From: a virus
Lineage: Duplodnaviria; Heunggongvirae; Uroviricota; Caudoviricetes
IMG/VR virus record: IMGVR_UViG_2534681737_000011
DNA length: 35,827 nucleotides
Reading direction: 5' to 3' (one strand)
Notes under the pieces: generated by a model
The model's input: only the letters and a program-made list of their open reading frames with translations
Database searches by the model: none
What the model was told of the DNA's origin: nothing
Program-made: the position numbers and the translations under genes
In this document: positions 1 to 35,827 of the stretch, piece by piece
Position numbering within the stretch: the first letter of the stretch is position 1
Layout of the letters: each line of letters starts with the position of its first letter

Positions 1-94
1 AACGCGTTATAAATAAATGTATGAAGGGTGTTGAACGGGTCAACGCCTACGGGGGAGAACATCCCCCGCTTAACTTTTAAGAGGATATAAAACT

Positions 95-379
95 ATGGCT
101 ACTTTTATTACCTATGCTGTCATCATTACTATTCTGGCTGCTATCTCTGCTTATAAACTCGGAACCGAACCGAAAGAACGAGGCGAATTATTCTTAGGTG
201 CGTTTGTTGCATTTGCTAGCCTTGCGTTAATTGTCGAAGGAATTTCTTATATTGTTGGCCTAGTTAGTATGACACTTTTTAACTTCCATCCAACTATTGC
301 TATGCATTTGATGCTGACCGTACTTTGGGTATATTGCTTAATCGAATTTTTAACGTTTGTTTTCAAACAGACTAAATAA
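95..379 (+). CDS. small hydrophobic (membrane) protein, function unknown
   Basis: ORF with AGAGGA ribosome-binding site about 8 nt upstream of the ATG; translation is dominated by hydrophobic stretches consistent with 2-3 transmembrane helices. Confidence 0.5.
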   Translation: MATFITYAVIITILAAISAYKLGTEPKERGELFLGAFVAFASLALIVEGISYIVGLVSMTLFNFHPTIAMHLMLTVLWVYCLIEFLTFVFKQTK

Positions 380-534
380 TATTGTAATCTGCCTTTTCTC
401 CTTATGTGGTTTTAACAGGGAATTTTCGAAAGAGAGTTCCCGATTAAAAGCCATAAAACACATTCAGTACAGTGTTTTCATAGTCAGTGACTATACAACA
501 TAAAAACATAACAAGTATAGATTGAGTATTAATC

Positions 535-561
535 CTCCCGCCCTTCGGGGCGGTTATTTTT
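535..561 (+). terminator. rho-independent terminator candidate (UUCG-loop hairpin plus T-run)
   Basis: CCCGCCC-ttcg-GGGCGG hairpin at 537-553 followed by TTATTTTT. Confidence 0.5.
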
Positions 562-638
562 CTGGCTTTAAAGAATAATGTAGCATTATGTTCATTATAA
601 CCTCATCTTTGTTGTGCAAACCTAACCTAAACTTACTA

Positions 639-663
639 GGGACTCTTCGGAGTCCCTTTTTTT
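639..663 (+). terminator. rho-independent terminator (UUCG-loop hairpin plus T7 run)
   Basis: GGGACTC-ttcg-GAGTCCC followed by TTTTTTT; second of two tandem plus-strand terminators downstream of the 95..379 gene. Confidence 0.55.
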
Positions 664-1603
664 ATTGGCAGTAAGAAAAGTTAGTACCATACATTTCATC
701 ATGAAGCATTGCAGCATTGCGTTTCTGTTCTTCTTCCTCGTCTTCTACATCACTAGAGAAATAGGATTTTCCCTTGAAGGAACGAAGCAATTGCAGTGCA
801 GCCATCGGATCACGCATCACATCGATTTTCACTTCTACTTCATCATTTGCGGCCTCATCAGCCGCGTTTTCAACTACTGCCACCGGAGCAACTTCTTTAG
901 CTTTCAGTTCTTCAATCTCAGCTTTCTGTGCTTCGATAATCTGGTCTTTTTCTTTCAGTGCAGCTTTCAGTTCTGCGATCTGTGCTTCCAGTGCAGCAAA
1001 GCGATCTTCAACAACCGGAGAAACAGCATTCACCTGTGCTTCCAGTTCCAGAAATGCTTCGCAAGATTCAATACGTTCTTTCTCTTCACCTTCATAAGCA
1101 ACCAGTTCTACAACTTCTTTTTCGGTAGCGTGGCTGTTAAAGAAAACAGCAAAGTAAGGATTGCCGGATTTAGTGAAGTTCAGTTTAGCTTTTCCGGTAA
1201 CTTCTTTACGACGACCAAAGGTGATCTGGCAATCAGCGGTATCCTGAAAATCCATGTTAGGAGCGGAAACGATAGCAGTATCACCAGCAATAACCAGGTG
1301 GAACAGTTCAGAAGAGTTCTTAACGGTAAAAGTAACGATGTGGTCTACTGCAACGTCTTTAGCAGGTTTAACGCGGTCGATTGCTTTACGAATGCCGTTA
1401 GGCAGTTTACCGTCAACACCAAAGCCAGCCGCGATCAGTGCTTCACGATGTGCTTTAAAGCCAGCGAAAGCGGATTTCTGCTGCGCAAAGGAAACATGAG
1501 CAACAACTTTCGGCTGAATCTTCTTGTTTGCTTCGGTGCCAAATTTGATAACTGCTTTAGCGTTGGTTACTTCGTTAGTGAAAAAGTTAGCGGAAAATAA
1601 CAT
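662..1603 (-). CDS. hypothetical protein with central coiled-coil and acidic C-terminal region
   Basis: 313-aa ORF; on the minus strand a GGAG motif precedes the start (plus-strand CTCC at about 1612); heptad-like E/K/A-rich segment (AALEAQIAELKAALKEKDQIIEAQKAEIEELKAKE). No family recognised. Confidence 0.6.
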   Translation of the reverse strand: MLFSANFFTNEVTNAKAVIKFGTEANKKIQPKVVAHVSFAQQKSAFAGFKAHREALIAAGFGVDGKLPNGIRKAIDRVKPAKDVAVDHIVTFTVKNSSELFHLVIAGDTAIVSAPNMDFQDTADCQITFGRRKEVTGKAKLNFTKSGNPYFAVFFNSHATEKEVVELVAYEGEEKERIESCEAFLELEAQVNAVSPVVEDRFAALEAQIAELKAALKEKDQIIEAQKAEIEELKAKEVAPVAVVENAADEAANDEVEVKIDVMRDPMAALQLLRSFKGKSYFSSDVEDEEEEQKRNAAMLHDEMYGTNFSYCQ

Positions 1604-1649
1604 TATAAATACTCCTGTGGAAAGTTAGTTTTAATTGTTCATCGCAAAA

Positions 1650-1685
1650 GCCTCCTTGTTGCCGCAAGGGGGCTTTTTTATTTTT
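1650..1685. terminator. hairpin with flanking A/T runs, possible bidirectional terminator
   Basis: GCCTCCTTG-ttgccg-CAAGGGGGC stem-loop followed by TTTTTTATTTTT on the plus strand and preceded by AAAA; lies between two minus-strand genes. Confidence 0.45.
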
Positions 1686-1715
1686 AAAGCCATCATATAA
1701 TTCTCAGTCAAAGTA

Positions 1716-1898
1716 TCAGTAAACCTCGGCGGTAATCTTTACTTTAATGTCATACTTCTTTAAGAGTTTGTGGAAGGTTGATTGATCAATACCTTCACCT
1801 TTAAACCATTCACCCATCACTACATCAGGCGTCAGTTCAAAATAACGCTTTGCCATTTCTAAAACGATTTCACGAGTGAACTTAACAGGTCGTGCCAT
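1716..1898 (-). CDS. small putative DNA-binding protein (paralog of 5190..5423)
   Basis: 60-aa ORF with AGGAGG ribosome-binding site (plus-strand CCTCCT at 1906-1911); shares the pattern RP-x-(K/R)FT-xE ... GI ... F-K ... KK-x-DIK with the 5190..5423 product. Confidence 0.55.
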   Translation of the reverse strand: MARPVKFTREIVLEMAKRYFELTPDVVMGEWFKGEGIDQSTFHKLLKKYDIKVKITAEVY

Positions 1899-2338
1899 CT
1901 TGAATCCTCCTAAATCTGGATTAATGATTTCTTAAAAAAGAGCGTTAACCGCTCACTATTATTTATATGGGGATTGTATTTTATTTTTCAACCCCTCACA
2001 TTTATCTCTTATATATGTATTTATCACAGAGATATGTTAAAATGTTATTCAGATGTTATCAGACGTGTTAAATGTGTTAAACCACAGCACGAATTGCTAA
2101 AGCGAAGAACACGAATTAACCAAATTGATGTTTATGCAATCAATTTAGAAAATTGCATAGCACTTTTTGCTAAAGCGGTGAGTATTAATTGAGCTATGAA
2201 TTGTAAAGATTTGTTACAGGATTTCTCTCAGATCCAAGTCTTAACAGACATATAACAATTTAACAGAAAGATAACAAACGGAAGGAAAATCGGTAAATTT
2301 TCACTTTCAATACAAATATTATACCACATTTTTCTCCA

Positions 2339-2410
2339 ATTGTCAAGTGTAGCACCGATCCTACACAGTGTCAACAAAGGATTTTCAAACCTACACTAGC
2401 CCTACACTAT
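2339..2410. repeat. TGTCAA-flanked hairpin (GTGTAG/CTACAC) plus three CCTACAC repeats
   Basis: TGTCAA GTGTAG caccgatc CTACAC agTGTCAA arrangement, then CCTACAC at about 2360, 2390 and 2401; read directly from sequence. Confidence 0.6.
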
Positions 2411-2413
2411 GAA

Positions 2414-2654
2414 AATTGCCCATGAATTTTGCCCCTGAACCAAAATCCCCTAGATTTCACTATCCCATTTTTGCCCCTGAAACCTACTATTTTTGCCCCT
2501 GAAATTCTGGGAAACAGTGATTTTGCCCCTCATTTTTGCCCCTGAAATGCCAATAATTGCCCCTGAAAATCTAATTTTTGCCCCTGAAATTTGCCCCCGA
2601 AAAGGATTGGTGAGAAAAACTCTTTATAAAACATTAACTTAGTGAGGGGCAAAA
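2414..2654. repeat. iteron array: 13-bp direct repeat TTTTGCCCCTGAA (5 exact, 4 degenerate, 1 inverted copy)
   Basis: Exact copies at 2427-2439, 2468-2480, 2491-2503, 2534-2546, 2576-2588; degenerate copies at 2415-2426, 2521-2532, 2555-2567, 2590-2601; inverted copy TGAGGGGCAAAA at 2643-2654. Spacing is irregular (about 10-40 bp), so not CRISPR-like. Confidence 0.85.
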
Positions 2655-2742
2655 CGGGGAATCGGGCGTGCATAGATATTATATAACACATTCGCTACGC
2701 TCATGTGTAAAACCAAAAACAACAAATAACCAAAAAGATATT

Positions 2743-2762
2743 AGGAGGGCGTAGCCCGACTG
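2743..2762. repeat. 20-bp element AGGAGGGCGTAGCCCGACTG (copy 1 of 2)
   Basis: Near-identical to 3176-3195 (2 mismatches, both in the loop of a GGGC/GCCC mini-hairpin). Confidence 0.7.
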
Positions 2763-2780
2763 CGCGAAGCGCTAACCAAT

Positions 2781-3030
2781 TACTTCTAGTAACACTAATT
2801 TAAACTAGATGATACTAGATGGTCTTAGAAGGAATTAACTAGTTTGCTCGCTCGCTTCGCTCACTCTCAAACGTCTGCGACGCCACTGCGTGGCATCGAG
2901 AATCACTTTTGAAAGGATTTTCTTAGAAAGGGATTTTAAACTAGTTACTAACTGATTCTAGAAAGATAGTAATAATCACTTTGAAGATAATAGTAGTTAA
3001 CTGGTTACTAGATGATTCTAGATCACTTTA
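2781..3030. repeat. CTAG-rich block of short direct repeats
   Basis: Eight CTAG tetramers within about 250 bp; about 25-bp imperfect direct repeat TTAAaCTaGTTACTAacTGATTCTAGA (2937-2965 vs 2997-3026); ATCACTTT(T)GAA at 2901, 2974, 3021; TCTTAGAA(A)GG at 2823 and 2921; GC-rich island at about 2845-2900. Confidence 0.7.
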
Positions 3031-3052
3031 ATGATCATGAAAGGTATTGGTT

Positions 3053-3081
3053 ATCCCTTCGGGATTGCAACCTTCGGTTGC
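3053..3081 (+). other. two tandem UUCG-tetraloop hairpins
   Basis: ATCCC-ttcg-GGAT immediately followed by GCAACC-ttcg-GGTTGC; no adjacent T-run, so not a classical terminator. Confidence 0.55.
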
Positions 3082-3175
3082 TAAATTTCTTCCTGATTAT
3101 TATTTCTTCAAAAGAAAGATTCTTATATTCTAAAGATACTTCTTCGTTTTGATGATGTTTTAATCAAATCTATGA

Positions 3176-3195
3176 AGGAGGGCTTTGCCCGACTG
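3176..3195. repeat. 20-bp element AGGAGGGCTTTGCCCGACTG (copy 2 of 2)
   Basis: Matches 2743-2762; the two copies bracket the CTAG-rich block. Confidence 0.7.
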
Positions 3196-3286
3196 AATAC
3201 CAATCCCTTCCAAAATCATCAAGAATTTTCTCTTATAAATAATATCAGAATTACTTTGATTCACTTTCTTTTAGAGGATTTCCATT

Positions 3287-3754
3287 ATGAACCATAAACT
3301 GACTACCACTACTCCTTTTATCCTTCTGGGTCTGGATGCAGATAGCTTTCACAATGACAAGTTAATGAAGATGTTCCGTGAACGTGGTTATAACATCCTT
3401 TACAATACCGATGAATCCCATTTCTCTAGTGCATGGTATGTTTTCGGAAGAAATAAACGTCCTACCATCGTTGTTAACTGCTTCACCGATGAAGACCGCC
3501 TGAAATACCAGAACATTCCAGCAATCATTGTTCGTGATGACCTGCCTTTCGAAGTCCGTGATTATGACATTGATTTAGGTAGCTTCGTTACTGTCTATGA
3601 ACTGGATGAAGCCATGTTTAACTACGGCAAAGAACCCGCTCAGGAAGCCCCAGAACACGATGAAGAAGATGAGGAAGACGAAGAATACGCGCCAATCTGT
3701 TTCTCTTCTCACGGTGGCTTCTACGGTTACGATGAAGGCTTAGATATGCTGTAA
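3287..3754 (+). CDS. strongly acidic hypothetical protein
   Basis: 155-aa ORF with GAGGA ribosome-binding site; Asp/Glu-rich throughout with a poly-acidic tract (EHDEEDEEDEE) near the C-terminus. Confidence 0.6.
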   Translation: MNHKLTTTTPFILLGLDADSFHNDKLMKMFRERGYNILYNTDESHFSSAWYVFGRNKRPTIVVNCFTDEDRLKYQNIPAIIVRDDLPFEVRDYDIDLGSFVTVYELDEAMFNYGKEPAQEAPEHDEEDEEDEEYAPICFSSHGGFYGYDEGLDML

Positions 3755-3789
3755 GTTAGGTCAACCCTTTGGCGTCTTGTCAAGGGGTA

Positions 3790-3818
3790 TTGACAAAATT
3801 TTCTGACTTTTTTATGAT
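3790..3818 (+). promoter_or_regulatory. sigma70-type promoter (-35 TTGACA, 17-bp spacer, -10 TATGAT) with operator-like TTGTCAA/TTGACAA palindrome
   Basis: TTGACA at 3790-3795, 17-nt spacer, TATGAT at 3813-3818; inverted repeat TTGTCAAggggtaTTGACAA overlaps the -35 and a third TTGACAA lies at 3827-3833; sits upstream of the 3875 gene. Confidence 0.6.
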
Positions 3819-3874
3819 TATCGCACTTGACAATTTTGAACCTATTTGACCTAGATTTGTAAAGAGGATGTAAC

Positions 3875-4207
3875 ATGAAAGAATTTACCATCACTAAATC
3901 CCTGTATGACTGGACTGTTAAAATCTCCGGCAAAACCGTTTCTGTAAGCCCTAGCCATGTAGAAAATGATTGGGGCGTATCCCGTGAAACAATCTCCCGT
4001 AGTATGCATGTTCCGTTTGATCTGATGTCCTTAACTGGTATTCATGCAATGCTGGAAGTTCGCGAACAATTCGAAGCTGGTAATCACAATGCGACTCCAG
4101 TTAGCAATCACCTTCTTACTAATGAAGAACGTGAAATCATCGAAAACTGGCGTTATGAATATGCGATTCCTTATTATGAAGAAGATCAGGTAGAAATCGA
4201 TTGGTAA
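3875..4207 (+). CDS. hypothetical protein
   Basis: 110-aa ORF with AGAGGA ribosome-binding site 6-7 nt upstream; double TAA stop. Confidence 0.6.
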   Translation: MKEFTITKSLYDWTVKISGKTVSVSPSHVENDWGVSRETISRSMHVPFDLMSLTGIHAMLEVREQFEAGNHNATPVSNHLLTNEEREIIENWRYEYAIPYYEEDQVEIDW

Positions 4208-4296
4208 TAAATTTCTATTATAAATAAAATTGTTCCGGTGGTGATGCCGGAACTAGGAGGACCAAATCATTAAACCGTTTAAGGGGAATTAATACT

Positions 4297-5109
4297 ATGA
4301 ATACTGTTACCGTTATGAATACTGCTAAAACTGCTTCCATGTCTCTGGTTGTTGATAACACCAAACCGCTGACCATGTCTTCCCGTCAGATCGCTGAATT
4401 TACCGGAAAAGAACATAAGCATGTTAAACGTGATATTAAAACTATGCTTACTTCTCTTGAATTAGATGAGTCCAAATTTGGACGCATCTTTTTTGACCAA
4501 TATGGACGTGAACAAACCGAATATCACCTTGACGAAGAACTTACGCTGACTCTTGTTACTGGTTACGATGTTAAGCGTCGAATGATTGTTATTCAGGAAT
4601 GGAAACGACTGAAAGAAGAAAATGAAAAACTGCGTCAGGAACGTTTAGCTGCTAACCCGTATGCAGACTTTGAAGAAACCGATTGGATCGAACTGGCATT
4701 AAAGAAAACTCGCGAAAATAAAAAGCTGATTGAACTTCATTATCGCAAATCCGTAGATAGCCATTCAATGACCCGTCTGTTAGGCGCTAAAAAGGGCGCT
4801 ACGAAGGTTAAAGAAGCACTGACGGCCTTGCGTACTGCTGGCTACATTGAGCGCGTCTACGATGAAAATAACAAGCCGTGTGGGTATGTTGCTAATGACT
4901 CTTCTCTGTCTTTCTGCCGCATGAATGCTCACTACCAACTTGAGTTTACTGTTGATGTGCTTCCGGTGCTGGTTGAATTGGGTGTTCTGGAAGAAGAACA
5001 AAAAGCAACTCTGAATCTTCCTAAGCCGAACAACACTATTCTGATTCAAAATAAAGCGGCTGAACGTCTCCGCCAGAATGTTGGATCACTGGAAGTCTTC
5101 GGACTGTAA
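4297..5109 (+). CDS. Rha-family phage regulatory protein (N-terminal Rha-like DNA-binding domain)
   Basis: N-terminal segment SSRQIAEFTGKEHKHVKRDI ... YGREQTEYHLDEELTLTLVTGY matches the Rha domain pattern as recalled from memory; ribosome-binding site AAGGGGAAT upstream. Confidence 0.65.
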   Translation: MNTVTVMNTAKTASMSLVVDNTKPLTMSSRQIAEFTGKEHKHVKRDIKTMLTSLELDESKFGRIFFDQYGREQTEYHLDEELTLTLVTGYDVKRRMIVIQEWKRLKEENEKLRQERLAANPYADFEETDWIELALKKTRENKKLIELHYRKSVDSHSMTRLLGAKKGATKVKEALTALRTAGYIERVYDENNKPCGYVANDSSLSFCRMNAHYQLEFTVDVLPVLVELGVLEEEQKATLNLPKPNNTILIQNKAAERLRQNVGSLEVFGL

Positions 5110-5117
5110 TAATTTTT

Positions 5118-5143
5118 AGCCTCGCCTAGTGCGGGGCTTTTTC
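5118..5143 (+). terminator. rho-independent terminator after the Rha-like gene
   Basis: AGCCtCGC-ctagt-GCGGgGCT hairpin followed by TTTTT. Confidence 0.6.
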
Positions 5144-5157
5144 ATGCCTACAGATAC

Positions 5158-5181
5158 AAAAAAGCCACTCCGAAGAGTGGC
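5158..5181 (-). terminator. rho-independent terminator for the minus-strand 5190..5423 gene
   Basis: GCCACTC-cgaa-GAGTGGC hairpin preceded on the plus strand by AAAAAA, which is a U-run on the minus strand. Confidence 0.55.
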
Positions 5182-5189
5182 AAAGAGAA

Positions 5190-5423
5190 TCAAAAACCTG
5201 TTGCTTCTACGATCTGACCATCACCGATCTGAACATAGAATTTAATGTCTAACTTCTTCATATTCTTATAGAATTGGGCGATTGAGATCCCATGTTCACT
5301 AAGAATCTGTTCTTTCGATTCCTTACCGCGATCCGCTGTATAGTAAGCGTAGGCAATATCAGCCATCTGTTCTTGAGTGAATCGGCAAGGGCGACCGCGA
5401 GTAGCTTTAGTAGTCATAGTCAT
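5190..5423 (-). CDS. small putative DNA-binding protein (GRP motif plus helix-turn-helix-like segment)
   Basis: N-terminal TRGRPCRFTQEQ followed by an HTH-like ILSEHGISIAQFYKNMKK; paralogous to 1716..1898. Start may be the second ATG at 5417, which has better GGAGA spacing. Confidence 0.55.
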   Translation of the reverse strand: MTMTTKATRGRPCRFTQEQMADIAYAYYTADRGKESKEQILSEHGISIAQFYKNMKKLDIKFYVQIGDGQIVEATGF

Positions 5424-5451
5424 TTCTCCAAATTAAAGTGAATGTTCACCT

Positions 5452-6054
5452 TTATTTAGAGGACTTACATTTTATAGGAAAAAGTTCTCCATCGTCAACC
5501 GACATAAAGAACTCTGCTTTGATCCCGTACTGCCTCAAGCGTGAATAGTATGTACCTCGACTTATATCAACCTTGCGAAGCACTTCAAAGAACCCTTTAG
5601 GATCGTTGTAATAGTGGCTATATCGCACGTTAGCGAGTTCAACGAATAGTTCCCTTGTATCACCATATCCTTTCTTAAAAGCCTCGTTACGATAGCGTGT
5701 AACAGCGTGATTTAGCCTTTCATGCTTAAACACTTCCCTTAGTGGCTTCCATTGCAACCGATAGATCGGACCATCGTCGATTCTGTAAAACCGCTTAATG
5801 TCAAAATCAAACCAATCTCGGACTCTCCGAAACTCTGTATGTGATGTTCTATGCTTCTTAAAGAAGTTGTGAACGTCTGTATAACCATTATCACGGTAAA
5901 ATTCTATTAAAATCTCTTTCGCTTCCTCACGGCTAAAACCAGAAGTGGTTATATCTGTTTTTAAATGCTTATGCTTAACTGGTAAACGATATTCATGATC
6001 GGTACAAGACAAGGCTAATTCTAATTCATCTCTTTGTTGCTGATTAATTAGCAT
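5452..6054 (-). CDS. hypothetical protein with C-terminal HTH-like motif (ISRGTYYSRLRQYG)
   Basis: 200-aa ORF with AGGAGG ribosome-binding site (plus-strand CCTCCT at 6059-6064); the C-terminal motif resembles resolvase or homing-endonuclease type HTH; no catalytic motif recognised. Confidence 0.5.
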   Translation of the reverse strand: MLINQQQRDELELALSCTDHEYRLPVKHKHLKTDITTSGFSREEAKEILIEFYRDNGYTDVHNFFKKHRTSHTEFRRVRDWFDFDIKRFYRIDDGPIYRLQWKPLREVFKHERLNHAVTRYRNEAFKKGYGDTRELFVELANVRYSHYYNDPKGFFEVLRKVDISRGTYYSRLRQYGIKAEFFMSVDDGELFPIKCKSSK

Positions 6055-6141
6055 ACAACCTCCTTAAATCTTAATACCCGTATTTATTAAAAAATCAACA
6101 ATTTACTAAATACTCTCATATTTCGTAATGAGGGTAATTAC

Positions 6142-8049
6142 ATGAAACTGATTTCTAATAAGGCAAAATTAAAAAAGATTCTCAGAAATGCAGCCAAATA
6201 TATTACGCCACCTCCTAAACTCCTTCCGTCTGAATGGTGCGAAGCGAATATGGTGCTGGTAGATGGTCCTCAAGCGGGGGATAAAGTTAAATTGTTGTCA
6301 TTCCAAAAAGGCATGATTGATGCACCTTTCCTTGAGAACAAGAAAAAGTATGTCCTGATGACCAGTGCGCAGATCGGAAAAACTACCATCTTGAACGGCA
6401 TCCTGTTTAACCAGATGGCTAACGATCCATGCAATATGATTATCGGACAATCAACCGCTAAAGAAATGTCTCAATATCTCGCGGGTAAGATCCGACCGTC
6501 TATCGAAGCATGTGATGCATTAAAAGACGTGGTTACAGACAAGAATGATCGTAATGCGGTTAACAACAATAACCAACTCCAGCTAAAAACGAATCACTTC
6601 CTGTACATGGTATCGCTTACCAGTCCATCAACCCTACGTGGTAAGACCGCAAAGGTTGGATTGCTTGACGAAATCGATGCTGCTACAGCCTCAGAAGAAG
6701 GTGATCCGGTGGCACTGGCTGCTAACCGTTTAACTACTTTTGGAGATGAGGGTCGATTAGTCGTATCCAGTACCCCGACCAGTAAGCTGGGAAGCATTAA
6801 CCAGCAATGGTTATCAAGCGATATGCGTATGTTTTTTGTTCCGTGTCCTCATTGCGGTAGACACCAGGTGATCGAGTGGGAAAACGTTCAATTTGAATGG
6901 CGTAACATCGATGGTAAGAACTTACCCGATCCTGATACCGCTCGTTATATTTGCCCTCACTGTAAGCAATCATGGACAGAAGGGGAACGAATCAGGGCAG
7001 TAGCGCAAGGCGAGTGGAGAGCAACCCGTGAAAGTGAAGTAGCAGGATTCTGGATCAGTCGTCTATATTCACCTTTCAGCACGATCCGCGCTTGTGTGGT
7101 TGATTTTAGTCATGCGTGGCAATCCTTTGATTTACAATCATTTTATAACACCGTATTAGGTAAGGTGTACGACGATCAGGACACGGCAGTAGAAGCAAAT
7201 GAACTGGAACAACTCAAAACAGATGTTTCTATCGAGAATATCCCAGATGACGTGATTTTCTTGTGCTCAGGAATTGACCAACAATTAGACCGCGCAGAAT
7301 CTACCATCTTAGGCGTAGCGAAAGATAAGGTTTACATTCTGGATCACCGCAGCTTTTACGATCATAACTGTGAACGATATGAATCACCTGTTTGGGATCG
7401 TCTGGTTAACTTCAAGAAAACCAAATTCTATAACGTTAATGGTGAACGTGTGCCAATGCTCGCCAGTTTCCTTGATACATCGAACGGTCGATTCACTCAA
7501 GCCGGATACCGTATTTGCGGCAAGTGGAAGAACCTACACGCGATCAAAGGTAGTTCGTCTGGTAATGCTCCAGTGATTCCGGTTAAACCTACCCGCACAG
7601 GTGGTCATGAATTGCTTATGCTGGGTGTTAACGTTGGGAAATCCGCTGTTCGTGAAATGTTGGTTAGAAACCTGAAAGACAATCCTCACATCGGCTTAGA
7701 AATATCAGAAACCGTTCCTGATGATTATCTCGATCAGCTTTTGAGTGAATCCATCAAGCGTACTACTACTGGCGTGCGTTGGGTGAAAAATCCAGGTAGT
7801 ACCCGAAACGAGGCTCTCGACTGTCTGGTTTATAGCTATGCTGCTTCTCGCTACGTTCTTTCAAAAATGTCATGGGATAAACTCATTGCAATGAAAGACA
7901 GCTTAAACCGTGTTGTCGAAGAATCCGTAGAAGCTCCTAAAACGCAATCTGACGAGCAAATCGAAGAAACTAAGCCAATCACACGACCACAACGTCAAAA
8001 CATCGCCAGACGCCCAAATAGAGGCCGTAGCTGGGTAACATCGTTCTAA
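6142..8049 (+). CDS. terminase large subunit, lambda GpA-like
   Basis: Walker A (SAQIGKTT) and Walker B (VGLLDEID) motifs; C-terminal region with CPHCG ... CPHC metal-binding motifs typical of GpA-type terminases; lies directly upstream of the portal gene. Confidence 0.85.
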
Positions 8050-8055
8050 TAACTC

Positions 8056-8074
8056 GCCGTCCTTCGGGGCGGCT
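8056..8074 (+). other. UUCG-loop hairpin after the terminase gene
   Basis: GCCGTCC-ttcg-GGGCGGC; only a weak U-tract follows, so termination is uncertain. Confidence 0.4.
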
Positions 8075-8121
8075 TACTCCTAAATATTGTTAATCCAATA
8101 ACAATTAAATAAGGGGTAATT

Positions 8122-8616
8122 ATGAGTTTAGAACTAATTCCCTTAGTAATTCGTAAAGGCGAAAAAGTCACGCTGGCGAATGAAGAGGGTGTAACAATTC
8201 AGGTAGGAAATAGTAAAGGTATCATTTATCAGGTTGATGATACTCCGGCTAATCATGAGATTAAAACTCTCTCGTTCGAGATAGGTAAATATACCATCGT
8301 AATAACTTTGGAAGAAGAACTGGTATCAATGCAGGAATTAACTGTATTGCCAGTCTTTGCCAAACAATCCAAAAAAGAATATCTGCGGGAAACTATCGCC
8401 TTAATCGAGCAAGTTATTTTCGCCCGTTTATCTGGGGACGAAGCCGCATTATCTGCAATGACAATAAAAGGGAACTCATTCGCCTATGAGTCATTGGGTG
8501 TTCTCCAGCAATTGAAGACTGATTATGAACGTCAGTTATCTAAATTAATTCAAGCCGAACGACGTAAGCAGGGAATTAGCCCGATTAAAAATATCAAATT
8601 ACGTCTTACGCGATAA
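8122..8616 (+). CDS. hypothetical protein between terminase and portal
   Basis: 164-aa ORF with AAGGGGTAAT ribosome-binding motif; function not recognisable. Confidence 0.55.
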   Translation: MSLELIPLVIRKGEKVTLANEEGVTIQVGNSKGIIYQVDDTPANHEIKTLSFEIGKYTIVITLEEELVSMQELTVLPVFAKQSKKEYLRETIALIEQVIFARLSGDEAALSAMTIKGNSFAYESLGVLQQLKTDYERQLSKLIQAERRKQGISPIKNIKLRLTR

Positions 8617-8626
8617 GGGGTAAATC

Positions 8627-10138
8627 ATGTTTAATCTTTTTCGACGCAATAAGGCGGTAGAAACTCCAGTTAAAACTAATCACCGCCAGCAACAACCAAA
8701 AATTTTCATCGATAAGCAAGTAGAAAAATTCCAGAAAGACCTATCTAAACGAAGTTTAGGTCTGGTTGGTGATCGCATTGATGGATCGCTTCAACAAGAC
8801 ACCATTACCGGAACCTTCAATAAGGCTCTCAAATCGAACGGTAAGCGCCTTTATGATCAGGGTCGTACTCTGGCTATAAACAATGCTGTAGGCAAGCGAT
8901 ACAAGCAGTATATCGTTGACCAAGTTGTTGGTACGGGGCTTGATCCGAAACCATCAATCGTTAAATCAAATGGCAAACTTGACACCGCACTGAATAAGCA
9001 GATCGAGAATGCTTTCTGGAAGTGGGCGCAGAGTGCTAAACGCTTCTCTCGCAACGGTCGCTTTAACTTCCGTGAAATGCTGGCAATGGCAGAATCTGAA
9101 CGTGTTCAGGGTGGAGAATGCTTCATCGTTTTAACCAAAGAGAACAATGAGTTACAAGTTTCTATTCTGTCTGCTGATAGGTGCGACTGGTCGCTTAGTC
9201 GTGAAATAAGCAAAGAACGTGCGATCTATCAGGGGATTGAGTATGACGTAGACACAATGCGCCCTGTAGCATACTGGTTTAGAAAAATCAATCTACTGAC
9301 TCAGACCTACACTGGCGAAAATTATCGCGTAGATGCTTCTCAGGTGTGCCACTACTACCAGCCACTGTGCGCGGAAAGTTTACGTGGTGTGACTGACTTC
9401 CTGCCAGTGATTAAGGATATTGCGCATCAAGAAGCGTTCCGCGAAACCGCGATCGTCCAGAAACGTATTGCAGCTAGCTCTATGGGCTTTATTGAACGTC
9501 CGAAAGATTCTGGTGACGATTTTGATACTGGTGAAGAGGATGAACAATATCAAGCGCCGGAAGTAGTACAGGACTTTGCACCGGGTACTATTCAGGAATT
9601 GCCGGAAGGGGCAACGATCAAGAGCATCCAGGCGACGCAAAGCGGTGATGATTTCAATTCCTTCAATGATGCGATGTTTACTAGCGTATCAATGGGCTTA
9701 GGCGTGTTCAAACAGGGCTTAACAGGAGATTGTTCACAGATCAACTACTCAGCCGCACGTTTTGGGGAACTAACCCAGCGTAACCGCATTAAAGCACTGC
9801 AAAACAAATTGATTGAAACAGTGGTATTGCCAATTTTTGAAGCATATCTACGCCATTATTCCGCGCGTGGTATTGTTCCGATTCGTATTACTGCAATTCC
9901 GCATATTATCGATAATACAACTATTATTCGTCCGCGTTTTGAATCCGTCGATCCTATTAAAGACGTAAACGCCGAGATTGCTTTAATTCAAAATGGTCTT
10001 AAATCACGTACTGCCGTTATATTGGAACGTGGTGATGATCCTGAAAAAGTATTCTCAGAGATTCAAGCCGAAAAGAGCGCACTAAATATTATCGTTAATG
10101 GCGAGGGTGAAGAAAAAAATTCCCCAGCCGATCCCTAA
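8627..10138 (+). CDS. portal protein (lambda-like)
   Basis: 503-aa ORF immediately after the terminase region and before the protease-capsid gene; size and position fit a portal; acidic C-terminal tail. Call rests mainly on synteny. Confidence 0.7.
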   Translation: MFNLFRRNKAVETPVKTNHRQQQPKIFIDKQVEKFQKDLSKRSLGLVGDRIDGSLQQDTITGTFNKALKSNGKRLYDQGRTLAINNAVGKRYKQYIVDQVVGTGLDPKPSIVKSNGKLDTALNKQIENAFWKWAQSAKRFSRNGRFNFREMLAMAESERVQGGECFIVLTKENNELQVSILSADRCDWSLSREISKERAIYQGIEYDVDTMRPVAYWFRKINLLTQTYTGENYRVDASQVCHYYQPLCAESLRGVTDFLPVIKDIAHQEAFRETAIVQKRIAASSMGFIERPKDSGDDFDTGEEDEQYQAPEVVQDFAPGTIQELPEGATIKSIQATQSGDDFNSFNDAMFTSVSMGLGVFKQGLTGDCSQINYSAARFGELTQRNRIKALQNKLIETVVLPIFEAYLRHYSARGIVPIRITAIPHIIDNTTIIRPRFESVDPIKDVNAEIALIQNGLKSRTAVILERGDDPEKVFSEIQAEKSALNIIVNGEGEEKNSPADP

Positions 10139-10183
10139 TAACCAACGGGGGCGCAATGCCCCCAATTAATTAAAGGTGATTAA

Positions 10184-12190
10184 ATGCTTAAATTTCGCCG
10201 CGATCTTAACGGTTACGGTGGAGTTATTAACGAAGGGCATAACGATCAATACGAATTTGAAATTGCTTTCTCCAGTGAACAGCCGTATCAGCGCCAATTC
10301 TGGGATGAGCAAAATCAAGAGATGGTGGTACTAGATGAAATTCTGGTACATACACCGGAAGCGGTTGATCTGTCTCGTCTGAATAATAACGCTCCGTTGC
10401 TGTTCAATCATAATTTCGATAATCACATTGGTGTCGTTTGTAACGCTCGAATCGATGCGGATAACGTAGGCCGTGCTCTGGTTAAATTCTCTAAGCATGG
10501 CACTTTGGCTAATGATATTCGCAATAAAGTCATTGAAGGTACGATGGAAAAAATTTCTGTCGGTTATGACATTAAAGAATATCACATCGACTACACCAAA
10601 GGACAATTGATTGTTACTAAGTGGGCACCCTATGAACTCTCATTTGTCACCGTTCCCGCAGACGATACGGTCGGTTTAAATCGCTCTCTAAATACTATCA
10701 CAGTTAATTTGGAGGCTAAACGCGATATGACTAAAGAACAAATCGAAGAAATCAAAGAAGAACAAGAAGCCGCTCAGGTTGAAGAAACTCCGGTAGAAGA
10801 AAATAAAGAATCGGAAGTTGAAGAAACTCAAGAGCGCCAAGTTGAAGAGAATAAAGAAAATGAAAATCTCGAAGACGGAAAAGACGCTGAACATCCTGAA
10901 AGTGTTGATGATGATAGTTCAACTGTTCGGGAAGAAGAAGAAGTAAAAGAAGAACGTGAAGCCGCTCCGGTTGAAGAAGAAAAAATTGAAGTGGCTGAAC
11001 GTTCCGAAGAAGACGAATTAGAAATTCGCGAAATTGCACGCGAACTAAATATTAACGAAGACGATGAAGAATTTAAACGCGCATTGACAAATAAAGAAAT
11101 TACGCCGGAAGCATTCCGCACTAAGGCACTAAATAATCTCGTCAATGCTCAACGTAATAACGAACAAATTAATAAGGAACAAATCATGGAAAAAACTTTC
11201 GATCTTAATAACGTAATCCGCTCCCTGGTAGATGGCGACGTGCTCGGCGCTAACGAAGCTGAATATTCCGCTATGGCTGCTACTGCAACTATGCAGCGTG
11301 GTCGTGCTGCTCGTGGTGGCTCTGTATTCGTTCCGGCTGCTGCTATGCGTGCTGCTGCTGCTGGTAACACCAAAGCTGACCTGACTGCTATCACCGACGA
11401 AAAACTGCTGACTGAATCCTACATCGAAATGCTGATGCCGGAATCCGTTCTGGGTCGTCTGGGTGTGACTGTTTACAGTGGCTTGACTGCTCCGACCGCT
11501 ATTCCAAAAATGACTAAATCCAGCGTTGACGCTTTCGGCTTCGTTGATGAAAACGGTGCTGCACCGGAAGGCAAAGCTGAATTTGCAAACGTGAAACTGT
11601 CTCCTAAGACTTTTGCTGGTGGCAACCCGATCAGCCGTCAGAGCATTAAAACCGTTCCGGGTATCGCTACCCTGATCACTGATCACATCAACCAGGCTGT
11701 TCGCATCAAACTGGAACAACTGATTCTGTCTGACAAAGACAATGAGCGCGGTCCTGCTGGTCTGGTTAAACAACTGGTTGATGCAAGCCGTGTTACTAAG
11801 AAAGCCGCTTTCAGCTACAAAGACTTCCTGAAAGAAATTGCAGCACTGACCGACGCTGGCGTTCCTGCTCAGGCGATCAAGTTTGCGATGAGCGGTGCAA
11901 CTGCTGCTGAACTGGAATCTACCCTGAAAGATAACGGTGTTTCCGGTTATATCATCGAAAACGGCAAACTGGCTGGTTACGATGTAGTTACTTCTGGTGT
12001 TATCCCGGCAGATCACATCGTTCTGGGTGACTTCTCCGGTATTACTATCGGTGAGTGGGGCGGTCTGGAACTGGATATGGACGACACCACCTACCGTGCA
12101 CAGTCCGCTATCGTTCCGCGTATCTGGGTAGATCTGGACTATGTTGTAACCCAGCCGGAAGCTCTGAAAGTTCTTCACATCTCCGAATGA
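10184..12190 (+). CDS. fused prohead protease / acidic scaffold-like linker / HK97-fold major capsid protein
   Basis: N-terminal about 170 aa match the HK97-type prohead protease pattern (LLFNHNFDNHIG ... SVGYDI ... ELSFVTVPADD); Glu-rich low-complexity segment at about 10730-11070; C-terminal about 330 aa capsid-like. Ends in TGA-A. Confidence 0.75.
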   Translation: MLKFRRDLNGYGGVINEGHNDQYEFEIAFSSEQPYQRQFWDEQNQEMVVLDEILVHTPEAVDLSRLNNNAPLLFNHNFDNHIGVVCNARIDADNVGRALVKFSKHGTLANDIRNKVIEGTMEKISVGYDIKEYHIDYTKGQLIVTKWAPYELSFVTVPADDTVGLNRSLNTITVNLEAKRDMTKEQIEEIKEEQEAAQVEETPVEENKESEVEETQERQVEENKENENLEDGKDAEHPESVDDDSSTVREEEEVKEEREAAPVEEEKIEVAERSEEDELEIREIARELNINEDDEEFKRALTNKEITPEAFRTKALNNLVNAQRNNEQINKEQIMEKTFDLNNVIRSLVDGDVLGANEAEYSAMAATATMQRGRAARGGSVFVPAAAMRAAAAGNTKADLTAITDEKLLTESYIEMLMPESVLGRLGVTVYSGLTAPTAIPKMTKSSVDAFGFVDENGAAPEGKAEFANVKLSPKTFAGGNPISRQSIKTVPGIATLITDHINQAVRIKLEQLILSDKDNERGPAGLVKQLVDASRVTKKAAFSYKDFLKEIAALTDAGVPAQAIKFAMSGATAAELESTLKDNGVSGYIIENGKLAGYDVVTSGVIPADHIVLGDFSGITIGEWGGLELDMDDTTYRAQSAIVPRIWVDLDYVVTQPEALKVLHISE

Positions 12191-12325
12191 ACTAGCGTAG
12201 AACCTTCTGTACCTTCCCCCGATTTGGGGGAAGAAAATCTGATTCCATCTCAGGAAGAAGAATCCCAGACGGTTACGGCGAAAGCCACAGCTAAAAAGGT
12301 GGGACGTCCACCGAAAGCAAAATAA
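12191..12325 (+). other. stop-free in-frame extension after the capsid TGA (44 codons, ends ...TVTAKATAKKVGRPPKAK)
   Basis: Translated directly: TSVEPSVPSPDLGEENLIPSQEEESQTVTAKATAKKVGRPPKAK then TAA; same frame as the capsid gene; contains the 24-nt block at 12272-12295 that is identical to 18186-18209. Confidence 0.5.
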
Positions 12326-12330
12326 TAATT

Positions 12331-12357
12331 AGCCCTGCCTAACGGTGGGGCTTTTTT
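12331..12357 (+). terminator. rho-independent terminator after the capsid gene and its extension
   Basis: AGCCCTGCC-taac-GGTGGGGCT (two G-U wobble pairs) followed by TTTTTT; near-identical to the terminator at 18239-18267. Confidence 0.7.
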
Positions 12358-12387
12358 GTATGTAAATACTCCATAAAGGGGGTAACT

Positions 12388-12678
12388 ATGTTCAAATTAT
12401 CAGAATCACAATTATCAAGAATGTTTAAGAGTGCTCCTGTATTTGTGGTGGAAGGTGGTAAATCAATTCGTGCTTATCATGAAATTACTACTACCGACGA
12501 ATCAGGTGTAATGACAGAAACCGAATTTCTATTCTGTCGTGAGGGAGACTTAAAGCAAGGTGATATTGTCACAGTAGAAAACCAGCGTTTCAAAGTTCAA
12601 TACGTTAAGCGCAATGGTGACAATACTTGTGATTGCTTTATCACTTTAGCAGGGGGTACACATGCTCGCTACCGTTAA
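12388..12678 (+). CDS. small virion or head-tail joining protein candidate
   Basis: 96-aa ORF with AAGGGGGTAACT ribosome-binding motif, immediately downstream of the capsid gene; function inferred from position only. Confidence 0.5.
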   Translation: MFKLSESQLSRMFKSAPVFVVEGGKSIRAYHEITTTDESGVMTETEFLFCREGDLKQGDIVTVENQRFKVQYVKRNGDNTCDCFITLAGGTHARYR

Positions 12679-13084
12679 TAATATGCCGAGACTGAAAATC
12701 AAACGCGCCTTGCAAGATATTATCGAACAAGATTTAGGTCTGGCTTTAAACGTAGAACAAACTCAGCAAGGCTTTAGTGATGACGTGGTTTGTTGGATCA
12801 CCGGAATGAATGAGACTTACACTAGGGTCCGTGGTGGTAATGCAATGCAAGCTGAATGCGTTATCGAAATGCAATTATATTCTCAGATTCATGAAACCAA
12901 AATTCATGAGGGTATTTGCCAGATAATCCAGATTCAGCCGGATAACCCACGTTTTAAAGATTTGGGCTTCTCTATTTCAGATATCACTCCAGTAGCCTCT
13001 AATACCGATTATGACGCTGATTCTAGTGATGGGGGTATCGTTGGGACACTTAGTCTTAAATTTTCTTATCTAGCGCGTTTTTAA
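12662..13084 (+). CDS. small virion or head-tail joining protein candidate
   Basis: 140-aa ORF overlapping the previous gene by 17 nt with a GGGGGT ribosome-binding site; position suggests a connector or completion protein. Confidence 0.5.
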   Translation: MLATVNNMPRLKIKRALQDIIEQDLGLALNVEQTQQGFSDDVVCWITGMNETYTRVRGGNAMQAECVIEMQLYSQIHETKIHEGICQIIQIQPDNPRFKDLGFSISDITPVASNTDYDADSSDGGIVGTLSLKFSYLARF

Positions 13085-13093
13085 GGGGTAATA

Positions 13094-13927
13094 ATGAATA
13101 TTACACAAGATAACTTAGATATTTTCACTGGATCACATGTTGAAGTGTCGATCTCTAACCAGATAGACAATCAGGTCGACTTTTTCGATCCTAGCTTTAG
13201 TTCTATGGAGAACATCGCAGCATTCCCTACGCTAACCGAATCCACAGAGATAGAAACTCTGGAAGAGTACGATCAGGACGCTACGGGGAAACTTGCTGGT
13301 TATCGTAGACTGGAACCGACGACACTCACATTAAACCGTGTTCTTGACGATGAACATCAAGCAATGTTGATGAAAGCGGTAGAGGATAAAACACCTTTAC
13401 GCTTCCGTATGTTCTATGTTGTGAACTCTGGCTATAGTGCTGCTAACACTGGTTACTATGTCATCTATGATGCTTATGTCACTAGCCATAAAACACGAGG
13501 CGGTGATAACAAAGCTGTAACTATGGAATTCAAACTTGAACCAGATGGCGGGATTCTTGCAAGGGGTATAGCGACCGAGGGAAAACTCATCCGACAAGGG
13601 GATTTTGGCGTAGGCTCAGGCGTTAGCCCATTCACCGGACCTATTGATAGTGAATCTCTGACAGGAAACCGCTTTGTAACCTACAAAGGAACGGCTAGCA
13701 CTAACCCTTATGGTGCTGATACATCGTTAATTCATCTTCAAGCTAATGAGCATGGCGCATGGCAATTAACGTGTAATACTTCCGGTGCTCCACGTTTGCG
13801 GGTACGAAATATTCAGGACAACGGAAAATCGGAATGGATTAAAGTCTATACAACAAACGAGAAGCCTACGCCAGCCGAAATTAATGCGGTTGCTAAGACT
13901 GATAGAATCGACTTCGGGGAATACTGA
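13094..13927 (+). CDS. putative virion structural protein (unassigned)
   Basis: 277-aa ORF with AAGGGGTAAT motif; ends in TGA-T followed three codons later by TAA. Confidence 0.5.
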   Translation: MNITQDNLDIFTGSHVEVSISNQIDNQVDFFDPSFSSMENIAAFPTLTESTEIETLEEYDQDATGKLAGYRRLEPTTLTLNRVLDDEHQAMLMKAVEDKTPLRFRMFYVVNSGYSAANTGYYVIYDAYVTSHKTRGGDNKAVTMEFKLEPDGGILARGIATEGKLIRQGDFGVGSGVSPFTGPIDSESLTGNRFVTYKGTASTNPYGADTSLIHLQANEHGAWQLTCNTSGAPRLRVRNIQDNGKSEWIKVYTTNEKPTPAEINAVAKTDRIDFGEY

Positions 13928-13953
13928 TCACTTCTCTAAATAAAACATGACGC

Positions 13954-13986
13954 GGGGAGGTTAATTCCTCCCTTATTCCTGTTTTA
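13954..13986 (+). terminator. hairpin plus T-rich tract, terminator candidate
   Basis: GGGGAGG-ttaa-ttCCTCCC followed by TTATTCCTGTTTTA. Confidence 0.45.
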
Positions 13987-14001
13987 TAGTGAGGTGATTC
14001 A

Positions 14002-17000
14002 ATGGAGTCTATCCAATTTAAACGCACACAGACGGCTGGTAAAAAGCCAACGCCAGAACAACTGGCACAGGGTGAGGTAGCAATTAACCTTGCCGACCAC
14101 GTAATTTACACCAAAGACAAAAATAACGCAGTAGTTCAAATCAGCGTTTCCCCAGAAAGTCATAATGCTTTAAACACGAAAGTAGACAATAACAAGAAAA
14201 CTACTGATTCTACTATCGCGGCAAATAAAACCGAAGCTGCTAACGCTCTGGCTACCGCTAAATCTGAACTGAATAACACTATTAACACGAAAGATACAGC
14301 GACCAATAAGCGCATTGATGCTACTAACACCACTGTTAGTAACTTAACCCAGACAGTCACGGCAAATAAAACCGACGCTGACACCAAGATCAATAACCTT
14401 ACGGGGACAGTTGCGGCAAACAAATCAGCTATTGAAACTACCGTAGCGAATAACAAACGAGACGCGGACAATAAAATCTCAGCTTTAACCACTACGGTTA
14501 ATGACAACAACACCGCGATCAATAGCCGTGTTGATACCACTAACACCAATGTTAGCAATCTGACCAAAACCGTTACAGCTAACAAGTCTGATGCTGATTC
14601 CAAGATCTCCAGCTTAACGAGTACCGTTGCAGCTAACAAATCAGCCATTGAAACTACGGTAGCGAACAATAAACGCGATGCTGATACGAAGATCACCAAC
14701 TTAACCAACACTGTTAATAGCAACCATACCGCCATTAACAACAAGGTTGACCAGAATAAAACCAGCACAGATGCAGCGATTGCAGCCGCTAACAAGCGAA
14801 TTGATGGTATTGAAGGTAGCAACGATGCTCTTTACATCAAGAAGAACACAAATACCTATCATCACGGCTATCTGTTAACCAAAACAGCTAACTATTTTGA
14901 TGATGCTGGTGCTCGTAACCTTGATTATTTTGGTGCGTTTCGTCCGAACAATGCCGAAGGTTGGGGTAACTTAATCCTTAACATTCCTCATTCTGGCGGT
15001 AAAGCACACGGTCGCGGCTTTGAGTTCCATTATGGGTCTAGCTCATCTCAGGTTAAAACCTATGGCTTTGATAAGGACGGTAACAAGAGATTCAGCTATC
15101 GCATGTACCATGAAGGTGATAAGCCGACTCCTGATGAATTGGGTGTGTATAGTAAAGCCGAAGTTGATCAGATGTTCATCAAGAACGTTAGAATGACCGT
15201 TCCTTCTGGTGATGCTACTCGTGGATACTTCAAGATCGCAACCGCTACGATCCCACAGAATGGTCGAATGGTAATGCTTCGTATCTTCGGTGGTAATGGT
15301 TATAACGTTAACTCTTATGATCAGGTTGACTTTGTAGAAATTGTCATCCGTTCCGGTAACAATAACCCGAAAGGCGTTAGTATTGCTGCTTATCGTCGAA
15401 ATGCTCTGAACGTTCATCAAGTATTTGCGGTTAATACTTCCGGTGATAACTACGATATCTACGTTAACTACGGTCGTTACACCGATAACGTTATTGTCGA
15501 ATACGGTAAAACTGATGGCGTTACTCTGACAGTACATGATGTTCCTGAATTAACTCTCGTTAAACCTTCTGTTGGTGTTACCGATGCTCGTGTTATTACG
15601 ATGTTCAACACCGAAAACAAAGCCGGAACGTTGATGTTTGATAATAACGGTCAAGGAACGTATGATATTATCAGTCTGAATAACTCAACTGATACAAATA
15701 AAAAATATCTTCGTAAATTCCGTAGCAAATCAGCCGAAACAATTTGGCATGAAGTTGTTGAAGGTAGTGTCTATCGTTTAGCTACTGGTGTTACTGATAC
15801 AGCGGATCAATTAAAAATTGATTTTAATGGTGTTACTGTAAACCGCCTTTTTGTTAAGGGTAATAACGCTATTAGAATGGAACGCCGCGACGGGCAAAGT
15901 AACTATATCGAATTCTTTGATTATCGTTCTGGTGCTAATCGTCGTCAGGGTTATCTAGGTTATGGTGATGGTACTACTAACACTGTACAGTTAGTAAATG
16001 AATTAACGGAAGGTAATAACTCTGTAAGACTGGATGAGAACGGTCAAGTTTCATTATCCACTGGCAAAACAAAAATTGTGTACACAAACGGCGAATATGT
16101 TGCTGCATACGCTAACGCATTCCGTATGATTTACGGTAACTACGGTGCATTCTGGCGTAATGATGGTGGTAAAGTTTATCTTCTTTCAACTGCCGAAAAT
16201 GATAAATTTGGTGGCTGGAACGGCAACCGACCATTCATTTACGATTTGACTACTGGTAAAGTTACTTTAGGTGGTGATGGTAACGAGGGTGCATTAGTTC
16301 TCGAACGAGATAGCCGTGCTGCTCGATTTGCTGGTGATATTTACGTCGGTAAAGGAATGTTAACCTTTGATGCTGGTCGATTAAATTCTCGCGACTACTT
16401 CCGGTTTAACCATTGGGGCGATAGCAATAACGCTCGTGATAATATCTTACAGCTTGACGATAGCAAAGGTGCACACTTCACCACTGAACGTACTTTAGCA
16501 ACTGGTGCGATTAAAACTAAATTCTTCGGTGATTTAGAAGCTGCTGGACAAATTCGCTGGGGTAAAGGTACTGCAACTTCTACGTTTAATATTCGTGCAT
16601 GGGGCGCTGATGCTCGTAAACAAGTGTTTGAATGTGCTGATGAAAGCGGTTGGCACTGGTATACCCAACGTGCTGGCGGTCCTGGTACTGAATTAATCGA
16701 GTTTGCTATTAACGGTACTGTTAAGCCTAAAGCAATCCACACTGGAGGCAATATCACCCTGAATGGTGCTGATATTGAGTTTAAGCGCACTGGTAACAAG
16801 CATTTATGGTTTAGAGATCCAAACGGCTTAGAGTTGGGTCTGTTGTACTGCGATGATGCTGGTGTTATGCGTATGCGCGGTGAGAAACAAGCCGAAGTCT
16901 GGAAATTCGGCGGTAAGATGATTCACCTTGAAACGGGCACTGTATCCGGTGGCGGTAATGGTCTTATTCGTGGTAGCGTTGCTGGTGGTAGTTGGGCTAG

Positions 17001-17589
17001 CTGGCGTGATCGTGCTTCCGGTATTCAGGTCGACTGCCAGCAATCAACCGATTCCGCTCATAACATCTGGAAAGCAACCCATCAAGGTAAATATCATATC
17101 GCCGCAATGGGTGTACACGTTCCTAGCGGTACTATCGGTAACGCTCTTGTTCGTCTCCATGTTCATGATGCCGTCTTTGACTTTAACGCATCCGGTGACA
17201 TGACGGCAGGTCGTAACGGTAGCTTTAACGATGTTTACATTCGCTCTGACTCTCGTCTGAAAATTAACAAGGAAGAATTACAGGACGGTGCATTAGAGAA
17301 AGTAAACTCCCTGAAAGTATACACCTACGATAAAGTTAAATCTCTTTCTGATGACACGGTAATTAAACGCGAAGTAGGTATTATTGCTCAGGATCTGGAA
17401 AAAGTATTGCCGGAAGCAGTAGGTATTCAATCTACCGAAGATCCAGAACATCCAGAAGCAATCAAGACTATTTCTAACTCTGCTGTCAATGCTTTAATCA
17501 TCAAGGCTATGCAGGAAATGGATGCTAAGTATCAAGCTAAGATTGATGCACTGACTAAAGAATTAGCCGAACTCAAAGCAACTAAATAA
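14002..17589 (+). CDS. long tail fibre protein with C-terminal S74-type intramolecular chaperone domain
   Basis: 1195-aa ORF with GAGGTGA ribosome-binding site; N-terminal repetitive T/N/K/A-rich region with two tandem units of about 72 aa; C-terminal SDSRLK motif followed by a coiled-coil tail, as in self-cleaving fibre and tailspike chaperone domains. Confidence 0.8.
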   Translation: MESIQFKRTQTAGKKPTPEQLAQGEVAINLADHVIYTKDKNNAVVQISVSPESHNALNTKVDNNKKTTDSTIAANKTEAANALATAKSELNNTINTKDTATNKRIDATNTTVSNLTQTVTANKTDADTKINNLTGTVAANKSAIETTVANNKRDADNKISALTTTVNDNNTAINSRVDTTNTNVSNLTKTVTANKSDADSKISSLTSTVAANKSAIETTVANNKRDADTKITNLTNTVNSNHTAINNKVDQNKTSTDAAIAAANKRIDGIEGSNDALYIKKNTNTYHHGYLLTKTANYFDDAGARNLDYFGAFRPNNAEGWGNLILNIPHSGGKAHGRGFEFHYGSSSSQVKTYGFDKDGNKRFSYRMYHEGDKPTPDELGVYSKAEVDQMFIKNVRMTVPSGDATRGYFKIATATIPQNGRMVMLRIFGGNGYNVNSYDQVDFVEIVIRSGNNNPKGVSIAAYRRNALNVHQVFAVNTSGDNYDIYVNYGRYTDNVIVEYGKTDGVTLTVHDVPELTLVKPSVGVTDARVITMFNTENKAGTLMFDNNGQGTYDIISLNNSTDTNKKYLRKFRSKSAETIWHEVVEGSVYRLATGVTDTADQLKIDFNGVTVNRLFVKGNNAIRMERRDGQSNYIEFFDYRSGANRRQGYLGYGDGTTNTVQLVNELTEGNNSVRLDENGQVSLSTGKTKIVYTNGEYVAAYANAFRMIYGNYGAFWRNDGGKVYLLSTAENDKFGGWNGNRPFIYDLTTGKVTLGGDGNEGALVLERDSRAARFAGDIYVGKGMLTFDAGRLNSRDYFRFNHWGDSNNARDNILQLDDSKGAHFTTERTLATGAIKTKFFGDLEAAGQIRWGKGTATSTFNIRAWGADARKQVFECADESGWHWYTQRAGGPGTELIEFAINGTVKPKAIHTGGNITLNGADIEFKRTGNKHLWFRDPNGLELGLLYCDDAGVMRMRGEKQAEVWKFGGKMIHLETGTVSGGGNGLIRGSVAGGSWASWRDRASGIQVDCQQSTDSAHNIWKATHQGKYHIAAMGVHVPSGTIGNALVRLHVHDAVFDFNASGDMTAGRNGSFNDVYIRSDSRLKINKEELQDGALEKVNSLKVYTYDKVKSLSDDTVIKREVGIIAQDLEKVLPEAVGIQSTEDPEHPEAIKTISNSAVNALIIKAMQEMDAKYQAKIDALTKELAELKATK
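14320..14750 (+). repeat. two tandem copies of an about 216-bp coding repeat inside the tail fibre gene
   Basis: Protein units IDATNTTVSNLTQTVTANKTDADTKINNLTGTVAANKSAIETTVANNKRDADNKISALTTTVNDNNTAINSRVD and TTNTNVSNLTKTVTANKSDADSKISSLTSTVAANKSAIETTVANNKRDADTKITNLTNTVNSNHTAINNKVD; also visible at nucleotide level. Confidence 0.75.
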
Positions 17590-17596
17590 TAAAAGT

Positions 17597-17622
17597 CGGG
17601 GGACTAGTTCCCCCGTTATAAC
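17597..17622 (+). terminator. hairpin after the tail fibre gene, weak terminator candidate
   Basis: CGGGGGA-ctagt-TCCCCCG followed by TTATAAC, a short U-tract. Confidence 0.4.
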
Positions 17623-17645
17623 AAATTCAATTAAGGGGTAATTAT

Positions 17646-18122
17646 ATGTCTCAACAATTCAAAGATATTTTTACTGGTGGTCTGGTAAGTATGTTCTATC
17701 AAGCGGACACTACTAATGCCGATCTCTCGGCAGAAAGCTACGAAGAAATTAAAGAGTGTGCTGGTTTTCCTGAAACTGGTATCGAACGCGGTACTGTAGA
17801 AGTTAAATCCTTCTCTTCTCAGTATAACCGTAAACTGGTAGGGAAACTGAACGTTCCTGATCTGACTCTGACCGTTAACTACATCCCAGGTGATGCGGTA
17901 CACGCTAAACTGGATAAGGCAGCCGAAGATGGCACGCGTATTCAGATTAAGATTGAATATTATGTTGATGCTGGTAAGCAGACTGGTATTCGCACCGCTT
18001 TCAACGGCTTTATCTCTAAAGCGGCTATGCAGGGTGGCGATGAAGAAGTCGTAACTAAAGAATATACCTTTGCTGTTGATGGTGCTCCGATCAAACAGGA
18101 AGTGTTTACCGCTGGTGGTTGA
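17646..18122 (+). CDS. major tail (tube) protein, gpV-like
   Basis: 158-aa ORF with AAGGGGTAAT motif; segments (ADLSAESYEE ... GFISKA) recall the lambda gpV N-domain; lies directly upstream of the chaperone pair and tape measure gene. Ends in TGA-A. Confidence 0.6.
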   Translation: MSQQFKDIFTGGLVSMFYQADTTNADLSAESYEEIKECAGFPETGIERGTVEVKSFSSQYNRKLVGKLNVPDLTLTVNYIPGDAVHAKLDKAAEDGTRIQIKIEYYVDAGKQTGIRTAFNGFISKAAMQGGDEEVVTKEYTFAVDGAPIKQEVFTAGG

Positions 18123-18233
18123 ACTTTCGAAGAACAACCCCAGCCAATTCAAGATGAACCTACGGTGATTCCTGAAATTGAGGTTGTTACGGCGAAAGCC
18201 ACAGCTAAACGAAGCCGCAAGGCTAAAGATTAA
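18123..18233 (+). other. stop-free in-frame extension after the major tail TGA (36 codons, ends ...VVTAKATAKRSRKAKD)
   Basis: Translated directly: TFEEQPQPIQDEPTVIPEIEVVTAKATAKRSRKAKD then TAA; same frame as the tail gene; contains the 24-nt block at 18186-18209 identical to 12272-12295. Confidence 0.5.
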
Positions 18234-18238
18234 TTATA

Positions 18239-18267
18239 AGCCCTGCCTTAATGGTGGGGCTTTTTTA
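18239..18267 (+). terminator. rho-independent terminator after the major tail gene and its extension
   Basis: AGCCCTGCC-ttaat-GGTGGGGCT followed by TTTTTT; near-identical to 12331-12357. Confidence 0.7.
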
Positions 18268-18281
18268 TTGGAGTAATCAAA

Positions 18282-18788
18282 ATGGCAAATGTCGTTAAAG
18301 TTCCCGGCTGGATCGGGTCATCGGCTGTATCAGTGACGGGTAAGCGATGGATGAAAGAAGCATTAACAGCTTTAAAAGTTCCGGCTCCGCGTAATATGTC
18401 GGCAATGGCTGGTCGTGGTATGGATACGGTTGTTGCTACTGCTGCATGGTCTACCTCATTGGGTAATAACTGGGGTGTAACTGCTTCAAACTATCCAGTA
18501 ACTGACATGCGCGGTAAAGGATCTATGGAGAACCCCGAAAACGTGGGCGTAGGCCATCTGGTTGGCGTTATCGTTGGTCAATTCAATGGCGGTACTCCTA
18601 CTATGGCTGTATATCTCCAGAACGGTAGAGCGGGGAATATAACCGTTAATTTGGGTGGTGCTGCTGTCACTGTTCCTTATAACAGTATGCAAAGCGGTTT
18701 TCATTACTATTGGTTAAGCAATCCTCCGGCTGCTTTCCTCAATAACATTAAGAAGACTGGCACTAAGCAGACTTTGAAAATCTCTTAA
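18282..18788 (+). CDS. hypothetical tail-module protein
   Basis: 168-aa Gly/Ala-rich ORF with GGAG ribosome-binding site, between the major tail protein and chaperone genes. Confidence 0.5.
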   Translation: MANVVKVPGWIGSSAVSVTGKRWMKEALTALKVPAPRNMSAMAGRGMDTVVATAAWSTSLGNNWGVTASNYPVTDMRGKGSMENPENVGVGHLVGVIVGQFNGGTPTMAVYLQNGRAGNITVNLGGAAVTVPYNSMQSGFHYYWLSNPPAAFLNNIKKTGTKQTLKIS

Positions 18789-18833
18789 ATTCTAAATAAA
18801 TACAGCGTAATCACTATTAATGAGGAAACAATA

Positions 18834-19142
18834 ATGAATCTGAATGAAATGCTGAAAGCTCTTTCTCCGAAACGTGAATCTTTAACCCTCGGAGGATTTA
18901 CGTTCTATGCTCGCCCTATGTCGGTACAAGAATTTAATGAACATGTTTTCAATACTGATAAAAAAGACCGTGATGAACGCTCTATTCTTCGTTGTATTGA
19001 AGATGAAGACGGTAAGCCAGTATTTGAATCTATTGAACAAGTTAAGGCATTGTATACTAGCGTCCGCAGCGAATTAATCGGCTTAGTTGCTCAAGCATCA
19101 TTGATGAAAGATGCGGCGGTAATTGAAAACGAGGTAAAGTAA
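18834..19142 (+). CDS. tail assembly chaperone (gpG-like position)
   Basis: 102-aa ORF with GAGGAA ribosome-binding site, directly upstream of a -1 frame ORF and the tape measure gene. Confidence 0.6.
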   Translation: MNLNEMLKALSPKRESLTLGGFTFYARPMSVQEFNEHVFNTDKKDRDERSILRCIEDEDGKPVFESIEQVKALYTSVRSELIGLVAQASLMKDAAVIENEVK

Positions 19143-19150
19143 ACCCGCTC

Positions 19151-19525
19151 TTGAATTTTTATTTTCGGCAAATGATGCGTCGGGGCTTGAGTAAAGATGA
19201 GATGGATAATATGCCAATTACGCTATTTTGGGCGTTGCATATATTCGATACATATCTTGAACCACAAAGCCCCCTGTTTCAAGATGCGCGACATGCACAG
19301 TCGATGTATTACATGCACGTTACATCTCCTAACATGACTCGTGAATGGTTGAATAAAATCAATGTTAACCAATTCCGAATGATTAAGGACGACAAGCAAT
19401 TTAAAACGCAAGAAGAAATAAAAGAAATTGCTCGTAAGAAAGAGGAAGAACGTAACGCTGCTTTGGTTGATAGTTTTTTCGACGCTTCATTATTACAAAA
19501 GCTCAAGAGCGGACAATTGGGGTAA
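19151..19525 (+). CDS. tail assembly chaperone, gpT-like frame (possibly expressed by -1 frameshift from 18834..19142)
   Basis: ORF in the -1 frame relative to the upstream chaperone, open from 19127; no convincing ribosome-binding site or ATG at its 5-prime end; in the same frame as the tape measure gene, separated from it by one TAA and one codon. Confidence 0.45.
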   Translation: MNFYFRQMMRRGLSKDEMDNMPITLFWALHIFDTYLEPQSPLFQDARHAQSMYYMHVTSPNMTREWLNKINVNQFRMIKDDKQFKTQEEIKEIARKKEEERNAALVDSFFDASLLQKLKSGQLG

Positions 19526-19528
19526 TTT

Positions 19529-21883
19529 ATGACAAGACATATAGTAACAATAGAAGGAGATAATGACGGTCTAAGGAGAAGTACCAATCAGGCGATAGAG
19601 ATGCTTGATAACCTTTCAGAAAGGGCAATGAATCTTGATTTGTCTGGTGGTTTATCTAGTTTAAGTGGAACCCTTCGCGGAACTGGTGGATCGCTTGCTT
19701 TGGCTGCTGGTGGTTTTGTTGGTTTGGCTGCTGGCGCTATTTCTGCTGCAAATGCCATCGGTGATTATGTAAAGGAATACAGCGAAGTTTCAAAAGCAAC
19801 TGGTTTAACCGTCGAAACACTCCAGAAATTAGAGAAGCAATTCTCCGGTACTGGCTTAACCGTTGAGAAATTTGGTGATATTAACAAAGACACCTTAGAT
19901 AAGCTGGCTGATGCATGGCGTAACGGTGGCGGTATTGAAGACGACCTAGAAAGTGTAGGTTTGAAGATTAAAGATTATGCCGAGTTTATGAACGATCCAC
20001 AAGGCGGGATGAAAGCGGCGATCAAGGTCTTCTATGATATGCGCAAGGCTGGTGCGTCTATCGCTGATGTTAAGTTTATGATGGAATCGTTAGCCAGTGA
20101 TTCAAGTCATATGGCTGATGAATTGCAGAAATACGGATCTTATCAGGAAGCTGTAAACGCCATTAATCAGCAAACTGTTAAAATCACCAATGACACAGCC
20201 GAAGAATATAATAAATTCTCTAAAAATATGGATACCCTTACCGATAACTTAAAGGGTATGGCTGCAAATGCACTAAATCCAGTTGTTGAAGGGATGAATA
20301 ATCTTTACAACTGGTTTGATAAAGATTGGGAAAAGACCGCTTTATTCAACGCATTAAAGACTTTTAATGAAAGGTTTGAAAAAGCTCGCCAGAATATGGC
20401 TATGGCTAACGGTGGTTTTATTAACAAGCATGGTTATAGTTCTACTGGTCTAGCGGGTGGACAAGCCAGCTTCAACAATAAACCAAATTATCCTGATCGT
20501 TGGGTGGATAGTGAAGGCGTTACCCGTGATAAAAACGGTGATCCGGTAATTACTATCACTGGAAATAAATCGGATACCGGATTTACCCCAACGGGTCAAG
20601 GTGGAGGCGTCACCGGACCATCGAAAAAAGAACAAGAAGAAGCCAAGAAGAAAGCGGAAGAGGCAGCTAAAAAGGCTAAGGAAGCCGCAGAAAAAGCACA
20701 GAAAGCACGCGAGGATGCAATCAAGCGACTGAATGCTCTTGATGTTAAATTGCAAGGACAGACAGCCGCGTCTATTGCTTCTCAAAACAAGCAGTTAGAA
20801 GCCAGCTTGAAAGATTTAGACACTGCTTTAGATATGGGCTTAATCTCTCAGCAAGACGCAGCCGCTAAACGTCAGCAACTGTTAGATCAGAACGCAGAAA
20901 ACATCTATAAAATGATGTTGGGTGCTGATCCGATTGATGCTCTGAATGCCTTAACAGTTTTGCAACAAATCAGGGACAACGAGCTAGAAAGCCATAAACG
21001 GTTACTTGATGGTAAAGCTATCTCCTACGAAGAATATATGCGTCGTGTGAATGATACCGAGCAAAACTATTCTCAGATTGATAGTCAGTTACAGGGAATG
21101 GATGGTTTTAAAACCAATCAATTGACTAATAGCTTAGACTATCAGGATTCAAATAACCCGTTTGCTAAATTTAATGCAATCGATCAAGAGAAATCGGAAG
21201 CTGAACAAGATTATAAGACCGAAAAACTCAATATTGATGGTATTAATGATCCAGCTAAACGGATGGCTGCATTAGAAAAACTCAATGAAAACCATCAAAA
21301 ACGGATGGCTGCAATTGAAAAGAAATATGCTGATGCTCGCCAGTCAATAGCCGATGATATGTATGGCGGTTTTGCTGCTGCAATGACTCTCTTCGGGCAG
21401 GAAAACACTAAAGCTATGCAGACGGCTTTCAATGCTCATAAAGCATTCTCCATTGGACAAGCGACGGTGAACATGTGGACGGCTGCTACCGATGCATGGA
21501 ACGATCCGACCAACGTAACCACAGGACAAAAGATCGCTGCTGCTGCATTGGCTGTTTCTCAGAACATGGGGAACATCGCAAACATCAAATCGACTAACGT
21601 TAGCGGTATGGCTCATGATGGTATCGATAATATCCCTCGTGAGGGTACATGGTTGCTTGATAAGGGTGAACGAGTAGTTGATCAGCGTACTAACGGTGAT
21701 TTGAAAGACTTCTTATCTGCTCAAAAATCAGGCGGTGGTAACTCTCAGCCGATTGAAGTTAATGCGCCTTTGAACATTAACGGCAACGTTAATAGCTCAG
21801 ACAAGATGGTTATGGATGCTATCAAACGTCACGCTAAGTTAGTTGCTCAGGCGGTAGAAGACGCACAGCGTCGTAAGATGTAA
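19529..21883 (+). CDS. tail tape measure protein
   Basis: 784-aa ORF after the chaperone pair; Gly-rich N-terminal segment, long helical regions (KKEQEEAKKKAEEAAKKAKEAAEKAQKARE), typical position and composition. Confidence 0.8.
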   Translation: MTRHIVTIEGDNDGLRRSTNQAIEMLDNLSERAMNLDLSGGLSSLSGTLRGTGGSLALAAGGFVGLAAGAISAANAIGDYVKEYSEVSKATGLTVETLQKLEKQFSGTGLTVEKFGDINKDTLDKLADAWRNGGGIEDDLESVGLKIKDYAEFMNDPQGGMKAAIKVFYDMRKAGASIADVKFMMESLASDSSHMADELQKYGSYQEAVNAINQQTVKITNDTAEEYNKFSKNMDTLTDNLKGMAANALNPVVEGMNNLYNWFDKDWEKTALFNALKTFNERFEKARQNMAMANGGFINKHGYSSTGLAGGQASFNNKPNYPDRWVDSEGVTRDKNGDPVITITGNKSDTGFTPTGQGGGVTGPSKKEQEEAKKKAEEAAKKAKEAAEKAQKAREDAIKRLNALDVKLQGQTAASIASQNKQLEASLKDLDTALDMGLISQQDAAAKRQQLLDQNAENIYKMMLGADPIDALNALTVLQQIRDNELESHKRLLDGKAISYEEYMRRVNDTEQNYSQIDSQLQGMDGFKTNQLTNSLDYQDSNNPFAKFNAIDQEKSEAEQDYKTEKLNIDGINDPAKRMAALEKLNENHQKRMAAIEKKYADARQSIADDMYGGFAAAMTLFGQENTKAMQTAFNAHKAFSIGQATVNMWTAATDAWNDPTNVTTGQKIAAAALAVSQNMGNIANIKSTNVSGMAHDGIDNIPREGTWLLDKGERVVDQRTNGDLKDFLSAQKSGGGNSQPIEVNAPLNINGNVNSSDKMVMDAIKRHAKLVAQAVEDAQRRKM

Positions 21884-21889
21884 TTAAAA

Positions 21890-21933
21890 GCCCCCATAGT
21901 CATAAATAATCATAAAACTATGGGGGCTTTTCT
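21890..21933 (+). terminator. rho-independent terminator after the tape measure gene
   Basis: GCCCCCATAGT ... ACTATGGGGGC long hairpin followed by TTTTC; the next gene's ribosome-binding site lies within the 3-prime arm. Confidence 0.6.
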
Positions 21934-22494
21934 ATGTTCAAATCCAAGAATATTAAAATCACAGATTTTACTCTTAAATCAAAACAACCTTTCTTCAAGG
22001 CGCAATCTATCTCCGGTAAGTTCCAGCGTCGCTTTACTGGCATTCATTTTTATGAAGCAGAATTTACAGCTAATTTCATGGCTCAGGACATTAACGAAGT
22101 AAAAGAATTTGTAGCACGTCACCTTTTTGGTCGTCCTTTTAGTGTGCCACTGTCTTACTTTTCAAAATATACAGGTGATGTACGCCAGATGGTTACGGCT
22201 GCTGCTGGTACTGCTCGCGGTGGGCGTAAGGTGAGAATCTCCAACTTCACCGGAACACTGAAAGCGGGAACTGTCATCCAGTTTGAGAACCACAAGAAAA
22301 TCTACACGATCACCGAAGACGTGAAATCAGGTGGTGAAATGAAACTCTTCCCTAACTTGCGTCAAAACGTCCTGGCTGGTGAGGTGATCAAGTATCAGAA
22401 CGTAGAAGGCGAATTTGTTCTCAAAACTGAAAATATCGATTGGAAGATCGCCCAGATTGGCAAGATGAAATTCGAATTAGTGGAGAATGTATAA
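21934..22494 (+). CDS. minor tail protein (distal tail, gpM-like position)
   Basis: 186-aa ORF immediately after the tape measure gene; call from synteny. Confidence 0.55.
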   Translation: MFKSKNIKITDFTLKSKQPFFKAQSISGKFQRRFTGIHFYEAEFTANFMAQDINEVKEFVARHLFGRPFSVPLSYFSKYTGDVRQMVTAAAGTARGGRKVRISNFTGTLKAGTVIQFENHKKIYTITEDVKSGGEMKLFPNLRQNVLAGEVIKYQNVEGEFVLKTENIDWKIAQIGKMKFELVENV

Positions 22495-23147
22495 TGGCAA
22501 CTATTCAGGAATCATTCAGCAAACTATGCACTAATCTGGACTTCATCGAGGTCTACAACGACCAGACAGGTCAGAATGTGTCTAGATTGACTCTACCGCA
22601 GCTTTTCTCCACTGGATCGATGTTTCACATTATCGAAGTAGTAACCGCGTCAGGGGACGTTCTACGGCTTACAGATGGGTATTTCGATCTGGACTATAAC
22701 GGATTTACGTATCTCGCAACGGGTGATTTTCTTCAAATCTCATCGAATACCGAAGAGAAGGAGATCAACAACAACGGGATCAACGTAACTGTTTCTAACG
22801 TTCGCGAAGAATACATTACCCTGATTCGAAACAAGCAATTCGATAAATCTGATGTGAAAATCGAGATGGTTTTCCTTAACCCCAACACGGGCAAGGTTGA
22901 AACTACTTACCCTGTTTTCCGTGGGGTAGTCGATTCCATCGGTATTAACATCGAACATGAAGATGATGAGTGTAAAAACGAATCAGAATTTCAGCTTAAT
23001 AGTATCTGGGAAGTTCTAGATAAAAACGCTCGTAGTCATGCCTCCGATGGTATCCACCGATCCTATGTTGGAAACGAGAACGATCTATTCTTCTCAAGGG
23101 CGGGTCGCTGGCAATCAGAAAGCAAGTGGCATTCATCGAAGAAATAA
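22494..23147 (+). CDS. minor tail protein (gpL-like position)
   Basis: Start ATG overlaps the previous TAA (TAATG) with a GGAGA ribosome-binding site 7 nt upstream; the ORF-track start at 22440 lacks this support. Confidence 0.55.
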   Translation: MATIQESFSKLCTNLDFIEVYNDQTGQNVSRLTLPQLFSTGSMFHIIEVVTASGDVLRLTDGYFDLDYNGFTYLATGDFLQISSNTEEKEINNNGINVTVSNVREEYITLIRNKQFDKSDVKIEMVFLNPNTGKVETTYPVFRGVVDSIGINIEHEDDECKNESEFQLNSIWEVLDKNARSHASDGIHRSYVGNENDLFFSRAGRWQSESKWHSSKK

Positions 23148-23193
23148 TCCCTTCTCCCTAAGCCTAGTAAATAACTGCATGGAGGTATTCAAC

Positions 23194-23613
23194 ATGCTAA
23201 AAACTAGGCTTATCACCGATTACATCAATTCTTTAATAGGTCAGGAGTTCGTTCAGGGTGAGAATGATTGCAATCTAATTGCATGTAAGATCATCGATAT
23301 TCTCGCTGGTACTGACCTATATAATTCTCTTTATAAAAAATATTCAACTAAAGAAGAAGGTTTGAAAATCTGCAAAGAATTAAGCGGGTATTCAAATATC
23401 CTTCAACCAATTAAGAAACATTTCAAATTAGTCACTGATGATTTACAGGACGGCGACTTACTGGTCACAGCCCACAAATTAGGAAACCGTAATTATTATT
23501 CCGTAGTTCCTCATTATTCCGGTTATGGCCTCGTTGAAGAAGATGGTATCTGGATGACCATTCCTGTTTCAGACATTGACTATGAACAAGTTTATAGATT
23601 CGGGGGTGAATAA
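23194..23613 (+). CDS. tail assembly protein, gpK-like (NlpC/P60-like Cys/His motifs)
   Basis: GGAGGT ribosome-binding site 8 nt before the ATG at 23194 (the 23038 start would overlap the previous gene); ENDC ... GDLLV ... H pattern suggests a papain-like NlpC/P60 fold. Confidence 0.55.
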   Translation: MLKTRLITDYINSLIGQEFVQGENDCNLIACKIIDILAGTDLYNSLYKKYSTKEEGLKICKELSGYSNILQPIKKHFKLVTDDLQDGDLLVTAHKLGNRNYYSVVPHYSGYGLVEEDGIWMTIPVSDIDYEQVYRFGGE

Positions 23614-26600
23614 TGGGATTTGAAGTATTGGTAGGCGCGGTTATTGCTGGTGCTTCGGCGGGGATGGCGGCAGCCGCAACATTTTCGGTTATGACCGCAG
23701 TCGCTATCGGTATGGCTGCTGGTGCAATGACTTTGATCGCTTCCACTGTAGGCGCACCAAAAACACCTAAAGTACAAAGCCCAGATAATGCGGTGACACT
23801 AGGAACATCAAACGATCCGAAAGCGGTGATACCAGTCGTTTTCGGTACTACCCGCACTGGCACAAACTGTGTTTACAAAGCAGTTTCTAAGCAAGAAAAC
23901 AATAAGCTAGTGCAAATCTTCTCTGTAGCCGAGGGTGAAATCGACCATTACAAAGCACTCTTTATTGATAATAAAAATGTTCTTGTTGGTAAGAACATGA
24001 CGATCCGTGATGGTATTCTCGATAAGGGCAACATTAAAGAAGAATATCGTAAAGTATTAGAAGTCGAGTTCCGCACGGGCAAGAATCCTAACACCGCTTT
24101 GTCGCTGGCAAAACGTCATTTAGGCTCAGACTGGACCGACGCTTTCAAGGGTAACGGCATTGCGACCATGTGTATTGTGTTACGTCGTGATGACAAATCT
24201 CTTGCTGCTGGTGTTGATATTCTCCAGCCAAATAGCCAGGTAGCAGTAGACGTTTGCGGCCTTAAAATCCGTAACCTTGAAACCAATGCTATTGAGGCTA
24301 GCACTAACGGCGTGGATCAGATTTTCCACTACCTAACAAATGAAAAATATGGCTTATCCGTACCAATTGAAAACATTAACGTTGATTCATTCCTGAAAGT
24401 ACGTAAACAAGTACGCCAGATGGATCTACATTCAAACGGTGCATGTGATCCGAACGCCAGCTTTAAAGAGAACTTGACTAATCTTATGCAGACTTTCGGC
24501 GGGGTGATGTTCGAATCCTTTGGACGTATTACGCTGAAACTGGATGCTCCTGATATTGTTAAGCATACCTTCAATGAAGACAATATCATGATGGGTAAGG
24601 TATCACTGAAAACAGGTGGCACTAACGGTTATTTCAATACCATTAACGCGATGTATCAAGAACCATCAATTGACTATTCAGAGCAAATGCTACGTTATCC
24701 GGCTGATGCTGAAAACGATGCTACTGTTCGCGCAGATGGTCGAATTATTGCTAAGGATGTAGAATATCGTTTCGTTAAGTCTAAAGATCAGATTGATAAA
24801 CTCGCGAGCATTGAGCGAAATAAATCTCGTATCACTCAGGTTATCAGCTTTATGACTACTGACGCATTCACTGCCGAAGTTTGGGATGTTATCAGCGTAA
24901 CCTATGATGAATTGAAGCTGAATAATTCCTTATGGCGTATTACTGCAATTGATCGCTCGATTGATTCTGGTATTGCTGGGATGATGACTATCACCGCCAC
25001 AGAATATAATTCTCAGGTTTATACTGACCTGAACTATGCGGCTAACCCAGATAACCGACCAAGTGGTTTACCGGATTCAATGACAGTACAGAAGCCTACT
25101 AATTTCAGGATTAAGGCAACTGGTGAGACGATTTACGGTAAAAACGTTACTTTGACATGGGACGCGCCGGAAGATTTTAACCGTTATGGTTTTCAGATTG
25201 ATTACCGTGTAAGCGGATCACCTAACTGGATTAAGCTGGGACAGACTTCACAGCAAATTTTTAGTGTCAATGCACTGGCTAAAGATCGTTCCTACGATTA
25301 CCGAGTTTGTGCTTTCGGTATCATCGCTCGATCCGATTGGGTAGAACTGGTTAACCAGAATCCGACTGTTACCTATGAATTGCCGACTCCGGTTATTCGA
25401 ATCAAAAATCAGGGTAGCACGCCTGGTACTTTCGAAGGCAATGATCTGATTATCGAATGGGAAAATCAGCAACAATTAGATGTTGAGATCAACGGTGAAA
25501 CTAACAAGTTTAGTGACCTGTTTGAAGCATACATTATCAAGGTGACTAACAAGGCTGGTAAGTCTATTCAGTACCGTACCCGCGATCCTGAATCATGGAC
25601 TTATACGCTTGATATGAACCAGTTTAACGGCCTTTCGCGTCAACTGACGGTAGAAGTATCAGCTAAGGGCTATAACAACTCAGAGAGCGCCCCAGCGCGT
25701 TTAGTGGCTATCAACCCACAACATAAGCCAATGAAAGGTTTTAGTGCGCGTGGTGGCTTTAATACTGCGTTTGTTAGCTGGGCGGATGACGTAGAACATG
25801 ACTATGCAGGGTCAATCATCCAGTATGCAACCGATAACACTTTCTCAGATGCAAGGGCGGTAAGCACGAATAGTGTTAGCCATACTTCCTTTGATTTGGC
25901 AGACGGTGATTATTATATCCGTGGTGCTCACTACGATATTTTCGGTATGGATGATGCTGTTTGGTCTGAACCGTATTTCATGCAAATGAAATCTACCATT
26001 AGCTGGGACGATCAGGACAAAGAAGCACTGGAAGACCTGATTGGTTTACAAGACCGCTTAGATGAAACTATCGCGGATGCTATTGCTCAAGCTGGCGCTA
26101 ATGCCGATGCTAAAATTGATGCAATGCATAAGCAAATCACTACCGAAACAGGGCAGACGGTCCAAGCCTCAGCCAATACCTTAAAGAGTCTGATTGCTAC
26201 CAGCGAGCAAGCTAGCTCCACTAAGATTGATCAGGTTAAAGCTGAACTGAAAGGCGATATCACCAAAGAAGTTAGTGCATCTGCTACTACCCTGAAACAA
26301 GCTATTGCTACCAGTGAAGCAGCAAGCGCAAGTAAGATTGACCAAGTTCGGGTAGAAATGGATGGCAAGATTGCTGGTGTGAATCAGGAAGCAGATGTAA
26401 AAATCGATGCTTTGAAGGGAACCATTAACAGCAAATATAATCTGGCGGTTAATGCAGATGGTCGCGTGGCTGGTATTCACATGAGCGCAACCAACGATCC
26501 GGCGCAACCGACGAGAATCATCTTTAATGCTGATAAAATTGCGGTAGCTCCACAGAACGGATCGGAAGTATGCCCGTTTGGTATCGAAGGTAACAAGGTT

Positions 26601-27389
26601 TATCTCGATAATGCGATGATTCGTAATGCTGCAATTGGTACAGCCCAGATTAATGATGCGGCGATTACCACGGCTAAAATCGGCAATGCTGCAATTAACA
26701 GCGCGAAGATTCAGGACGGGGCAATCACTAACGCGAAGATCGTAAACGGTGCAATTGATAACGCTAAAATCGGTAACTATATCCAGTCTTCCAACTGGAA
26801 CGGATCGACCGGATGGCATATCAACAAGAACGGGTCCGCTACGTTCATGAATGCAACCGTTAAAGGTAATATCACTGCCGATTCTGGTACTCTGAACAAC
26901 GTCACGATTAACTCTAGCTGTGTTATTAAGGGTATGCTTGAAGCTACTCAGGTTAAGGGGGATTTCGTTAAGGTGATTGGACGTAAGTTCCCGCATCGTG
27001 ATGTTAACGTTGATAATGGTTATGCTGGTTATCCACAGGGTACGGTCACTGTTCGCGTTGAAGATGATCACAAGTTCGATCGTCAAATCGTTATTCCGGC
27101 TGTTAGTTTTGGTGGATTGCGAGCGCGTGAAGGGTCGAACAATAATACCTATTACGACACCTGTCGCCTGATTGTTCGTAAGAATGGGTCAGAGTTGTAT
27201 AATAGGGCGTATGGCGGTAATACTGGTCTTTACTCAGGTGTTATTGATATGCCAGCGGGTAAAGGTGCTGTGACCTTGACCTTTGAAGTGCAATCAAGCG
27301 CAATCAACAACTGGACGCCTAGCACATGGATCAGTGATTTAACAGTAATGGTAACTAAAAAAGCCACTACTGGTATTACTGTTTCTTAA
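23613..27389 (+). CDS. tail tip / central fibre host-specificity protein, lambda J-like with N-terminal gpI-like hydrophobic segment
   Basis: 1258-aa ORF starting at a TAATG overlap; first about 60 aa (GAVIAGASAGMAAAATFSVMTAVAIGMAAGAMTLIASTVGAPKTPK) resemble the lambda gpI C-terminus; C-terminal region (DDHKFDRQIVIP ... IDMPAGKGAVTLTF ... MVTKKATTGITVS) resembles the lambda J receptor-binding end as recalled from memory. Confidence 0.8.
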   Translation: MGFEVLVGAVIAGASAGMAAAATFSVMTAVAIGMAAGAMTLIASTVGAPKTPKVQSPDNAVTLGTSNDPKAVIPVVFGTTRTGTNCVYKAVSKQENNKLVQIFSVAEGEIDHYKALFIDNKNVLVGKNMTIRDGILDKGNIKEEYRKVLEVEFRTGKNPNTALSLAKRHLGSDWTDAFKGNGIATMCIVLRRDDKSLAAGVDILQPNSQVAVDVCGLKIRNLETNAIEASTNGVDQIFHYLTNEKYGLSVPIENINVDSFLKVRKQVRQMDLHSNGACDPNASFKENLTNLMQTFGGVMFESFGRITLKLDAPDIVKHTFNEDNIMMGKVSLKTGGTNGYFNTINAMYQEPSIDYSEQMLRYPADAENDATVRADGRIIAKDVEYRFVKSKDQIDKLASIERNKSRITQVISFMTTDAFTAEVWDVISVTYDELKLNNSLWRITAIDRSIDSGIAGMMTITATEYNSQVYTDLNYAANPDNRPSGLPDSMTVQKPTNFRIKATGETIYGKNVTLTWDAPEDFNRYGFQIDYRVSGSPNWIKLGQTSQQIFSVNALAKDRSYDYRVCAFGIIARSDWVELVNQNPTVTYELPTPVIRIKNQGSTPGTFEGNDLIIEWENQQQLDVEINGETNKFSDLFEAYIIKVTNKAGKSIQYRTRDPESWTYTLDMNQFNGLSRQLTVEVSAKGYNNSESAPARLVAINPQHKPMKGFSARGGFNTAFVSWADDVEHDYAGSIIQYATDNTFSDARAVSTNSVSHTSFDLADGDYYIRGAHYDIFGMDDAVWSEPYFMQMKSTISWDDQDKEALEDLIGLQDRLDETIADAIAQAGANADAKIDAMHKQITTETGQTVQASANTLKSLIATSEQASSTKIDQVKAELKGDITKEVSASATTLKQAIATSEAASASKIDQVRVEMDGKIAGVNQEADVKIDALKGTINSKYNLAVNADGRVAGIHMSATNDPAQPTRIIFNADKIAVAPQNGSEVCPFGIEGNKVYLDNAMIRNAAIGTAQINDAAITTAKIGNAAINSAKIQDGAITNAKIVNGAIDNAKIGNYIQSSNWNGSTGWHINKNGSATFMNATVKGNITADSGTLNNVTINSSCVIKGMLEATQVKGDFVKVIGRKFPHRDVNVDNGYAGYPQGTVTVRVEDDHKFDRQIVIPAVSFGGLRAREGSNNNTYYDTCRLIVRKNGSELYNRAYGGNTGLYSGVIDMPAGKGAVTLTFEVQSSAINNWTPSTWISDLTVMVTKKATTGITVS

Positions 27390-27406
27390 AATTTAATTTT
27401 AATAAT

Positions 27407-27448
27407 TAATCCCGCTTAATTCTTTTGGGTTAGGCGGGATTATTTTTA
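27407..27448 (+). terminator. rho-independent terminator after the J-like gene
   Basis: TAATCCCGC ... GCGGGATTA hairpin followed by TTTTTATC. Confidence 0.65.
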
Positions 27449-27493
27449 TCTAAATAATTTTGCCATTAAACTATATAAAATATCGGGGGCGTA

Positions 27494-27772
27494 ATGACTG
27501 AAATTATATATGGCGGTATCGGTGTTATCGCCTTAATTTGTGGTGGATTATGGAGACTTCACCGAAATCAATTAGCCACAGAAAATAGATTGTCGAAATT
27601 AGAATCCAGCGACGCATTGTTAAACCAGAAGTTTGAGACGATGCAAAGTAACCATGACCAGATCGCCGAGAGAGTTTATCGCATGGAACAAACCCTTCAC
27701 GGTATAGAAAAGAAAGTGGTTGCGATGGACGCTAAATTTGACCAAGTTCTAGACATACTCAAACAAAAATAA
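27494..27772 (+). CDS. membrane-anchored coiled-coil protein (lysis-associated candidate)
   Basis: 92-aa ORF with GGGGG ribosome-binding site; N-terminal transmembrane helix (IYGGIGVIALICGGLW) followed by a helical, heptad-like segment; triple TAA stop. Confidence 0.5.
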   Translation: MTEIIYGGIGVIALICGGLWRLHRNQLATENRLSKLESSDALLNQKFETMQSNHDQIAERVYRMEQTLHGIEKKVVAMDAKFDQVLDILKQK

Positions 27773-27791
27773 TAATAAAAGGGGTGAATAT

Positions 27792-27962
27792 ATGAAGAAT
27801 AAACTTAAGAAATATTTTGGTTATCTCTTGATTGTCGCCCTCACTTATAACGTAGCAATTAGACCTCTGCTAACGTCCTTTGGGCTTGAACTCCCGGCTA
27901 TGACCGTGGATGAACAATTGCTAAGGACACTGGCGGGGGTCTTTTCGTTATTAGGGGGCTAA
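27792..27962 (+). CDS. small membrane protein (56 aa), holin-like candidate; not in the ORF track
   Basis: AAAGGGGTGAAT ribosome-binding motif 6 nt before the ATG; translation MKNKLKKYFGYLLIVALTYNVAIRPLLTSFGLELPAMTVDEQLLRTLAGVFSLLGG; its stop overlaps the next gene's start region. Confidence 0.45.
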   Translation: MKNKLKKYFGYLLIVALTYNVAIRPLLTSFGLELPAMTVDEQLLRTLAGVFSLLGG

Positions 27963-27963
27963 C

Positions 27964-28647
27964 ATGGCAACCAGTACCAATAAACGAAACGCTCTAAGGA
28001 CTAAGAAAGCGTTGAGGCAATGGTCTGAAAAGGCAACCGATACATTCGAAAGGGCGATAGGGGAAGGGGCGATCTTTGCTTCCAGAGCACTCCAGAAGAA
28101 GATTAACAAGAATGTTGATAGACCTACTCGCTGGACTCAGCAAGCTGTAGGTAATACCAACTACAAGAACCGATCAGGGACGAGACACCAAATCTTCATT
28201 AAGGGCGCAAGGGATAAGGACAAGAAGATCGGCAGTCAGGATGACTATCTGAAACACTATTTCGATGGTGGCAAAATCAATAAGCTAGTGCCAATTGCCA
28301 ACGGTAAGGTCTTAGACGCCCACGGGAACATTAAGGCCATCAAAGGCGGTAAGATGATGCGTAACATCGAAAATGGCAACTTCATCAAGGTAGAGAACAA
28401 GGAAGGGACTTTTATCATGAAGAAGTACAAGCCTAAGAAATCCCGAACCAAACGCGCTAAGAATGGATCGGCGGTGGCAAAACGTCGCTTAGAGAAACGC
28501 ATCCAGAAACAGAGTAAGCGAATTGTTGCCGTTAAGTCGGATAAAATTTCTACTCGTTATTCGACGCTAGGATCGTGGGAAAGCAACGAGGAAATGATGC
28601 TTAAGAACATTAATAAGCACATTAAATCGCGCATGAGATACGTTTAA
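27964..28647 (+). CDS. highly basic Lys/Arg-rich protein, function unknown
   Basis: 227-aa ORF with very high K/R content throughout; no catalytic motif recognised. Confidence 0.55.
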   Translation: MATSTNKRNALRTKKALRQWSEKATDTFERAIGEGAIFASRALQKKINKNVDRPTRWTQQAVGNTNYKNRSGTRHQIFIKGARDKDKKIGSQDDYLKHYFDGGKINKLVPIANGKVLDAHGNIKAIKGGKMMRNIENGNFIKVENKEGTFIMKKYKPKKSRTKRAKNGSAVAKRRLEKRIQKQSKRIVAVKSDKISTRYSTLGSWESNEEMMLKNINKHIKSRMRYV

Positions 28648-28685
28648 TCCATAAATACCCTCATAGAATCTTATGGGGGTATAAC

Positions 28686-29033
28686 ATGGCTAAAAATATT
28701 TTCACTGAATTTCCTACTTATCCGGTCGATCAACTTTCCGGTATTTTTATCAATGGCATTAGCCCAGAATCAATGACCTATGATTTTGAGGCGAAGAGAG
28801 TTAAACATAAACAATATAAAGAATGTATCCGTGACCATGAAAAGGGGACCGTGTTTTGTGTCGCTACATTGGCTAAACGTCCTAAGTATCGTTTTCGTGT
28901 AGGACAAGAAGTTGATGTGGTTAATCCTTATAGTTTTAACTGTCTGGGCGATGCACGCGCGGTGTGTGTAGGCACTGCTCCTTATTATATCAAGGGTATG
29001 CGCTTTATTGGTTATATCTTCGAAATGATCTAA
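28686..29033 (+). CDS. hypothetical protein
   Basis: 115-aa ORF with GGGGGT ribosome-binding site. Confidence 0.55.
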   Translation: MAKNIFTEFPTYPVDQLSGIFINGISPESMTYDFEAKRVKHKQYKECIRDHEKGTVFCVATLAKRPKYRFRVGQEVDVVNPYSFNCLGDARAVCVGTAPYYIKGMRFIGYIFEMI

Positions 29034-29042
29034 GGGGGTAAT

Positions 29043-29396
29043 ATGTTAAGTAAGCATTTTTCTCGCAAGGAATTTAAATGTAAATGCGGAAAATGTGATT
29101 ATGATACTATCGATGCCGAATTACTGGTAATTCTTGAGGATGTACGAGAGCACTTCGGTAAACCAGTGATTATTAACAGTGGCAACCGTTGCCCGACTCA
29201 TAACAAGAATGTAGGCGGTGCAACCAATAGCTATCATGTTCGAGGCCGTGCGGCTGACATTGTGATCAAGGGTGTCTCCCCTGATATTGTCCATGCTTAT
29301 CTTGATGGGAAATATCCTACTCAATACGGCTTAGGCAAATATAAAACCTTTACGCATATCGATTCCAGATCGAAAAAATCACGATGGAATGGATAA
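29043..29396 (+). CDS. endolysin, zinc peptidase M15-type (L-alanyl-D-glutamate or D-Ala-D-Ala peptidase-like)
   Basis: Motifs SRKEFKCKCGKC, SYHVRGRAADI and FTHID fit the H-x6-D ... H zinc-binding pattern of M15 peptidases; AAGGGGGTAAT ribosome-binding motif. Confidence 0.7.
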   Translation: MLSKHFSRKEFKCKCGKCDYDTIDAELLVILEDVREHFGKPVIINSGNRCPTHNKNVGGATNSYHVRGRAADIVIKGVSPDIVHAYLDGKYPTQYGLGKYKTFTHIDSRSKKSRWNG

Positions 29397-29397
29397 A

Positions 29398-29426
29398 ATT
29401 AAAGCGCCTCTAGTGGGCGCTTTTTT
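29398..29426. terminator. bidirectional rho-independent terminator between convergent genes
   Basis: AGCGCC-tctagtg-GGCGCT hairpin flanked by an A-run upstream and a T-run downstream. Confidence 0.65.
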
Positions 29427-29427
29427 G

Positions 29428-30927
29428 TTATATAGCAATTGTTTTAGTTGCATAGCTGAACTTGTCGGTTAGATAATAGCGGATTCTCTCAAGTGCATGT
29501 TTTACCGCATAATTTTTATGCTTGACTTTTCCGTTACGACCGAATATACACAGATGATCGATAAGATCCCAGACCGTTGCAATGTCTTTCGAACCATGTT
29601 TACGCAATGCACGACCGATACTCTGACGAACGATAGTTGATTCCTTCACTGGATGACCGAAAATAACATGGTGCAAATTCTTAATTGAAACACCAGTAGA
29701 GAACACACCATAGGATGCAACGCAAATGATCCCTGTTTCCCCTTCCGCTAATTTCTTAAATTCATCACGTTCTTCTGTCTTAACCCCACCGTCAATATAA
29801 TAAACCTTGTCGTGTACCTTCTGTAACGCATCATACATAAGTTTTCCGTGCTTAGTGTTGCGGAACATCAGGAATACGTTTTCGCCCTTCTTAGCGAGTT
29901 TTAGCGCCAAATTACAAGCAAACTTATTTCGTCGTGGATTAGACGTAATATACTTGATCTCTTCCGCATATTCTCGCCCCTTAACCGCGCTACATTCCTC
30001 ATCGGTATAACGAAGGAAAAGACAGTTAATTTTCAGTTTTGTCACCTGCCCTTCTTCCATCAGGCGGTCAATGCTAACGATCTTAGAAATATCACCGAAA
30101 AGCCCGACATACTGCATTAAATGGCACTTTGATTCTTTCGGGGAACCAGTCATACCGATTTTGAACTGGCAATGATTCATTCCGTTAATGATATTGGTAA
30201 TATTTTTGGCACTAGCCTTATGCGATTCATCAACTATCAACATTCCATATTGTCGGAACCATTCAGGAGGCATCTTGCAAGCTGATTGCCAGGTACTAAC
30301 CGTGATTAACCTGTCTCCCGGATGTTTCCCGCTACCACTCATCATTGTATGAATTGCTTCATAAGGGAATAGCCTATAATCGATGAAATCATCCCTCAGT
30401 TGAACCACTAGCGATGTAGTCGGAACAATGATTAGAACTTTTCCGGTGTAATGCTCTAAGTACCAACGAGACAGCATACAAGCAATCAATGACTTACCCG
30501 CACTGGTAGGAAGAACCAGCATTCTACGGCGATTATGGATACCCTGAAAGACTGCCTCCCTTTGATACCAATAAGGATTGATTTTATTGCTACCGGAATA
30601 CACTTCTAAGGAATCAATCCATTCATTAATCGCGTCTTTGGTTACATCTTCCTTATCAAGCAATCGCGGGTCAATCCAGACTGAATAGCCCATATTTTTA
30701 ACGAAGACACCCAATGTTTTTAATAGTCCAATTGGTAGGGTATTTTCATGCGTAAACAGTCTTATTCGTCCATCCCAGCCGGAATACTTGTAGCGGGGGC
30801 TAAACTTAGCCCCTTCAACCTCAAACGAGAAATAATCTCTTAATTCCATTCCGATAGAAGGAGAGCAATCAACCTTAACGAAACTGTAATCTTGAAAATG
30901 AATTTTAATATCTTGCATTAGTTCCAC
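29428..30927 (-). CDS. uvsW: ATP-dependent DNA helicase, UvsW-like (superfamily 2)
   Basis: Walker A (LPTSAGKS), DExH box (IVDESH) and C-terminal helicase motifs (VASYGVFSTGVSIKNLHHV); N-terminal region resembles the T4 UvsW N-domain as recalled from memory. Confidence 0.75.
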   Translation of the reverse strand: MELMQDIKIHFQDYSFVKVDCSPSIGMELRDYFSFEVEGAKFSPRYKYSGWDGRIRLFTHENTLPIGLLKTLGVFVKNMGYSVWIDPRLLDKEDVTKDAINEWIDSLEVYSGSNKINPYWYQREAVFQGIHNRRRMLVLPTSAGKSLIACMLSRWYLEHYTGKVLIIVPTTSLVVQLRDDFIDYRLFPYEAIHTMMSGSGKHPGDRLITVSTWQSACKMPPEWFRQYGMLIVDESHKASAKNITNIINGMNHCQFKIGMTGSPKESKCHLMQYVGLFGDISKIVSIDRLMEEGQVTKLKINCLFLRYTDEECSAVKGREYAEEIKYITSNPRRNKFACNLALKLAKKGENVFLMFRNTKHGKLMYDALQKVHDKVYYIDGGVKTEERDEFKKLAEGETGIICVASYGVFSTGVSIKNLHHVIFGHPVKESTIVRQSIGRALRKHGSKDIATVWDLIDHLCIFGRNGKVKHKNYAVKHALERIRYYLTDKFSYATKTIAI

Positions 30928-31487
30928 TCCACACTTGCAATATTCTTTATATTGTTTAGTGATTTATTGCAGTAGTGGAATGTTTCAGTTTTGCCGTATT
31001 CAATCCCGCCTATACCCACATCCAGTAATCTCTTTATTGCTCTTTCAGTGGCTAAAGCATGTTTCATTGATGGCATTTCACCAGCAAAGACAATATCAAA
31101 GTCATGACCGGGATTGCGTACACCTAGATTAATGCGTCGCTTGATGATTGACTTTGTAACACCAAATTTACCAATATCCCCTGATTTCATTACATAGAGA
31201 TAAGGCACACCCGCTTTATATTGAAAGTAATCACTTTTGAGACAAGCACAGCGTTTACCTTCATTAAGCAGGTTAGTAGCTGATTTGTCGGCTCTATTGC
31301 CACATCGGGTACATGTAAGAGCAATTCTTGAATGAAGCCCTTTAAACTCACCCAGAAAGCCATGAAAGACTAATGGTAAGTCCTTATCTTTGATGTGAGT
31401 CAGAATGCGTTGTTCTAATGCCGATGGAGTTACAGCACGGGAGGATTTAGGAGTAAAAACAATATCTTTAGCCATTACTGGAATCAT
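30918..31487 (-). CDS. zinc-finger / GIY-YIG-like (T5orf172-type) putative endonuclease
   Basis: GTGAGGT ribosome-binding site before the ATG at 31487; Cys-rich segment CTRCGNRADKSATNLLNEGKRCAC; C-terminal YLYVMKSGDIGKFGVTKSIIKRRINL fits the GIY ... YIG ... R pattern; 3-prime end overlaps the helicase gene by 10 nt. Confidence 0.55.
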   Translation of the reverse strand: MIPVMAKDIVFTPKSSRAVTPSALEQRILTHIKDKDLPLVFHGFLGEFKGLHSRIALTCTRCGNRADKSATNLLNEGKRCACLKSDYFQYKAGVPYLYVMKSGDIGKFGVTKSIIKRRINLGVRNPGHDFDIVFAGEMPSMKHALATERAIKRLLDVGIGGIEYGKTETFHYCNKSLNNIKNIASVEWN

Positions 31488-31529
31488 ATAGACCTCACTT
31501 TTTAACTTATAGGCATAACCTCAATATGG

Positions 31530-31558
31530 TTGGTTTGGGATTTAGGGTCGCGTATTAT
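31530..31558 (+). promoter_or_regulatory. candidate sigma70 promoter (-35 TTGGTT, 17-bp spacer, -10 TATTAT)
   Basis: Located in the 153-bp divergent intergenic region, about 80 bp upstream of the 31641 start. Confidence 0.4.
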
Positions 31559-31640
31559 ACACATCCAGATAGAGAATGCAATAGTAAGACAATTTTCTCT
31601 GATAAATAGTAGTGAACTTATTATTTTAGAGGAAACTACT

Positions 31641-32816
31641 ATGAAACTTGCTTACGCTGCCGAAATTCCTTTTGTTAAGAAAACTCGCGGTTTATCGCCG
31701 GAAGAGTACCAACAACGAATCATCGCTAAACTGGAACCTGCTTTCGTATTTGGTGGATTTATCCTACCGTGGAAGGGTAATCACACTTACTTTCGAATCT
31801 ACAATTTAGACACACAAGAATATAAGGACTACAAATTACGCAAACTGGAAGATACTAACGGGGGTGAGTTATTCCAGACTGAAAAGGCTGTATGGTTGAA
31901 AATGGAATCTCGTTGTAATGAGAAGGGAAAGAAATTCCTCGGATGGCAAGGAGAATGGAAAGGGCGAAATAGAACGAAAGCCCGTGTTTTGTGCCCTGAA
32001 CACAATCAAATCATGACGCCATCTCTATTACATGCTCTCAAAGATGATTTCGATTTTGATTGCAAAATCTGTATGGCTGAAAAATCCCAACGGGTAAGAA
32101 GTGGCAAGACTTTTGATGAAGTTATTAAGGACAAAGAGACAATCATCAATGCACGTTGCGAGAGTACGCCTTACACCTTCAAAGGATTCATCATAAACAC
32201 CCCACACCTAAAGGATGTTAAATTTAAAACCTATTGCAAGACACATAACCACGAATGGGAATCTCATTTAAGATGTGCTGATTCTTTCACTTGTCCGCTT
32301 TGCATTAAAGACCAACTGGTGCAACTGTCTAACCGGACTTATCAGGGTAAGGCTAGTTTCTACATTCAATTATTAGATGACAAATTTATTAAATTTGGAA
32401 TCACTACCCGGAAACCAGAAGAACGAATGAGAGAGCAAACCAGAAAGAGCAACTTCACTCACCGCTTAATCTTTACTCATGAGTTTGAGGATGGTTGGAA
32501 AGCCGTTGATTTAGAGCATGAAGTAAAACAACGCTTCAAGACTCATGCAGCACCCTACAAAGATTTCAAGGATGGATGGTCGGAAACTCTGACTATTGAT
32601 GAGTTGCCACACTTACAGCAACTGGTTTATGACTACCTAACCAATCAACCGGACGAGGCTAATATGTGGGTATCCCCGAAAGATGTATTTGATGACGATA
32701 CATTCAAGCTACATACTCACTTCTACGGCATCAATAAACCGGAATTTTTCTGTATTGATGACGACAGTCCTGATTTAATGGATGAATACTTTAATGCTCT
32801 CTTAGATGCTGCCTAG
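31641..32816 (+). CDS. zinc-finger / GIY-YIG-like (T5orf172-type) putative endonuclease, divergent paralog-like partner
   Basis: Start chosen at the ATG with AGAGGA ribosome-binding site (31627-31632) rather than the track start at 31530; repeated Cys/His modules (CPEHNQ ... CKICMAEK; CKTHNHEW ... CPLCIKDQ); C-terminal FYIQLLDDKFIKFGITTRKPEERMRE fits the GIY ... YIG ... R ... E pattern. Confidence 0.55.
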   Translation: MKLAYAAEIPFVKKTRGLSPEEYQQRIIAKLEPAFVFGGFILPWKGNHTYFRIYNLDTQEYKDYKLRKLEDTNGGELFQTEKAVWLKMESRCNEKGKKFLGWQGEWKGRNRTKARVLCPEHNQIMTPSLLHALKDDFDFDCKICMAEKSQRVRSGKTFDEVIKDKETIINARCESTPYTFKGFIINTPHLKDVKFKTYCKTHNHEWESHLRCADSFTCPLCIKDQLVQLSNRTYQGKASFYIQLLDDKFIKFGITTRKPEERMREQTRKSNFTHRLIFTHEFEDGWKAVDLEHEVKQRFKTHAAPYKDFKDGWSETLTIDELPHLQQLVYDYLTNQPDEANMWVSPKDVFDDDTFKLHTHFYGINKPEFFCIDDDSPDLMDEYFNALLDAA

Positions 32817-32828
32817 CGCAATTAAATT

Positions 32829-32853
32829 AAAAAGGGGTACAGATGTACCCCTT
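32829..32853. terminator. bidirectional terminator between convergent genes
   Basis: GGGGTAC-agat-GTACCCC hairpin with an A-run on the plus side (a U-run for the minus-strand recombinase transcript). Confidence 0.6.
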
Positions 32854-32889
32854 AAAGTGTTTAGCTCGTTATACGTCGATTTAGGCCGC

Positions 32890-34569
32890 TTAAATTCCAA
32901 ATTCCTGTAATGGACCTGGTATTTCTTCCTCTGGTTTCCAGTTCTTATCTGTCAGCATGTCTAAACATGGATGCAGAACAAGCCCGTTGCTTTCCAGAAT
33001 CTGCCTATCATTGATAGTTTTCAAATCGACAAAGATTTGTCCTTTCCTCGTTCCTCTTGAATTTTCTATTACAACTCTCTGGGTCTTTCCATCGATGTAT
33101 TCCAGTACAAACAAGTTTTTGTTTCTGTCAATCCTGCTACACCCGATCCGCTTTAGAGCTTGCTTAATCTTAAACCGGACCTTTAGTCGTTCCTCGTTGT
33201 AAACATCTTCTAAATCAAATTCTGCGAGCTTCTCCCAGCCTTGAGAGTCAACAGAATACATTTCCTCTTCTGCCATCTTGATCTGATTGTAGAGTGTTTC
33301 ACGCTCGCTATTGAGGGTAGTAATCTGATCGGCTAGCTCCTTCGTTGCTCCTGTCATAGCAGAAAGGGCAATCAGGTTATCAATCTTGCGTGATATTTCA
33401 TCAACCTGTACTTTCAACGCCGGAACCGGATTAGCCTTATCCTCAGCAATCCAGATTTTATCAGCCAGCAATTGCAATACAGCTTTCTCTAATTGATCAC
33501 CTCGAAAACTCCAGTTTGGATGCTCGCAATCAAGTCTACGTGAACGGGTCGCATCACATGTATAACGATACTGGTCAGAACGTTTGTTCGTTCCCTTCAC
33601 TTTAACCATAGCGCAACCGCAATGATCACATTTCAATAGGCCAATACCACTAAGCAGGGGGATCGGTTTAACTTCTTCCTTGTCTCCAAAGTTCCATGCT
33701 CTAGCACCAATATTTTTCTTAAGGTGATAGAACGTAGGGTCATCAATAACACGAGGGTAATAATCCTTTAACTCATAGTTAACGCCATCTACAGATATTT
33801 CCTTGATACCAATCAAAGCGCGGGTATGAAACAACCTTTCAACCATTGCCCGTGACCATTTTGAATGCTTCTTGTTGCTAACCGCTGGTGGCGGTGTATA
33901 AGTCTCGTTAAGGTGATCCAGTATCTCGGCGGTTGAACGTCCATTCTTCCGCAATTCCACAATCTCCTGAACAACAGGGAAGTATGTAGGATGAGGCAGC
34001 ACATAACCGGAAGTGGTATCCGTCCACCACATATTCTTTCCAACTTCCTCGATTGCCACTGCCGGATTCTGGGGATTTTCTTGATGGGCTTTAATCTTAA
34101 TCAGTGCGCTTGAGTTAGTACGATTGCGCTTAGTCTGGCTTTCCTCATTACCACGGATGAATAAAAGGATGGAGAACATCAGGTCCATCGGGTTAGCGGT
34201 AACAGTATCCAGCGAGTAGATCTTGTTATCCATGCCAGTAACAATGGTTATCCCCCTACGGATTATTGAAAGGAATAACTCCTGCGCACTGACAATATCG
34301 GCACGGGATAAACGGTCCAAGTTTTCGATGAATAGCCAGCTACCAACAGGAACGGATCTACCTATTGCATCAAGGAAACGAGATAGCGCCCCTGTTTTAG
34401 AGTTAGCACCTTTAAACGCAGATACACCCAGATCCTGATAATCATTTACCAGTTCTAAGTCATACTTTGCCGCAATCTCTCTCGCCATCCTGATTTGTCG
34501 TTCATAACTCGAACCATCACTCTGACGCATAGACGAGAAGCGAATATACGAATACAGTTTAGTTTTCAT
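32890..34569 (-). CDS. large serine recombinase (integrase or invertase family)
   Basis: N-terminal resolvase catalytic motif YSYIRFSSMRQ and DRLSR motif; large C-terminal extension with Cys cluster (CDHCGC ... C ... C) and coiled coil as in large serine recombinases. Start at ATG 34569; an upstream in-frame TTG at 34584 is the alternative. Confidence 0.8.
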   Translation of the reverse strand: MKTKLYSYIRFSSMRQSDGSSYERQIRMAREIAAKYDLELVNDYQDLGVSAFKGANSKTGALSRFLDAIGRSVPVGSWLFIENLDRLSRADIVSAQELFLSIIRRGITIVTGMDNKIYSLDTVTANPMDLMFSILLFIRGNEESQTKRNRTNSSALIKIKAHQENPQNPAVAIEEVGKNMWWTDTTSGYVLPHPTYFPVVQEIVELRKNGRSTAEILDHLNETYTPPPAVSNKKHSKWSRAMVERLFHTRALIGIKEISVDGVNYELKDYYPRVIDDPTFYHLKKNIGARAWNFGDKEEVKPIPLLSGIGLLKCDHCGCAMVKVKGTNKRSDQYRYTCDATRSRRLDCEHPNWSFRGDQLEKAVLQLLADKIWIAEDKANPVPALKVQVDEISRKIDNLIALSAMTGATKELADQITTLNSERETLYNQIKMAEEEMYSVDSQGWEKLAEFDLEDVYNEERLKVRFKIKQALKRIGCSRIDRNKNLFVLEYIDGKTQRVVIENSRGTRKGQIFVDLKTINDRQILESNGLVLHPCLDMLTDKNWKPEEEIPGPLQEFGI

Positions 34570-34588
34570 ACCATTTCCAAACAAAAAC

Positions 34589-34618
34589 GCCCCTACCGCG
34601 TATTATAACGATAGGGGC
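34589..34618 (-). terminator. hairpin plus U-run on the minus strand (terminator candidate, or part of a recombinase-adjacent site)
   Basis: GCCCCT ... AGGGGC arms around an 18-nt loop, preceded on the plus strand by ACAAAAAC; lies between the 34635 gene and the recombinase start. Confidence 0.4.
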
Positions 34619-34634
34619 ATTGGTTAGTAAGTCA

Positions 34635-34880
34635 TTAATATTTCTTTCCAGTTAGTTTTGCATCACGTTTATTAATATCCTCGATATGACTCCATACACA
34701 CGCAGTAATAAAGTCGTCATCGTCACCAACTCCGGCAACCTGTGCTAATTCAGTACACAGTTGATTTAAAGAAGGTGCAACGGCAGCACGTTTGACACTA
34801 TCACCCTGTACATATTGTTCGGCATTTGCAGCACCAACCAAACCCAGAGCAAGAACGATACCAGCGATAATCTTTTTCAT
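34635..34880 (-). CDS. small secreted or periplasmic protein (signal peptide, no lipobox)
   Basis: N-terminal MKKIIAGIVLALGLVGAANA-EQ looks like a signal peptide with an AxA cleavage site; acidic DDDD tract. Confidence 0.55.
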   Translation of the reverse strand: MKKIIAGIVLALGLVGAANAEQYVQGDSVKRAAVAPSLNQLCTELAQVAGVGDDDDFITACVWSHIEDINKRDAKLTGKKY

Positions 34881-34911
34881 AATTGAATTTCCTCTTGTTA
34901 TTAGAATTTAA

Positions 34912-35253
34912 TTAGTCTTTGAAGTCGATGGTCACGTTACCTTTAAGGGCAAGTTCCATTAAACAACTGCGCTCGTCCTTCATGCTCTTACACAATTTCA
35001 TCCCGTAAACAACGAGATTATCTTTCTCTTTCCAATATTTTTGTTTATCTGCATAAACCTCGCTATATTCACTGTCTTTGAGTGAGAGAGCATTTTCTAA
35101 CTGGCTAATCTCCTGATTCAGATCCTTAATCTCGGCCTTATTTGACCGGATAGTCTCTTGATGTTGAGTATCGGAATAGTCATACCCACAAACAAATCCA
35201 CCGATGCCACCAACACACACAGAAACAATAATTGCGTAGATAGTCTTTTTCAT
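34912..35253 (-). CDS. membrane-anchored coiled-coil protein
   Basis: N-terminal hydrophobic helix (IYAIIVSVCVGGIGGFVCG) followed by a heptad-like segment (EIKDLNQEISQLENALSLKD); the architecture resembles an inner-membrane spanin, but no lipoprotein partner is seen. Confidence 0.5.
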   Translation of the reverse strand: MKKTIYAIIVSVCVGGIGGFVCGYDYSDTQHQETIRSNKAEIKDLNQEISQLENALSLKDSEYSEVYADKQKYWKEKDNLVVYGMKLCKSMKDERSCLMELALKGNVTIDFKD

Positions 35254-35294
35254 AATTGAATCCTCTTTGAATGAATTACGATATATTTATATCG

Positions 35295-35420
35295 TTAAAA
35301 GTTGATGCTGATTACCAGACCAAACACAACCGCACCAATCAAATCAATCCAGTTAATACACAATCCGCTATATTCTTTCTTGAATGTCTTAGATGAAATG
35401 CCATCATGAAATTGTTTCAT
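35295..35420 (-). CDS. small membrane protein (41 aa); not in the ORF track
   Basis: Translation MKQFHDGISSKTFKKEYSGLCINWIDLIGAVVFGLVISINF; preceded by a GGGGTGAG ribosome-binding motif matching the motif used by other genes in this window. Confidence 0.4.
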   Translation of the reverse strand: MKQFHDGISSKTFKKEYSGLCINWIDLIGAVVFGLVISINF

Positions 35421-35423
35421 TGC

Positions 35424-35504
35424 TCACCCCATACTAACGACAATATAAGAAAGGCTGATCATAGTTGTGAGACTACCTCCCACGAATGAGATAAAAGCTA
35501 ACAT
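35424..35504 (-). CDS. very small hydrophobic peptide (26 aa); not in the ORF track
   Basis: Translation MLAFISFVGGSLTTMISLSYIVVSMG with GGAGA ribosome-binding site 8 nt upstream; stop overlaps the ribosome-binding site of the 41-aa ORF. Confidence 0.3.
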   Translation of the reverse strand: MLAFISFVGGSLTTMISLSYIVVSMG

Positions 35505-35521
35505 GTTTGATTCTCCAGTTT

Positions 35522-35548
35522 AAAAAGCGGTGGGAATTGCACCCACCA
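35522..35548 (-). terminator. rho-independent terminator for the 35558..35827 gene
   Basis: GGTGGG-aattgc-CCCACC hairpin (with flanking pairs) preceded on the plus strand by AAAAA, which is a U-run on the minus strand. Confidence 0.6.
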
Positions 35549-35557
35549 AATTAGAAA

Positions 35558-35827
35558 TTACTTCTTGCTAATAAACTCTTTGTAGATAAAATCTAAGACT
35601 TCCTTTAACTTCTTATCGGTGCCAATCATCGCCGGAAGTTCTTCTTTAATATCGCGAGGAAGATACACATTACCTTTCCAGAACAAGCAACCACATTGAG
35701 CAATCGAATAGCTGAACATCCATTCACAATCTTGTTCTATCTCCCAGAATCTAACCTGCTCATCTTCGAGTTGAAGTTCGATTCCACGGCGGCGAGCATA
35801 GTTATGGATTGCTTTGGTAATGTTCAT
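35558..35827 (-). CDS. hypothetical protein (start codon at the window edge)
   Basis: 89-aa ORF whose ATG coincides with the last bases of the window; upstream signals lie outside the window. Confidence 0.5.
   Translation of the reverse strand: MNITKAIHNYARRRGIELQLEDEQVRFWEIEQDCEWMFSYSIAQCGCLFWKGNVYLPRDIKEELPAMIGTDKKLKEVLDFIYKEFISKK

Follow-up and report, generated by a model that had tools for sequence, protein, structure and literature searches.

A phased direct-repeat array co-varying with a 313-aa orphan protein in an Escherichia coli prophage family: a very probable protein-binding platform and a possible phage replication origin

Arrays of short direct repeats that are read by the product of a nearby gene are known from several kinds of replicon. 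In the lambdoid phages (lambda, phi80, 82 and 21), the origin has four phased direct repeats, located in lambda inside the O gene, that are bound by the ~300-aa O protein; the type-specific N-terminal domain of O co-varies with the repeats and the remainder of O is better conserved, and a strong early promoter and a P-type loader gene belong to the same arrangement. Plasmid replicons such as P1 RepA/incC, F RepE/ori2, pSC101 and R6K carry five to nine direct repeats with a ~22-bp period and a conserved core of 17-22 bp beside the promoter of the gene for the binder, a winged-helix Rep protein. Partial inverted copies, specificity types and copy-number changes by whole units occur in these plasmids, together with DnaA boxes and AT-rich 13-mers. 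In the SaPI/PICI elements, the short iterons vary among related elements in step with the specificity region of their initiator; in SaPI this initiator, Rep, is a helicase whose domains can be recognised, and the ori is placed 3' of rep.

Similar layouts also serve functions other than replication. The Mu c and P2 C repressors are oligomeric coiled-coil proteins whose asymmetric repeated sites lie between divergent promoters and overlap the early promoter, and their genes have weak promoters; the Mu c repressor is built of a DNA-binding domain, a coiled coil and a C-terminal tail, and P2 C binds direct repeats two helical turns (~22 bp) apart. Lambda cosB is a multi-site platform for the DNA-binding protein Nu1 in a phage with a gpA-type terminase. 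In parC/ParR partition, exemplified by R1 parC, a direct-repeat array stands upstream of the promoter of the operon that encodes its binder. Here, we compare with these systems a repeat array that a preliminary description, made from one stretch of DNA, had presented as a multi-site platform for a DNA-binding protein.

The stretch of 35.8 kb (35,827 nucleotides; hereafter the window) belongs to an E. coli prophage, the whole element measuring ~38 kb. Its region 1600-3300 was found in 58 of 5426 complete genomes at 80-96% identity, always on the chromosome, and the count of places in E. coli came to 62-64, all chromosomal. Integration splits ycdX in strain KSC64, and hicB or codB in other strains. 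Apart from a large serine recombinase and a gpA-type large terminase subunit (TerL), the prophage encodes a lambda-type portal and a full set of tail and lysis genes. No close relative was present among 50,697 deposited phage genomes, in which the best TerL match was 43% identical, and a literature search for this prophage found nothing. A distant Atlantibacter locus has a similar layout, with a TerL that is 49% identical and proteins without detectable homology, and a truncated prophage remnant in strain rl0044 retains the module of the array and the 313-aa gene.

The array is located inside a 1.4-kb ORF-free region (1899-3286) between divergent operons. On its left, the leftward operon contains a 60-aa ORF and then a 313-aa ORF; on its right, the rightward operon contains ORFs of 155 and 110 aa and one for a Rha-like protein. 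The same gene order, and a non-coding size of 1.27-1.46 kb, hold in every relative inspected. The genes needed for the argument are as follows.

662-1603, minus strand: orphan protein of 313 aa, proposed to bind the array; its N-domain type agrees with the motif
1716-1898, minus strand: 60-aa small HTH-like protein, first gene of the leftward operon and a paralogue of the 77-aa ORF at 5190-5423
6142-8049: gpA-type TerL, by ORF family match
32890-34584, minus strand: large serine recombinase (integrase), by ORF family match

A pattern search over the 35.8-kb window placed exact direct copies of TTTTGCCCCTGAA at 2427, 2469, 2491, 2534 and 2576, and degenerate direct copies at 2414 (three mismatches), 2521, 2555 and 2589 (two mismatches each). 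The five exact and four degenerate copies of the preliminary description were thereby borne out, as was its single inverted copy at the distal end. The chance expectation for exact TTTTGCCCCTGAA 13-mers on both strands is ~0.001, and no further copy with two or fewer mismatches was found in the window except for one chance-level match at 31044. A degenerate CCCCT-core site, similar to the type-C motif introduced below, lies at 2443-2460. The array and its distal flank are composed of the following elements.

2414-2601, plus strand: type-A direct-repeat array, nine TTTTGCCCCTGAA copies (five exact, four degenerate)
2602-2641, no strand: array-to-inverted-copy spacer of 40 bp, AAAAACTCTTTATAAAACATTAACTT, common to types A and C and only moderately AT-rich
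2642-2654, minus strand: inverted TTTTGCCCCTGAA copy, which reads TTTTGCCCCTCAC on the minus strand
2642-2662, minus strand: distal inverted element, with the core AGGGGCAAAA at 2645-2654 and then a partial second inverted half-site, CGGGGAAT

The spacing of the copies had been called irregular, which is true only of some of them. A lattice of ~21.3 bp holds the exact copies and the 2555 copy (intervals of 42, 22, 43, 21 and 21 bp), with each of the three off-lattice copies 13 bp away from one that is on it. The type-A array therefore contains at least three direct repeats in the same orientation phased at about two helical turns, as iterons are. When four array types were pooled, 16 of the 24 intervals corresponded to 2, 3, 4 or 5 turns of the helix (binomial P = 1.5e-5). 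Types B and C end in intervals of 21/23/22(/22) bp and type A' in 19/23/22 bp, and most type-A intervals are multiples of ~21 bp. Across ten type-A loci the array is nearly invariant, its copy number being altered only by in-phase deletions of 22 and 65 bp; because the invariance extends to the whole array, repeats and spacers give no differential conservation signal. The inverted copy is kept in seven of these ten loci and in the A' relative L010, and is disrupted in the other three. Two further readings of the repeats were discarded: a CRISPR-like array, as the units are 13 bp long with gaps of 0-29 bp, and a CsrA-sponge-like RNA, as GGA is absent from both strands in types A and A'. Rfam covariance models run over 1500-3500 gave no credible match, only three sub-threshold, chance-level matches that all lie outside the array.

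Next to the array, the preliminary description had noted a TGTCAA-flanked hairpin and three CCTACAC repeats. The latter are present at 2360-2366, 2390-2396 and 2401-2407. A 6-bp inverted repeat, GTGTAG/CTACAC, does lie between TGTCAA hexamers at 2341-2346 and 2369-2374, but the TGTCAA pair itself is direct, not inverted: on the minus strand the two hexamers are the -35 boxes (TTGACA) of two predicted leftward promoters.

2318-2374, minus strand: two tandem leftward sigma-70 promoters (consensus-based prediction), read towards the 60-aa and 313-aa ORFs
2346-2409, no strand: CCTACAC, core of the type-B motif, present four times (direct at 2360, 2390 and 2401; inverted at 2347-2352) in positions that overlap or abut the tandem promoters
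1899-2317, minus strand: leader of the leftward operon ('form 1' left module), ~410 nt
1646-1677, no strand: GC-rich, terminator-like hairpin between the 60-aa and 313-aa genes, strong as plus strand and with a 4-U tail on the minus strand, kept in L007 and L008

The proximal promoter (2346-2318) consists of TTGACA (2346-2341), a 17-bp spacing and TATAAT with an extended -10 TG, a 12/12 consensus match, and the distal one (2374-2346) of TTGACA (2374-2369), 17 bp and TACACT, a 10/12 match. Strong leftward promoters of an equivalent kind are found in L007, L008 and L010, and consensus-based prediction gave no plus-strand promoter in or beside the array. The CCTACAC cores stand in a type-A phage, which has no type-B protein to bind them, and they do not occur in the type-A loci with the other left-module form (L002 and L032). 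In many relatives the leader is swapped for this unrelated 'form 2' module, which has three LexA-box-like sites; LexA boxes are absent from the left module of the window itself.

The type-A sites begin 40 bp upstream of the nearest -35 box, that of the distal promoter, and overlap no predicted promoter. This position, and the strong leftward promoter that has the array upstream of it in all forms examined, would suit an upstream activator or autoregulatory element and nothing else, in which the bound array activates, insulates or throttles the tandem promoters. We regard this as improbable, since the distance is not conserved (~200 bp between array and strong promoter in form-2 relatives), a consensus promoter is in no need of an activator, and pure autoregulation explains neither the diversifying specificity types nor the 5-20 sites described next.

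In the relatives, an array stands at the same position with other repeat units, so that position and phasing are conserved in related phages and the motif itself differs by type. Five motif types were distinguished.

Type A: TTTTGCCCCTGAA; this window and nine other loci
Type B: (A)CCTACACT(A); 11 loci
Type C: ATCCCCAAGATTCC / ATCCCCAAGATTCCA; L007
Type A': ATTTTTGCCCCT, seven copies plus an inverted AGGGGCAAA; L010
Type D: TCCCCGY, ~20 copies at ~11-bp spacing in two blocks, then inverted copies; L026

In type D, the spacer between the two repeat blocks is ~45 bp long and 72% AT. Using a per-ORF identity matrix and the typing of 24 loci, we found that the only gene tracking the motif type is the 313-aa ORF, and within it the N-terminal ~150 residues: the type of this N-domain equals the motif type in 24/24 loci typed. 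Type-A proteins are 99-100% identical to one another, and type-B proteins likewise. The N-domains of A, B, C and D cannot be aligned with one another (13-27% identity), and that of A' is 57% identical to that of A, the two motifs having the core TTTTGCCCCT in common. The array and the 313-aa gene are only ~1 kb apart, and linkage could explain part of the association. Mere linkage is unlikely, because the DNA between them has recombined repeatedly and the array has never been parted from its N-domain; the left non-coding module and the 60-aa gene, which lie in this interval, each come in two forms unrelated to each other, either of which is found with A as well as with B. Given this exclusive co-variation and the free recombination of the intervening DNA, the array is very probably the binding platform of the adjacent 313-aa protein, as judged by comparison of sequences. 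The comparison thus supports a multi-site platform for a sequence-specific DNA-binding protein and points to a different partner from the candidates proposed at first, the proteins at 1716-1898 and 5190-5423 and the Rha-like protein at 4297-5109; the 24 loci indicate instead the ORF at 662-1603.

Other genes were considered as partners and set aside. The 60-aa ORF is distributed independently of array type. A UvsW-like protein, the sole helicase of the prophage, is variable cargo that is present in 13 of 35 type-A genomes, in at least one type-B genome and in other types. Neither TerL nor the small terminase subunit (TerS) is associated with array type.

The terminase data also bear on packaging. 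It had been proposed that the array could be the binding region of TerS, with no TerS gene evident next to that of TerL. That apparent absence results from where the window begins: a Nu1-like TerS of 184 aa (phrog_57 match, E = 5e-16; Pfam Phage_Nu1 weak, E = 0.016) is encoded near attL just left of the window, and it is not visible in the window because its gene ends just outside, the TAA stop lying exactly one base before position 1. Its N-terminus presumably resembles the Nu1 helix-turn-helix. TerS keeps 85-96% identity between array types A and B, and the two TerL types, 59% identical to each other, are distributed without regard to array type. A cosB/pac-like platform would be expected to co-vary with TerS and to lie adjacent to or inside its gene; the array does neither, being 2.4 kb from the TerS gene with two oppositely oriented genes between. 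In favour of packaging, a ring-shaped TerS oligomer could have phased sites in many copies wrapped around it, and the gpA-type TerL gene is 3.5 kb off. Set against this, the ~300-bp GC-rich region upstream of TerS is itself a candidate cos, and the ends of metagenomic contigs in the non-coding region are scattered (2637, 2927, ~3109 and ~3302) without convergence. We reject a packaging recognition site as extremely improbable, because the phage has a Nu1-like TerS that does not follow the array type. The array lies in an unusual position, within the 6.1-kb early region between the TerS gene and that of TerL.

A partition (centromere-like) site for a ParR/ParB-like adaptor, of the kind known from R1 parC and from plasmid prophages and also among the first proposals, is very unlikely. 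Direct repeats with an 11/22-bp lattice, placed ahead of the binder operon's promoter, do resemble parC/ParR, but the element integrates into the chromosome (ycdX, hicB or codB) by means of its large serine recombinase, with all matches chromosomal; no ParA, ParM or TubZ-type NTPase was recognised when the left-arm and right-end ORFs were compared with Pfam and PHROGs; and the 313-aa protein has no homologue in plasmids, as tblastn of the type-A protein against 72,556 of them found none.

The 313-aa protein is an orphan. It had no match in Pfam, PHROGs, NCBIfam or the PDB sequences, a search of 5.8 billion proteins recovered near-identical E. coli copies only, and exhaustive scanning of 1.84 billion representatives yielded 12 matches, only two of them informative; tblastn of the type-B protein against phage genomes gave no match. 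The N-domain (residues ~1-160) is basic (pI 9.8 in A, A', B and C), and the rest of the protein is acidic. In the AlphaFold2 model (pLDDT 61), the N-domain (1-156) is predicted with moderate confidence as mixed alpha/beta (pLDDT ~63-87) and is followed by a predicted long coiled-coil helix at 182-235 and an acidic disordered tail. No fold relatives were detectable, and the predicted fold is not of the winged-helix Rep/O-like kind. The C-terminus is -AA in types B, C, D and A', which we take to resemble a ClpX-type degron.

The reading that we favour, at a rough probability of 40%, is that the array and the 313-aa protein constitute a phage replication origin of the iteron/initiator type. We infer the physical binding, the oligomerisation and, above all, the role in replication. 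The basic N-terminal domain would read an asymmetric motif of ~12-13 bp, and the central coiled coil would oligomerise the protein. Copies bound every two helical turns, hence on one face of the DNA, would then build a cooperative higher-order nucleoprotein complex that would act as the replication origin. The logic of the pair would be that of lambda O/ori-lambda or plasmid Rep/iterons, in which a type-specific recognition domain is joined to a more conserved effector part. Because the complex would sit directly upstream of them, it would probably also feed back on the leftward early promoters of the initiator's own operon.

We favour an origin for the following reasons. First, the layout resembles that of an iteron replicon, with partial copies in inverted orientation at the distal end, then a spacer and 5-9 direct repeats phased on a 21-22-bp lattice, and after these a promoter and the gene of the putative binder, the adjacent gene varying with the repeats as it does in such replicons (here as co-variation only). 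Second, the copy number is changed by in-phase units only. Third, the phage has no other recognisable initiator, and neither a primase nor a polymerase could be recognised in the 38-kb prophage. Fourth, other means are available for the lysis-lysogeny switch, namely three paralogous small HTH proteins and Rha as candidate regulators and palindromic TTCTAGAA-like, operator-like sites in the conserved part of the region. Fifth, consensus promoters, and LexA-box-like sites in the leaders of many relatives, suggest an induced early function rather than maintenance.

Several observations count against an origin. In none of the types A, B, C and D did the surroundings of the array contain DnaA boxes (one mismatch or fewer) or IHF consensus sites, and a loose Fis pattern matched in the flanking modules only and not at the array. 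A marked AT-rich unwinding element is not evident beside the type-A array: the AT fraction of the 2602-2641 flank is ~0.6 (40-bp windows), compared with 0.53-0.82 elsewhere in the non-coding region, so that the flank does not stand out; in type D, the ~45-bp spacer between the repeat blocks is 72% AT. The 313-aa protein, whose predicted fold is not Rep-like, has no gene for a helicase loader or a primase alongside it, and the left module of the window itself lacks LexA boxes. Finally, an intergenic site between divergent operons and a diversity of types are equally typical of immunity switches.

Such a switch, in which the array is an operator and the 313-aa protein a type-specific repressor or regulator coating the region between the divergent operons, with the types as heteroimmune variants, is the principal alternative, though less probable than an origin. 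The protein would then be organised like the Mu c repressor and would bind direct repeats ~22 bp apart as P2 C does. The 1.4-kb setting of the array would suit it, and at least five specificity types among close relatives are what selection for heteroimmunity would give. The predicted coiled-coil oligomerisation region, the degron-like -AA terminus of types B, C, D and A' and the retention of the module in the truncated remnant of strain rl0044 also speak for it. Operators, however, would overlap a promoter, and the type-A sites stand upstream of the -35 boxes and clear of every recognised promoter; the candidate rightward promoter, at about 3154-3181, is ~550 bp away, and the motif is absent elsewhere in the genome. 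The 12/12 promoter, and the LexA-box-like sites in many relatives, suggest that the gene is induced rather than one for maintenance, and the palindromic operator-like sites with conserved HTH proteins to bind them would provide the region with a switch of its own. Anecdotal coexistence in single genomes points both ways, A and B prophages being found together in one genome (n = 1), as heteroimmunity would allow, and two places with a type-A N-domain in one genome (n = 1), as it would not.

If the favoured origin reading is extended to the neighbouring DNA, a more specific proposal can be made. The ~450-bp block adjoining the array contains conserved GC-rich mini-hairpins, several with C-GNA-G triloops including GCGAAGC. 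These would act in single-stranded DNA, as priming or loading signals, or as primer-like RNA. The locus might then be a minimal replication module sited between the TerS and TerL genes, made of an orphan initiator with a new DNA-binding domain in at least five interchangeable specificity cassettes, the phased array and the mini-hairpin block; we consider this whole combination unlikely.

Compared with the systems described at the outset, the locus resembles the lambdoid O/ori pairs in having phased direct repeats and a protein of about the same size, here a putative binder, whose N-terminal domain is type-specific and whose remainder is more conserved, and in its strong early promoter. It differs in that the array lies ~0.8 kb upstream of the gene, past another gene and a leader, has nine sites rather than four and lacks a P-like loader gene, and in that the 313-aa protein has no sequence or predicted fold similarity to O. 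With the iteron plasmids it shares the number and period of the repeats, their place beside the promoter of the putative binder gene, the partial inverted copies, the specificity types and the whole-unit copy changes. Unlike in those plasmids, the conserved core is 13 bp, DnaA boxes and AT-rich 13-mers are absent, the inverted copies stand on the promoter-distal side, the protein is no recognisable winged-helix Rep, and the element is an integrating phage. As in the SaPI/PICI elements, short repeats co-vary with a specificity region among related elements, and the type-D relative even has two blocks around an AT-rich spacer, but the helicase domain of SaPI Rep is absent here. The Mu and P2 operators are similar in their asymmetric repeated sites between divergent promoters and their oligomeric coiled-coil repressors, and differ from the type-A sites by overlapping the early promoter and from the 313-aa gene, which has a consensus promoter, by their weak repressor-gene promoters. 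Lambda cosB/Nu1 is likewise a multi-site platform in a phage with a gpA-type terminase, but the actual Nu1-like TerS is encoded elsewhere here and does not co-vary with the array. Since the protein is unrelated to those of the known families, and host-factor sites and a winged-helix fold were sought and not found, the pair cannot be assigned to any of them. As far as the sequences can tell, its novelty would lie in a phased array with a co-varying protein built on an orphan DNA-binding domain with at least five interchangeable specificities; the arrangement is otherwise of a known kind.

These results provide a concrete protein-DNA pair in a prophage family of E. coli whose repeat region is carried by ~1% of complete genomes, and they remove the apparent puzzle of the missing small terminase subunit. 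The predicted DNA-binding domain has no known relatives and would have at least five specificities on the same site geometry, and would thus be a natural system for the swapping of recognition codes. If the immunity reading is true, the array types would define the heteroimmunity groups of the prophage family. If the origin reading is true, the pair would explain how replication starts in a 38-kb phage without recognisable replication genes.

The leader DNA between the repeat array and the 60-aa gene occurs in two unrelated forms, and the form shared by many relatives (form 2) carries three LexA-box-like sites (e.g. TGCTGTATGAATTAACAGTG), which precede the 60-aa gene by 100-220 nt.

Form 2 left module: non-coding region positions ~100-225, in the relatives' loci L002, L007, L008, L009, L026 and L032; absent from the window

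Because of these three sites, the sequence suggests that the leftward operon, comprising the 60-aa gene and the gene for the 313-aa partner protein, would be under SOS control in the form 2 relatives. No LexA-box-like site was found in the form 1 module of the window, which instead contains TGTTA/TTAACA-type repeats at 2035-2080 and 2241-2277. At 2346-2409 the window has copies of the type-B motif CCTACAC, although the phage encodes a type-A protein. Some of these copies overlap the -10 box and the spacer of one leftward promoter and the others lie just upstream of the same promoter. These copies may have been left behind when cassettes were exchanged, or they may allow cross-talk with type-B relatives. 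Opposite nearly the entire 313-aa gene runs a 311-aa ORF with a TTG start (665-1600, plus strand), which is probably a by-product, since it is the minus-strand gene that has a ribosome-binding site and is conserved in relatives.

The partner proteins of types B, C, D and A' (L007, L008, L010, L026) terminate in -AA (AYAA, RKAA, DFAA, RRAA), reminiscent of ssrA/ClpX-type degrons; the type-A partner protein of the window ends in FSYCQ. The 60-aa product of the same operon is a paralogue of a 77-aa protein encoded elsewhere in the window (E = 3e-7), and both have the helix-turn-helix-like signature RPxxFT...GI...F.K..KK.DIK.

Small putative regulators
1716-1898, minus strand: 60-aa protein
5190-5423, minus strand: 77-aa protein
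5452-6054, minus strand: 200-aa protein

Two modules similar to these paralogues also seem to be present in the 200-aa protein. None of the three proteins had a Pfam match, and together they look like a small family of putative DNA-binding regulators. Palindrome-like sites (GATTCTAGAAAG, GATTCTAGATCAC, GGTCTTAGAAGG and TTCTTAGAAAGGG) and ATCACTTT repeats recur at 2783-3040, in that part of the non-coding region which is conserved across array types; a conserved regulator may use them as operators.

To the right of the array lies a block of small GC-rich hairpins, likewise conserved across array types and showing compensatory changes.

Small GC-rich hairpins
2747-2757
2762-2772
2853-2861, minus strand
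2879-2897
3053-3065
3067-3081
3180-3190

One stem reads GGGC-GTA-GCCC in the window, GGCC-GTA-GGCC in L010 and CGGC-GTA-GCCG in L008, and the 2879-2897 stem is rewritten in both of these relatives. Several hairpins have C-GNA-G triloops, GCGAAGC among them, and there are two copies of the motif AGGAGGGC..GCCCGACTG, at 2743-2762 and at 3176-3195. The block could act in RNA, as a discrete ~330-nt transcript ending at the terminator-like hairpin 3067-3081, or alternatively in single-stranded DNA. Rfam gave no match for the block.

Between the two terminase genes lies the entire 6.1-kb early/control region, some of whose genes are oppositely oriented.

Terminase genes and candidate cos
L001 17558-17855: GC-rich stretch of ~300 bp upstream of TerS, likely the cos site
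L001 17856-18410: TerS gene, directly left of window base 1
Window 6142-8049: TerL gene

TerS identities among the compared loci are 72-96%, and TerL falls into two types that are 59% identical to each other (window 6142-8049 versus L001 24647-26551). Unexpectedly for interacting terminase subunits, TerL type assorts independently of TerS.

Gene content is also variable in the stretch that separates the lysis genes from the integrase.

29428-32816: variable cargo region, encoding a UvsW-like helicase, two CapR-domain proteins and a GIY-YIG/T5orf172-type nuclease

Of 5426 genomes, only 17 carry the helicase; L007 and L008 have other genes in place of the whole region.

Finally, a non-coding stretch of 84 bp (3093-3176) shows 76-81% identity to an intergenic element of RB49/JSE-like T4-type phages, whose genomes each have 2-3 copies of it; combined with its upstream hairpin (3067-3081), the stretch resembles the PeSL (promoter-early stem-loop) cassettes of these phages (PMC2839356). 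The tail fibre gene (14002-17589) also has ~80% nucleotide identity to RB49 gp37, and both similarities suggest that this temperate phage and virulent T4-like phages have exchanged DNA.

What the first reader, a model, noticed from the sequence alone, without database searches (positions are those of the whole stretch)
10184..12190. Single ORF fusing prohead protease, acidic scaffold-like linker and major capsid protein
The N-terminal protease-like domain, a roughly 110-residue Glu-rich low-complexity linker and the capsid domain are encoded as one 668-aa polypeptide. This implies autoproteolytic maturation of the capsid subunit, with the protease and scaffold delivered in cis.
Basis: partly seen in the sequence, partly recalled or inferred. 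Interest (0 to 1): 0.4.

Follow-up and report, generated by a model that had tools for sequence, protein, structure and literature searches.

The report
Fused protease–scaffold–capsid gene, probably nested
This E. coli prophage gene really does encode a head-maturation protease, a scaffold-like middle part and the capsid protein as one chain, an arrangement already known in many phages, but a conserved internal start site suggests it also makes a second, protease-free product.

Summary

The architecture is not new. At least 436 clusters (50% identity) match at E<=1e-30, and nearly all listed are fused-length. NCBIfam and PHROGs have named models for it. Gifsy-2 and several actinophage clusters are published precedents.

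Processing is supported by a homolog. Roseophage R4C has a 629-aa fused gene, but its virion capsid structure (8gta) contains only the C-terminal 268 residues. That boundary maps to window res ~395-405, an AlphaFold low-confidence hinge, so the mature MCP should be ~28-29 kDa.

An in-frame ATG at 10727 (Met182), preceded by GGAGG, sits exactly at the protease/linker junction. Such junction ATG+SD sites occur in 64% of 42 non-redundant lineages versus 8.7% of control windows (p~6e-19). They lie in unusually open mRNA (p~4e-9). This predicts a nested 487-aa scaffold-capsid product. The better scaffold candidate is a helical domain (275-392), not the acidic stretch alone.

The parts
10173..10179 (+). 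Shine-Dalgarno (AAGGTGA) of the full-length start
   Evidence: Sequence read. Duplex energy with the anti-SD is -4.3 kcal/mol.
10184..12190 (+). 668-aa ORF (73.9 kDa): protease-scaffold-major capsid protein precursor
   Evidence: PHROG 617 matches res 21-664 at E 1.7e-91.
10244..10684 (+). Prohead serine protease domain (res 21-167). Catalytic candidates are His76 (10409) and Ser125 (10556); Glu52 and Glu151 are also invariant.
10711..10715 (+). Internal Shine-Dalgarno GGAGG, 11 nt upstream of ATG 10727
   Evidence: Duplex -9.3 kcal/mol. Conserved at nucleotide level in 12 alleles; the only change is GGAGG to GGGGG. Family-wide enrichment.
10727..10729 (+). Predicted internal in-frame start codon (Met182). 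Its product would be 487 aa / 53.2 kDa scaffold+capsid.
   Evidence: Met182 is invariant in the 120 close homologs. It lies in the AF2-disordered junction 168-182.
10709..11053 (+). Glu-rich acidic stretch (res 176-290). Mostly predicted disordered (pLDDT <50 at 199-270), with a short helix at 184-197.
   Evidence: Composition. AF2. Indels among close homologs concentrate here.
11006..11359 (+). Helical domain (res 275-392), a delta-domain-like scaffold candidate. It carries family-conserved motifs (E..R..EI...AI..G.S...F and SL..AIRA...GD).
   Evidence: AF2 helices 275-287, 295-302, 308-338, 341-350, 356-371 and 385-392 at pLDDT about 79-90. Consensus. No Pfam or PHROG hit on its own.
11366..11413 (+). 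Flexible hinge (res 395-410) holding the predicted maturation cleavage site
   Evidence: AF2 pLDDT <50. The first residue of the R4C virion chain (Gly362 of 629) aligns to window res about 395-405.
11414..12187 (+). HK97-fold major capsid domain (res 411-668). The predicted mature subunit is about 263-273 aa, 28-29 kDa.
   Evidence: Pfam PF05065. PDB 8gta by sequence, E 3.3e-24. Foldseek: 8gta 2e-17, also D3 and HK97. Masses.
12191..12328 (+). In-frame open extension of 44 codons after the TGA stop, ending in TAATAA. Possible low-level readthrough tail; unproven.
   Evidence: All 14 variants have TGA followed by A, open for 28/42/43/44 codons, but there is no purifying-selection signal.
12331..12359 (+). 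Terminator-like hairpin plus T-run downstream of the gene
   Evidence: 9-bp stem with 6 GC pairs, then TTTTTTG. Conserved in variants.

Best explanation
The ORF is the head-shell precursor of a temperate E. coli phage whose head module runs gpA-type terminase, gpW-like protein, lambda-family portal, then this gene. The chain has five parts. First is an N-terminal S78 serine protease with the assemblin fold. Then come a disordered acidic stretch, a helical scaffold (delta-like) domain, a flexible hinge and an HK97-fold capsid domain.

I propose that the gene is read from two in-frame starts. ATG 10184 gives the 73.9-kDa protease-scaffold-capsid chain. ATG 10727 (Met182, behind GGAGG) gives a 53.2-kDa scaffold-capsid chain, the equivalent of HK97 gp5 with its delta domain. 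Both chains co-assemble through their capsid and scaffold parts into the procapsid. The protease is therefore carried inside, covalently tethered to a subset of subunits, at a dose set by the ratio of the two initiation rates.

Once the shell is closed, the protease cuts the internal parts, including a site near res 395-405. The fragments leave and a mature subunit of about 28-29 kDa remains.

Status of each step:
- Shown: the ORF, both domain families, the protease fold, the invariant His/Ser, the architecture of the middle part, the family-wide junction RBS+ATG signal, and the absence of the N-terminal 361 residues from a homolog's virion model.
- Inferred: actual use of the internal start and its ratio, the scaffold function of res 275-392, the exact cleavage site, and whether cleavage is in cis or in trans.
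For: Domains and fold:
- Searches give the family assignments, including NCBIfam NF045541 'prohead protease/major capsid protein fusion protein' (E 3e-38 on res 22-338).
- His76, Ser125, Glu52 and Glu151 are invariant.
- Foldseek matches HK97-fold capsids.

Processing:
- R4C gene 006 is a 629-aa fused ORF directly after the portal gene.
- The virion chain 8gta equals its residues 362-629 (PMC10276861: 415 copies, T=7).
- That boundary coincides with the AF2 hinge at 395-410.

Internal start:
- GGAGG then 11 nt then ATG at Met182, duplex -9.3 versus -4.3 kcal/mol for the annotated start.
- The same feature is present in all seven named fused homologs examined: DCP80, phiHAP-1, VP882, ECO1230-10, RcCronus and R4C, plus the window.
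- In 111 representatives the first Met after the protease motif peaks 15-35 residues downstream.
- ATG+SD (<= -5.5 kcal/mol) occurs in 27/42 non-redundant loci, versus 8.7% of same-size control windows and 4.8% of adjacent-linker windows (p 6e-19). At <= -7 the figures are 26% versus 0.2%.
- Local mRNA structure at junction ATGs has z +1.05, versus -0.12 for other in-frame ATG+SD sites (p 4e-9).
- Junction SDs are as strong as the best upstream-start candidates.
- In 12 E. coli-clade alleles with 45% variable codons, only 1 of 15 codons around the SD/ATG varies.
- Met182 is invariant in 120 close homologs.
Against: - There are no protein-level data for this prophage or for any internal-start product. 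All evidence for the second start is comparative.
- The SD-ATG spacing in the window (11 nt) is at the long end of what works well.
- A clade at 34-36% identity (L010-L014) has no possible start codon within 70 codons of the junction. The architecture can therefore work as a single product.
- 31 of 86 loci lack an ATG with a recognisable SD there, although many of these have an ATG without an SD.
- The 8gta sequence could have been trimmed by the depositors to the modelled residues, and the R4C paper does not mention a protease or cleavage.
- The middle region matches no scaffold family on its own.
Confidence: 0.6

Rival explanations
1. Single-product model. Only the 668-aa chain is made, every capsid subunit carries its own protease and scaffold (1:1), and the junction GGAGG-ATG is a fossil of the ancestral capsid-gene start left over from the gene fusion. 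It would contribute negligible translation.
For: The L010-L014 clade and several representatives (P0127, P0130, P0131, P0134) have no Met or alternative start near the junction, so an all-in-cis design is viable. The SD spacing of 11 nt is sub-optimal. HK97-type genomes have the protease gene immediately upstream of the capsid gene, so loss of a stop codon would naturally leave such a fossil (established knowledge). By my own estimate, not a tool result, about 415 copies of a 45-kDa internal part would still fit a T=7 procapsid.
Against: A neutral fossil should decay. Instead ATG+SD persists in 64% of lineages that share only about 25-45% identity and have unalignable linkers, versus 5-9% in controls. 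These sites also lie in specifically unstructured mRNA, unlike other in-frame ATG+SD sites. Synonymous sites around the site are frozen in the E. coli clade.
Confidence: 0.3
2. The N-terminal domain is a degenerate, inactive protease remnant that serves only as extra internal scaffold. Maturation cleavage would be absent or carried out by a host enzyme.
For: No enzymatic data exist. The NCBIfam equivalog TIGR01543 scores below its cut-off (37.2 versus 59 bits).
Against: His76 and Ser125 (plus Glu52 and Glu151) are invariant across 36 sequences at 24-42% identity. The fold is confidently that of assemblin/gp21. No other protease gene is present in the head module. The homolog's virion model lacks the N-terminal 361 residues.
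Confidence: 0.04
3. The fusion is an artefact (sequencing or assembly error, or a pseudogene) of two separate genes.
For: None found.
Against: The same uninterrupted ORF is present in 120 close homologs from independent assemblies, in 12 distinct alleles and in at least 436 clusters at 50% identity. It is also found in isolated phages.
Confidence: 0.01

Closest known systems
Salmonella phage Gifsy-2 'tripartite capsid gene' (Effantin et al. 2010, Virology 402:355). [quoted passage not shown]
   Same: One gene with an N-terminal protease, a central part of about 200 residues with a suspected scaffold role, and a C-terminal HK97-fold capsid protein. The phage has a lambda-type terminase/portal module and is a temperate enterobacterial phage.
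   Different: From my recollection of that paper's abstract, the Gifsy-2 protease is ClpP-like; I could not open the paper. Here the protease is S78 with the assemblin fold, and Pfam gave no ClpP hit. Gifsy-2 carries a gpD-like decoration protein, and none was recognised here. The two are therefore analogous, not homologous, in the protease part.
HK97 gp4 (S78 protease) plus gp5 (delta domain + capsid)
   Same: Same protease family and same capsid fold. An N-terminal scaffold-like domain of the capsid protein is removed by the protease. The predicted internal-start product (res 182-668) has the same layout as gp5.
   Different: In HK97 these are two separate genes, and the protease is recruited non-covalently through its C-terminal tail (established knowledge). 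The delta domain is about 102 aa, versus about 215 aa here (acidic IDR plus helical domain).
Cronusvirus phages: roseophage vB_DshS-R4C gene 006 and Rhodobacter phage RcCronus gene 7
   Same: True homologs (E 3e-24 on the capsid part). They share the fused layout directly after the portal gene and the junction GGAGG/AGAGGA-ATG. The R4C virion structure contains only the C-terminal 268 residues.
   Different: Only about 28% identity. Their linkers are Pro/Ala/Thr-rich rather than Glu-rich. The hosts are alphaproteobacteria.
Actinobacteriophage 'major capsid and protease fusion protein' / 'protease-scaffold-capsid fusion' (clusters AM, AU, AN, EE; PMC5513430, PMC7302621), NCBIfam NF045541 and PHROG 4523
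   Same: The same recognised architecture, with curated names for it.
   Different: Little or no sequence similarity is reported between those groups. The window protein scores 131.8 bits against NF045541, whose cut-off is 525, so it is not a member of that specific model.
Nested in-frame head-assembly genes: lambda C/Nu3, Mu I/Z, herpesvirus UL26/UL26.5
   Same: A long product carrying the protease and a shorter, more abundant in-frame product from an internal start. The two co-assemble, which sets the protease dose.
   Different: In those systems the shared C-terminal part is a scaffold only. Here it would be scaffold plus the capsid protein itself. Use of the internal start here is predicted, not shown.

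Membership tests
Peptidase S78 (HK97-type prohead serine protease, Pfam PF04586) | Match to the family HMM above the curated threshold | tested here: met
   PF04586 scores 41.7 bits against a cut-off of 21, on res 40-162. The narrower NCBIfam equivalog TIGR01543 scores 37.2 against 59, so that one is not met.
Peptidase S78 (HK97-type prohead serine protease, Pfam PF04586) | Conserved catalytic His and Ser | tested here: met
   His76 and Ser125 are invariant in 36 fused proteins and in 24 N-terminal domains, and in 120 close homologs.
Peptidase S78 (HK97-type prohead serine protease, Pfam PF04586) | Assemblin / prohead-protease fold | tested here: met
Peptidase S78 (HK97-type prohead serine protease, Pfam PF04586) | Proteolytic activity on the capsid precursor | not testable with these tools
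   Indirect only: the homolog's virion chain lacks the N-terminal 361 residues.
HK97-fold major capsid protein (Pfam PF05065) | HMM match above threshold and HK97 fold | tested here: met
   89.2 bits against a cut-off of 24.2. 8gta by sequence at E 3.3e-24. Foldseek: 8gta 2e-17 and HK97 1ohg 7e-11.
Protease-scaffold-capsid fusion genes (the Gifsy-2 'tripartite' kind; actinophage fusion proteins) | One ORF with an N-terminal protease, a central non-capsid part and a C-terminal capsid protein, with no separate protease or scaffold gene | tested here: met
Protease-scaffold-capsid fusion genes (the Gifsy-2 'tripartite' kind; actinophage fusion proteins) | Mature virion subunit consists of the C-terminal capsid part only | tested here: inconclusive
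   Met in the homolog R4C. Not tested for this prophage.
Gifsy-2 lineage specifically | ClpP-like protease domain | tested here: not met
   Pfam finds S78 only and no CLP_protease hit; the fold is assemblin-like. This gene works like Gifsy-2's but is not a member of that lineage.
NCBIfam NF045541 'prohead protease/major capsid protein fusion protein' | Score at or above the model's cut-off (525 bits) | tested here: not met
   131.8 bits, and only res 22-338 align.
Nested in-frame assembly genes (lambda C/Nu3 type) | Internal in-frame start codon with its own ribosome-binding site, conserved among relatives | tested here: met
Nested in-frame assembly genes (lambda C/Nu3 type) | Two protein products actually made | not testable with these tools
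   Needs proteomics or ribosome profiling.

The most novel reading that the evidence does not exclude
The 'fused' protease-capsid genes of this very large phage family are, in most lineages, nested genes. A conserved internal ribosome-binding site and ATG at the protease/linker junction would yield a protease-free scaffold-capsid protein as the main building block. The full-length chain would be a minority subunit that smuggles the protease into the shell. The ratio of two initiation sites would then set the protease dose, the same logic as herpesvirus UL26/UL26.5 and lambda C/Nu3 but applied to the capsid protein itself. I found no description of this in the searchable literature. The Gifsy-2 and HK97-protease papers could not be opened, so I cannot exclude that specialists have already noted it.
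Probability: 0.6. Interest if true: 0.45.

Novelty: new member of a known kind. Interest (0 to 1): 0.3.

Why it matters
The fusion itself is an ordinary, already catalogued solution for phages: it packs protease, scaffold and shell into one gene. What could matter is the family-wide junction start. If it is used, then current annotation as one 'major capsid protein' misses a second product. At least 436 sequence clusters at 50% identity match this protein at E<=1e-30, and nearly all those listed are fused-length. It would also give a simple, testable rule for how these phages dose their maturation protease, and a further parallel between tailed-phage and herpesvirus capsid assembly. In practice, it predicts the band pattern and the mature N-terminus to look for in any of these phages.

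Tried and rejected
- Megablast of the gene against the phage collection found nothing. Only protein-level relatives exist there, the best being DCP80 at 45%.
- A second internal start at Met335 (AAGGA, 7 nt, ATG 11186) is invariant in close homologs and lies in open mRNA. It is not positionally conserved in divergent homologs. I reject it as a family feature but cannot exclude it for this clade.
- The central region alone (res 182-400 or 275-400) matches no PHROG or Pfam family. 'Scaffold' therefore rests on position, predicted helices and conserved motifs.
- Literature searches for an internal start in protease-capsid fusions found nothing relevant.
- The Gifsy-2 paper (PMID 20427067), Duda et al. 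2013 and Veesler et al. 2014 are not held.
- The R4C paper contains no mention of protease or cleavage.
- A 29-mer scan of genome contigs found nothing. The metagenome scan gave 8 loci.
- The post-stop extension keeps its frame through three in-frame indels and always follows TGA-A. However, it shows 13 nonsynonymous versus 4 synonymous variable codons and no third-position bias. An open frame of that length has an 11% chance given the composition. I kept it as an aside only.
- The 349-aa antisense ORF 11129-12178 and other antisense ORFs inside the gene are treated as shadow ORFs of a strongly supported sense gene.

Full report
**Observation.** The window holds an ATG-initiated ORF at 10184-12190 on the + strand, encoding 668 aa. 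AAGGTGA lies just upstream of the start. The ORF sits in a typical head module:
- gpA-type large terminase (6142-8049)
- a gpW-like head-tail joining protein (8122-8616)
- a lambda-family portal (8627-10138)
- this gene
- connector and tail genes after it

No separate protease or scaffold gene is present. Pfam finds Peptidase_S78 (res 40-162) and Phage_capsid (res 411-665), both above their curated thresholds. Residues 176-290 are 36% Glu with net charge -33.

**Source and frequency.** The exact protein, and more than 100 variants at 95-100% identity, come from E. coli and Shigella assemblies. NCBI names it 'phage major capsid protein'. The module occurs in 55 of 5426 complete E. coli genomes, always on the chromosome. 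In strain GN4741 it lies in a prophage next to a truncated ycdX gene, and the prophage carries a serine recombinase.

**The architecture is already known.**
- A full scan of 1.84 billion representatives gives 436 clusters (50% identity) at E<=1e-30 and 3150 at E<=1e-10. Nearly all of the best 150 are 560-700 aa long, that is, fused.
- PHROG 617 covers the whole protein, and PHROG 4523 is named 'major head and protease protein'.
- NCBIfam has a model called 'prohead protease/major capsid protein fusion protein'. It matches the N-terminal half but scores below its cut-off.
- Isolated phages with the same layout include phiHAP-1, VP882, RcCronus, R4C, ECO1230-10, Arya, FoX1-5, PPpW-3 and S-CBS1/3.
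- Published descriptions exist for Arthrobacter clusters AM/AU/AN (PMC5513430) and for small-genome actinophages ('protease-scaffold-capsid fusion', PMC7302621).
[quoted passage not shown] 2010). I know that paper's content only from memory.

**Middle part.** The full-length AlphaFold model (mean pLDDT 77) divides the region between protease and capsid fold as follows.

| Residues | Prediction |
|---|---|
| 168-182 | disordered junction |
| 184-197 | short helix |
| 199-270 | disordered acidic stretch |
| 275-392 | confident helical domain (pLDDT about 79-90) with motifs conserved across the family |
| 395-410 | low-confidence hinge |

The helical domain has no family match of its own. By position and character it is the best counterpart of the HK97 delta domain. 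The acidic stretch looks more like a spacer or charge element.

**Processing.** The closest solved structure by sequence is 8gta, the virion capsid of roseophage R4C (E 3.3e-24). Its chain has 268 residues. The R4C gene for it (vBDshSR4C_006) directly follows the portal gene and encodes 629 aa. The chain equals residues 362-629 of that product. The virion model (T=7, 415 copies; PMC10276861) therefore lacks the protease and the whole middle part. The R4C boundary (…NTGTATA|GGVLVAQ…) aligns to window res about 395-405, which is the AlphaFold hinge. That predicts a mature subunit of 263-273 aa, 28-29 kDa. Two caveats apply. The depositors may have trimmed the sequence to what they modelled, and the paper says nothing about cleavage.

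**The internal start.** Scanning in-frame start codons for Shine-Dalgarno pairing revealed ATG 10727 (Met182). It is preceded by GGAGG, with a duplex energy of -9.3 kcal/mol against -4.3 for the annotated start. It lies exactly in the disordered junction after the protease domain. The evidence that this is a real feature comes from several tests.
- The same feature is present in every named fused homolog I examined, despite unalignable linkers: DCP80 M180, phiHAP-1 M152, VP882 M185, ECO1230-10 M216, RcCronus M190 and R4C M189.
- At the protein level, the first Met after the conserved E-x-S-x-V-x-x-P-A motif peaks 15-35 residues downstream in 111 representatives.
- At the DNA level, I used 86 fused loci, 80 of them from IMG/VR. 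An ATG with SD <= -5.5 kcal/mol occurs within +8 to +50 codons of the motif in 27 of 42 non-redundant loci. The rate is 8.7% in same-size control windows in the same ORFs and 4.8% in the adjacent linker (binomial p 6e-19). At <= -7 kcal/mol the figures are 26% versus 0.2%.
- Local mRNA folding energy around these ATGs is weaker than elsewhere in the same ORFs (mean z +1.25, p 3e-9).
- That is not a by-product of choosing purine-rich sites. Other in-frame ATG+SD sites have z -0.12, against +1.05 at the junction (p 4e-9).
- Junction SDs are as strong as the best candidate upstream-start SDs.
- Within the E. coli clade, 45% of codon columns vary among 12 alleles, but only 1 of the 15 codons around the SD/ATG varies (lowest 5% of sliding windows).
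- Met182 is invariant in 120 close homologs.

Against this, one clade (L010-L014) has no start codon of any kind within 70 codons of the junction, so a single-product design also exists. The window's SD-ATG spacing of 11 nt is also long.

**Mechanism proposed.** Two in-frame products are made: 73.9 kDa (protease-scaffold-capsid) and 53.2 kDa (scaffold-capsid). They co-assemble, so the protease enters the shell tethered to a subset of subunits. It then removes everything up to about res 400. This is HK97's gp4/gp5 logic with the recruitment step replaced by a covalent link. It also resembles the dosing logic of lambda C/Nu3 and herpesvirus UL26/UL26.5. Remaining alternatives are an inactive protease (0.04) or an artefact (0.01).

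**Verdict.** As an architecture this is a new member of a well-known kind and of low surprise. The conserved junction start is the only part that might be new, and it is directly testable.

Noticed in passing
window 12188-12328: The capsid gene ends in TGA followed by A, and the same frame stays open for 44 more codons (TSVEPSVPSPDLGEENLIPSQEEESQTVTAKATAKKVGRPPKAK) up to TAATAA. All 14 variants examined keep TGA-A and an open frame of 28, 42, 43 or 44 codons (three in-frame indels), while the other two frames carry stops. This could be a low-level readthrough tail on the capsid protein. However, variation is mostly nonsynonymous (13 versus 4 codon columns), and an open frame of that length has an 11% chance given the composition. 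The tail weakly resembles an AT-hook (E 0.088, below threshold).
   Followed up: partly
window 12213-12233: Perfect hairpin CTTCCCCC-GATTT-GGGGGAAG about 23 nt after the TGA stop, inside the open extension. It is absent from the short (28-codon) alleles.
   Followed up: no
window 10147-10163: GC-rich hairpin GGGGGCGCAATGCCCCC in the 45-nt gap between the portal stop and the capsid-gene start. The scan flags it as terminator-like only on the minus strand. It might be an mRNA-stability or processing element ahead of the most highly expressed gene.
   Followed up: no
window 11186-11188 (Met335): A second in-frame ATG preceded by AAGGA plus 7 nt, in open mRNA (z +1.17) and invariant in close homologs. 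It would give a 35.3-kDa product starting within the last helices of the central domain. It is not positionally conserved in divergent homologs.
   Followed up: partly
window 12331-12359: Terminator-like hairpin (9-bp stem, 6 GC pairs) plus a T-run right after the capsid gene and before the connector genes. It is conserved in the variants. A partial terminator after the capsid gene would raise capsid mRNA relative to downstream genes.
   Followed up: no
window 12849-12939 (-): ARAGORN calls a 91-nt 'tRNA-Gln(ttg)' antisense inside ORF 12662-13084. The unusual length and the position inside a coding gene suggest a false positive.
   Followed up: no
window 14002-17589: A 1195-aa tail-fibre-like ORF directly after the major tail protein. 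Its N-terminal third is a long run of degenerate repeats (…TVxANKxDADxKIxxLTxTV…). PGAP annotates the equivalent as 'tail fiber domain-containing protein'.
   Followed up: no
L001 (PQ671644.1, Escherichia phage DCP80, record 1-13000): The closest phage-database relative of this head module (45% identity) sits at the start of a 141-kb record classified as a T4-like Straboviridae (Gaprivervirus). A lambda-type terminase/portal plus fused-capsid module is unexpected there, so the record may be a chimeric assembly.
   Followed up: no
L010-L014 (IMG/VR loci): This clade of fused genes, at 34-36% identity to the window protein, has very acidic linkers and no ATG, GTG or TTG within 70 codons of the protease/linker junction. 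It appears to be a natural 'single-product' version of the architecture and would be useful as a comparison.
   Followed up: partly

Follow-up and report, generated by a model that had tools for sequence, protein, structure and literature searches.

Introduction

Translation of a phage structural gene is usually taken to end at the first in-frame stop codon, and the locus considered here raises the question of whether this is the case for the gene of a major capsid protein. The window, i.e., the whole stretch of DNA that was analysed (35,827 nucleotides of a virus belonging to Caudoviricetes, IMG/VR record IMGVR_UViG_2534681737_000011), carries a capsid gene ending in TGA followed by A, behind which the same frame stays open up to a tandem TAA and a terminator. 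Minor extended forms of capsid and tail proteins are known in tailed phages, always produced by frameshifting, while readthrough is known from RNA phages. An earlier note, made from the letters of the window alone, proposed programmed UGA readthrough adding a basic, AT-hook-like tail to a minor part of the capsid subunits. We followed up this proposal by comparison with related loci. Programmed low-level readthrough of UGA-A, giving a few extended subunits in both head and tail, appears to us the probable explanation with considerable room for doubt, translation being inferred without any direct evidence; what the compared sequences support by themselves is the anatomy of the locus and the conservation of stop identity, stop context, frame and peptide design.

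The Capsid Gene and the Open Frame Behind It

The features of the capsid locus are as follows (in the order of transcription, plus strand throughout):
10184..12190, plus strand: protease-scaffold-capsid fusion gene, 668 aa, last codons GAA TGA (from the list of open reading frames)
12188..12191, plus strand: candidate leaky stop, UGA then A; TGA and the A at +4 are invariant in 57/57 capsid loci
12191..12322, plus strand: in-frame capsid extension of 44 codons, stop-free, reading TSVEPSVPSPDLGEENLIPSQEEESQTVTAKATAKKVGRPPKAK
12323..12328, plus strand: tandem stop TAA TAA ending the extension, read from the sequence
12331..12357, plus strand: intrinsic terminator of the capsid transcript, hairpin of -15.1 kcal/mol plus U run

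The product of 10184..12190 matched Peptidase_S78 (PF04586) and Phage_capsid (PF05065) in Pfam and phrog_617, major head protein, in PHROGs, and it is predicted to be a fusion of prohead protease (S78), acidic scaffold and HK97-fold major capsid protein. Its nearest solved structure is the capsid of roseophage R4C (8GTA, E 1e-24), a protein present in 415 copies per shell (PMC10276861). The gene closes with the codons GTT CTT CAC ATC TCC GAA TGA, the stop occupying 12188-12190 and the A position 12191, and the description of this gene end in the earlier note (TGA-A, 44 in-frame stop-free codons, TAA and terminator) was confirmed in both the sequence and the list of open reading frames. The extension is composed of an acidic Pro/Ser-rich spacer, TSVEPSVPSPDLGEENLIPSQEEESQTV, and a Lys/Ala-rich basic tip, TAKATAKKVGRPPKAK; no Pfam family was matched by this peptide of 44 aa, which is compositionally disordered and of low complexity. 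The stem of the terminator spans 12331-12352 and its U run reaches 12357, and the whole element is invariant across relatives except for loop indels of 1-2 nt.

The stop itself is unusual for this phage. Among 33 candidate open reading frames of the window, 29 end in TAA, one in TAG and three in TGA, and seven plus-strand frames are closed by TAATAA, so that the remark that the other genes nearly all end in TAA, often doubled, was right; TAATAA is the usual strong gene ending of the phage. The open frame alone would not suffice for any conclusion. By our estimate from the base composition of the window, a stop-free run of 44 codons after a stop is expected by chance with a probability of ~6%, and other intergenic in-frame runs of 25-42 open codons are found in the same window; therefore, the single-sequence observation is not significant alone, and the significance of the extension derives from comparison with relatives rather than from the window.

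A Second Copy Behind the Major Tail Gene

The same arrangement was said to recur at the major tail gene, and it does, with the gene in question now identified:
17646..18122, plus strand: gene of the major tail (tube) protein, 158 aa, matching phrog_158 (major tail protein) at E 9e-22
18123..18230, plus strand: in-frame tail extension of 36 codons, reading TFEEQPQPIQDEPTVIPEIEVVTAKATAKRSRKAKD
18231..18267, plus strand: TAA TTA TAA, then a terminator near-identical to that of the capsid gene (-16.6 kcal/mol, z = -4.5)

Here the gene ends in GGT GGT TGA followed by A (stop at 18120-18122), and the frame behind it repeats the design of the capsid extension, an acidic spacer joined to a basic part containing TAKATAK. 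The tail peptide is homologous to the capsid one (...VVTAKATAKRSRKAKD) and is kept in all 25 tail loci; moreover, the nucleotide block GTTACGGCGAAAGCCACAGCTAAA is common to both extensions. Another tail-like open reading frame, 13094..13927, was considered as the parallel gene and rejected, since it ends in TGA T with only three codons before TAA.

Conservation of the Stop, the Frame and the Length

The comparison encompassed 57 capsid loci with 32 distinct nucleotide alleles of the extension and 25 tail loci with 15 alleles. Conservation of the in-frame extension in related phages had been named in the earlier note as one of the checks to be made, and the outcome is positive without exception: TGA, the A at +4 and the open frame are found in 57/57 capsid and 25/25 tail loci. 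Their surroundings are less uniform, as the last sense codon before the capsid TGA varies (GAA, GAC, GAG or GAT) and the bases from +5 to +9 vary too over the 57 loci. Conversion of TGA into TAA would take one transition, yet it is seen in 0/57 capsid and 0/25 tail loci. The strong tandem stop is located at the far end of the extension and not directly after TGA, closing the capsid frame as TAATAA in 54/57 loci and as TGATAA in the remaining 3/57.

Length variation follows the reading frame. Capsid alleles comprise 27, 28, 33, 42, 43, 44 or 45 codons (81, 84, 99, 126, 129, 132 or 135 nt) and tail alleles 36, 39 or 41 codons (108, 117 or 123 nt), which implies at least eight indel events, every one a multiple of three, and in the non-coding DNA 3′ of the capsid TAATAA indels of 1-2 nt occur. 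No stop interrupts frame 0 in any of the 32 alleles of the capsid or the 15 of the tail, while each of these alleles is closed in frames +1 and +2; the chance of escaping stops was estimated as ~0.06 for the capsid extension (at least 65 substitutions) and ~0.20 for the tail extension (at least 36 substitutions). The combination of TGA-A with an in-frame extension also stands behind capsids only ~39% identical to that of the window (loci L066-L069).

Outside this set, the region was compared by megablast with collections of phages and plasmids and gave no match, nor did tblastn of the 44-aa peptide against phages, and the scan of species-representative genomes returned only four distant beta-/gammaproteobacterial capsids, which are uninformative for the readthrough question. 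PGAP annotates none of the extensions. The prophage resides in ~1% of complete E. coli genomes, e.g., that of E. coli Z0117EC0005 (NZ_CP098223, 98.6% identical), and experimental material is therefore easy to get.

More distant relatives acquire a similar tail by other routes. In those at 40-45% identity, the Lys/Ala tail is either constitutive or encoded in the -1 frame without a start codon, and the -1-frame tails (DCP80-like relatives) follow slippery sites: GAA AAG (A_AAG), GAA AAA AAG (A_AAA_AAG) or a run of A8. The window capsid has its extension in frame 0 and no slippery run before the stop. No new members of the DCP80 clade were detected in a second scan of IMG/VR with a profile of this clade. 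A Salmonella relative (53% identical) has no extension at all, and a search for a similar extension at the tail gene of DCP80 found none; thus, the tag is dispensable for assembly.

Composition and Constraint of the Extension Peptides

Conservation of the frame is not accompanied by comparable conservation of residues. In both genes pN/pS of the extension is lowest in frame 0: the capsid extension has 0.68 there vs 0.93 and 0.84 when the frame is shifted, and the tail extension 0.42 vs 0.93 and 1.37, the upstream genes giving 0.19-0.30 for comparison; variable columns of the capsid extension are distributed over the three codon positions as 11/15/15, with no excess at the third. By these measures, amino-acid constraint on the extension is weak. 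The capsid extension is also a block of low diversity, with pS of ~0.2 vs 0.46 in the 3′ end of the capsid gene. It is shared through recombination and may be young, and the alleles of such a recombining block are therefore not independent.

What persists is the character of the C-terminus. Its alleles are unrelated in nucleotides (encoding VGRPPKAK, QRKTKE, ERKTKAK or GRKPKE), and all of them are basic. The likeness to an AT-hook suggested in the earlier note holds only in part: alleles with KKVGRPPKAK and KRGRKPKE contain GRP or RGRK, those with KKQRKTKE and KKERKTKAK do not, and nothing is found by Pfam. As RSRKAKD of the tail peptide also lacks both GRP and RGRK, the core of an AT-hook is not conserved.

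Predicted RNA Structure 3′ of the Stop

Two hairpins are predicted within the capsid extension of the window:
12213..12233, plus strand: hairpin 1, CUUCCCCC-GAUUU-GGGGGAAG, from the fold, 22 nt past UGA
12238..12261, plus strand: hairpin 2, UCU..UUCC-6 nt loop-GGAA..AGA, from the fold

Folding of the segment 12188-12330 yields -45.1 kcal/mol (z = -4.0), and against shuffled sequences z reaches -4.0 and -5.3 for capsid alleles and -2.9 and -2.7 for tail alleles. In the 15 long alleles, the stem of hairpin 1 is invariant and its loop variable; the stems of hairpin 2 are invariant as well, with ATCTCA, TGAACC, TAAACC or ACCACA in its 6-nt loop. Short capsid alleles are devoid of hairpin 1 and instead have an 11-bp hairpin, AAUUGCCGGAA-GAAA-UUCCGGUAGUU, 10 nt past UGA. 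Predicted hairpins differ between long and short alleles and between capsid and tail genes, being situated 10-22 nt past the stop. RNAalifold applied to the 15 long alleles revealed no pair with a compensatory change; one compensatory change, GGTGG/CCACC to GGCGG/CCGCC, was observed. A scan of Rfam at a permissive E-value returned sub-threshold noise only.

Alternative Explanations

The RNA structure invites the interpretation that the conserved object is a structured 3′ untranslated element (mRNA stabiliser, processing site or 3′UTR-derived small RNA), with one copy behind each of the two late genes of highest expression, the open frame being incidental. Folding beyond that of shuffled sequences, invariant stems with variable loops, the single compensatory change and the nucleotide block and terminator common to the capsid and tail copies all agree with it. 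We nevertheless find it unlikely, as an untranslated element does not explain why indels come in multiples of three, why 47 alleles are open in frame 0 and in no other, why TGA never becomes TAA, why the copies are in frame with two unrelated genes and why unrelated 3′ alleles are all basic; besides, the structures themselves change from long to short alleles and from one gene to the other, covariation is missing in the long-allele set and no Rfam family comes near threshold. RNA structure and readthrough are in any case compatible, because the structure could serve as a stimulator. The weak constraint on the peptide (pN/pS 0.68) and the low diversity of a block spread by recombination could also mean that a nonsense mutation truncated a longer ancestral C-terminus whose downstream codons have not yet decayed, readthrough being harmless noise; in-frame Lys/Ala tails do exist in relatives, and a constitutive-tail ancestor is therefore plausible. 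Such a relic is in our view quite improbable. Nonsense mutation and open frame would need to have originated twice, in different genes, and to have lasted in both, at least eight in-frame indels and at least 101 substitutions have been accepted without a stop and without TGA turning into TAA, and none of the relatives keeps a sense codon at the stop position, sense-codon fusion of the extension peptide to a capsid being absent from 5.8 billion predicted proteins. Furthermore, a useless leaky stop is expected to have back-up stops nearby, and the tandem stop follows 27-45 codons later.

Translation of the same codons may be imagined without passing the stop, as a separate small gene with internal initiation (e.g., at TTG 12224, 33 aa) or by termination-reinitiation. 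The list of open reading frames does include a 33-aa frame beginning with this TTG (12224..12325), and a gene of this kind has been called in one database entry (P0049, 33 aa), but the TTG of the window has no Shine-Dalgarno sequence before it and is enclosed in an 8-bp GC hairpin. In L067 and L068 it is replaced by TCG, leaving no in-frame ATG, GTG or TTG in these alleles, and L020 has none before its last nine codons, so that translation of the extension in these alleles is possible only for ribosomes coming from the capsid ORF. Since conservation of the frame starts already at the first codon 3′ of TGA, a small gene is to be regarded as very improbable. Specific decoding of UGA, by selenocysteine insertion at a SECIS hairpin, by a phage suppressor tRNA or by stop reassignment, can hardly be credited: a hairpin is indeed present after UGA, but its sequence, loop and distance (10 vs 22 nt) differ by allele, that form is missing at the tail gene and Rfam gives no match. 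ARAGORN detects no suppressor tRNA, its sole prediction being a doubtful tRNA-Gln within an ORF, and the genes of the window are intact under the standard code (code 11), with TGA only at the ends of three ORFs.

Proposed Readthrough and Its Possible Role

Under low-level UGA readthrough, most ribosomes would stop at 12188-12190 and release the normal capsid protein, while a small fraction would insert an amino acid at UGA, most likely Trp by means of near-cognate tRNA-Trp (the residue is inferred), add 44 codons and terminate at TAA TAA. The product would be a capsid subunit bearing at its C-terminus a flexible spacer of acidic character and a tip rich in Lys, Arg and Ala. The same event at 18120-18122 would provide a few tail-tube subunits per virion with a like tag. 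With Trp at the stop, peptides spanning it are expected to be VLHISE-W-TSVEPSVPSPDLGEENLIPSQEEESQTVTAK for the capsid and QEVFTAGG[W]TFEEQPQPIQDEPTVIPEIEVVTAK for the tail protein. The extended forms would exceed the normal ones by ~4.8 kDa (capsid) and ~4.1 kDa (tube).

The premise that UGA is leaky in E. coli, on which the earlier note relied, is only partly secured. K-12 carries RF2 with Thr246, whereas B-type RF2 has Ala246. A UGA reporter in E. coli K-12 gave 2-4% readthrough by Trp-tRNA (PMC10570021), and RF2 binds UGAA weakly (PMC5373646), but wild E. coli, having a more active RF2, may show a far lower basal level: with B-type RF2, which is typical of wild strains, the extended products that native UGA readthrough yields at nudL and pheL are undetectable (PMC5373646). 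For a useful yield a stimulator would therefore be required, and readthrough may be enhanced by the structured RNA that directly follows the stop. Assuming readthrough of ~2% and a capsid of 415 copies like that of R4C, each head would contain ~8 extended subunits.

The location of the tag is likewise inferred, from general knowledge, as the outside of the virion. The C-terminus is external in T7 10B and in HK97-fold encapsulins, and C-terminal domains of tail-tube proteins are external too. An internal DNA-binding arm was set aside as a role for the tail, because C-termini of the HK97-fold shell and of the siphovirus tube are generally external. The suggested function of the tag is weak electrostatic adhesion.

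A broader hypothesis is offered as speculation that we rate as doubtful. It holds that UGA-A, structured RNA and the acidic-spacer/basic-tip peptide constitute a portable cassette behind the head and tail-tube genes. Programmed stop-codon readthrough would then be found for the first time as a natural property of a tailed dsDNA phage; recombination might carry the cassette from one capsid gene to another, unrelated one, and sister lineages might have -1 frameshifting or constitutive encoding in its place. The number of tags per virion would then report the physiological state of the producer cell and confer graded surface properties, since readthrough responds to the activity of RF2, to the level of tRNA-Trp, to temperature and to cAMP.

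Comparison With Known Systems

Neither the 2016 recoding review nor our literature searches contained a tailed-phage structural gene using readthrough. If confirmed, the case would mean that recoding in tailed dsDNA phages includes readthrough, and would demonstrate that some virion proteins escape gene callers in part. Constitutive, -1-frameshift and readthrough tails would present a natural comparison for asking why low occupancy is selected, and coliphage head and tail would gain natural low-copy display sites.

As to the stop and its stimulation, the nearest bacterial examples are nudL and pheL, in which UGA (UGAA at pheL) is read by a near-cognate tRNA without SECIS to give extended proteins (PMC5373646; PMC10570021); these, however, are treated as incidental, are lost with the more active B-type RF2 and have no reported conservation of extension design. 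A stable RNA structure ~8-10 nt past the stop is a property of MuLV gag-pol and plant viruses (PMC5009743), to which the short-allele hairpin 10 nt past UGA corresponds, but those systems are eukaryotic and employ pseudoknots or long-range pairings, whereas structures of the window phage vary by allele and are unproven as stimulators. Ig-like decoration domains of the type described by Fraser et al. (~80-100 aa, folded, Ig-like/FN3) are not matched by an extension of 27-45 aa with low complexity and no Pfam assignment.

Among phages, the readthrough stop of Qbeta is also UGA followed by A. Its coat-gene UGA is read as Trp at low frequency, providing ~12 copies of A1 per capsid (~1 in 15 subunits), and the likeness extends to the closing of the gene for the major coat protein by UGA, to the small number of C-terminally extended subunits and to the proline-rich spacer coming first (PMC8067240). 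Qbeta differs in being an ssRNA phage with an unrelated coat fold and a folded extension of 196 aa essential for infection, while the window belongs to a tailed dsDNA prophage with low-complexity peptides of 27-45 aa on two structural proteins, dispensable in relatives. Genes 10A/10B of T7 and T3 are closer in architecture, combining a coliphage HK97-fold capsid, two forms per gene and a minor C-terminal extension created by recoding at the 3′ end (PMC5009743), but they depend on -1 frameshifting at a slippery site, and their extension is unrelated in sequence and Ig-like in T3. Recoding at the 3′ ends of both capsid and tail genes, with longer minor forms of each, is known for Listeria phages PSA, A118 and A500 (Cps, Tsh) and Lactobacillus phage A2 (PMC5009743). 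These phages are the closest analogue of the head-plus-tail pairing described here, differing in the use of +1 or -1 frameshifting (CCC_UGA etc.), in their Gram-positive hosts and in their longer, often Ig-like extensions.

3′ ends of the capsid and tail genes

The window represents a temperate, siphovirus-like prophage of E. coli with lambda-type large terminase and portal genes, a serine integrase, an Ant-like regulator and tail fibres. Its capsid and tail regions contain the following elements:

10184–12190 (+): 668-aa protease-scaffold-capsid fusion composed of S78 prohead protease, acidic scaffold-like linker and HK97-fold major capsid protein (ORF list, Pfam, PHROGs)
12188–12190 (+): capsid stop, TCC GAA TGA, next base A (sequence)
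12191–12322 (+): capsid extension, 44 in-frame stop-free codons, TSVEPSVPSPDLGEENLIPSQEEESQTVTAKATAKKVGRPPKAK (sequence)
12323–12328 (+): tandem stop TAA TAA ending the extension (sequence)
12331–12357 (+): strong intrinsic terminator (sequence, fold)
12388: start of the next gene, with its own Shine-Dalgarno sequence
17646–18122 (+): major tail gene, phrog_158, ending GGT GGT TGA A (PHROGs)
after 18122 (+): tail extension, 36 in-frame codons, TFEEQPQPIQDEPTVIPEIEVVTAKATAKRSRKAKD, then TAA and a terminator

The earlier note, which proposed UGA readthrough into a basic tail of the capsid protein, had described the capsid locus accurately (TGA-A, 44 open codons, TAA, terminator), and the recurrence it saw at the major tail gene holds with 36 open codons. 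The two terminators are almost identical, and the extensions have in common a nucleotide block, GTTACGGCGAAAGCCACAGCTAAA, and a design in which a Pro-rich spacer with about seven acidic residues leads to a TAKATAK-type tip with about six basic ones. The likeness of the basic tail to an AT-hook, also suggested there, is not kept across alleles and is undetected by Pfam.

As had been stated, the other genes mostly end in TAA, often doubled: 29 of 33 candidate ORFs use it (TAATAA in seven), one ends in TAG and three in TGA, two of these being the major capsid and major tail genes. The third (13094–13927) was rejected as a parallel case, its TGA being followed by T and, after only three codons, by TAA. 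Since an open run of 44 codons has a chance of about 6% at this base composition by our estimate, and other stops of the window are also followed by in-frame open runs of 25–42 codons, the single sequence is insufficient as evidence for the capsid extension.

Several neighboring features were recorded. The phrog_158 major-tail N-domain occurs in two proteins, encoded by 13094–13927 and 17646–18122; the first, tube-like one has 277 aa in the window versus 699 aa in phage DCP80 and is followed by a 1195-aa fibre with S74 peptidase domain (14002–17589); the pair is placed after the head-completion genes and ahead of the real tube gene. The protease-capsid linker (10700–11180) is extremely acidic and repetitive (EEIKEEQEAAQVEETPVEENKESEVEETQ...), and many database entries for the fusion gene are "partial" and of odd length, pointing to breaks in assemblies or gene calls at this place. 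A 91-nt tRNA-Gln(ttg) called by ARAGORN at 12849–12939 (−), within ORF 12662–13084, is probably a false positive.

Conservation among related loci

At the DNA level the region has no match in isolated phages or plasmids; among complete E. coli genomes, 54 of 5426 carry it, as do many contigs of IMG/VR. The capsid set comprised 57 loci, one from the window, 20 from RefSeq chromosomes and 36 from IMG/VR contigs, with 32 distinct extension alleles. Two further IMG/VR relatives, L054 and L070, were left out of the counts because their capsid gene is interrupted by a frame break (match length not a multiple of three, early stop in the scanned frame); they may be pseudogenes or sequencing errors.

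Extension into relatives, proposed as a check, is fully borne out, open frame and TGA-A being present in 57/57 capsid and 25/25 tail loci. Around the invariant capsid TGA-A, variation is seen in the last sense codon (GAA, GAC, GAG or GAT) and at bases +5 to +9. Frame 0 is open in all 32 capsid alleles, with stops in frames +1 and +2 of every one, and lengths of 27, 28, 33, 42, 43, 44 and 45 codons differ by multiples of three only; the approximately 60 nt from TAATAA to the next gene carry indels of 1 or 2 nt. The tail loci (15 alleles) have 36, 39 or 41 open codons. Taken together, at least eight indel events in capsid and tail extensions are all in frame (chance about 1.5e-4), and a minimum of 65 and 36 substitutions, respectively, created no stop (about 0.06 and 0.20). 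Because the alleles are related and recombining, these values overstate their independence, despite which the direction of the comparative evidence is clear.

In frame 0 the capsid extension has a pN/pS of 0.68 and the tail extension one of 0.42, against 0.84–1.37 in shifted frames and 0.19–0.30 in upstream genes; variable sites of the capsid extension, located in a low-diversity, recombining block, show no third-position excess. Selection at the amino-acid level thereby seems modest, which fits, without proving, a disordered linker whose composition matters above its sequence.

Ways to reach the extension

The only candidate start codon for the extension in the window, TTG at 12224, lacks a Shine-Dalgarno sequence and lies within an 8-bp GC hairpin, and in the alleles of L020, L067 and L068 (the latter two having TCG for TTG) no in-frame ATG, GTG or TTG precedes the last few codons. 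Judged by sequence, in the absence of translation data, the extension would be translatable only by ribosomes arriving from the capsid ORF. No slippery run precedes the capsid stop in the window, and frameshifting is therefore excluded for this extension. Stop reassignment was rejected, ARAGORN finding no suppressor tRNA in the window, as was selenocysteine insertion, there being neither a conserved SECIS-like hairpin after the UGA nor an Rfam match. The capsid extension is not a member of the Ig-domain class.

Programmed low-level UGA readthrough extending both proteins is the interpretation we favor with moderate confidence: comparative genomics supports it by conservation of TGA-A, frame and length pattern, and biochemical proof is lacking.

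Portability of the module and related capsid tails

In four contigs (L066–L069) the same TGA-A and a homologous in-frame extension come after capsids only about 39% identical to that of the window, which end ...TVVQKKVD; homology therefore starts at the stop codon, and the cassette is inferred to move with the downstream block and, here, to have been placed in frame behind a capsid gene that differs greatly. The extension peptide turns up once among 5.8 billion predicted proteins, as a stand-alone 33-aa gene call, and never as a sense-codon fusion to a capsid.

In a Salmonella relative, 53% identical, the capsid closes with ...KAPAGRSK TAA, and the terminator comes immediately after. In a clade at 40–45% identity (phage DCP80 and E. 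coli prophages) some capsids bear short in-frame Lys/Ala endings (...EKGTPAEAKAAKQ, ...GTPAEVKAALKASA, ...GEAEAGETRKAK), and others have an earlier TAA right after an A-run, the Lys/Ala-rich peptide lying in the −1 frame without a start codon:

L063, 2460–2561: GAA AAA AAG (dnaX-type A_AAA_AAG heptamer), then KKDGSLTDTGAQAAPVRKPRALKVTK
L056, about 2475–2537: GAA AAA C, then RKAKAKAKAKAETAE
L061, about 2475–2537: A8 run ahead of the stop
L164 and DCP80 (L001, 7775–7881): GAA AAG ahead of the stop
L060 (2475–2561), L165 and L166: further −1-frame tail loci

Between L060, L063 and L164 the −1 peptide is conserved in amino-acid sequence, and these 3′ ends look like unannotated −1 frameshifting (or slippage). 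GTA AAA A is also met among the A-runs, and the −1 tail often overlaps a hairpin. With in-frame and −1-frame versions in these relatives, the basic Lys/Ala C-terminal tail looks like a family trait, its longer forms seemingly reached by recoding: a −1 shift in one lineage, UGA readthrough in that of the window.

Two side observations concern the same genomes. The tail assembly chaperone gene of the window (18834–19142) ends GTA AAG TAA (19134–19142), an A_AAG site adjoining the stop, and the ORF after it (19151–19525) is in the −1 frame: the canonical G/GT frameshift site. Escherichia phage DCP80 (PQ671644.1, 141 kb) is filed under Straboviridae/Gaprivervirus, although its first 14 kb (1–13765) are a siphovirus module of lambda-like type, with terminase, portal and protease-capsid genes; possibly the record is a chimera or wrongly assigned.

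RNA structure, yield and possible function

Under the readthrough model, the majority of ribosomes would terminate at UGA, while a few would insert Trp or another near-cognate residue and add 44 codons (capsid) or 36 (tail) before the strong TAA(TAA). The nearest solved capsid is that of roseophage R4C (8GTA; genome 36 kb, similar in size to the window prophage), built of 415 copies (PMC10276861); readthrough of about 2% would then put the tag on about eight head subunits and a few tube subunits of each virion. A UGA reporter in K-12 is read through at 2–4% (PMC10570021), and RF2 binds UGAA weakly. Strains other than K-12 have a more active RF2, with which native nudL and pheL readthrough products were undetectable (PMC5373646). 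In wild hosts, a stimulator may thus be needed for readthrough to yield useful amounts.

Structures in the extension RNA are candidates for this role; the RNA folds to an unusual degree, with z = −4.0 in the window allele, −5.3 in the short one and about −2.8 in the tail. An 11-bp hairpin lies 10 nt past the UGA in the short allele, and in long alleles stems are invariant and loops variable; predicted structures differ among alleles and between the two genes. Covariation in the hairpins is absent except for one double change in the small hairpin GGTGG-ACGTC-CCACC (12298–12312, coding VGRPP), which reads GGCGG...CCGCC (AGRPP) in L024 and L027; no other hint of covariation than this single compensatory change was seen in the extension.

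The tag would be external on the virion by analogy with T7 10B display and with two other cases: encapsulins, whose C-termini face outward, and the tube proteins of siphoviruses, where the C-terminal domains do so. Given the acidic spacer and basic tip, one may speculate that it provides weak electrostatic adhesion to anionic surfaces (LPS, capsule, DNA), a role that would resemble the one proposed for frameshift-added Ig-like domains.

Comparison with known systems

Neither a large recoding review nor the literature searched contained readthrough in a tailed-phage structural gene; coverage was incomplete and this is absence of evidence only. In its proposed way of working the case is like Qbeta coat/A1, where UGA at the end of the coat gene is read as Trp by about 1 of 15 ribosomes and a proline-rich spacer opens the extension (PMC8067240). 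The biology is similar to that of T7/T3 10A/10B, and the pairing of capsid and tail genes comes closest to Listeria phages PSA, A118 and A500 and Lactobacillus phage A2, having 3′ recoding sites in both (PMC5009743). Lacking a slippery site, and with its extension in frame, the window case falls outside this frameshift class.

Follow-up and report, generated by a model that had tools for sequence, protein, structure and literature searches.

A gp37-type side-fibre gene flanked by two tail-tube paralogues in a temperate siphovirus-type prophage

Described fibre systems and the present locus

In T-even fibres the N-terminus of gp37 joins gp36, its natural partner. The gp37 of RB49 has a chaperone that cleaves itself off, after which a gp38 monomer caps the tip (PMC9569957). 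In the RB49/S16 paradigm it is this gp38 monomer on the cleaved tip that binds the receptor (PMC9569957, PMC6851490), and T2 gp37 also undergoes processing (PMC3157838). Other phages mount their fibres differently. The L-shaped fibre of T5 (pb1, with an S74 chaperone) binds a separate Ig-like collar, p132, around an undecorated tube paralogue, p140. In Ur-lambda, flexible linkers tie the trimeric fibres to ring-forming domains (PMC12617516); the N-terminus of its side fibre Stf builds its own 12-mer collar at the gpV/gpM junction, with a separate Tfa chaperone.

The window analyzed here, a stretch of 35,827 nucleotides (IMGVR_UViG_2534681737_000011), belongs to a temperate siphovirus-type prophage of Escherichia/Shigella and holds a full set of head, tail, lysis and recombinase genes. 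Its tail genes are of the siphovirus type (tube, chaperone, tape measure, distal tail protein and J-like tip). The nearest cultured phage, once the DCP80 record is set aside, has a portal that is 27% identical. NCBIfam returned no family for the 6 proteins tried, and Rfam no RNA family within the window. The features discussed below are collected in Table 1.

The fibre ORF resembles the RB49-like (Krischvirus), S16 and T2 type of gp37 (tip structure PDB 6F45) over the whole of gp37, with which it is colinear at 72–81% amino acid identity. The N-terminal joint, the Gp34_trimer-type domain and the S-D-x-R-L-K chaperone are common to both, and in RB49 g38 is displaced from g37 (45367-46143; PMC3157838), just as the gp38-type gene of the prophage (its product is termed gp38L here) stands apart from the fibre gene. 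In contrast to that type, the prophage tail is non-contractile, with tape-measure and chaperone genes; no gp34, gp35, separate gp36 or sheath gene is found among the prophage genes, and a rod of 240 aa is inserted after the joint domain. Unlike in T5, the prophage tube paralogue itself bears a knob and a joint tail, no collar gene was seen, and in sequence the prophage fibre is related to pb1 in the chaperone fold alone. Ur-lambda is likewise a temperate E. coli siphovirus with a dispensable-type side fibre, historically related to T4 gp37, but its stf gene follows J, whereas the prophage fibre gene precedes the tube gene. Endosialidase, the GA-1 neck appendage and MyRF share the chaperone fold and the Ser-Lys motif, a relation confined to the C-terminal 114 aa of the fibre.

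Table 1. Positions of the fibre, tube and gp38-type features in the window
Feature	Position	Strand	Remark
Tail-tube paralogue with fibre knob and gp36-type C-terminal tail, 277 aa	13094..13927	+	Proposed anchor and first fibre segment
Putative distal side-fibre subunit, gp37 homologue	14002..17589	+	1195 aa including chaperone domain
gp37-type N-terminal joint domain (aa 1-51)	14002..14154	+	phrog_1699 positions 6-51, E 6e-20
Inserted rod (aa 52-289), missing from Krischvirus gp37	14155..14868	+	No gp37 counterpart
16-nt exact direct repeat, left copy (CGGCAAATAAAACCGA)	14219..14234	+	Longest exact repeat in the rod DNA
216-bp repeat, copy 1 (aa 99-170)	14296..14511	+	In frame
16-nt exact direct repeat, right copy	14360..14375	+	141 nt downstream of left copy
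216-bp repeat, copy 2 (aa 171-242)	14512..14727	+	In frame, direct tandem
gp37-homologous shaft and tip, predicted mature distal part (aa 290-1081)	14869..17244	+	gp37 colinearity
Gp34_trimer-type domain (aa 671-747)	16012..16242	+	Pfam PF21446, E 2e-25
S74 intramolecular chaperone (aa 1082-1195)	17245..17586	+	Predicted cut before Ser1082
Canonical tail tube (major tail) protein, 158 aa	17646..18122	+	phrog_158, E 9e-22
Terminator-like hairpin after tube gene	18238..18262	+	10-bp stem, 6 GC pairs, T-run
gp38-type adhesin-like protein gp38L, 168 aa, proposed monomeric tip cap	18282..18788	+	Gp38_N match

Organization of the fibre protein

The fibre ORF begins with ATG, preceded at 5-6 nt by a GAGGTGA Shine-Dalgarno sequence. 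It matches phrog_1699, 'long tail fiber protein distal subunit' (E 1e-141), in agreement with the first-pass annotation, which had called it a long tail fibre gene. The joint domain (aa 1-51), 43% identical to RB49 gp37 aa 4-54, is the best-conserved block of the fibre among relatives, with a mean pairwise identity of 0.93. Beyond the rod, aa 290-1192 are colinear with Krischvirus gp37 aa 71-970, which comprises shaft, tip and chaperone (81% amino acid identity to PHB13, 72% to RB49), and nucleotides 919-3519 of the gene are ~80% identical to the Krischvirus gene. The Gp34_trimer-type domain matches the solved structure of T4 gp34 (4uxe, E 1e-16). A near-identity search with both flanks of the fibre gene against the phage collection gave no match. 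Judged by its sequence, the gene is a near copy of a T4-like long-fibre gp37 carried by an E. coli-type prophage, and the protein is an ordinary gp37-type fibre made of known parts; fibres of its kind are known to pass from one phage to another, unrelated one. A 2.6-kb stretch of ~80% DNA identity thus links a temperate prophage to RB49-like virulent phages that are employed in therapy cocktails, which implies that host-range modules flow directly between these pools.

The C-terminal domain was predicted earlier to be an S74-type chaperone carrying SDSRLK, and this is confirmed by the family match, the catalytic residues and the fold. The motif occupies aa 1082-1087 (nt 17245-17262), and Pfam PF13884 (Peptidase_S74) matches aa 1082-1140 well above its cut-off (E 1.1e-13, 51.6 bits, cut-off 22). 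S1082, D1083, R1085 and K1087, which include the Ser/Lys pair, show no variation across 30 homologues (33-87% identity), and S-D-x-R-L-K is kept in 22/22 family fibres. An AF2 model of the chaperone (monomer, pLDDT 77) was compared with known structures by Foldseek. It matched 7dc3 (prob 1.00, TMt 0.65), 3gw6 (prob 0.99) and 3gud (prob 1.00, TMt 0.53), that is, the fold of the solved domains of MyRF ICA, endoNF and GA-1; 4uw7 (T5 pb1) was among the fold matches at a non-significant level. The domain also aligns to S16 gp37 in 6F45. Auto-cleavage is predicted to occur before Ser1082; R1081/S1082 is also a tryptic site, so a tryptic C-terminal peptide ending there would be no proof of it.

The inserted rod contains 0 Pro and 2 Gly in 219 aa, is rich in T/N/A/K and has a hydrophobic periodicity of 3.6 residues. 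These features suggest that its ~240 aa are helical and probably form a trimeric coiled coil. Two tandem repeats of about 72 aa had been noted in it, and both were recovered. The 216-bp copies are identical at 156/216 nt (72%) and 55/72 aa (76%), and 38/60 nucleotide differences fall on third codon positions. When the protein is compared with itself, an offset of 72 gives 49/60 identities, against at most 19/60 at offsets unrelated to the repeat; this duplication lies far beyond chance. The same scan agrees with the earlier statement that the region after ~aa 280 has no obvious repeats. Each 72-aa unit holds two [AN]NKxDADxKIxxLTxTV motifs, at offsets 29 and 43. The longest exact in-register run between the copies is 11 nt, and their sequences mark the duplication as old, with diverged units. 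The divergence between the copies is too great for Tandem Repeats Finder, which missed the 216-bp repeat; find_repeats recovered it.

The first-pass annotation regarded the repeats as a substrate for length variation. Rod lengths do vary among relatives, but through other repeats. Among 22 relatives searched for a whole-unit change in copy number, 0/22 carry one or three units, and every relative with the 242-aa rod keeps both. In the fibre gene of E. coli ETEC1738, a 141-nt deletion has its crossover at the two 16-nt repeats, and the class with a 214-aa rod has a duplication distinct from the 216-bp one.

Genes flanking the fibre

The first-pass placement of the fibre gene, between the head and tail modules, is only roughly correct. 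The gene precedes the tube gene, but it belongs to a fibre-plus-tube cluster in which a tube paralogue stands on either side of it. E. coli relatives carry the downstream paralogue under the name 'phage tail tube protein', and chaperone and tape-measure genes directly follow it; its matches to the Pfam lambda-type tube families are weak and below threshold (best 24 bits, cut-off 28.4), and a scan of genome contigs with it confirmed no locus. The tip gene (23613-27389) is far from the fibre gene. The position of the fibre gene before the tube gene is conserved in ~30 related loci.

The upstream paralogue consists of an N-terminal domain with the tail-tube fold, paralogous to the phage's own tube protein, to which a knob is attached. 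Its C-terminal tail is of the gp36 type: in hhalign, 15 C-termini of such fusions aligned with RB49 gp36 to the very C-terminus (prob 98%, E 1.9e-13), a match that partly reflects a common domain boundary since the KPT..GA motif recurs within fibres too. A first homologue search with the C-domain of the 277-aa protein gave close partial proteins only, and an exhaustive search of representatives was therefore used. The C-terminus reads ..IDFG-x-x in 16/17 representatives, whose lengths range from 278 to 1209 aa. Prophages of Enterobacterales share the tube-knob fusion, with extensions up to 1209 aa and an S74 fibre after each; in two of the loci (L033 and L034) the S74 domain is present on the post-fusion fibre. 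The order in every context examined is the fusion, then a fibre with a gp37-type N-terminus, then the tube gene. The distal-fibre N-termini are conserved across the window, L005, L033, L034, DCP80 and RB49. Together, the gp36-type tail and the fibre N-domain have the sequence hallmarks of a gp36-gp37 type joint, through which the two proteins putatively interact. The summed length of fusion and distal fibre stays at 1417-1699 aa while the chain break shifts, the fusion ranging from 277 to 1209 aa and the distal chain from 1195 to 490 aa in Enterobacterales prophages. That the 277-aa protein and the fibre might be paralogues was also considered and rejected, direct BLASTP giving no significant similarity.

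Two genes downstream of the fibre lies the gp38-type gene, separated from it by the tube gene and the terminator-like hairpin. gp38L matches Pfam PF21721 (Gp38_N; E 4e-15, 56 bits, cut-off 25) and phrog_1121 'tail fiber adhesin' (E 1e-34). Over aa 9-48 it shares 55% identity with RB49 gp38 aa 6-45, and W10, W23 and W64 align with W7, W20 and W64 of RB49 gp38; their equivalence to the tryptophans of S16 follows PMC6851490. gp38L shows no C-terminal similarity to RB49 gp38, and a PDB sequence search with it gave no match. With 14% Gly, against 27% in RB49 gp38, and G-runs of at most 2, its C-domain lacks the PGII (polyglycine) sandwich and the hypervariable loops of the T2/S16 gp38 adhesin. The gene is present in 25/25 close relatives with this fibre (those whose sequence reaches that position) and is gone in relatives where the fibre is replaced; more remote relatives that have S74 fibres do not carry it. 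A comparison by eye of the gp38L N-domain variants with the identity of the tip showed no clear covariation. The hairpin itself is nearly identical to one after the capsid gene (12331-12352).

The likely receptor-binding part had been placed at about aa 280-1000. By its sequence this region is the gp37 shaft and is too broad an assignment, and the gp38-type gene had not been connected with it; within it, however, lie the most variable blocks of the fibre, aa 601-680 and, for the most part, aa 761-1040 (21 distinct relatives). By analogy, the receptor-binding part is probably the distal tip together with a gp38-type cap, since a gp38-type gene accompanies the gp37-type fibre. The distal fibre may also take a direct part in recognition, because its distal blocks vary and the C-domain of gp38L is near-invariant (94-100% conserved among relatives). 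A near-invariant gp38L C-domain beside a mosaic distal fibre is a pattern unlike that expected of a host-range determinant.

A possible side-fibre mount and its alternatives

The analysis shows the homologies and the order of the domains, the conservation of catalytic residues and of synteny, and the co-occurrence described above; from these we infer how the fibre may be cleaved, capped and anchored to a tube ring, in what number, and where on the tail. We consider it rather probable that the product of the ORF is the distal component of a side (lateral) tail fibre built from three proteins, namely a tube-ring anchor, a gp37-type fibre and a gp38-type cap. The C-terminal chaperone would register and fold three fibre chains and then cut itself off before Ser1082, with Lys1087 as the base. 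One gp38L, through its N-terminal helical, Trp-bearing domain, would plug the exposed tip and add a receptor contact. At the other end, the fibre N-terminus would join the gp36-like C-terminal tails of the upstream tube paralogue, whose tube domain would form one tail-tube ring, three neighbouring subunits carrying one fibre. Trimeric fibres could plausibly be mounted on a hexameric tube ring. The wider proposal, a new side-fibre mount on a non-contractile tail, with a tube-paralogue ring whose arms are the first fibre segment, a gp36-type joint, a gp37-type fibre and a gp38-type cap, has in our estimate an even chance of being correct.

The fibre could instead act as a single protein that cleaves itself by its S74 domain and binds the receptor with its own central/distal region, gp38L being unrelated or accessory. 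T5 pb1 is a precedent for such a self-sufficient S74 fibre tip. The two most variable blocks, the conserved C-domain of gp38L without glycine-rich motifs, and the related prophages that have S74 fibres and no gp38L all fit this explanation. We nevertheless regard it as unlikely. The tip is ~83% and the chaperone ~65% identical to those of RB49 gp37, for which a gp38 cap is reported to be necessary (PMC9569957), and gp38L has the attachment domain with aligned Trp residues. Moreover, gp38L and this tip type strictly co-occur: in four relatives (L022, L023, L024 and L026) fibre aa ~900-1054 are replaced, and the last 27 tip residues, the chaperone and gp38L are retained.

Less probable still is that the 277-aa protein is a decorated minor or alternative tube protein, comparable to lambda gpV with its Ig domain or SPP1 gp17.1*, in which case it would play no part in attaching the fibre, whose own N-terminus would dock at another site such as the distal tail protein or the tip complex. 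C-terminal decoration domains are common on tube proteins (PMC12617516 for gpV), the knob is found in many fibres and could be a simple adhesion module, and Ur-lambda Stf makes a collar out of its own N-terminus (PMC12617516). Against this, the tail of the 277-aa protein is specifically gp36-like end to end and the next gene opens with a gp37 N-terminus; homologues of up to 1209 aa keep the same end tail with a distal fibre next, and the synteny is invariant. Decay of the cluster into a cryptic-prophage remnant whose fibre is no longer made would suit a lineage known from prophages and metagenomic viral contigs only, some members of which have IS elements or split fibre genes, but it is very improbable given the intact 1195-aa ORF with its Shine-Dalgarno sequence, full-length ORFs of 1149-1207 aa in 22 relatives, a third-position substitution bias that points to purifying selection, and the complete gene set of the window.

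If anchoring by the tube paralogue is correct, it would explain why the fibre genes precede the tube gene, and it would allow the matching of trimeric fibres to a hexameric tube ring to be studied in a testable system. Constant ends with a moving chain break would then amount to a plug-and-play adaptor linking the T4-like and lambdoid-like fibre pools, and the gp36-type joint of the fusion family may supply defined junctions for fibre engineering. A tube paralogue fused to a proximal fibre with a gp36-type joint is apparently undescribed, as it was not found in the literature searched. Annotated as 'hypothetical', the fusion is widespread among prophages of Rahnella, Hafnia, Serratia, Pantoea, Atlantibacter, Enterobacter, Citrobacter and E. 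coli.

Position of the fibre gene and the protein upstream of it

The fibre gene lies inside a conserved unit composed of a tube-paralogue anchor, the distal fibre and the tube protein, rather than at the boundary between head and tail modules, where the first-pass annotation had put it. The gene directly upstream of the fibre encodes a 277-aa paralogue of the tube protein (E 3e-16, with 29% identity across 160 residues) that is fused to a fibre knob and also matches phrog_158. Its AF2 model (pLDDT 77.8) has three parts, with a low-confidence Gly-rich linker at residues 166-183. Its final 72 residues can be aligned over their whole length with the end of RB49 gp36 (31% identity, E 2e-4). In T-even fibres, gp36 is the protein that gp37 joins. 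An exhaustive search for the C-domain found 76 proteins, in the best 17 of which it is located at residues ~150-275 behind a tube-like N-domain, in chains of 278-1209 aa. Nearly all of these fusion proteins (16/17) carry a C-terminal ..(I/L)D(F/L/A/E)G-x-x, usually preceded by NKPT..(I/V)GA. A profile of 15 fusion C-termini matched RB49 gp36 at residues 463-496, that is, up to its last residue, with a probability of 98% (E 1.9e-13). Within the Enterobacterales, such fusions are found in prophages of Rahnella, Hafnia, Obesumbacterium, Serratia, Pantoea, Atlantibacter, Enterobacter, Klebsiella, Citrobacter and E. coli, and are annotated as "hypothetical" or "tail fiber protein".

In the window and three related loci, the gene after the fusion encodes a distal fibre with an N-terminus of gp37 type, and the tube gene comes next. 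This constant order places the fibre gene within the unit, flanked by the tube paralogue and the tube gene. The point at which the chain is broken shifts among the four loci, and the total length of fusion and distal fibre stays at 1417-1699 aa.

Fusion and distal fibre proteins in four loci
Locus	Fusion (aa)	Distal fibre (aa)	S74	Sum (aa)
Window	277	1195	yes	1472
L033 (Serratia)	1209	490	yes	1699
L034 (Rahnella-like)	556	861	yes	1417
DCP80	698	745	not detected	1443

The capsid gene and the tube gene are each followed by a terminator-like hairpin (AGCCCTGCC..GGTGGGGCT and a T-run). The two hairpins are nearly identical and enclose the genes for connector, anchor, fibre and tube as a single unit.

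By its gene content, the window is a complete temperate element of siphovirus type. It encodes a portal, a terminase of the lambda gpA type, an S78 protease fused to the capsid protein, a gpFII-like protein, the tube protein, a tail chaperone pair, a tape measure, a distal tail protein, a J-like tip protein, an M15 endolysin and an integrase. Relatives of the element are present in 58 complete E. coli genomes at 80-99% nucleotide identity. The related prophage of E. coli ETEC4090 lies in ycdX, which it interrupts, with a tRNA-Ser and the curli genes adjoining. None of the deposited phages is close to the element; the top phage match of the portal is 27% identical, with the odd record DCP80 set aside.

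Features of the window
Coordinates	Strand	Feature
2192-3287		~1.1 kb AT-rich stretch (GC ~0.36) of the early region, few ORFs; no Rfam match
10184-12190	+	single 668-aa ORF: S78 prohead protease domain, long acidic Glu-rich linker, HK97-type capsid domain
12331-12352	+	terminator-like hairpin
12849-12939	-	ARAGORN tRNA-Gln call, 91 nt, inside a 140-aa ORF of the opposite strand; probably spurious, being over-long and without Rfam support
13094-13927	+	277-aa tube-paralogue protein
14002-17589	+	fibre, 1195 codons
14219 and 14360		copies of a 16-nt exact repeat
14296-14511	+	first 216-nt repeat unit (aa 99-170)
14512-14727	+	second 216-nt repeat unit (aa 171-242)
17245-17262	+	SDSRLK (aa 1082-1087)
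17646-18122	+	tube gene
18238-18262	+	terminator-like hairpin
18282-18788	+	gp38-like gene, 168 aa
29428-30927	-	UvsW-like helicase (UvsW_N, ResIII and Helicase_C domains)
32890-34584	-	integrase (large serine recombinase)

The fibre, its chaperone and its rod

The fibre reading frame is genuine, starting at an ATG with a GAGGTGA ribosome-binding site directly 5' of it. DNA similarity to known phages is confined, within the prophage, to this gene, in which nt 919-3519 are ~80% identical to gene 37 of Krischvirus (RB49-like T4-type myoviruses); its flanks have no near match among phages. That unrelated phages exchange fibre genes is long established. Fibre residues 290-1192 are colinear with gp37 residues 71-970 (81% identity to PHB13, 72% to RB49), and residues 1-51 match gp37 residues 4-54 with 43% identity. 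By sequence, the fibre thus corresponds to an entire gp37 homologue carrying an insert of ~240 residues (aa 52-289). Residues 671-747 form a Gp34_trimer-type domain.

The C-terminus belongs to the S74 family, as the first-pass annotation had recognised from SDSRLK. This follows from the profile (Pfam Peptidase_S74, aa 1082-1140, E 1.1e-13), the motif and the fold; cleavage is predicted, at a bond (R1081|S1082) that trypsin would also cut. In an alignment of fibre residues 900-1195 with 29 homologues (33-87% identity), D1077, V1078, I1080, R1081, S1082, D1083, R1085 and K1087 are invariant, which includes the Ser/Lys pair. The AF2 model of the same region (pLDDT 77) matched the solved auto-processing chaperone domains of MyRF (prob 1.00, TMt 0.65), the GA-1 neck appendage (prob 1.00) and endosialidase NF (prob 0.99). 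A sequence search places S16 gp37, from the gp37-gp38 tip complex 6F45, closest among solved chains. We consider a gp37-type fibre with an S74 chaperone to be very probable. RB49 gp37 is reported to bear a chaperone at its C-terminus that cleaves itself off, after which a single molecule of gp38, the receptor-binding protein, caps the fibre (PMC9569957), and proteolytic processing has been reported for T2 gp37 (PMC3157838).

The two tandem repeats of about 72 aa proposed for the N-terminal rod were recovered both by a repeat search, as head-to-tail 216-nt units with 72% identity, and by a self-offset scan of the protein, in which an offset of 72 gave 49/60 identities (unrelated offsets, at most 19/60). 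The units are in frame, share 55 of 72 residues and lie inside the insert. They differ at 60 nucleotides, 38 of them in third codon positions, and at 44 codons, 27 of them synonymous. The match thus greatly exceeds chance, and the duplication is old and maintained by purifying selection. A shorter motif, [AN]NKxDADxKIxxLTxTV, occurs twice per unit, at offsets of 29 and 43 residues. The insert contains no proline and two glycines, with a dominant hydrophobic period of 3.6 residues; this composition and period suggest a trimeric coiled-coil rod.

Recombination as a general source of length change in the rod is supported, but not the 216-bp units as its substrate. In E. coli ETEC1738, exactly 141 nt (47 aa) are missing from the rod, with the crossover inside the 16-nt exact repeat CGGCAAATAAAACCGA, and in a second class of relatives the rod measures 214 aa and contains another internal duplication. 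The longest exact in-register identity between the 216-bp units is 11 nt. Both copies are kept in every relative of the 242-aa rod class, and none with one or three copies was found among the relatives.

The gp38-like gene and receptor recognition

Two genes 3' of the fibre, beyond the tube gene and a terminator-like hairpin, a 168-aa protein matches Pfam Gp38_N above the cut-off (E 4e-15). Its residues 9-48 are 55% identical to RB49 gp38, and W10, W23 and W64 align with W7, W20 and W64 of that protein. In S16, the N-terminal bundle of gp38 inserts three conserved tryptophans into the tip of gp37 (PMC6851490). The gene g38 is displaced from g37 in the RB49 genome as well (PMC3157838). The gp38-like gene was found in 25/25 close relatives with the window-type fibre whose sequence reaches that position, and is missing from the one relative with a replaced fibre. 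In four IMG/VR relatives (L022, L023, L024 and L026), fibre residues ~900-1054 are swapped for unrelated sequence; these keep the final 27 residues of the tip, as well as the chaperone (96% identity) and the gp38-like gene. Retention of the tip end together with this gene is what binding of a cap to the extreme tip would predict.

Over its full length the protein matches phrog_1121 "tail fiber adhesin" (E 1e-34), and the phage proteins most similar to it are "tail fibre adhesins" from Stx-converting phages (44% identity). Several observations speak against simply reading it as the adhesin. Its C-domain has no polyglycine motifs and is 94-100% conserved among relatives, and the variability is found instead in fibre residues 601-680 and 761-1040. 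In addition, more distant relatives with S74 fibres have no gp38-like gene. Specificity may therefore be set by either the gp38-like protein or the fibre. Of the central region put forward earlier as the receptor-binding part, only the distal third, if any of it, would have that role.

Proposed assembly and related observations

We propose that the 277-aa protein contributes, through its tube domain, one ring to the tail tube. Three adjacent C-terminal arms of this ring, on flexible linkers, would trimerise and take the fibre N-terminus through a gp36/gp37-type joint. A hexameric ring would thus carry two fibres. Folding of the fibre would begin at the C-terminal chaperone, which would cut itself before Ser1082, and a single gp38-like molecule would cap the tip. 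This composite model, from anchor and joint to self-cleaving fibre and cap, seems to us somewhat favoured. Gene order beside the head-completion genes hints at a ring at the head-proximal end; the analogy with T5 p140 (PMC10038345) hints at the distal end.

The fibre, the chaperone and the gp38-type partner all fall into well-described families, as members or as variants. In the searched literature, we found no description of the tube-paralogue/gp36-joint anchor. Judging by sequence, synteny and monomer models, it seems to be a novel variation on how siphoviruses attach side fibres. In Ur-lambda, by contrast, a collar from the Stf N-terminus solves side-fibre mounting (PMC12617516).

The UvsW-like helicase, encoded here in a temperate prophage, is a second gene of the window with T4-type affinities, besides the fibre. 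The DCP80 record (PQ671644.1, Escherichia phage DCP80, L032; 141 kb), classified as Gaprivervirus (T4-like), carries at 1-18560 a siphovirus-type head-tail module of the lineage of the window's prophage, with terminase, portal, protease-capsid, the 698-aa tube-fibre fusion, the 745-aa fibre, tube and tape measure. This record may be a chimeric assembly.

Follow-up and report, generated by a model that had tools for sequence, protein, structure and literature searches.

The genes for the major tail tube protein and the major capsid protein in the window (the whole stretch of tailed-phage DNA analyzed here, 35,827 nucleotides in length) each end in a TGA codon followed by A, and behind each lies an in-frame, stop-free extension that ribosomes probably reach by reading through the UGA and that selection probably maintains, a reading to which a probability of about 0.75 is assigned. 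Tests carried out at the level of sequence support such a translated, selected extension over a non-coding module. The hallmarks of conserved readthrough, namely a maintained open reading frame, a leaky stop context, and coding signatures, are each present, and the proposal made in an initial annotation of this DNA, that readthrough occurs under protein-level selection, draws support from reading frame, codon usage, and charge pattern, with only weak constraint on the amino acids.

Anatomy of the tube and capsid gene ends

The tube gene was identified by several approaches. Its product matches lambda-like tail-tube families in Pfam, at scores below the curated cut-off, and homologs carry the PGAP name 'phage tail tube protein'. 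The protein core is modelled by AF2 with a pLDDT of 80-90, and siphophage tail tubes ranked first in a Foldseek search of the PDB, the gpV tube domain of lambda among them (E ~1e-6 to 1e-7). A lambda-like siphophage tail tube fold is thereby predicted for the product of positions 17646-18119. In many distant homologs of the tube protein, the N-terminal tube domain is followed, at this same junction, by a large C-terminal addition. The extension of the window's tube protein is modelled as disordered (pLDDT <50, AF2), and a Pfam search of both extension peptides, tube and capsid, returned no match. The features at the 3' end of the tube gene are as follows.

17646..18119, plus strand: gene body of the major tail tube protein, 158 codons (Pfam, AF2, Foldseek, PGAP)
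18120..18123, plus strand: putative leaky stop, TGA plus A at +4 (TGA-A in 17/17 unique tail cassettes)
18123..18188, plus strand: predicted tube extension, linker TFEEQPQPIQDEPTVIPEIEVV, in frame and stop-free (charge -6, 4 Pro)
18186..18209, plus strand: 24-nt block GTTACGGCGAAAGCCACAGCTAAA, tube copy (codons VTAKATAK; repeat family D10)
18189..18230, plus strand: basic tip of the predicted tube extension, TAKATAKRSRKAKD (net charge +5, with 6 Lys/Arg)
18231..18233, plus strand: TAA closing the tube extension, 4 nt upstream of the terminator stem
18238..18268, plus strand: intrinsic terminator of the tube gene, 10-bp stem followed by a T run (hairpin 18238-18262)

The initial annotation described a tube gene ending in TGA-A and followed by 36 stop-free in-frame codons, and this description holds at 18120-18230: the tube ORF (17646-18122, 158 aa) stops at TGA 18120-18122, base 18123 is an A (codon ACT), and positions 18123-18230 supply 36 sense codons encoding TFEEQPQPIQDEPTVIPEIEVVTAKATAKRSRKAKD. 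A comparable arrangement is found at the end of the capsid gene (10184-12190), where TGA-ACT opens a run of 44 in-frame sense codons that is closed by TAA TAA.

10184..12187, plus strand: gene body of a prohead protease-scaffold-major capsid fusion (Pfam Peptidase_S78 and Phage_capsid)
12188..12191, plus strand: capsid TGA plus A at +4 (TGA-A in 23/23 unique capsid cassettes)
12191..12322, plus strand: predicted capsid readthrough extension TSVEPSVPSPDLGEENLIPSQEEESQTVTAKATAKKVGRPPKAK, 44 codons
12272..12295, plus strand: 24-nt block, capsid copy (100% identical to 18186-18209)
12331..12358, plus strand: intrinsic terminator 3' of the capsid extension (hairpin 12331-12352)

The tail and capsid cassettes are homologous, and the homology includes the TGA and the first codons. 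The complete identity of the two 24-nt copies had been recorded in the initial annotation and was borne out, with ~2e-6 chance matches of a 24-mer expected in 35.8 kb. In an IMG/VR scan, the block occurred only in the prophage family of the window and lay at a tube or capsid gene end in every locus whose position was checked. The downstream terminators, previously described as near-identical, have the same stems and differ in their loops (TTAAT at the tube gene, TAAC at the capsid gene), and their hairpins are the best two terminator-like hairpins in the interval 10000-20000.

Stop codon usage in the window sets these two genes apart, in that genes end in TAA 30 times, TGA 5 times, and TAG once, and TGA-A is found only at the capsid and tube genes. 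The gene at 13094-13927, which the initial annotation had singled out for comparison, does end in TGA-T and meets its next in-frame stop after 3 codons. With stop frequencies calculated from the composition of the window (GC 41.8%, ~6% stops per codon), the probability of a stop-free run is ~0.11 for 36 codons and ~0.07 for 44, such that the window taken alone is suggestive at most and the weight of the argument rests on comparative data.

The cassette in related prophages

Cassettes from E. coli prophages were assembled into a set of 40 unique versions (17 tail, 23 capsid). In each of the 40, TGA is followed by A, as part of the codon ACT in 33 versions and AAT in 7, and none contains an in-frame stop; TGA-A and a stop-free cassette were likewise found in 8 further RefSeq genomes. 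Tail cassettes occur, for example, in E. coli STEC1575, MEI003, and ETEC4090, and E275a matches the window at 100% identity across the capsid cassette region (12000-12400). The capsid cassette is retained on an allele that is just 39% identical (L008, L018, L020), and a Providencia prophage carries a cassette with TGA-A on a capsid 44% identical. As the cassettes are linked by recombination and derive mostly from one species, the 40 versions do not constitute independent tests, and given the modest divergence of the cassettes, conservation of the TGA is by itself weak evidence. PGAP leaves the extension unannotated, and among 5,426 complete E. coli genomes there are no fewer than 54 in which standard annotation overlooks the product. 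Searches of INPHARED phage DNA yielded no close relative, the only match being DCP80 at ~42% amino-acid identity, and the tube alignment had no match when GTDB species-representative genomes were scanned with it. Of the 10 proteins that matched the capsid readthrough product in a protein search, none covered the extension.

One explanation for these observations that does not invoke a function is that UGA leaks at an unavoidable basal level, that the resulting peptide is functionless, and that selection merely keeps the extension harmless. While unlikely, this explanation would account for the weak amino-acid constraint (pN/pS of 0.42 in the tail and 0.70 in the capsid extension, as compared to 0.16 and 0.27 in the respective gene bodies), and for a peptide that is short, disordered, and without a Pfam family. 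It would also fit the finding that RNAalifold, applied to 17 relatives, identified the terminator as the sole conserved structure and no covarying pair; with no conserved stimulatory structure after the stop, the efficiency of readthrough may be basal only. A hairpin spanning the TGA, obtained by RNA folding of the window's tail variant, is unconserved and shows no covariation in the 17 relatives, and was rejected as a stimulator. A further hairpin of the long capsid cassette begins 22 nt 3' of the stop and is missing from the short capsid and tail cassettes.

Were harmlessness all that selection secured, however, it could be had at the lowest cost with TAA or with a second stop early on. Such a solution is used by the window's 30 TAA genes and by relatives that lack the cassette: tube-gene relatives of this kind end in TAA with the terminator directly after, and the stop of the capsid-gene relatives is likewise TAA. 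The cassettes instead combine the weakest context with 25-45 open codons and a conserved charge pattern, and they do so on the two most highly expressed late genes. The acidic, proline-rich linker carries a charge of -3 to -9, and the Lys/Arg-rich ends reported in the initial annotation prove to be a consistent feature, in that the tip has a charge of +4 to +6 over six different tip sequences from tail and capsid cassettes.

Also arguing against functionless leakage is the finding that related lineages gain an equivalent tail via direct fusion or a -1 slip site. A similar tail is fused directly to the tube proteins of Edwardsiella and Proteus, as are tails to several capsid proteins. In the capsid genes of Edwardsiella and Proteus, an A-AAG slip motif lies two codons upstream of the stop and the equivalent tail is encoded in the -1 frame, and the Edwardsiella heptamer is identical to the conserved tail-chaperone frameshift site of the family. 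The capsid gene reads G GTA AAG CAA GGG TGA at its 3' end in Edwardsiella and G GAA AAG ACG GAG TGA in Proteus. More broadly, an A-AAR motif is located 2-3 codons before the capsid stop in Edwardsiella, Proteus, and four further distant relatives, and the -1 ORF that follows the motif in those capsid genes reaches the terminator and has a Lys-rich tip at its end. The initial annotation had regarded occurrence of the module in a different frame as evidence against translation. The tail is indeed off-frame in the Edwardsiella and Proteus capsid genes, but the slip motif preceding the stop points to access by frameshifting rather than to non-coding status.

A second explanation sees in the cassette a non-coding module of 3' UTR and terminator, spread by recombination among highly expressed late genes, with an open frame that is incidental. 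In keeping with such a module, block and terminator show conservation of their nucleotides, the extensions have a lower synonymous divergence (0.16-0.20) than the gene bodies (0.29-0.33), and exchange is evident both in a tail cassette joined to a different terminator (L088) and in a capsid cassette bearing a tail-type tip (L018). The frame shared at the gene junctions is similarly explained, since it is inherited along with the TGA, which travels with the module. Conservation of the block and low synonymous divergence indicate that recombination, or a role at the RNA or DNA level, may contribute to the observed pattern. An alternative raised by the initial annotation bears on this point: that of a recombination-duplicated 3' module was upheld, in that the whole cassette, TGA included, is shared between the two genes, a result with which readthrough is compatible.

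Several properties of the cassettes nonetheless make a non-coding module quite improbable. No variant among the 40 has a stop in frame 0, whereas in all 26 unique versions checked frame by frame the two remaining plus-strand frames contain 1-6 stops each. Cassette lengths range from 25 to 45 codons (including 27, 28, 33, 36, 39, 41, 42, 43, 44, and 45) and differ by multiples of three, meaning that every indel is 3n; linker variants in relatives, such as NEELPLPEPEPLPEHEAVVIPEVEE, differ in this manner. Approximately 4.4% of single-base changes would create an in-frame stop, and none was seen over at least 78 variable sites of the cassettes. Codon usage is gene-like in frame 0 only, with scores per codon of 0.30-0.35 as compared to 0.39 +/- 0.19 for real genes, and of -0.8 to -1.1 in frames 1 and 2. 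Retention of a basic tip through six different sequences is likewise difficult to reconcile with a non-coding element, as is the RNAalifold result, in which structure is confined to the terminator, and a search of the window against Rfam at the gathering threshold returned 0 matches.

A third explanation, that the cassette is a decaying remnant of an ancestral fused C-terminal tail that was severed by a nonsense mutation and awaits degradation, takes its appeal from the directly fused tails of the Edwardsiella and Proteus tube proteins and of several capsid proteins. It is very improbable, as the family has diverged substantially (pS ~0.3 in the gene bodies) and the cassettes have accumulated numerous substitutions, along with no fewer than 8 indel events, and yet contain no frameshift or stop. 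The presence of the TGA cassette in Providencia, and of one cassette on three different gene bodies, argues in the same direction.

Dedicated decoding of the UGA, whether through selenocysteine, suppressor tRNA, or code reassignment, can practically be dismissed, for although a public gene call, P0001, has Trp at the stop position, it is a code-4 call on DNA that reads TGA, and there is no conserved hairpin, Rfam match, or suppressor tRNA, with TGA present at 5 gene ends only. For the same reason P0001 was rejected as a natural, always-on TGG variant. Selenocysteine insertion was rejected upon finding no conserved hairpin 3' of the UGA and no match in Rfam, and a reassigned code upon finding that the long ORFs are uninterrupted under table 11, such that none contains an internal TGA. 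The only call in a tRNA search of the window was a doubtful 91-nt tRNA-Gln within an ORF. By inspection, the extension lacks an internal start with a Shine-Dalgarno sequence, which makes an independent small gene unlikely.

Proposed mechanism of readthrough and role of the extension

From the patterns described above we infer a decoding event, its approximate efficiency, incorporation of the product into virions, and a function for the added tail. The cassette on the tube and capsid genes of this E. coli prophage comprises a weak stop (UGA-A), 25-45 in-frame codons, a strong stop, and a terminator. RF2 would terminate most ribosomes at the UGA, and in a minor fraction of cases, likely no more than a few per cent, a near-cognate Trp-tRNA would insert Trp and the cassette would be translated. 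Termination at UGA may be more efficient in natural E. coli isolates than in K-12; RF2 has Thr246 in K-12 and may have Ala246 in a natural isolate. Consistent with the proposed event, tRNA-Trp is reported to misread UGA particularly readily in E. coli when A occupies +4, and highly expressed genes there prefer UAA (PMC5289835), and readthrough of a UGA reporter in K-12 amounts to ~2% at 37 C and 4% at 25 C, the efficiency varying with host RF2, tRNA-Trp levels, and temperature (PMC10570021). Given this dependence upon host and temperature, the number of tails per virion could vary with host physiology.

The predicted product consists of an intact tube or capsid domain followed by a disordered tail, itself composed of an acidic proline-rich spacer and a Lys/Arg tip with a charge of +4 to +6. 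As the extension leaves the folded domain as it is, subunits with and without a tail should assemble together, which would place a few tails on each virion. The tube tail is predicted to exit the fold where gpV continues into its outward Ig-like domain, and would thus project from the outer surface. The likeliest role, offered as speculation, is that the tails adhere weakly, by electrostatic attraction, to polyanions at surfaces (LPS, capsule, mucus, or extracellular DNA, for example); an adhesion function would be analogous to that of the Ig-like decorations that other phages add by frameshifting and is put forward only tentatively, as one that we consider rather doubtful.

On a wider scale, the data may describe a portable cassette that is spread by recombination among the capsid and tube genes of Enterobacterales prophages, that equips virions with a few polyanion-binding whiskers at sub-stoichiometric levels, and that would represent the first conserved readthrough in structural genes of tailed dsDNA phages. 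Across the family, one kind of tail would then be reached by three interchangeable routes (fusion, -1 frameshift at an A-AAG site two codons upstream of the stop, and readthrough). This composite proposal is given about even odds.

Relation to known recoding systems

A close parallel, and the classic case of readthrough at a coat-gene UGA, is Q-beta, in which low-level insertion of Trp at the UGA that ends the major coat gene gives rise to an extended minor coat protein (A1) present in few copies per virion. The stop context of the Q-beta coat gene is also UGA-A (UGA ACA). The two systems differ in that Q-beta is an ssRNA phage with another coat fold and an A1 extension of ~200 residues with a folded domain, whereas the window represents a tailed dsDNA prophage with 25-45 disordered residues and one cassette on two genes. 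The Q-beta readthrough extension, too, opens with a proline-rich segment (PMC8067240).

Among tailed phages, minor C-terminally extended capsid and tail proteins are known, and the reviewed examples arise by frameshifting (PMC5009743, 2016). In Listeria phages PSA, A118, and A500, both cps and tsh yield a C-terminally longer product by recoding at the 3' end, and the tsh recoding site is the stop codon itself, CCC_UGA (PMC5009743). The window similarly has putative recoding sites where its major capsid and major tail genes end. Unlike the +1 or -1 frameshifts of the Listeria phages, recoding in the window would be in-frame, with one homologous cassette serving two genes; a -1 version of the Listeria type is seemingly present in the Edwardsiella and Proteus relatives of the window prophage. 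T7 10B has been used for surface display, and lambda gpV, which resembles the window's product in its tube domain and in the predicted start of the extension at its transition to the external domain, differs in carrying a C-terminal Ig-like domain on every subunit and in doing so without recoding. In SPP1, gp17.1* acquires an FN3-like domain by a +1 frameshift. Recoding of the T3/T7 major capsid gene (10A/10B) yields a minor capsid protein that is lengthened at its C terminus (PMC5009743). T3/T7 and the phages with Ig-like additions rely on a -1 frameshift, and what is added is in many cases a folded Ig-like domain. The window's extensions, by contrast, lie in frame 0, span 36-44 residues, and have neither a frameshift as their route nor an Ig-like or FN3 domain or any other predicted fold (Pfam, pLDDT <50).

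Targeted full-text searches of the literature brought up no description of such readthrough in dsDNA phages, be it at a capsid gene or at a tail gene. If confirmed, the cassettes would provide a natural series of fusion, frameshift, and readthrough for one decoration, with which the interchangeability of recoding modes could be tested, as well as an analog, occurring in nature, of the low-copy phage display that is engineered with a suppressible stop. They would in addition serve as a warning for annotation, the product being one that standard pipelines overlook. Programmed recoding of another sort occurs within the window itself, at the frameshift site of the tail assembly chaperone (G/GT; G GTA AAG TAA, 19133-19142). 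This -1 frameshift resembles the systems considered here in that its heptamer recurs before the Edwardsiella capsid stop, and differs from them in that the chaperone is a non-structural assembly factor and is uninvolved at the window's tube gene.

Anatomy and reading-frame conservation of the two gene ends

The tail-tube and capsid genes of the window share an unusual 3' organization, and the proposal under study is that UGA readthrough adds a C-terminal extension to a share of each protein. The relevant features are as follows:

17646-18122, tail-tube ORF, with its stop TGA at 18120-18122 and A at 18123
36 sense codons after this TGA, tail extension, encoding TFEEQPQPIQDEPTVIPEIEVVTAKATAKRSRKAKD
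18231-18233, TAA closing the tail extension, 4 bases ahead of the terminator hairpin
18238-18262, strong terminator hairpin of the tube gene
10184-12190, capsid gene, a protease-scaffold-capsid fusion, with stop context TGA-ACT
44 in-frame codons after the capsid TGA, capsid extension, then TAA TAA and a terminator near-identical to that of the tube gene

Coordinates 18120-18233 thus bear out the claim of the initial annotation that TGA-A and 36 stop-free codons end the tube gene, and sequence comparison confirms the 24-nt block common to both gene ends (18186-18209 exactly identical to 12272-12295) as well as the near-identical terminators. Among the window genes, stop codon usage is TAA 30, TGA 5 and TAG 1, and the remaining three TGA genes have TGA-T with a second stop after 3, 13 and 3 codons. 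Since base composition gives chance open runs of 36 and 44 codons probabilities of ~0.11 and ~0.07, respectively, the window alone is only suggestive.

Comparison was extended to 40 unique cassettes, each running from the TGA to the terminator (17 from tube genes and 23 from capsid genes of IMG/VR, ENA and RefSeq relatives), a sample drawn mostly from one species and with members linked by recombination. TGA is followed by A in 40/40, the next codon being ACT in 33 and AAT in 7, and no in-frame stop was found in any of them, at lengths of 27, 28, 33, 36, 39, 41, 42, 43, 44 or 45 codons. Specifically, ~4.4% of single-base changes are expected to create an in-frame stop and 0 occur among the variable sites, which number at least 78; every indel, with at least 8 separate events counted, is a multiple of three; and each of the other two plus-strand frames contains 1-6 stops in all 26 unique versions checked. 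Codon usage scores per codon are 0.30-0.35 in frame 0 (real genes, 0.39 +/- 0.19) and resemble out-of-frame sequence in frames 1 and 2.

Amino-acid constraint on both extensions is weak by pN/pS, at 0.42 versus 0.16 in the gene body for the tail and 0.70 versus 0.27 for the capsid, and the block is conserved at the nucleotide level. The charge architecture is kept: the linker carries a net charge of -3 to -9 and 2-6 prolines, and the last 14 residues carry +4 to +6 in each of six distinct tip sequences. Together, weak residue constraint and kept charge fit a disordered, composition-selected peptide. Selection at the protein level, as initially suggested, is supported by frame, codon usage and charge pattern, with constraint on individual residues weak.

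The cassette as a recombining unit of E. coli prophages

The window is an E. coli prophage. Of 5,426 complete E. coli genomes, 54 contain the capsid cassette and 22 the tail cassette, chromosomal every time, with the extension absent from PGAP annotation in every case. No close relative was found among deposited phages. The product of 17646-18122 is a lambda-like tail tube protein, its homologs being named 'phage tail tube protein' by PGAP. Pfam tail-tube families match it below threshold, the core of its AF2 model is confident, and its best Foldseek matches are siphophage tubes, the lambda gpV tube domain among them.

The recombination-duplicated 3' module raised as an alternative is supported as well, and is compatible with readthrough. 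Tail and capsid cassettes align as homologous from the TGA onward. Behind a common start (TGA A[CA]T NNC G[AT]A GA[AG]) come a linker and, beyond the block, a tip, both variable, and then the second stop and terminator. Three gene bodies bear the cassette, namely the usual capsid, a 39%-identical capsid allele (L008, L018, L020) and the tube gene. Clear signs of recombination are apparent in a capsid cassette bearing a tail-type tip (L018) and in E. coli E275a (L088, 1519-1700), where the terminator behind the tail cassette is the one usual for the TAA-type tube allele, so that recombination joined the two downstream of the extension's stop; over the capsid cassette region, E275a and window 12000-12400 are 100% identical. 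Prophages L029-L040 retain the capsid cassette and have a 57-59%-identical tube allele in which TAA is followed directly by the terminator. Moreover, a Providencia sp. JUb39 prophage (L093:3676-3760) carries behind a 44%-identical capsid a readthrough-type cassette (TGA ACT AAC GAA GAG..., 25 codons encoding TNEELPEEEPLPVATEKSTKRRKSK, then TAG and a terminator), and the cassette is hence not confined to one genus. With the TGA forming part of the moving cassette, a junction that is in frame adds nothing independent in favour of readthrough; the independent evidence is frame maintenance within each lineage.

Direct fusion and putative frameshifting in relatives

Similar tails are fused directly to the tube proteins of Edwardsiella (...NVIPEAVAAKEK) and Proteus (...PTHLNLVKEK). 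Salmonella tube (...GSRK) and capsid (...TRVKK) proteins have short basic C-terminal tails, and further capsids end in ...AEAKAAKQ or ...ETRKAK. The capsid genes of Edwardsiella (L027/L124; L027:1766-1860) and Proteus (L090, 3549-3650) end in G GTA AAG CAA GGG TGA and G GAA AAG ACG GAG TGA, respectively, with the -1 frame open from the slip-site Lys codon to the terminator and encoding ARVIPTGREEVSVKSGRKPKTDN and DGVISQAVGSEVSVKKAKKAKAE. Similarly, four further distant relatives, L117, L118, L121 and phage DCP80 (L001, 7772-7890), contain an A-AAR motif 2-3 codons upstream of the capsid stop and a -1 ORF that has a Lys-rich tip and ends close to the terminator. These ORFs, 13-33 codons long in distant relatives, suggest that the capsid extension also exists in a form reached by -1 frameshifting. 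The heptamer in Edwardsiella, G GTA AAG, recurs at the G/GT tail-chaperone frameshift site conserved in the prophage family:

19133-19142, probable G/GT tail-assembly-chaperone -1 frameshift site, G GTA AAG TAA (heptamer 19133-19139)

From this site the -1 frame runs on into ORF 19151-19525, and the site is kept in Salmonella, Edwardsiella, Proteus and E. coli relatives, with a variant, A GTA AAG, in Providencia. The initial annotation would take relatives with a different frame as evidence against its reading; the frame does differ in the Edwardsiella and Proteus capsids, but a slip site accompanies the change. As judged from these gene ends, the relatives show the basic-tipped C-terminal tail as an apparent family trait whose dosage would be set in different ways.

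Escherichia phage DCP80 (PQ671644.1, 141 kb) is labelled Straboviridae/Tevenvirinae and bears an HK97-type protease-capsid fusion and a lambda-like tube gene like those of the window's family, in the same order; its taxonomy label or assembly may need checking.

Proposed decoding and display, and known systems

The simplest mechanism would be context-dependent leakage at UGA-A. In E. coli, a UGA with A as the next base is reported to be particularly susceptible to tRNA-Trp misreading, and UAA is the stop preferred by highly expressed genes (PMC5289835); K-12 UGA reporters give readthrough of ~2% at 37 C and ~4% at 25 C (PMC10570021). Readthrough of 0.5-4% would place roughly one to fifteen tails each on the capsid (~415 subunits) and tube (~190), copy numbers inferred from lambda-like phages.

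A shared RNA element, the other alternative raised initially, finds little support: RNAalifold retained only the terminator 3' of the stop, with 0 covarying pairs, and an Rfam search gave no matches. A TGA-spanning hairpin in the window's tail variant is not conserved and was rejected. One further hairpin is confined to one class of cassette, being conserved in all long capsid variants and missing from short capsid and tail cassettes:

12213-12233, capsid-long hairpin, strong 8-bp stem CTTCCCCC-GATTT-GGGGGAAG, codons PSPDLGEE

TGA is not reassigned in the window. A 198-aa protein (P0001, L026) with Trp at the TGA was rejected as a TGG variant, being an artefact of a public metagenome gene call in which genetic code 4 was apparently applied to a short contig. 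No credible suppressor tRNA was found; ARAGORN called a 91-nt tRNA-Gln(UUG) at 12849-12939 (- strand), opposite in strand to and inside ORF 12662-13084, which is probably a false positive and would not read UGA anyway.

Outward display of the extension is likely, given its predicted disorder (pLDDT <50), its start where gpV continues into an external Ig-like domain, and the 600-1,400 residues added at this junction in dozens of distant homologs (among P0049-P0162). These homologs are 700-1,500 residues long, and their tube domain occupies residues 2-140; tube proteins of this family thus commonly bear very large C-terminal additions. From the charge pattern, our guess is that the extension adheres weakly to polyanionic surfaces by electrostatic attraction; roles in assembly and DNA binding are possible alternatives.

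The nearest parallels are the Q-beta A1 protein, a product of UGA readthrough with Trp whose extension starts in a proline-rich segment (PMC8067240); Listeria phages PSA, A118 and A500, where frameshifting recodes both capsid and tail-shaft genes; and T3/T7 10B and Ig-like domains added by frameshifting (PMC5009743). Unlike the frameshift group, the window extension is in frame and without a folded domain; compared with Q-beta, the virus type and extension size differ, and one cassette is common to two genes. In targeted full-text literature searches, no published case of readthrough at a dsDNA phage capsid or tail gene was found.

Elsewhere in the window, a six-copy array of a TTTTGCCCCTGAAA-like unit at 2414-2602 (spacings 13-43 nt) looks like iterons or operator sites, and a 216-nt tandem duplication (14296-14727, 72% identity) lies within a 1,195-aa tail fibre gene. 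This gene has T4 Gp34-trimer and Peptidase_S74 domains, and a Gp38-like adhesin gene (18282-18788) lies directly 3' of the tube terminator; T4-type fibre modules are therefore present in a lambda-like tail cluster.

Follow-up and report, generated by a model that had tools for sequence, protein, structure and literature searches.

A tail-tip module of a siphovirus-type Escherichia coli prophage with a gpI-like segment at the start of its J-like protein

Gene order and limits of the module

The window, that is, the whole stretch of 35,827 nucleotides analysed here, carries on its plus strand four consecutive tail genes in the order distal tail protein, gpL-like hub, NlpC/P60-fold protein of about 140 residues, and tip protein. 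The module begins with the gene for a distal tail protein of 186 aa (21934..22494), which matched phrog_1302 (E 2.3e-16) and, weakly, the B-domain of T5 pb9; in related viral contigs, distal-tail-protein homologues were also located upstream of the hub gene. The next gene (22494..23147) encodes a 217-aa hub of the gpL/RcGTA g13 type, corresponding to the attachment domain HDI, with matches to phrog_2048 (E 3.9e-28) and to the baseplate hub N-terminal attachment domain Pfam Phage_phiJL001_Gp84_N (E 8e-6; bit score 26.5, cutoff 26). PGAP names its homologues in E. coli genomes DUF2163 domain proteins. The translation contains only two Cys residues and thus lacks a four-Cys Fe-S site.

The third ORF (23194..23613) occupies the slot of gpK and RcGTA g14 and encodes 139 aa, with GGAGG 8 nt upstream; an alternative ATG at 23179 would lengthen the product by five residues. 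It overlaps, as TAATG, the ORF of the 1258-aa tip protein (23613..27389), and the limits that the first-pass annotation had given for these two genes were correct. An N-terminal extension of the tip ORF was excluded by an in-frame TGA at 23607..23609, two codons upstream of the start. A consensus scan placed a terminator-like hairpin with a 16-bp stem and a T-run at 27407..27452 on the plus strand, closing the tail operon. Searches by tblastn found no ubiquitin-like (Ubl), JAB or gpL-type sequence in the remainder of the window, and the idea that gpI/Ubl or JAB is encoded there as a separate gene was accordingly discarded.

The 139-residue protein between hub and tip genes

The product of the third gene had been described as a short protein with NlpC/P60-like motifs in the position of gpK. 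Its fold and position agreed with that description, and likeness to the gpK sequence was undetected: BLASTP against gpK was empty, and hhalign gave an E value of 0.12 over the Cys motif only. The protein has a single domain with DUF6950 as its sole match, whereas lambda K carries Prok-JAB at residues 10-56; the JAB/MPN domain of TAPK was not seen here. Neither Pfam NLPC_P60 nor the NCBIfam phage NlpC models matched the protein, its family profile returned only noise from the PDB, and no mention of DUF6950 was found in a literature search. The protein is therefore related to gpK by fold and position only, not by detectable sequence.

Cys26 and His94 were kept in homologues of only about 29-34% identity. 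They are candidate catalytic residues. When the protein was compared without gaps to gpK and the canonical NlpC/P60 motifs, the position of the catalytic His was taken by a variable Asn/Tyr, and His94 lay 6-7 residues earlier. We propose that the protein may be a stand-alone cysteine peptidase of the NlpC/P60 fold, translationally coupled to the tip gene and most likely active in tip assembly. Like RcGTA g14, for which this has been proposed, it may also travel in the tail lumen and act there as a peptidase of peptidoglycan.

Somewhat short of even odds, in our estimate, the protein is instead a non-structural tip-assembly factor like gpK, inactive or acting on a phage protein and not present in the virion. 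The absence of gpK from lambda virions by mass spectrometry (PMC10721106) is consistent with this, as are the unconserved canonical His position and the unmatched peptidase models. Moreover, some distant relatives have a GNAT acetyltransferase in the hub-tip slot, and at least one relative has nothing there; therefore, a peptidoglycan hydrolase is not obligatory for this tip design. The persistence of Cys26 and His94 at such divergence argues against the assembly-factor role, and so does RcGTA g14, a 150-aa peptidase of equal size, slot and fold class that degrades peptidoglycan, without which tails do not form and which has tentatively been located in the lumen of the tail (PMC7296036). The protein studied here belongs to DUF6950 and not to the classical phage NlpC/P60 family. 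Because the slot contains JAB plus NlpC/P60 in lambda, NlpC/P60 only in the present module, and GNAT or nothing in relatives, it is also conceivable, if rather improbable, that its occupant is not primarily a peptidoglycan hydrolase but processes or covalently modifies the tip plug or the membrane-insertion segment during assembly, and that the lost Ubl and JAB domains were a dedicated device for the delivery and release of a free plug. If so, the prophage would offer a minimal natural system in which the two activities of gpK can be told apart.

The tip protein from its N-terminus to its receptor-binding end

In lambda, gpI from residue 101 onward comprises H1/H2, the plug (159-175) and beta-strands that run through the hub domains of J (PMC11101478). 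The first-pass annotation had compared about 60 residues at the start of the tip protein with the hydrophobic C-terminal part of gpI. The homology held, but its length was about 95 aa, and the significant alignment fell in the non-hydrophobic stretch 48-97, although the hydropathy of the preceding residues was indeed similar. BLASTP aligned tip residues 48-92 with lambda gpI 156-208 at 36% identity (E 1e-5). A profile-type comparison with gpI, which the same annotation had suggested, gave a probability of 95.8% and an E value of 6.5e-9 for tip 49-96 against gpI 159-212 (hhalign). Furthermore, a family profile built from nine N-termini of the tip-protein family found lambda gpI among the PDB sequences (E 8.4e-7), pairing its positions 10-97 with gpI 118-213 and, within these, 10-47 with gpI 118-155. 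The family profile was required for this match, as phmmer with the single N-terminal sequence missed gpI in the PDB.

Based on hydropathy and the family profile, the uncharged, Ala/Gly-rich residues 1-47 (23613..23753) were assigned as the equivalent of the gpI H1/H2 hydrophobic helices. There is no charged residue between E4 and K50 (residues 5-49), and the KD(19) hydropathy of this stretch, 1.4-1.7, resembles that of gpI 99-157, which is also long and uncharged. Residues 48-97 (23754..23903), assigned by BLASTP, profile and hhalign, are a homologue of the gpI plug and J-hub-augmenting beta-strands, with the motifs APKxPxxQxxDN in the plug and PVVFGxxRxG in the beta-strand. T5 pb3 carries the same motif internally at 262-311 (family profile, E 1.5e-7), and the alignment of the tip protein with pb3 starts at about pb3 residue 262.

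The N-terminus thus shows the TAPI arrangement of a Gly/Ala-rich H1/H2 region and then a plug and beta-strand domain (TAPI-C), not as a separate polypeptide between K and J but as residues 1-97 of the 1258-aa ORF; the segment was also part of the tip protein in all relatives examined. The protein opens directly with the hydrophobic segment, without a ubiquitin-like beta-grasp domain: Pfam gave no match in tip 1-130 even at E 10 (lambda gpI itself, 1.1e-28), and tblastn with gpI gave no further match in the window. These alignments support the view that a gpI C-terminal segment (H1/H2, plug and beta-strands) is covalently joined to the start of the J-like protein.

AF2 left the N-terminal 64 residues unmodelled (pLDDT <30) with a shallow input alignment of 13 sequences, because N-terminal searches gave few relatives: word-indexed searches with this region returned at least eight close relatives, and the low-complexity N-terminus swamped the candidates. 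Low pLDDT is expected if the segment needs the trimer or a membrane to fold. An exhaustive representative search with tip 1-110 gave 10 matches, with gpI out of reach at the E-values of a whole library, and is therefore unfit as a census of fused versus split forms.

A 45-residue uncharged stretch at the extreme N-terminus that lacks a confident AF2 structure could also suggest a membrane anchor or signal-like leader, tethering the protein to the inner membrane during assembly and later cleaved, in place of a virion plug. We regard this as improbable. The stretch runs straight into residues homologous to the gpI plug and beta-strands, which have been resolved within the lambda tip, and it has neither a positively charged n-region nor a signal-peptidase-type motif. 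In addition, the same N-terminal architecture was resolved in the RcGTA megatron, whose residues 1-46 form the iris/penetration domain (PMC7296036); this parallel is positional and compositional only, because the family profile did not detect the N-termini of the RcGTA and R4C megatrons. Still less probable is a compositional coincidence of Ala/Gly-rich sequence without homology. The first 47 residues are of low complexity and Pfam gave no gpI family match, in line with the phmmer result, but Pfam Lambda_tail_I models gpI 14-97 (the ubiquitin-like domain) only and is blind to similarity in the C-terminal part. The gpI likeness is not an artefact of composition because the significant alignment lies in the non-hydrophobic residues 48-97, where it is collinear with T5 pb3 262-311 and then continues with J 22-53.

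Beyond the plug homologue, the chain follows the domain order of J. Residues ~98-485 (23904..25067) are the hub domains HDII-HDIV, which correspond to the J N-terminal region, the pb3 core and the megatron central domain. They are followed at residues ~490-790 (25080..25982; limits approximate) by fibronectin-III-like (FN3) repeats: phrog_5616 and phrog_496 span this region, Pfam fn3 scored below cutoff at 508-570 (E 0.006), and a 100%-identical partial homologue bears the NCBI name 'fibronectin type III domain-containing protein'. The central-fibre 'tail tip fibre' domain at residues 931-1066 (26403..26810) matched Pfam Phage_Tail_Tip over 931-1028 (E 5.6e-18). It includes five decapeptide repeats (I-x-N/D-A-A-I-x-x-A-K; residues ~1003-1055) without counterpart in lambda J, which shows a gap of about 60 residues opposite them in the BLASTP alignment; the repeats were also found in family members P0036, P0038, P0040 and P0041.

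Residues 1067-1258 and the stop codon (26811..27389) comprise a J-type C-terminal stalk and receptor-binding domain (RBD). The proposed resemblance of the C-terminus to the lambda J receptor-binding end was borne out by Pfam Ig_GpJ_C at 1124-1258 (E 8e-34) and by BLASTP of tip 949-1258 against J 872-1132 (E 5e-36). Only the C-terminal 973-1163 of NCBIfam lambda_TipJ matched, with 205.8 bits against a cutoff of 1950. In the PDB, the C-terminus matched 9wca, 'A8 gpJ 713' (E 2.9e-54), and lambda J 8xcj (E 1.4e-35), and the RBD was 54% identical to the OmpC-binding A8 gpJ and 43% to the LamB-binding lambda J. Judged by sequence, the nearest solved receptor-binding domain is that of A8 gpJ, not that of lambda J; among solved structures, this chimera RBD (PDB 9wca/9wcb; Brodel et al. 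2024, PMC11338833) stands closest to the C-terminal 192 residues, and it shares their J-type fold family and is derived from a lambdoid J protein. As A8 gpJ delivers DNA via OmpC (PMC11338833), OmpC is our best guess for the receptor porin; given 54% identity, the receptor may be a different porin.

Distribution, relation to known tail tips and proposed working

The order distal tail protein-hub-DUF6950-tip was present in 57 of 5426 complete E. coli genomes (about 1%), in phage DCP80 and Vibrio phage 83AMN, and in diverse IMG/VR contigs, the most divergent of which keep 22-30% identity in the N-terminal part of the tip protein. A tip protein of 1228-1287 aa with the same N-terminus and architecture was found in 54 E. 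coli genomes at ≥80% coverage, and also in IMG/VR contigs and cluster representatives of 41-57% identity. When the module was compared by megablast with 50,697 phage records, no match was obtained, relatives surfacing by tblastn only; the starting motif of the IMG/VR census lay in the J-like part, so that the census could not find split gpI-type genes. Prophage tail genes often decay, and a merger of separate I-like and J-like genes by frameshift or assembly error was considered for this reason, but nothing was found in its favour, and this distribution, the lack of a Ubl remnant, the TAATG-coupled start and the in-frame stop upstream make it the most remote of the readings.

We read the locus, with a probability of about 0.78, as the tail-tip module, or baseplate hub, of an E. 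coli prophage of siphovirus type with a two-polypeptide hub subunit whose plug is fused to a J-type fibre protein; lambda uses three polypeptides and T5 one. The 217-aa protein would provide the gpL-like HDI, and the 1258-aa chain the H1/H2-like segment, gpI-type plug and beta-strands, HDII-HDIV, FN3-like domains, central fibre and lambda-J-type RBD. Judging from the homologous structures of lambda, T5 and RcGTA, three tip proteins would form a cone beneath the distal-tail-protein hexamer, with their N-terminal segments probably in the lumen, where they would close the channel and hold up the tape measure protein at its C-terminus. Once the C-terminal domain has bound a trimeric porin of the outer membrane, fibre and hub domains would rearrange, and the tape measure protein and DNA would then exit. 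In lambda, LamB binding opens the plug, and H1/H2 were proposed to insert in the outer membrane (PMC11101478), as the equivalent segment may do here.

The proteins of the module have no detectable sequence similarity to lambda gpM, gpL or gpK. In the lambda order M-L-K-I-J, gpI is separate, whereas here the plug appears covalently attached, so that neither the gpI ubiquitin-like domain nor the gpK JAB domain, both missing, would be needed. The 4Fe-4S site of gpL is likewise missing from the hub, and RcGTA g13 also differs in binding an Fe-S cluster. The gene order is shared with RcGTA g12-g15 (Bardy et al. 2020, PMC7296036): distal tail protein, hub, peptidase of about 150 aa and large tip protein with an N-terminal hydrophobic channel-closing segment, the segments lacking a match at the sequence level. 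The megatron ends in a side-fibre-binding domain, whereas the tip protein ends in a lambda-J-type central fibre and RBD. T5 pb3, to which gpL, gpI and the J N-terminus correspond (PMC10721106), contains the gpI-type segment in a single chain with HDI to HDIV, its plug lying in an HDII insertion and not at the N-terminus, and T5 relies on pb5 as a receptor-binding protein of its own and not on a C-terminus of the J type. Iyer, Burroughs and Aravind (2006; PMC1779556) reported prophages with TAPI fused to J, found through the gpI ubiquitin-like domain that is missing here (TAPI-C only), and gpK versions with NlpC/P60 alone.

Taken together, the feature is real and had been read correctly in the first-pass annotation. 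The equivalence to pb3, TAPI-TAPJ fusions and NlpC-only gpK versions were already known, and because T5 pb3, the RcGTA megatron and the 2006 examples precede it, the arrangement is ordinary and follows a known plan of tail construction. That the gpI ubiquitin-like and gpK JAB domains were lost together fits the 2006 prediction of their paired action and adds no new principle. The analysis gives better annotation for a prophage tail module of about 1% of complete E. coli genomes: for DUF6950, NlpC/P60-fold tail-tip protein is a suitable label, the "phage tail tip protein" may be called a fused gpI-C/J hub-fibre protein, and OmpC is a testable guess for the receptor. The module would represent a natural two-chain intermediate between the three-chain hub of lambda and the one-chain hub of T5.

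Gene order of the tail tip region

The window is a siphovirus-type prophage's structural arm, with genes for large terminase, portal, tail tube proteins, chaperones, and a tape measure protein of 784 aa. Four genes on the same (+) strand lie downstream of the tape measure gene. These genes encode a 186-aa distal tail protein (21934-22494; phrog_1302, E 2.3e-16), a 217-aa hub protein (22494-23147; Pfam Phage_phiJL001_Gp84_N, a baseplate-hub attachment domain, E 8e-6; phrog_2048, E 3.9e-28), a 139-aa protein (23194-23613; Pfam DUF6950, E 3.3e-12), and a 1258-aa tip protein (23613-27389). The last two genes overlap at TAATG. The tip protein cannot begin any further upstream, because an in-frame TGA lies two codons 5' of its ATG; a terminator-like 16-bp hairpin is located 3' of the tip gene. 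The ORF map, the upstream TGA, and the downstream hairpin therefore indicate that the module limits of the first-pass annotation were exact.

Between the tape measure and distal tail protein genes, the 50 nt that separate stop from start codon are filled by a further, very stable hairpin (21886-21931, +; stem of 15 bp, -24 kcal/mol, z -6.2) with UUUU after it; only 3 nt lie between its 3' arm and the ATG. Such an element might act as an attenuating terminator, or control translation, between the tube/tape-measure and tip genes. On the opposite strand of the fibre and receptor-binding domain (RBD)-coding part of the tip gene, a 301-aa ORF (26181-27086, -) is most likely fortuitous, facing a repeat-rich region.

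Among the other structural genes, a 668-aa protein (10184-12190, +) matched the major head protein family phrog_617 (E 1.7e-91), the head maturation protease phrog_80 (E 2.7e-8), and phrog_4523, "major head and protease protein", which suggests a protease-capsid fusion gene. The tail-tube region contains a T-even-style side-fibre cassette (13094-18788, +) in an unusual position upstream of the tape-measure chaperones. It includes a 1195-aa fibre protein (14002-17589; phrog_1699, "long tail fiber distal subunit", E 1e-141) with Gp34_trimer and Peptidase_S74 chaperone domains and a gp38-like adhesin (18282-18788; Gp38_N, E 4e-15), and is flanked and interleaved by two tail-tube paralogues (13094-13927, 277 aa; 17646-18122, 158 aa) that are 29% identical (E 3e-16). 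With the tip protein and this cassette, the phage would thus combine a central fibre of the J type with side fibres of the gp37/gp38 type.

Tip protein and its DUF6950 neighbour

Residues 5-49 of the tip protein contain no charged residue, and their KD19 hydropathy (1.4-1.7) resembles that of lambda gpI 99-157. At the sequence level, it is the non-hydrophobic stretch following these residues that carries the decisive evidence for likeness to gpI. BLASTP aligned tip residues 48-92 with gpI 156-208 (36% identity, E 1e-5); a profile of nine family N-termini matched gpI 118-213 among 177,635 PDB sequences (E 8.4e-7); and hhalign gave a probability of 95.8% (E 6.5e-9), bearing out the earlier proposal that the protein starts with a segment like the C-terminal part of gpI. 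In lambda, two hydrophobic helices (H1/H2) span gpI 101-158, the plug is made of residues 159-175, and the remainder consists of beta-strands threaded between the J hub domains (PMC11101478; PMC10721106). From the matched region and these structures, therefore, the whole structurally resolved part of gpI opens the tip protein. The gpI ubiquitin-like (Ubl) domain is absent, as Pfam Lambda_tail_I, which models only this domain, gave no match to the tip protein.

The same N-terminal profile matched T5 pb3 262-311 at tip residues 71-120 (E 1.5e-7) and, weakly but collinearly, lambda J 22-53 at residues 97-124. An AlphaFold2 model of residues 1-500 (pLDDT about 80 at 70-480 and below 30 at 1-64) matched siphophage hub proteins, with those of JBD30, Sf11, and T1 among the later-ranked ones. 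Thus, the tip protein has the single-chain order of pb3, in which the C-terminal part of gpI is followed by the N-terminal part of J, a correspondence already put forward for lambda by Xiao et al., who equated gpL, gpI, and the J N-terminus together with pb3 (PMC10721106).

The 139-aa protein gave a confident AlphaFold2 model (pLDDT 88.7, 18 homologues in the alignment), which among predicted viral structures most resembled phage DUF6950 proteins (130-144 aa) and, after these, NlpC/P60 proteins. Cys26 is located at a helix N-terminus, as in papain-like enzymes. In close homologues, Cys26 is invariant and His94 is present in 17 of 18, and both are retained in the homologues from Escherichia phage DCP80 (about 29% identity; "GLNDCN", "GDFCIIKH") and Vibrio phage 83AMN ("GKSDCW", "GDIVVYMDVH"). 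When the motifs were compared without gaps, a variable residue stood where the canonical catalytic His would be expected. Catalytic activity is plausible. Neither BLASTP nor hhalign found significant sequence similarity between the 139-aa protein and lambda gpK. Since gpK scanned as Prok-JAB plus NLPC_P60 in the same Pfam search, whereas the 139-aa protein gave DUF6950, the contrast previously drawn between a single-domain protein and the two-domain gpK was correct. Lambda gpK is not a virion protein (PMC10721106), and its RcGTA counterpart g14 is possibly one (PMC7296036). A literature search found no paper on DUF6950, and the locus contributes a fold assignment for this family.

At the C-terminus, Pfam Phage_Tail_Tip (931-1028, E 5.6e-18) and Ig_GpJ_C (1124-1258, E 8e-34) were detected, and BLASTP aligned residues 949-1258 with lambda J 872-1132 (E 5e-36), confirming the J-like end noted earlier. 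Five decapeptide repeats add about 60 residues to the tip protein and do not occur in lambda J. The nearest solved structure was "A8 gpJ 713" (E 2.9e-54; lambda J, E 1.4e-35), and the RBD is 54% identical to A8 versus 43% to lambda. A8, taken from a natural gpJ C-terminus and grafted onto lambda, delivers DNA via OmpC into lamB-deleted cells (PMC11338833); by analogy, OmpC is therefore a reasonable guess for the receptor. The N-terminal 1050 residues are common to family members and the C-termini differ (for example, in family member P0036), which is the usual mosaic pattern of receptor-binding modules.

Distribution of the module

Megablast against 50,697 phage records found no nucleotide match to the tip module. 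Of 5426 complete E. coli genomes, 57 carried it at 80-99% identity, chromosomal in every case; there, PGAP names its genes "phage tail tip protein", "DUF2163 domain-containing protein", "hypothetical protein", and "DUF6950 family protein". At the protein level, Salmonella, Providencia, Citrobacter, and Klebsiella have relatives; among phages, DCP80 is the closest (tip protein identity 39%, over 89% of the length), followed by Vibrio phages. DCP80 and 83AMN (Queuovirinae) have the same gene order, and the 83AMN tip protein also has a hydrophobic N-terminus.

An IMG/VR census, whose seed was a motif in the J-like part so that split gpI genes cannot be counted, gave 52 loci whose products are related to the N-terminal 125 residues. 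For 27 loci taken as representatives, the match fell within the first approximately 125 residues of the ORF, and the complete ORFs carrying it were 630-1287 aa. Homologues of the distal tail and hub proteins were recognisable upstream in nearly all representative loci, a DUF6950 homologue (136-151 aa) adjoined the tip gene in the closer relatives and three distant ones, and no upstream ORF matched lambda K, I, or L.

In some distant relatives, a 159-168-aa GNAT acetyltransferase-family protein replaces DUF6950 between the hub and tip genes (IMG/VR contigs L050, 5276-5770; L051, 5423-5917; L054, 1521-2027; L055, 1830-2309). Those of L050 and L054 matched Acetyltransf_1 above the Pfam gathering score (E 2.5e-9 and 6e-8), and those of L051 and L055 were assigned by visible sequence similarity to them. 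In another locus (L045, 5315-5914), the hub gene directly adjoins the tip gene. The enzyme between hub and tip is therefore exchangeable or dispensable.

The DCP80 module (L002, PQ671644) is located at 14463-22437 of a 141-kb genome that is filed under Straboviridae and has motA and endonuclease VII genes as well; its DUF6950 homologue (18285-18668) carries no annotation. For a record classified as T4-like, a tip module of siphovirus type seems odd, and could reflect a chimeric genome, an assembly problem, or misclassification.

Comparison with known tips and a probable mechanism

RcGTA is the closest overall parallel. Its g12 is a distal tail protein, the role assigned to 21934-22494, and its hub g13 shares a Pfam family with the 217-aa hub protein. 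The 150-aa peptidase g14 degrades peptidoglycan and is needed for tail formation, and an N-terminal hydrophobic segment of g15 closes the channel (PMC7296036); searching PDB with the family profile found no sequence match between this segment and the tip N-terminus. Lambda gpL and RcGTA g13 contain a four-Cys iron-sulfur cluster (PMC10721106; PMC7296036), whereas the hub protein has only two Cys residues, and so cannot form one. The C-terminus of the tip protein is also a lambda-type central fibre, unlike RcGTA.

By homology, the tip would most likely be a trimer of the hub and tip proteins beneath a distal-tail-protein hexamer, in which the covalently joined gpI-like segments would plug the lumen below the tape measure C-terminus. 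Receptor binding would open the hub domains and free the plug and the hydrophobic N-termini, which would probably enter the outer membrane; we infer the location and fate of residues 1-64 from homology. This mechanism has been proposed for lambda gpI H1/H2 (PMC11101478), the T5 pb3 plug (PMC10721106), and the RcGTA megatron's iris/penetration domain (PMC7296036).

In the account of Iyer et al. (2006), gpI consists of a Ubl domain, a Gly-rich linker, and a C-terminal part (TAPI-C). They recorded TAPI-TAPJ fusions and NlpC-only versions of gpK, and their prediction was that the JAB domain of gpK frees the Ubl domain of gpI (PMC1779556). All three parts of the first-pass description of the module are supported. 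The remainder of the picture comes from the lambda, T5, and RcGTA structures; to this the locus adds a clean example of TAPI-C fusion to J with neither the Ubl nor the JAB domain present.

Follow-up and report, generated by a model that had tools for sequence, protein, structure and literature searches.

Phage genes in which CapR-type repeats precede a nuclease domain have been described as T5orf172 homing endonuclease genes (PMC10448857; PMC8096241), and the same architecture is found in two open reading frames of a prophage, here named ORF A and ORF B. The described CapR/T5orf172 family comes from lytic phages (ICP1 Gp53, Gp121, Gp130, Gp165 and Gp174, and the relatives of T5 orf141 and orf172). 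Its members resemble ORF A and ORF B in having one to several repeats followed by a T5orf172 or MUG113 domain, and in being free-standing, placed beside conserved genes, located at exchange boundaries and interchangeable with other homing endonuclease genes (Barth 2023). In contrast to them, ORF A and ORF B reside in an integrated temperate prophage and are just 25-30% identical to any sequenced phage protein. Homing by T5orf172 genes was proposed by Barth 2023 (PMC10448857), and as far as could be found the literature contains no experimental homing by any T5orf172 gene. The words prophage, temperate, uvsW, RB49, Krischvirus and helicase are absent from the text of Barth 2023.

The closest parallel in gene position is phage T4, where segE lies between inh and uvsW. 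SegE targets uvsW and cuts the uvsW of segE-less relatives, with cleavage and gene conversion demonstrated experimentally (PMC2988022). Relative to uvsW, ORF A is placed and oriented as segE is, and it likewise encodes a GIY-YIG-superfamily nuclease fused to a DNA-binding region, but it belongs to the T5orf172 branch, carries a CapR zinc finger, and its activity is predicted where that of SegE is experimental. Krischvirus G5211 also has a SegE-like GIY-YIG gene in the inh-uvsW slot; comparison of its product with the ORF B family profile by hhalign gave a probability of 0.1%, that is no relationship, a result which covers the ORF B family.

Three further systems share parts of this architecture. 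CapR, the repressor of the Vibrio cholerae phage satellite PLE, has a homologous zinc-finger DNA-binding module with paired Cys motifs, and the Cys residues of the finger are needed for DNA binding (PMC8096241). CapR is a transcriptional repressor without a nuclease domain, whereas ORF A and ORF B both keep a conserved one and thus fall outside the CapR-type repressors. ICP1 Odn is a domesticated T5orf172 nuclease turned against the PLE satellite (PMC10448857). Odn and the Odn-like nucleases of coliphages, which cut the satellite origin, share with ORF A and ORF B a T5orf172 domain joined to a swappable DNA-binding module and a setting of mobile-element conflict; the difference lies in the DNA-binding module, which in ORF A and ORF B is made of CapR zinc fingers, and neither protein matched RepA_N, the domain by which the Odn type resembles a satellite replication initiator. 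Regarding GIY-YIG defence nucleases such as PD-T4-3 and PD-Lambda-1, neither protein matched the PADLOC 2.0 defence models at E≤0.1, and a search of NCBIfam for defence-system membership yielded none. A marginal PD-Lambda-1 match (E 0.005) was seen for a replacement allele in another prophage.

Layout of the locus

The window, by which we mean the whole stretch of 35,827 nt that was analysed (IMGVR_UViG_2534681737_000011), is a temperate E. coli/Salmonella prophage, which its serine recombinase has integrated into ycdX. ORF A and ORF B are divergent genes lying in an accessory segment, with the lysis genes on one side and the integrase on the other. A sequence-only reading of this DNA had described two divergent ORFs of 189 and 391 aa flanked by helicase and recombinase genes, and both ORFs and both flanks are present as described. 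The features are as follows:

29428-30918, minus strand: uvsW, helicase gene of T4 type, encoding 496 aa when read from ATG 30918, immediately downstream of ORF A (UvsW_N, E 2e-34)
29551-30117, minus strand: sharply bordered recombination tract within uvsW, which differs from RB49 at 18 of 567 nt (96.8% identity)
30918-31487, minus strand: ORF A (189 aa), with a single CapR-type zinc finger ahead of a nuclease domain of T5orf172 type (GIY-YIG superfamily)
30972-31205, minus strand: predicted nuclease core of ORF A (about aa 95-172), beta-beta-alpha-beta-alpha, with LYV...GKFG...R...E...GKTETF
31248-31391, minus strand: zinc-finger module of ORF A (aa 33-80, CapR homology), CxxC...CxC, all four Cys invariant (Pfam PF21817, E 2e-5)
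31488-31640: divergent intergenic control region between ORF A and ORF B
31641-32816, plus strand: ORF B (391 aa), in which three CapR-like repeats precede a T5orf172/MUG113 nuclease domain and an acidic tail that is disordered
31641-32330, plus strand: DNA-binding region of ORF B (roughly aa 1-230), made of CapR-like repeats, of which two carry CxxH...CxxC zinc sites (Pfam CapR, E 4e-10)
32352-32645, plus strand: nuclease domain of ORF B (about aa 238-335)
32832-32853: GC-rich hairpin where the convergent ORF B and recombinase genes meet, part of a flank that is conserved even in prophages with a replaced ORF B
32890-34569, minus strand: large serine recombinase, the integrase of the prophage, forming the second conserved flank of the slot for ORF B

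The ATG of ORF A at 31487 is preceded by GAGG; RefSeq places the start four codons later, which gives 185 aa. The mechanically called ORF B opens at TTG 31530 (428 aa), while in all homologues the start corresponds to ATG 31641, with GAGGAA ahead of it. Judged by its product (MQDIK..., as in RB49 UvsW), uvsW almost certainly starts at ATG 30918 rather than at GTG 30927. For this reason the 10-nt overlap of helicase gene and ORF A, from which co-transcription had been proposed, is more likely an overlap of 1 nt, with the stop of ORF A and the ATG of uvsW sharing the sequence TAATG; co-transcription is still plausible.

The 3' part of the intergenic region (31560-31661) is kept in relatives that have lost or replaced both genes. 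By eye, a possible sigma-70 promoter for ORF B can be discerned (TTGGTT-17 nt-TATTAT, approximately 31530-31558), and a promoter scan of the intergenic region reported no site, this candidate included. A repeat search for operators in the same region gave nothing convincing.

Domain content, predicted fold and selection

ORF A matched Pfam CapR (PF21817) with 25.1 bits (E 2e-5, cut-off 24.2) and Pfam T5orf172 weakly, with 13.5 bits (E 0.1) below the cut-off of 20. ORF B matched CapR in two stretches with 40.1 bits (E 4e-10, cut-off 24.2), MUG113 with 27.9 bits (E 3.7e-6, cut-off 22.3) and T5orf172 with 19.5 bits (E 1.5e-3, cut-off 20). Both hit PHROG 681 'endonuclease', at 6e-19 for ORF A and 2e-43 for ORF B, and the RefSeq label for ORF B is 'GIY-YIG nuclease family protein'. 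Zinc ligands are missing from the first CapR-like repeat of ORF B, and it is on this repeat that hhalign aligned ORF B with the ORF A family (probability 94.6%). The remaining ligands of ORF B, C118, H121, C141, C144, C199, H202, C218 and C221, are invariant, as are Y241, K251, F252, G253, R262, E292, D311, G312, W313, E315 and T316 in its nuclease domain. The motif residues Tyr, Lys-x-Gly, Arg and Glu are invariant in both families; for the putative catalytic residues (Tyr, Arg and Glu) this holds even between alleles with as little as about 35-40% identity. Purifying selection acts on both genes (dN/dS 0.04-0.11; 0.10 for ORF B).

A search of the PDB with both family profiles found no solved relative by sequence, so that fold comparison alone is informative here. 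The AF2 models of both proteins match GIY-YIG nucleases best, with a beta-beta-alpha-beta-alpha core that can be superposed on solved GIY-YIG domains; for ORF B the fold comparison scored SLX1 at 6.8, HIGLE at 6.7, EF2693 at 5.2 and I-TevI at 4.3, and its repeats were modelled as a helix plus beta-hairpins (pLDDT 83-93). Profile matches, invariant motif residues and structure prediction with fold search thus bear out the earlier claim that both proteins join Cys/His modules to a C-terminal domain of GIY-YIG/T5orf172 type. According to the models, the likeness to canonical GIY-YIG enzymes of the I-TevI/Seg type is at the level of fold and superfamily only: neither protein matched Pfam PF01541 at E≤1, and the second motif reads K-F-G instead of the canonical Y-I-G.

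Both proteins have a C-terminal T5orf172/MUG113 domain (GIY-YIG clan) and N-terminal zinc fingers of the CapR/DUF723/DUF4397 type, one or several, with invariant Cys/His ligands, and both are encoded by free-standing genes beside a conserved gene, variably present or replaced in similar genomes, as in the family of Barth 2023. By these sequence characters ORF A and ORF B are members of the CapR/T5orf172 putative homing-endonuclease family (Netter 2021, Barth 2023), and their kind is therefore already known.

Presence, loss and allele replacement in relatives

Comparison of the locus in related phages, which the sequence-only reading had recommended, revealed both polymorphism and allele replacement at fixed slots. 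Among 58 complete E. coli genomes with the prophage backbone, uvsW is present in 17, ORF A in 13 and full-length ORF B in 12. The same 17 genomes account for all occurrences of uvsW in 5426 complete E. coli genomes, and they include every ORF A-positive genome (13/13). ORF A adjoins uvsW in every locus seen, and four E. coli genomes have uvsW and lack both ORF A and ORF B. All Krischvirus phages examined have uvsW without ORF A. B-type genes, on the other hand, also occur without uvsW, and one of them fills the slot in almost every prophage variant across E. coli and Salmonella. This persistence is greater than expected of a purely selfish gene and hints at a benefit to the phage.

We considered the prophages without ORF A and ORF B as empty sites and rejected this. 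According to the annotations, remnants of both genes persist in all three of the fetched loci that have uvsW and lack the two genes. In one of them, L004 (CFSAN061761), where the junctions were mapped, 104 nt of the ORF A 3' end and 21 + 9 nt of ORF B are joined at 6-bp microhomologies, and the other two have the same helicase-to-recombinase spacing. These prophages are deletion derivatives, and a naive, uninvaded allele was not found among them.

Replacement is best seen in prophages whose integrases are 97-99% identical (amino acid): between the same flanks, their ORF A alleles are 46% and their ORF B alleles 26-32% identical, and the 46%-identical ORF A alleles accompany similar UvsW proteins. 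The pairing of near-identical integrases with such divergent ORF B alleles led us to reject ORF B as an integrase directionality factor.

DNA shared with Krischvirus phages

The matches to uvsW comprise 56 phage records, nearly all of Krischvirus type. Outside the 567-nt tract, uvsW is 56-78% identical to Krischvirus (RB49-like). Every Krischvirus phage examined has the tract, and the uvsW of the prophage variants L009 and L014 lacks it, which makes transfer from Krischvirus to the prophage the likelier direction. As it lies about 0.8 kb from ORF A and is not contiguous with it, the tract cannot be attributed to ORF A. We withdrew Krischvirus G37-3 (97.5% match) as a candidate recipient of prophage DNA, the tract being shared by all the Krischvirus phages examined. 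The uvsW of G37-3 shows frameshifts and a duplication, which may be assembly problems.

The T4-like content of the prophage is uvsW in the window, and uvsW, uvsY and fragments of baseplate genes in relatives. Prophage L014 carries gp51/gp27 fragments near-identical to Krischvirus, and a tail fibre is also among the near-identical fragments in these prophages. The temperate phage has probably acquired its uvsW from T4-like lytic phages; it shares an island of T4-like DNA with Krischvirus phages and still recombines it with them.

Function of the two genes

We infer for ORF A and ORF B a nuclease activity, target sites and homing, and hold with moderate confidence that they are free-standing site-specific endonuclease genes of the homing type which mark a boundary of phage-to-phage exchange. 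With its zinc-finger repeats, of which ORF A has one and ORF B three, each protein would recognise an extended stretch of DNA and then cut nearby with the C-terminal GIY-YIG-type domain. Recombinational repair of the break from a homologous copy would favour inheritance of the nuclease gene and the DNA around it, as intron-less homing or as marker exclusion. Placed where segE classically lies, ORF A would most likely recognise uvsW or its 5' flank in genomes without ORF A. The slot of ORF B is a different one, between ORF A and the integrase, and together the two genes would mark the boundary of the island shared with Krischvirus. Of the three functions that the sequence-only reading had offered, a free-standing homing endonuclease is the best supported, by the polymorphism, the segE slot and the Krischvirus insert described below; the findings speak neither for nor against joint action with the helicase, and we found no evidence for an anti-defence role.

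As proteins, ORF A and ORF B are unremarkable members of a family already described, and what is new is their context: a temperate enterobacterial prophage with core T4-type recombination genes, a uvsW tract nearly identical to that of circulating lytic phages, homing endonuclease-like genes exactly at the edge of the island, and a slot shared with the textbook SegE/uvsW homing pair. It offers a natural example, experimentally tractable in E. coli, for the view that exchange between unrelated phages is marked and perhaps driven by nuclease genes; the partners would here be a lytic and a temperate phage. The natural panel of alleles (26-99% identical) could reveal how zinc-finger arrays set the specificity of T5orf172 nucleases.

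The genes could alternatively be domesticated nucleases, which we consider rather unlikely. Made by the prophage in the lysogen or during lytic growth, ORF A, ORF B or both would cut superinfecting phages, for instance in the uvsW region of Krischvirus, and so protect the lysogen or bias co-infections, like ICP1 Odn against PLE; the prophage's own diverged uvsW copy would be the uncut allele. The accessory position near lysis genes and integrase, with a B-type gene there in nearly all variants, the purifying selection on both genes and the precedent of a domesticated T5orf172 nuclease (PMC10448857) agree with such a role. So do the near-identical Krischvirus fragments (uvsW tract, gp51/gp27, tail fibre), which imply that both phage types meet in the same cells, and the deeply divergent alleles between identical flanks, which resemble diversifying selection. 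However, an identical polymorphism pattern was reported for selfish homing endonuclease genes by Barth 2023, and PADLOC recognises neither protein; as interference and homing are compatible, the two readings differ partly in emphasis. In a speculative and likewise rather unlikely reading, the prophage may keep a T4-like 'homology platform' together with rapidly diversifying zinc-finger nucleases as a device for interference with, and gene capture from, lytic Krischvirus, in which the nucleases may break the incoming genome in or near shared genes and repair may proceed via the prophage copy. If true, lysogens would be protected or co-infections biased, nuclease genes would move into lytic phages and lytic-phage DNA would be left in the prophage, making the temperate phage both a reservoir of homing endonuclease genes for T4-like phages and a beneficiary.

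The TAATG overlap and the constant position of ORF A beside uvsW could also mean that ORF A, whose translation would be coupled to that of uvsW, works with UvsW on branched DNA, perhaps together with ORF B, the proteins being structure-specific nucleases like their best structural matches SLX1 and HIGLE instead of sequence-specific selfish ones. We regard this as improbable, since uvsW lacks ORF A in all examined Krischvirus and in four E. coli prophages, B-type genes exist without uvsW, strongly diverged ORF A alleles pair with similar UvsW proteins, and the zinc-finger arrays argue for recognition of sequence rather than structure; linkage to uvsW is equally expected of a uvsW-targeting homing endonuclease gene (cf. 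segE). More improbable still is that both proteins bind DNA without cutting and, like PLE CapR, repress promoters of a competing phage or of the prophage itself. Their zinc-finger module is homologous to that of a proven repressor, and the control region common to both genes would permit autoregulation, but unlike CapR both retain a nuclease domain, and the invariance of its putative catalytic residues would be unexpected were catalysis dispensable.

Further family members

A search of the window for further CapR/T5orf172 family members found none besides ORF A and ORF B, and no match came from scanning the GTDB species representatives with the profile of ORF A. A profile search for the family yielded 2904 cluster representatives at E≤1e-3, with variable numbers of repeats. 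Among phage proteins, ORF A comes nearest to small proteins of T5-like phages labelled 'putative homing endonucleases', and ORF B to 'endonuclease' ORFs of Krischvirus. The best phage match of ORF B is found in Krischvirus Whisky and JK32 (29% identity, E 9e-35), where it forms an optional insert between uvsW and uvsW.1 that RB49 lacks. In one Salmonella relative an A-like gene follows a uvsW that is cut short at codon 159, and in one E. coli relative a third gene of the family lies beyond the integrase. The IMG/VR matches comprise copies of this prophage family, one metagenomic relative (L024) with the same ORF A-uvsW-uvsY arrangement, and a Krischvirus-sized contig (L035) with 28% identity to ORF B.

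Gene organization and domain content

The sequence-only reading had placed two divergent ORFs between the helicase gene (uvsW, 29428-30918, minus strand) and the gene of the large serine recombinase that serves as integrase (32890-34569, minus strand), and both are present in the window as described:

31487 to 30918, minus strand: ORF A, 189 aa, GAGG preceding the ATG
ATG at 31641, end at 32816, plus strand: ORF B, 391 aa, GAGGAA preceding the ATG

A 428-aa, TTG-started version of ORF B finds no support, because all homologues start with MKLA.... The helicase most likely starts at the ATG at 30918 (MQDIK..., the same N-terminus as RB49 UvsW), so that the ORF A stop and the helicase start would share 1 nt (TAATG) instead of the 10 nt read earlier.

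Both proteins had also been credited with Cys/His modules and a C-terminal nuclease domain, which profile searches bore out, at a sub-cut-off level for the T5orf172 match of ORF A. The CapR homology domain was matched above the curated Pfam cut-off of 24.2 bits by ORF A (25.1 bits) and, in two stretches, by ORF B (40.1 bits). The C-terminus of ORF B matched MUG113 above the cut-off (27.9 bits) and T5orf172 with 19.5 bits, that of ORF A matched T5orf172 with 13.5 bits, under the cut-off. PHROG 681 'endonuclease' was matched by both (ORF A 6e-19, ORF B 2e-43), and the RefSeq label on ORF B is 'GIY-YIG nuclease family protein'. Neither ORF matched the canonical GIY-YIG Pfam model and a SegE-like protein showed no sequence relation to the ORF B family profile; the two are thus GIY-YIG proteins only in the sense of the superfamily, within its T5orf172 branch.

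Invariant in the ORF B family are two CxxH...CxxC zinc sites (C118/H121/C141/C144 and C199/H202/C218/C221) and a nuclease motif consisting of Y241, K251-F-G253, R262, E292 and D311-G-W-x-E315-T, while the first repeat of ORF B has no zinc ligands. In the ORF A family C59, C62, C80 and C82 are invariant, together with the nuclease residues Y98, G106-K-x-G109, R117, E148, G165 and E168-T-F170. The ORFs are distant paralogues, and alignment of the two family profiles across the first repeat had a probability of 94.6%. AlphaFold2 models reached a mean pLDDT of 83.9 for ORF A and 77.8 for ORF B; a sequence search of the PDB returned no solved relatives of either. In an exhaustive profile search 2904 cluster representatives, differing in repeat number, passed E<=1e-3, and 632 passed E<=1e-10.

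This kind of gene, a zinc finger combined with a T5orf172 nuclease, is already known and published, and the architecture of both ORFs matches that in Netter et al. 2021 and Barth et al. 2023. DNA binding by the CapR zinc finger, which has the form CxxC...CxC, requires its Cys residues (PMC8096241). T5orf172 homing endonuclease genes (HEGs) have, arranged as 'beads on a string', one or more zinc fingers of the CapR, DUF723 or DUF4397 type (PMC10448857).

The prophage and its T4-like DNA

The window is a temperate prophage of siphovirus type and looks complete (terminase, portal, capsid-protease fusion, tape measure, tail tip, endolysin), inserted in ycdX beside ycdY and the csg operon by means of a large serine recombinase-type integrase. 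Its right-hand part is present in 58 of 5426 complete E. coli genomes, and in Salmonella the same prophage family is found at the same chromosomal site. The 668-aa protein at 10184-12190 matches both major-head and head-protease PHROG families, which suggests a fused protease-capsid gene. At 662-1603 long ORFs on opposite strands overlap almost completely (313 aa minus, 311 aa plus), the minus-strand ORF having no PHROG match.

The helicase carries the UvsW N-terminal domain (E 2e-34) and was matched in 56 phage records, nearly all of them RB49-like Krischvirus, which are lytic T4-like phages; on this basis we assign it as a T4-type uvsW. Its identity to RB49 is mosaic, with 56-75% over gene positions 1-800, 61-78% over the last ~200 nt and the following tract:

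29551-30117, in uvsW (minus strand): 567 nt, 18 mismatches to RB49 (96.8% identical), abrupt borders

The prophage variants in FDAARGOS_1267 and in L014, an E. coli prophage relative, are without this tract, and their uvsW is ~70% identical to Krischvirus along its whole length. Read most simply, Krischvirus DNA has recently converted the prophage uvsW, and we regard the tract as direct evidence that a temperate prophage and a lytic T4-like phage have recombined recently. In relatives uvsY is found at the same place, as a fragment in FDAARGOS_1267 and as a full gene in L014-L017 and in the metagenomic relative L024. Two tandem gp51/gp27-junction fragments of ~275 nt each (L014 8574-9120) lie beside the full uvsY and uvsW, one 96.8% identical to Krischvirus G5211 and the other 98.2% to Krischvirus Whisky. 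The tail-fibre gene (14002-17589, 1195 aa) shows ~80% nucleotide identity over ~2.5 kb to Krischvirus gp37, the distal long-tail-fibre gene, and is a second segment common to this siphovirus-type prophage and T4-like myoviruses. Taken together, the uvsW tract and the uvsY, gp51/gp27 and gp37 likenesses indicate that a T4-like island is present in this temperate phage family and that its recombination with lytic Krischvirus is ongoing.

The T4-like insert has its left edge marked by what looks like a bidirectional terminator, a perfect GC-rich hairpin (29401-29423) that is flanked by T-runs and separates the endolysin gene from the convergent uvsW gene. The uvsW of Krischvirus G37-3 (L008 2366-3979), labelled 'similar to helicase' by the depositors, has several frameshifts and a ~190-nt duplication, and may be either a genuine pseudogene or the product of faulty assembly.

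Presence, loss and replacement

Among complete E. coli genomes uvsW was found in 17, ORF A in 13 (13/13 uvsW-positive) and ORF B in 12 at full length, plus one fragment; four genomes keep uvsW without ORF A and ORF B. Three of these four A/B-less loci were retrieved, and all three hold remnants of both ORFs according to their annotations. In CFSAN061761 (L004) the residue comprises 104 nt of the ORF A 3' end, a 102-nt intergenic piece and 21 + 9 nt of ORF B, with 6-bp microhomologies at the junctions, and UTAK-14 (L010) and ES2 (L011) have the same helicase-to-recombinase spacing. Given the remnants of both genes and the microhomology junctions, we rejected the A/B-less prophages as virgin sites and regard them as deletion derivatives.

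GN4741 has neither uvsW nor ORF A, and its B slot (the place between ORF A and the integrase) holds a 332-aa CapR/MUG113-like gene that is 26% identical to ORF B, with the 5' leader (31593-31648, 91% identical) and the 3' flank that ORF B has in the window. FDAARGOS_1267 carries ORF A with 93% aa identity, a third B allele of 337 aa and, across the integrase from the B slot (L009 10954-12000), a further T5orf172 gene of 348 aa with three CapR fingers (E 1e-28); two T5orf172 genes bracket the integrase there. In L014 both genes are replaced: its integrase is 97% identical to that of the window, but its ORF A only 46% and its B-slot gene 32%. Diverged ORF A alleles still have their last 22 residues, adjoining uvsW, in common. 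One Salmonella prophage keeps the uvsW-A-B trio (aa identity: UvsW 82%, A 51%, B 64%, integrase 77%), and in another an A-like gene follows a uvsW that is cut short after codon 159. The slots are thus fixed, while their occupants can be exchanged and are occasionally lost, in agreement with the behaviour of HEGs at the 'HEG-islands' of Barth et al.

Comparison of the window with close relatives gave dN/dS values of 0.04-0.11 for ORF A and 0.10 for ORF B, similar to integrase and endolysin, and neither ORF is a decaying pseudogene in the window lineage.

uvsW as a possible homing site

T4 segE, a free-standing GIY-YIG gene, lies between inh and uvsW, and according to a table citing Kadyrov 1997 (PMC2988022) it cuts the uvsW of segE-less phages. 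Relative to uvsW, ORF A of the prophage is placed and oriented as segE is. Krischvirus G5211 carries a SegE-like GIY-YIG gene in precisely the T4 segE position; RB49 has no such gene. A search of 50,697 phage records gave as the best match of ORF B an ORF of 361 aa (29% identity across 338 aa, E 9e-35) that Krischvirus Whisky and JK32 carry as an insert separating uvsW from uvsW.1; RB49 is without that ORF. The nearest phage relatives of ORF A are small 'putative homing endonucleases' of T5-like phages (~27% identical).

The interpretation with the best support takes ORF A and ORF B for free-standing genes that encode site-specific endonucleases of the T5orf172 HEG type. The two genes border the T4-like island of this temperate phage. 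Their zinc fingers would read the DNA site and the GIY-YIG-type domain would then cut, the target of ORF A probably being uvsW or its 5' flank. What has been shown extends to family, fold, conserved residues, selection, the polymorphism pattern and the recombination tract; catalysis, targets and homing we infer. A purely selfish reading is tempered by three observations: no uninvaded allele was found among the prophage variants compared, the B slot is filled in nearly all of them, and ~0.8 kb separates the Krischvirus tract from ORF A. For this reason the main rival, which we hold to be unlikely, remains a domesticated role in interference. A functional partnership with UvsW seems more doubtful again, and CapR-like regulators without catalysis would surprise us most. 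ORF B as a directionality factor of the integrase was rejected because near-identical integrases accompany B alleles that are only 26-32% identical.

In the literature searched, we found no description of this setting: T5orf172 genes that occupy the segE slot, directly upstream of uvsW, in a temperate prophage that has captured uvsW (and, in relatives, uvsY) and contains a tract nearly identical to Krischvirus. The locus offers a tractable E. coli system for asking if exchange between lytic and temperate phages is driven by nucleases of this type.

Several B-slot alleles (L003 5000-5998, L009 8160-9173, P0010) share an acidic tail, ...ELDLSPLE(A/D/T)L, which may be a protein-docking motif; the window ORF B differs from them and ends in ...EYFNALLDAA.
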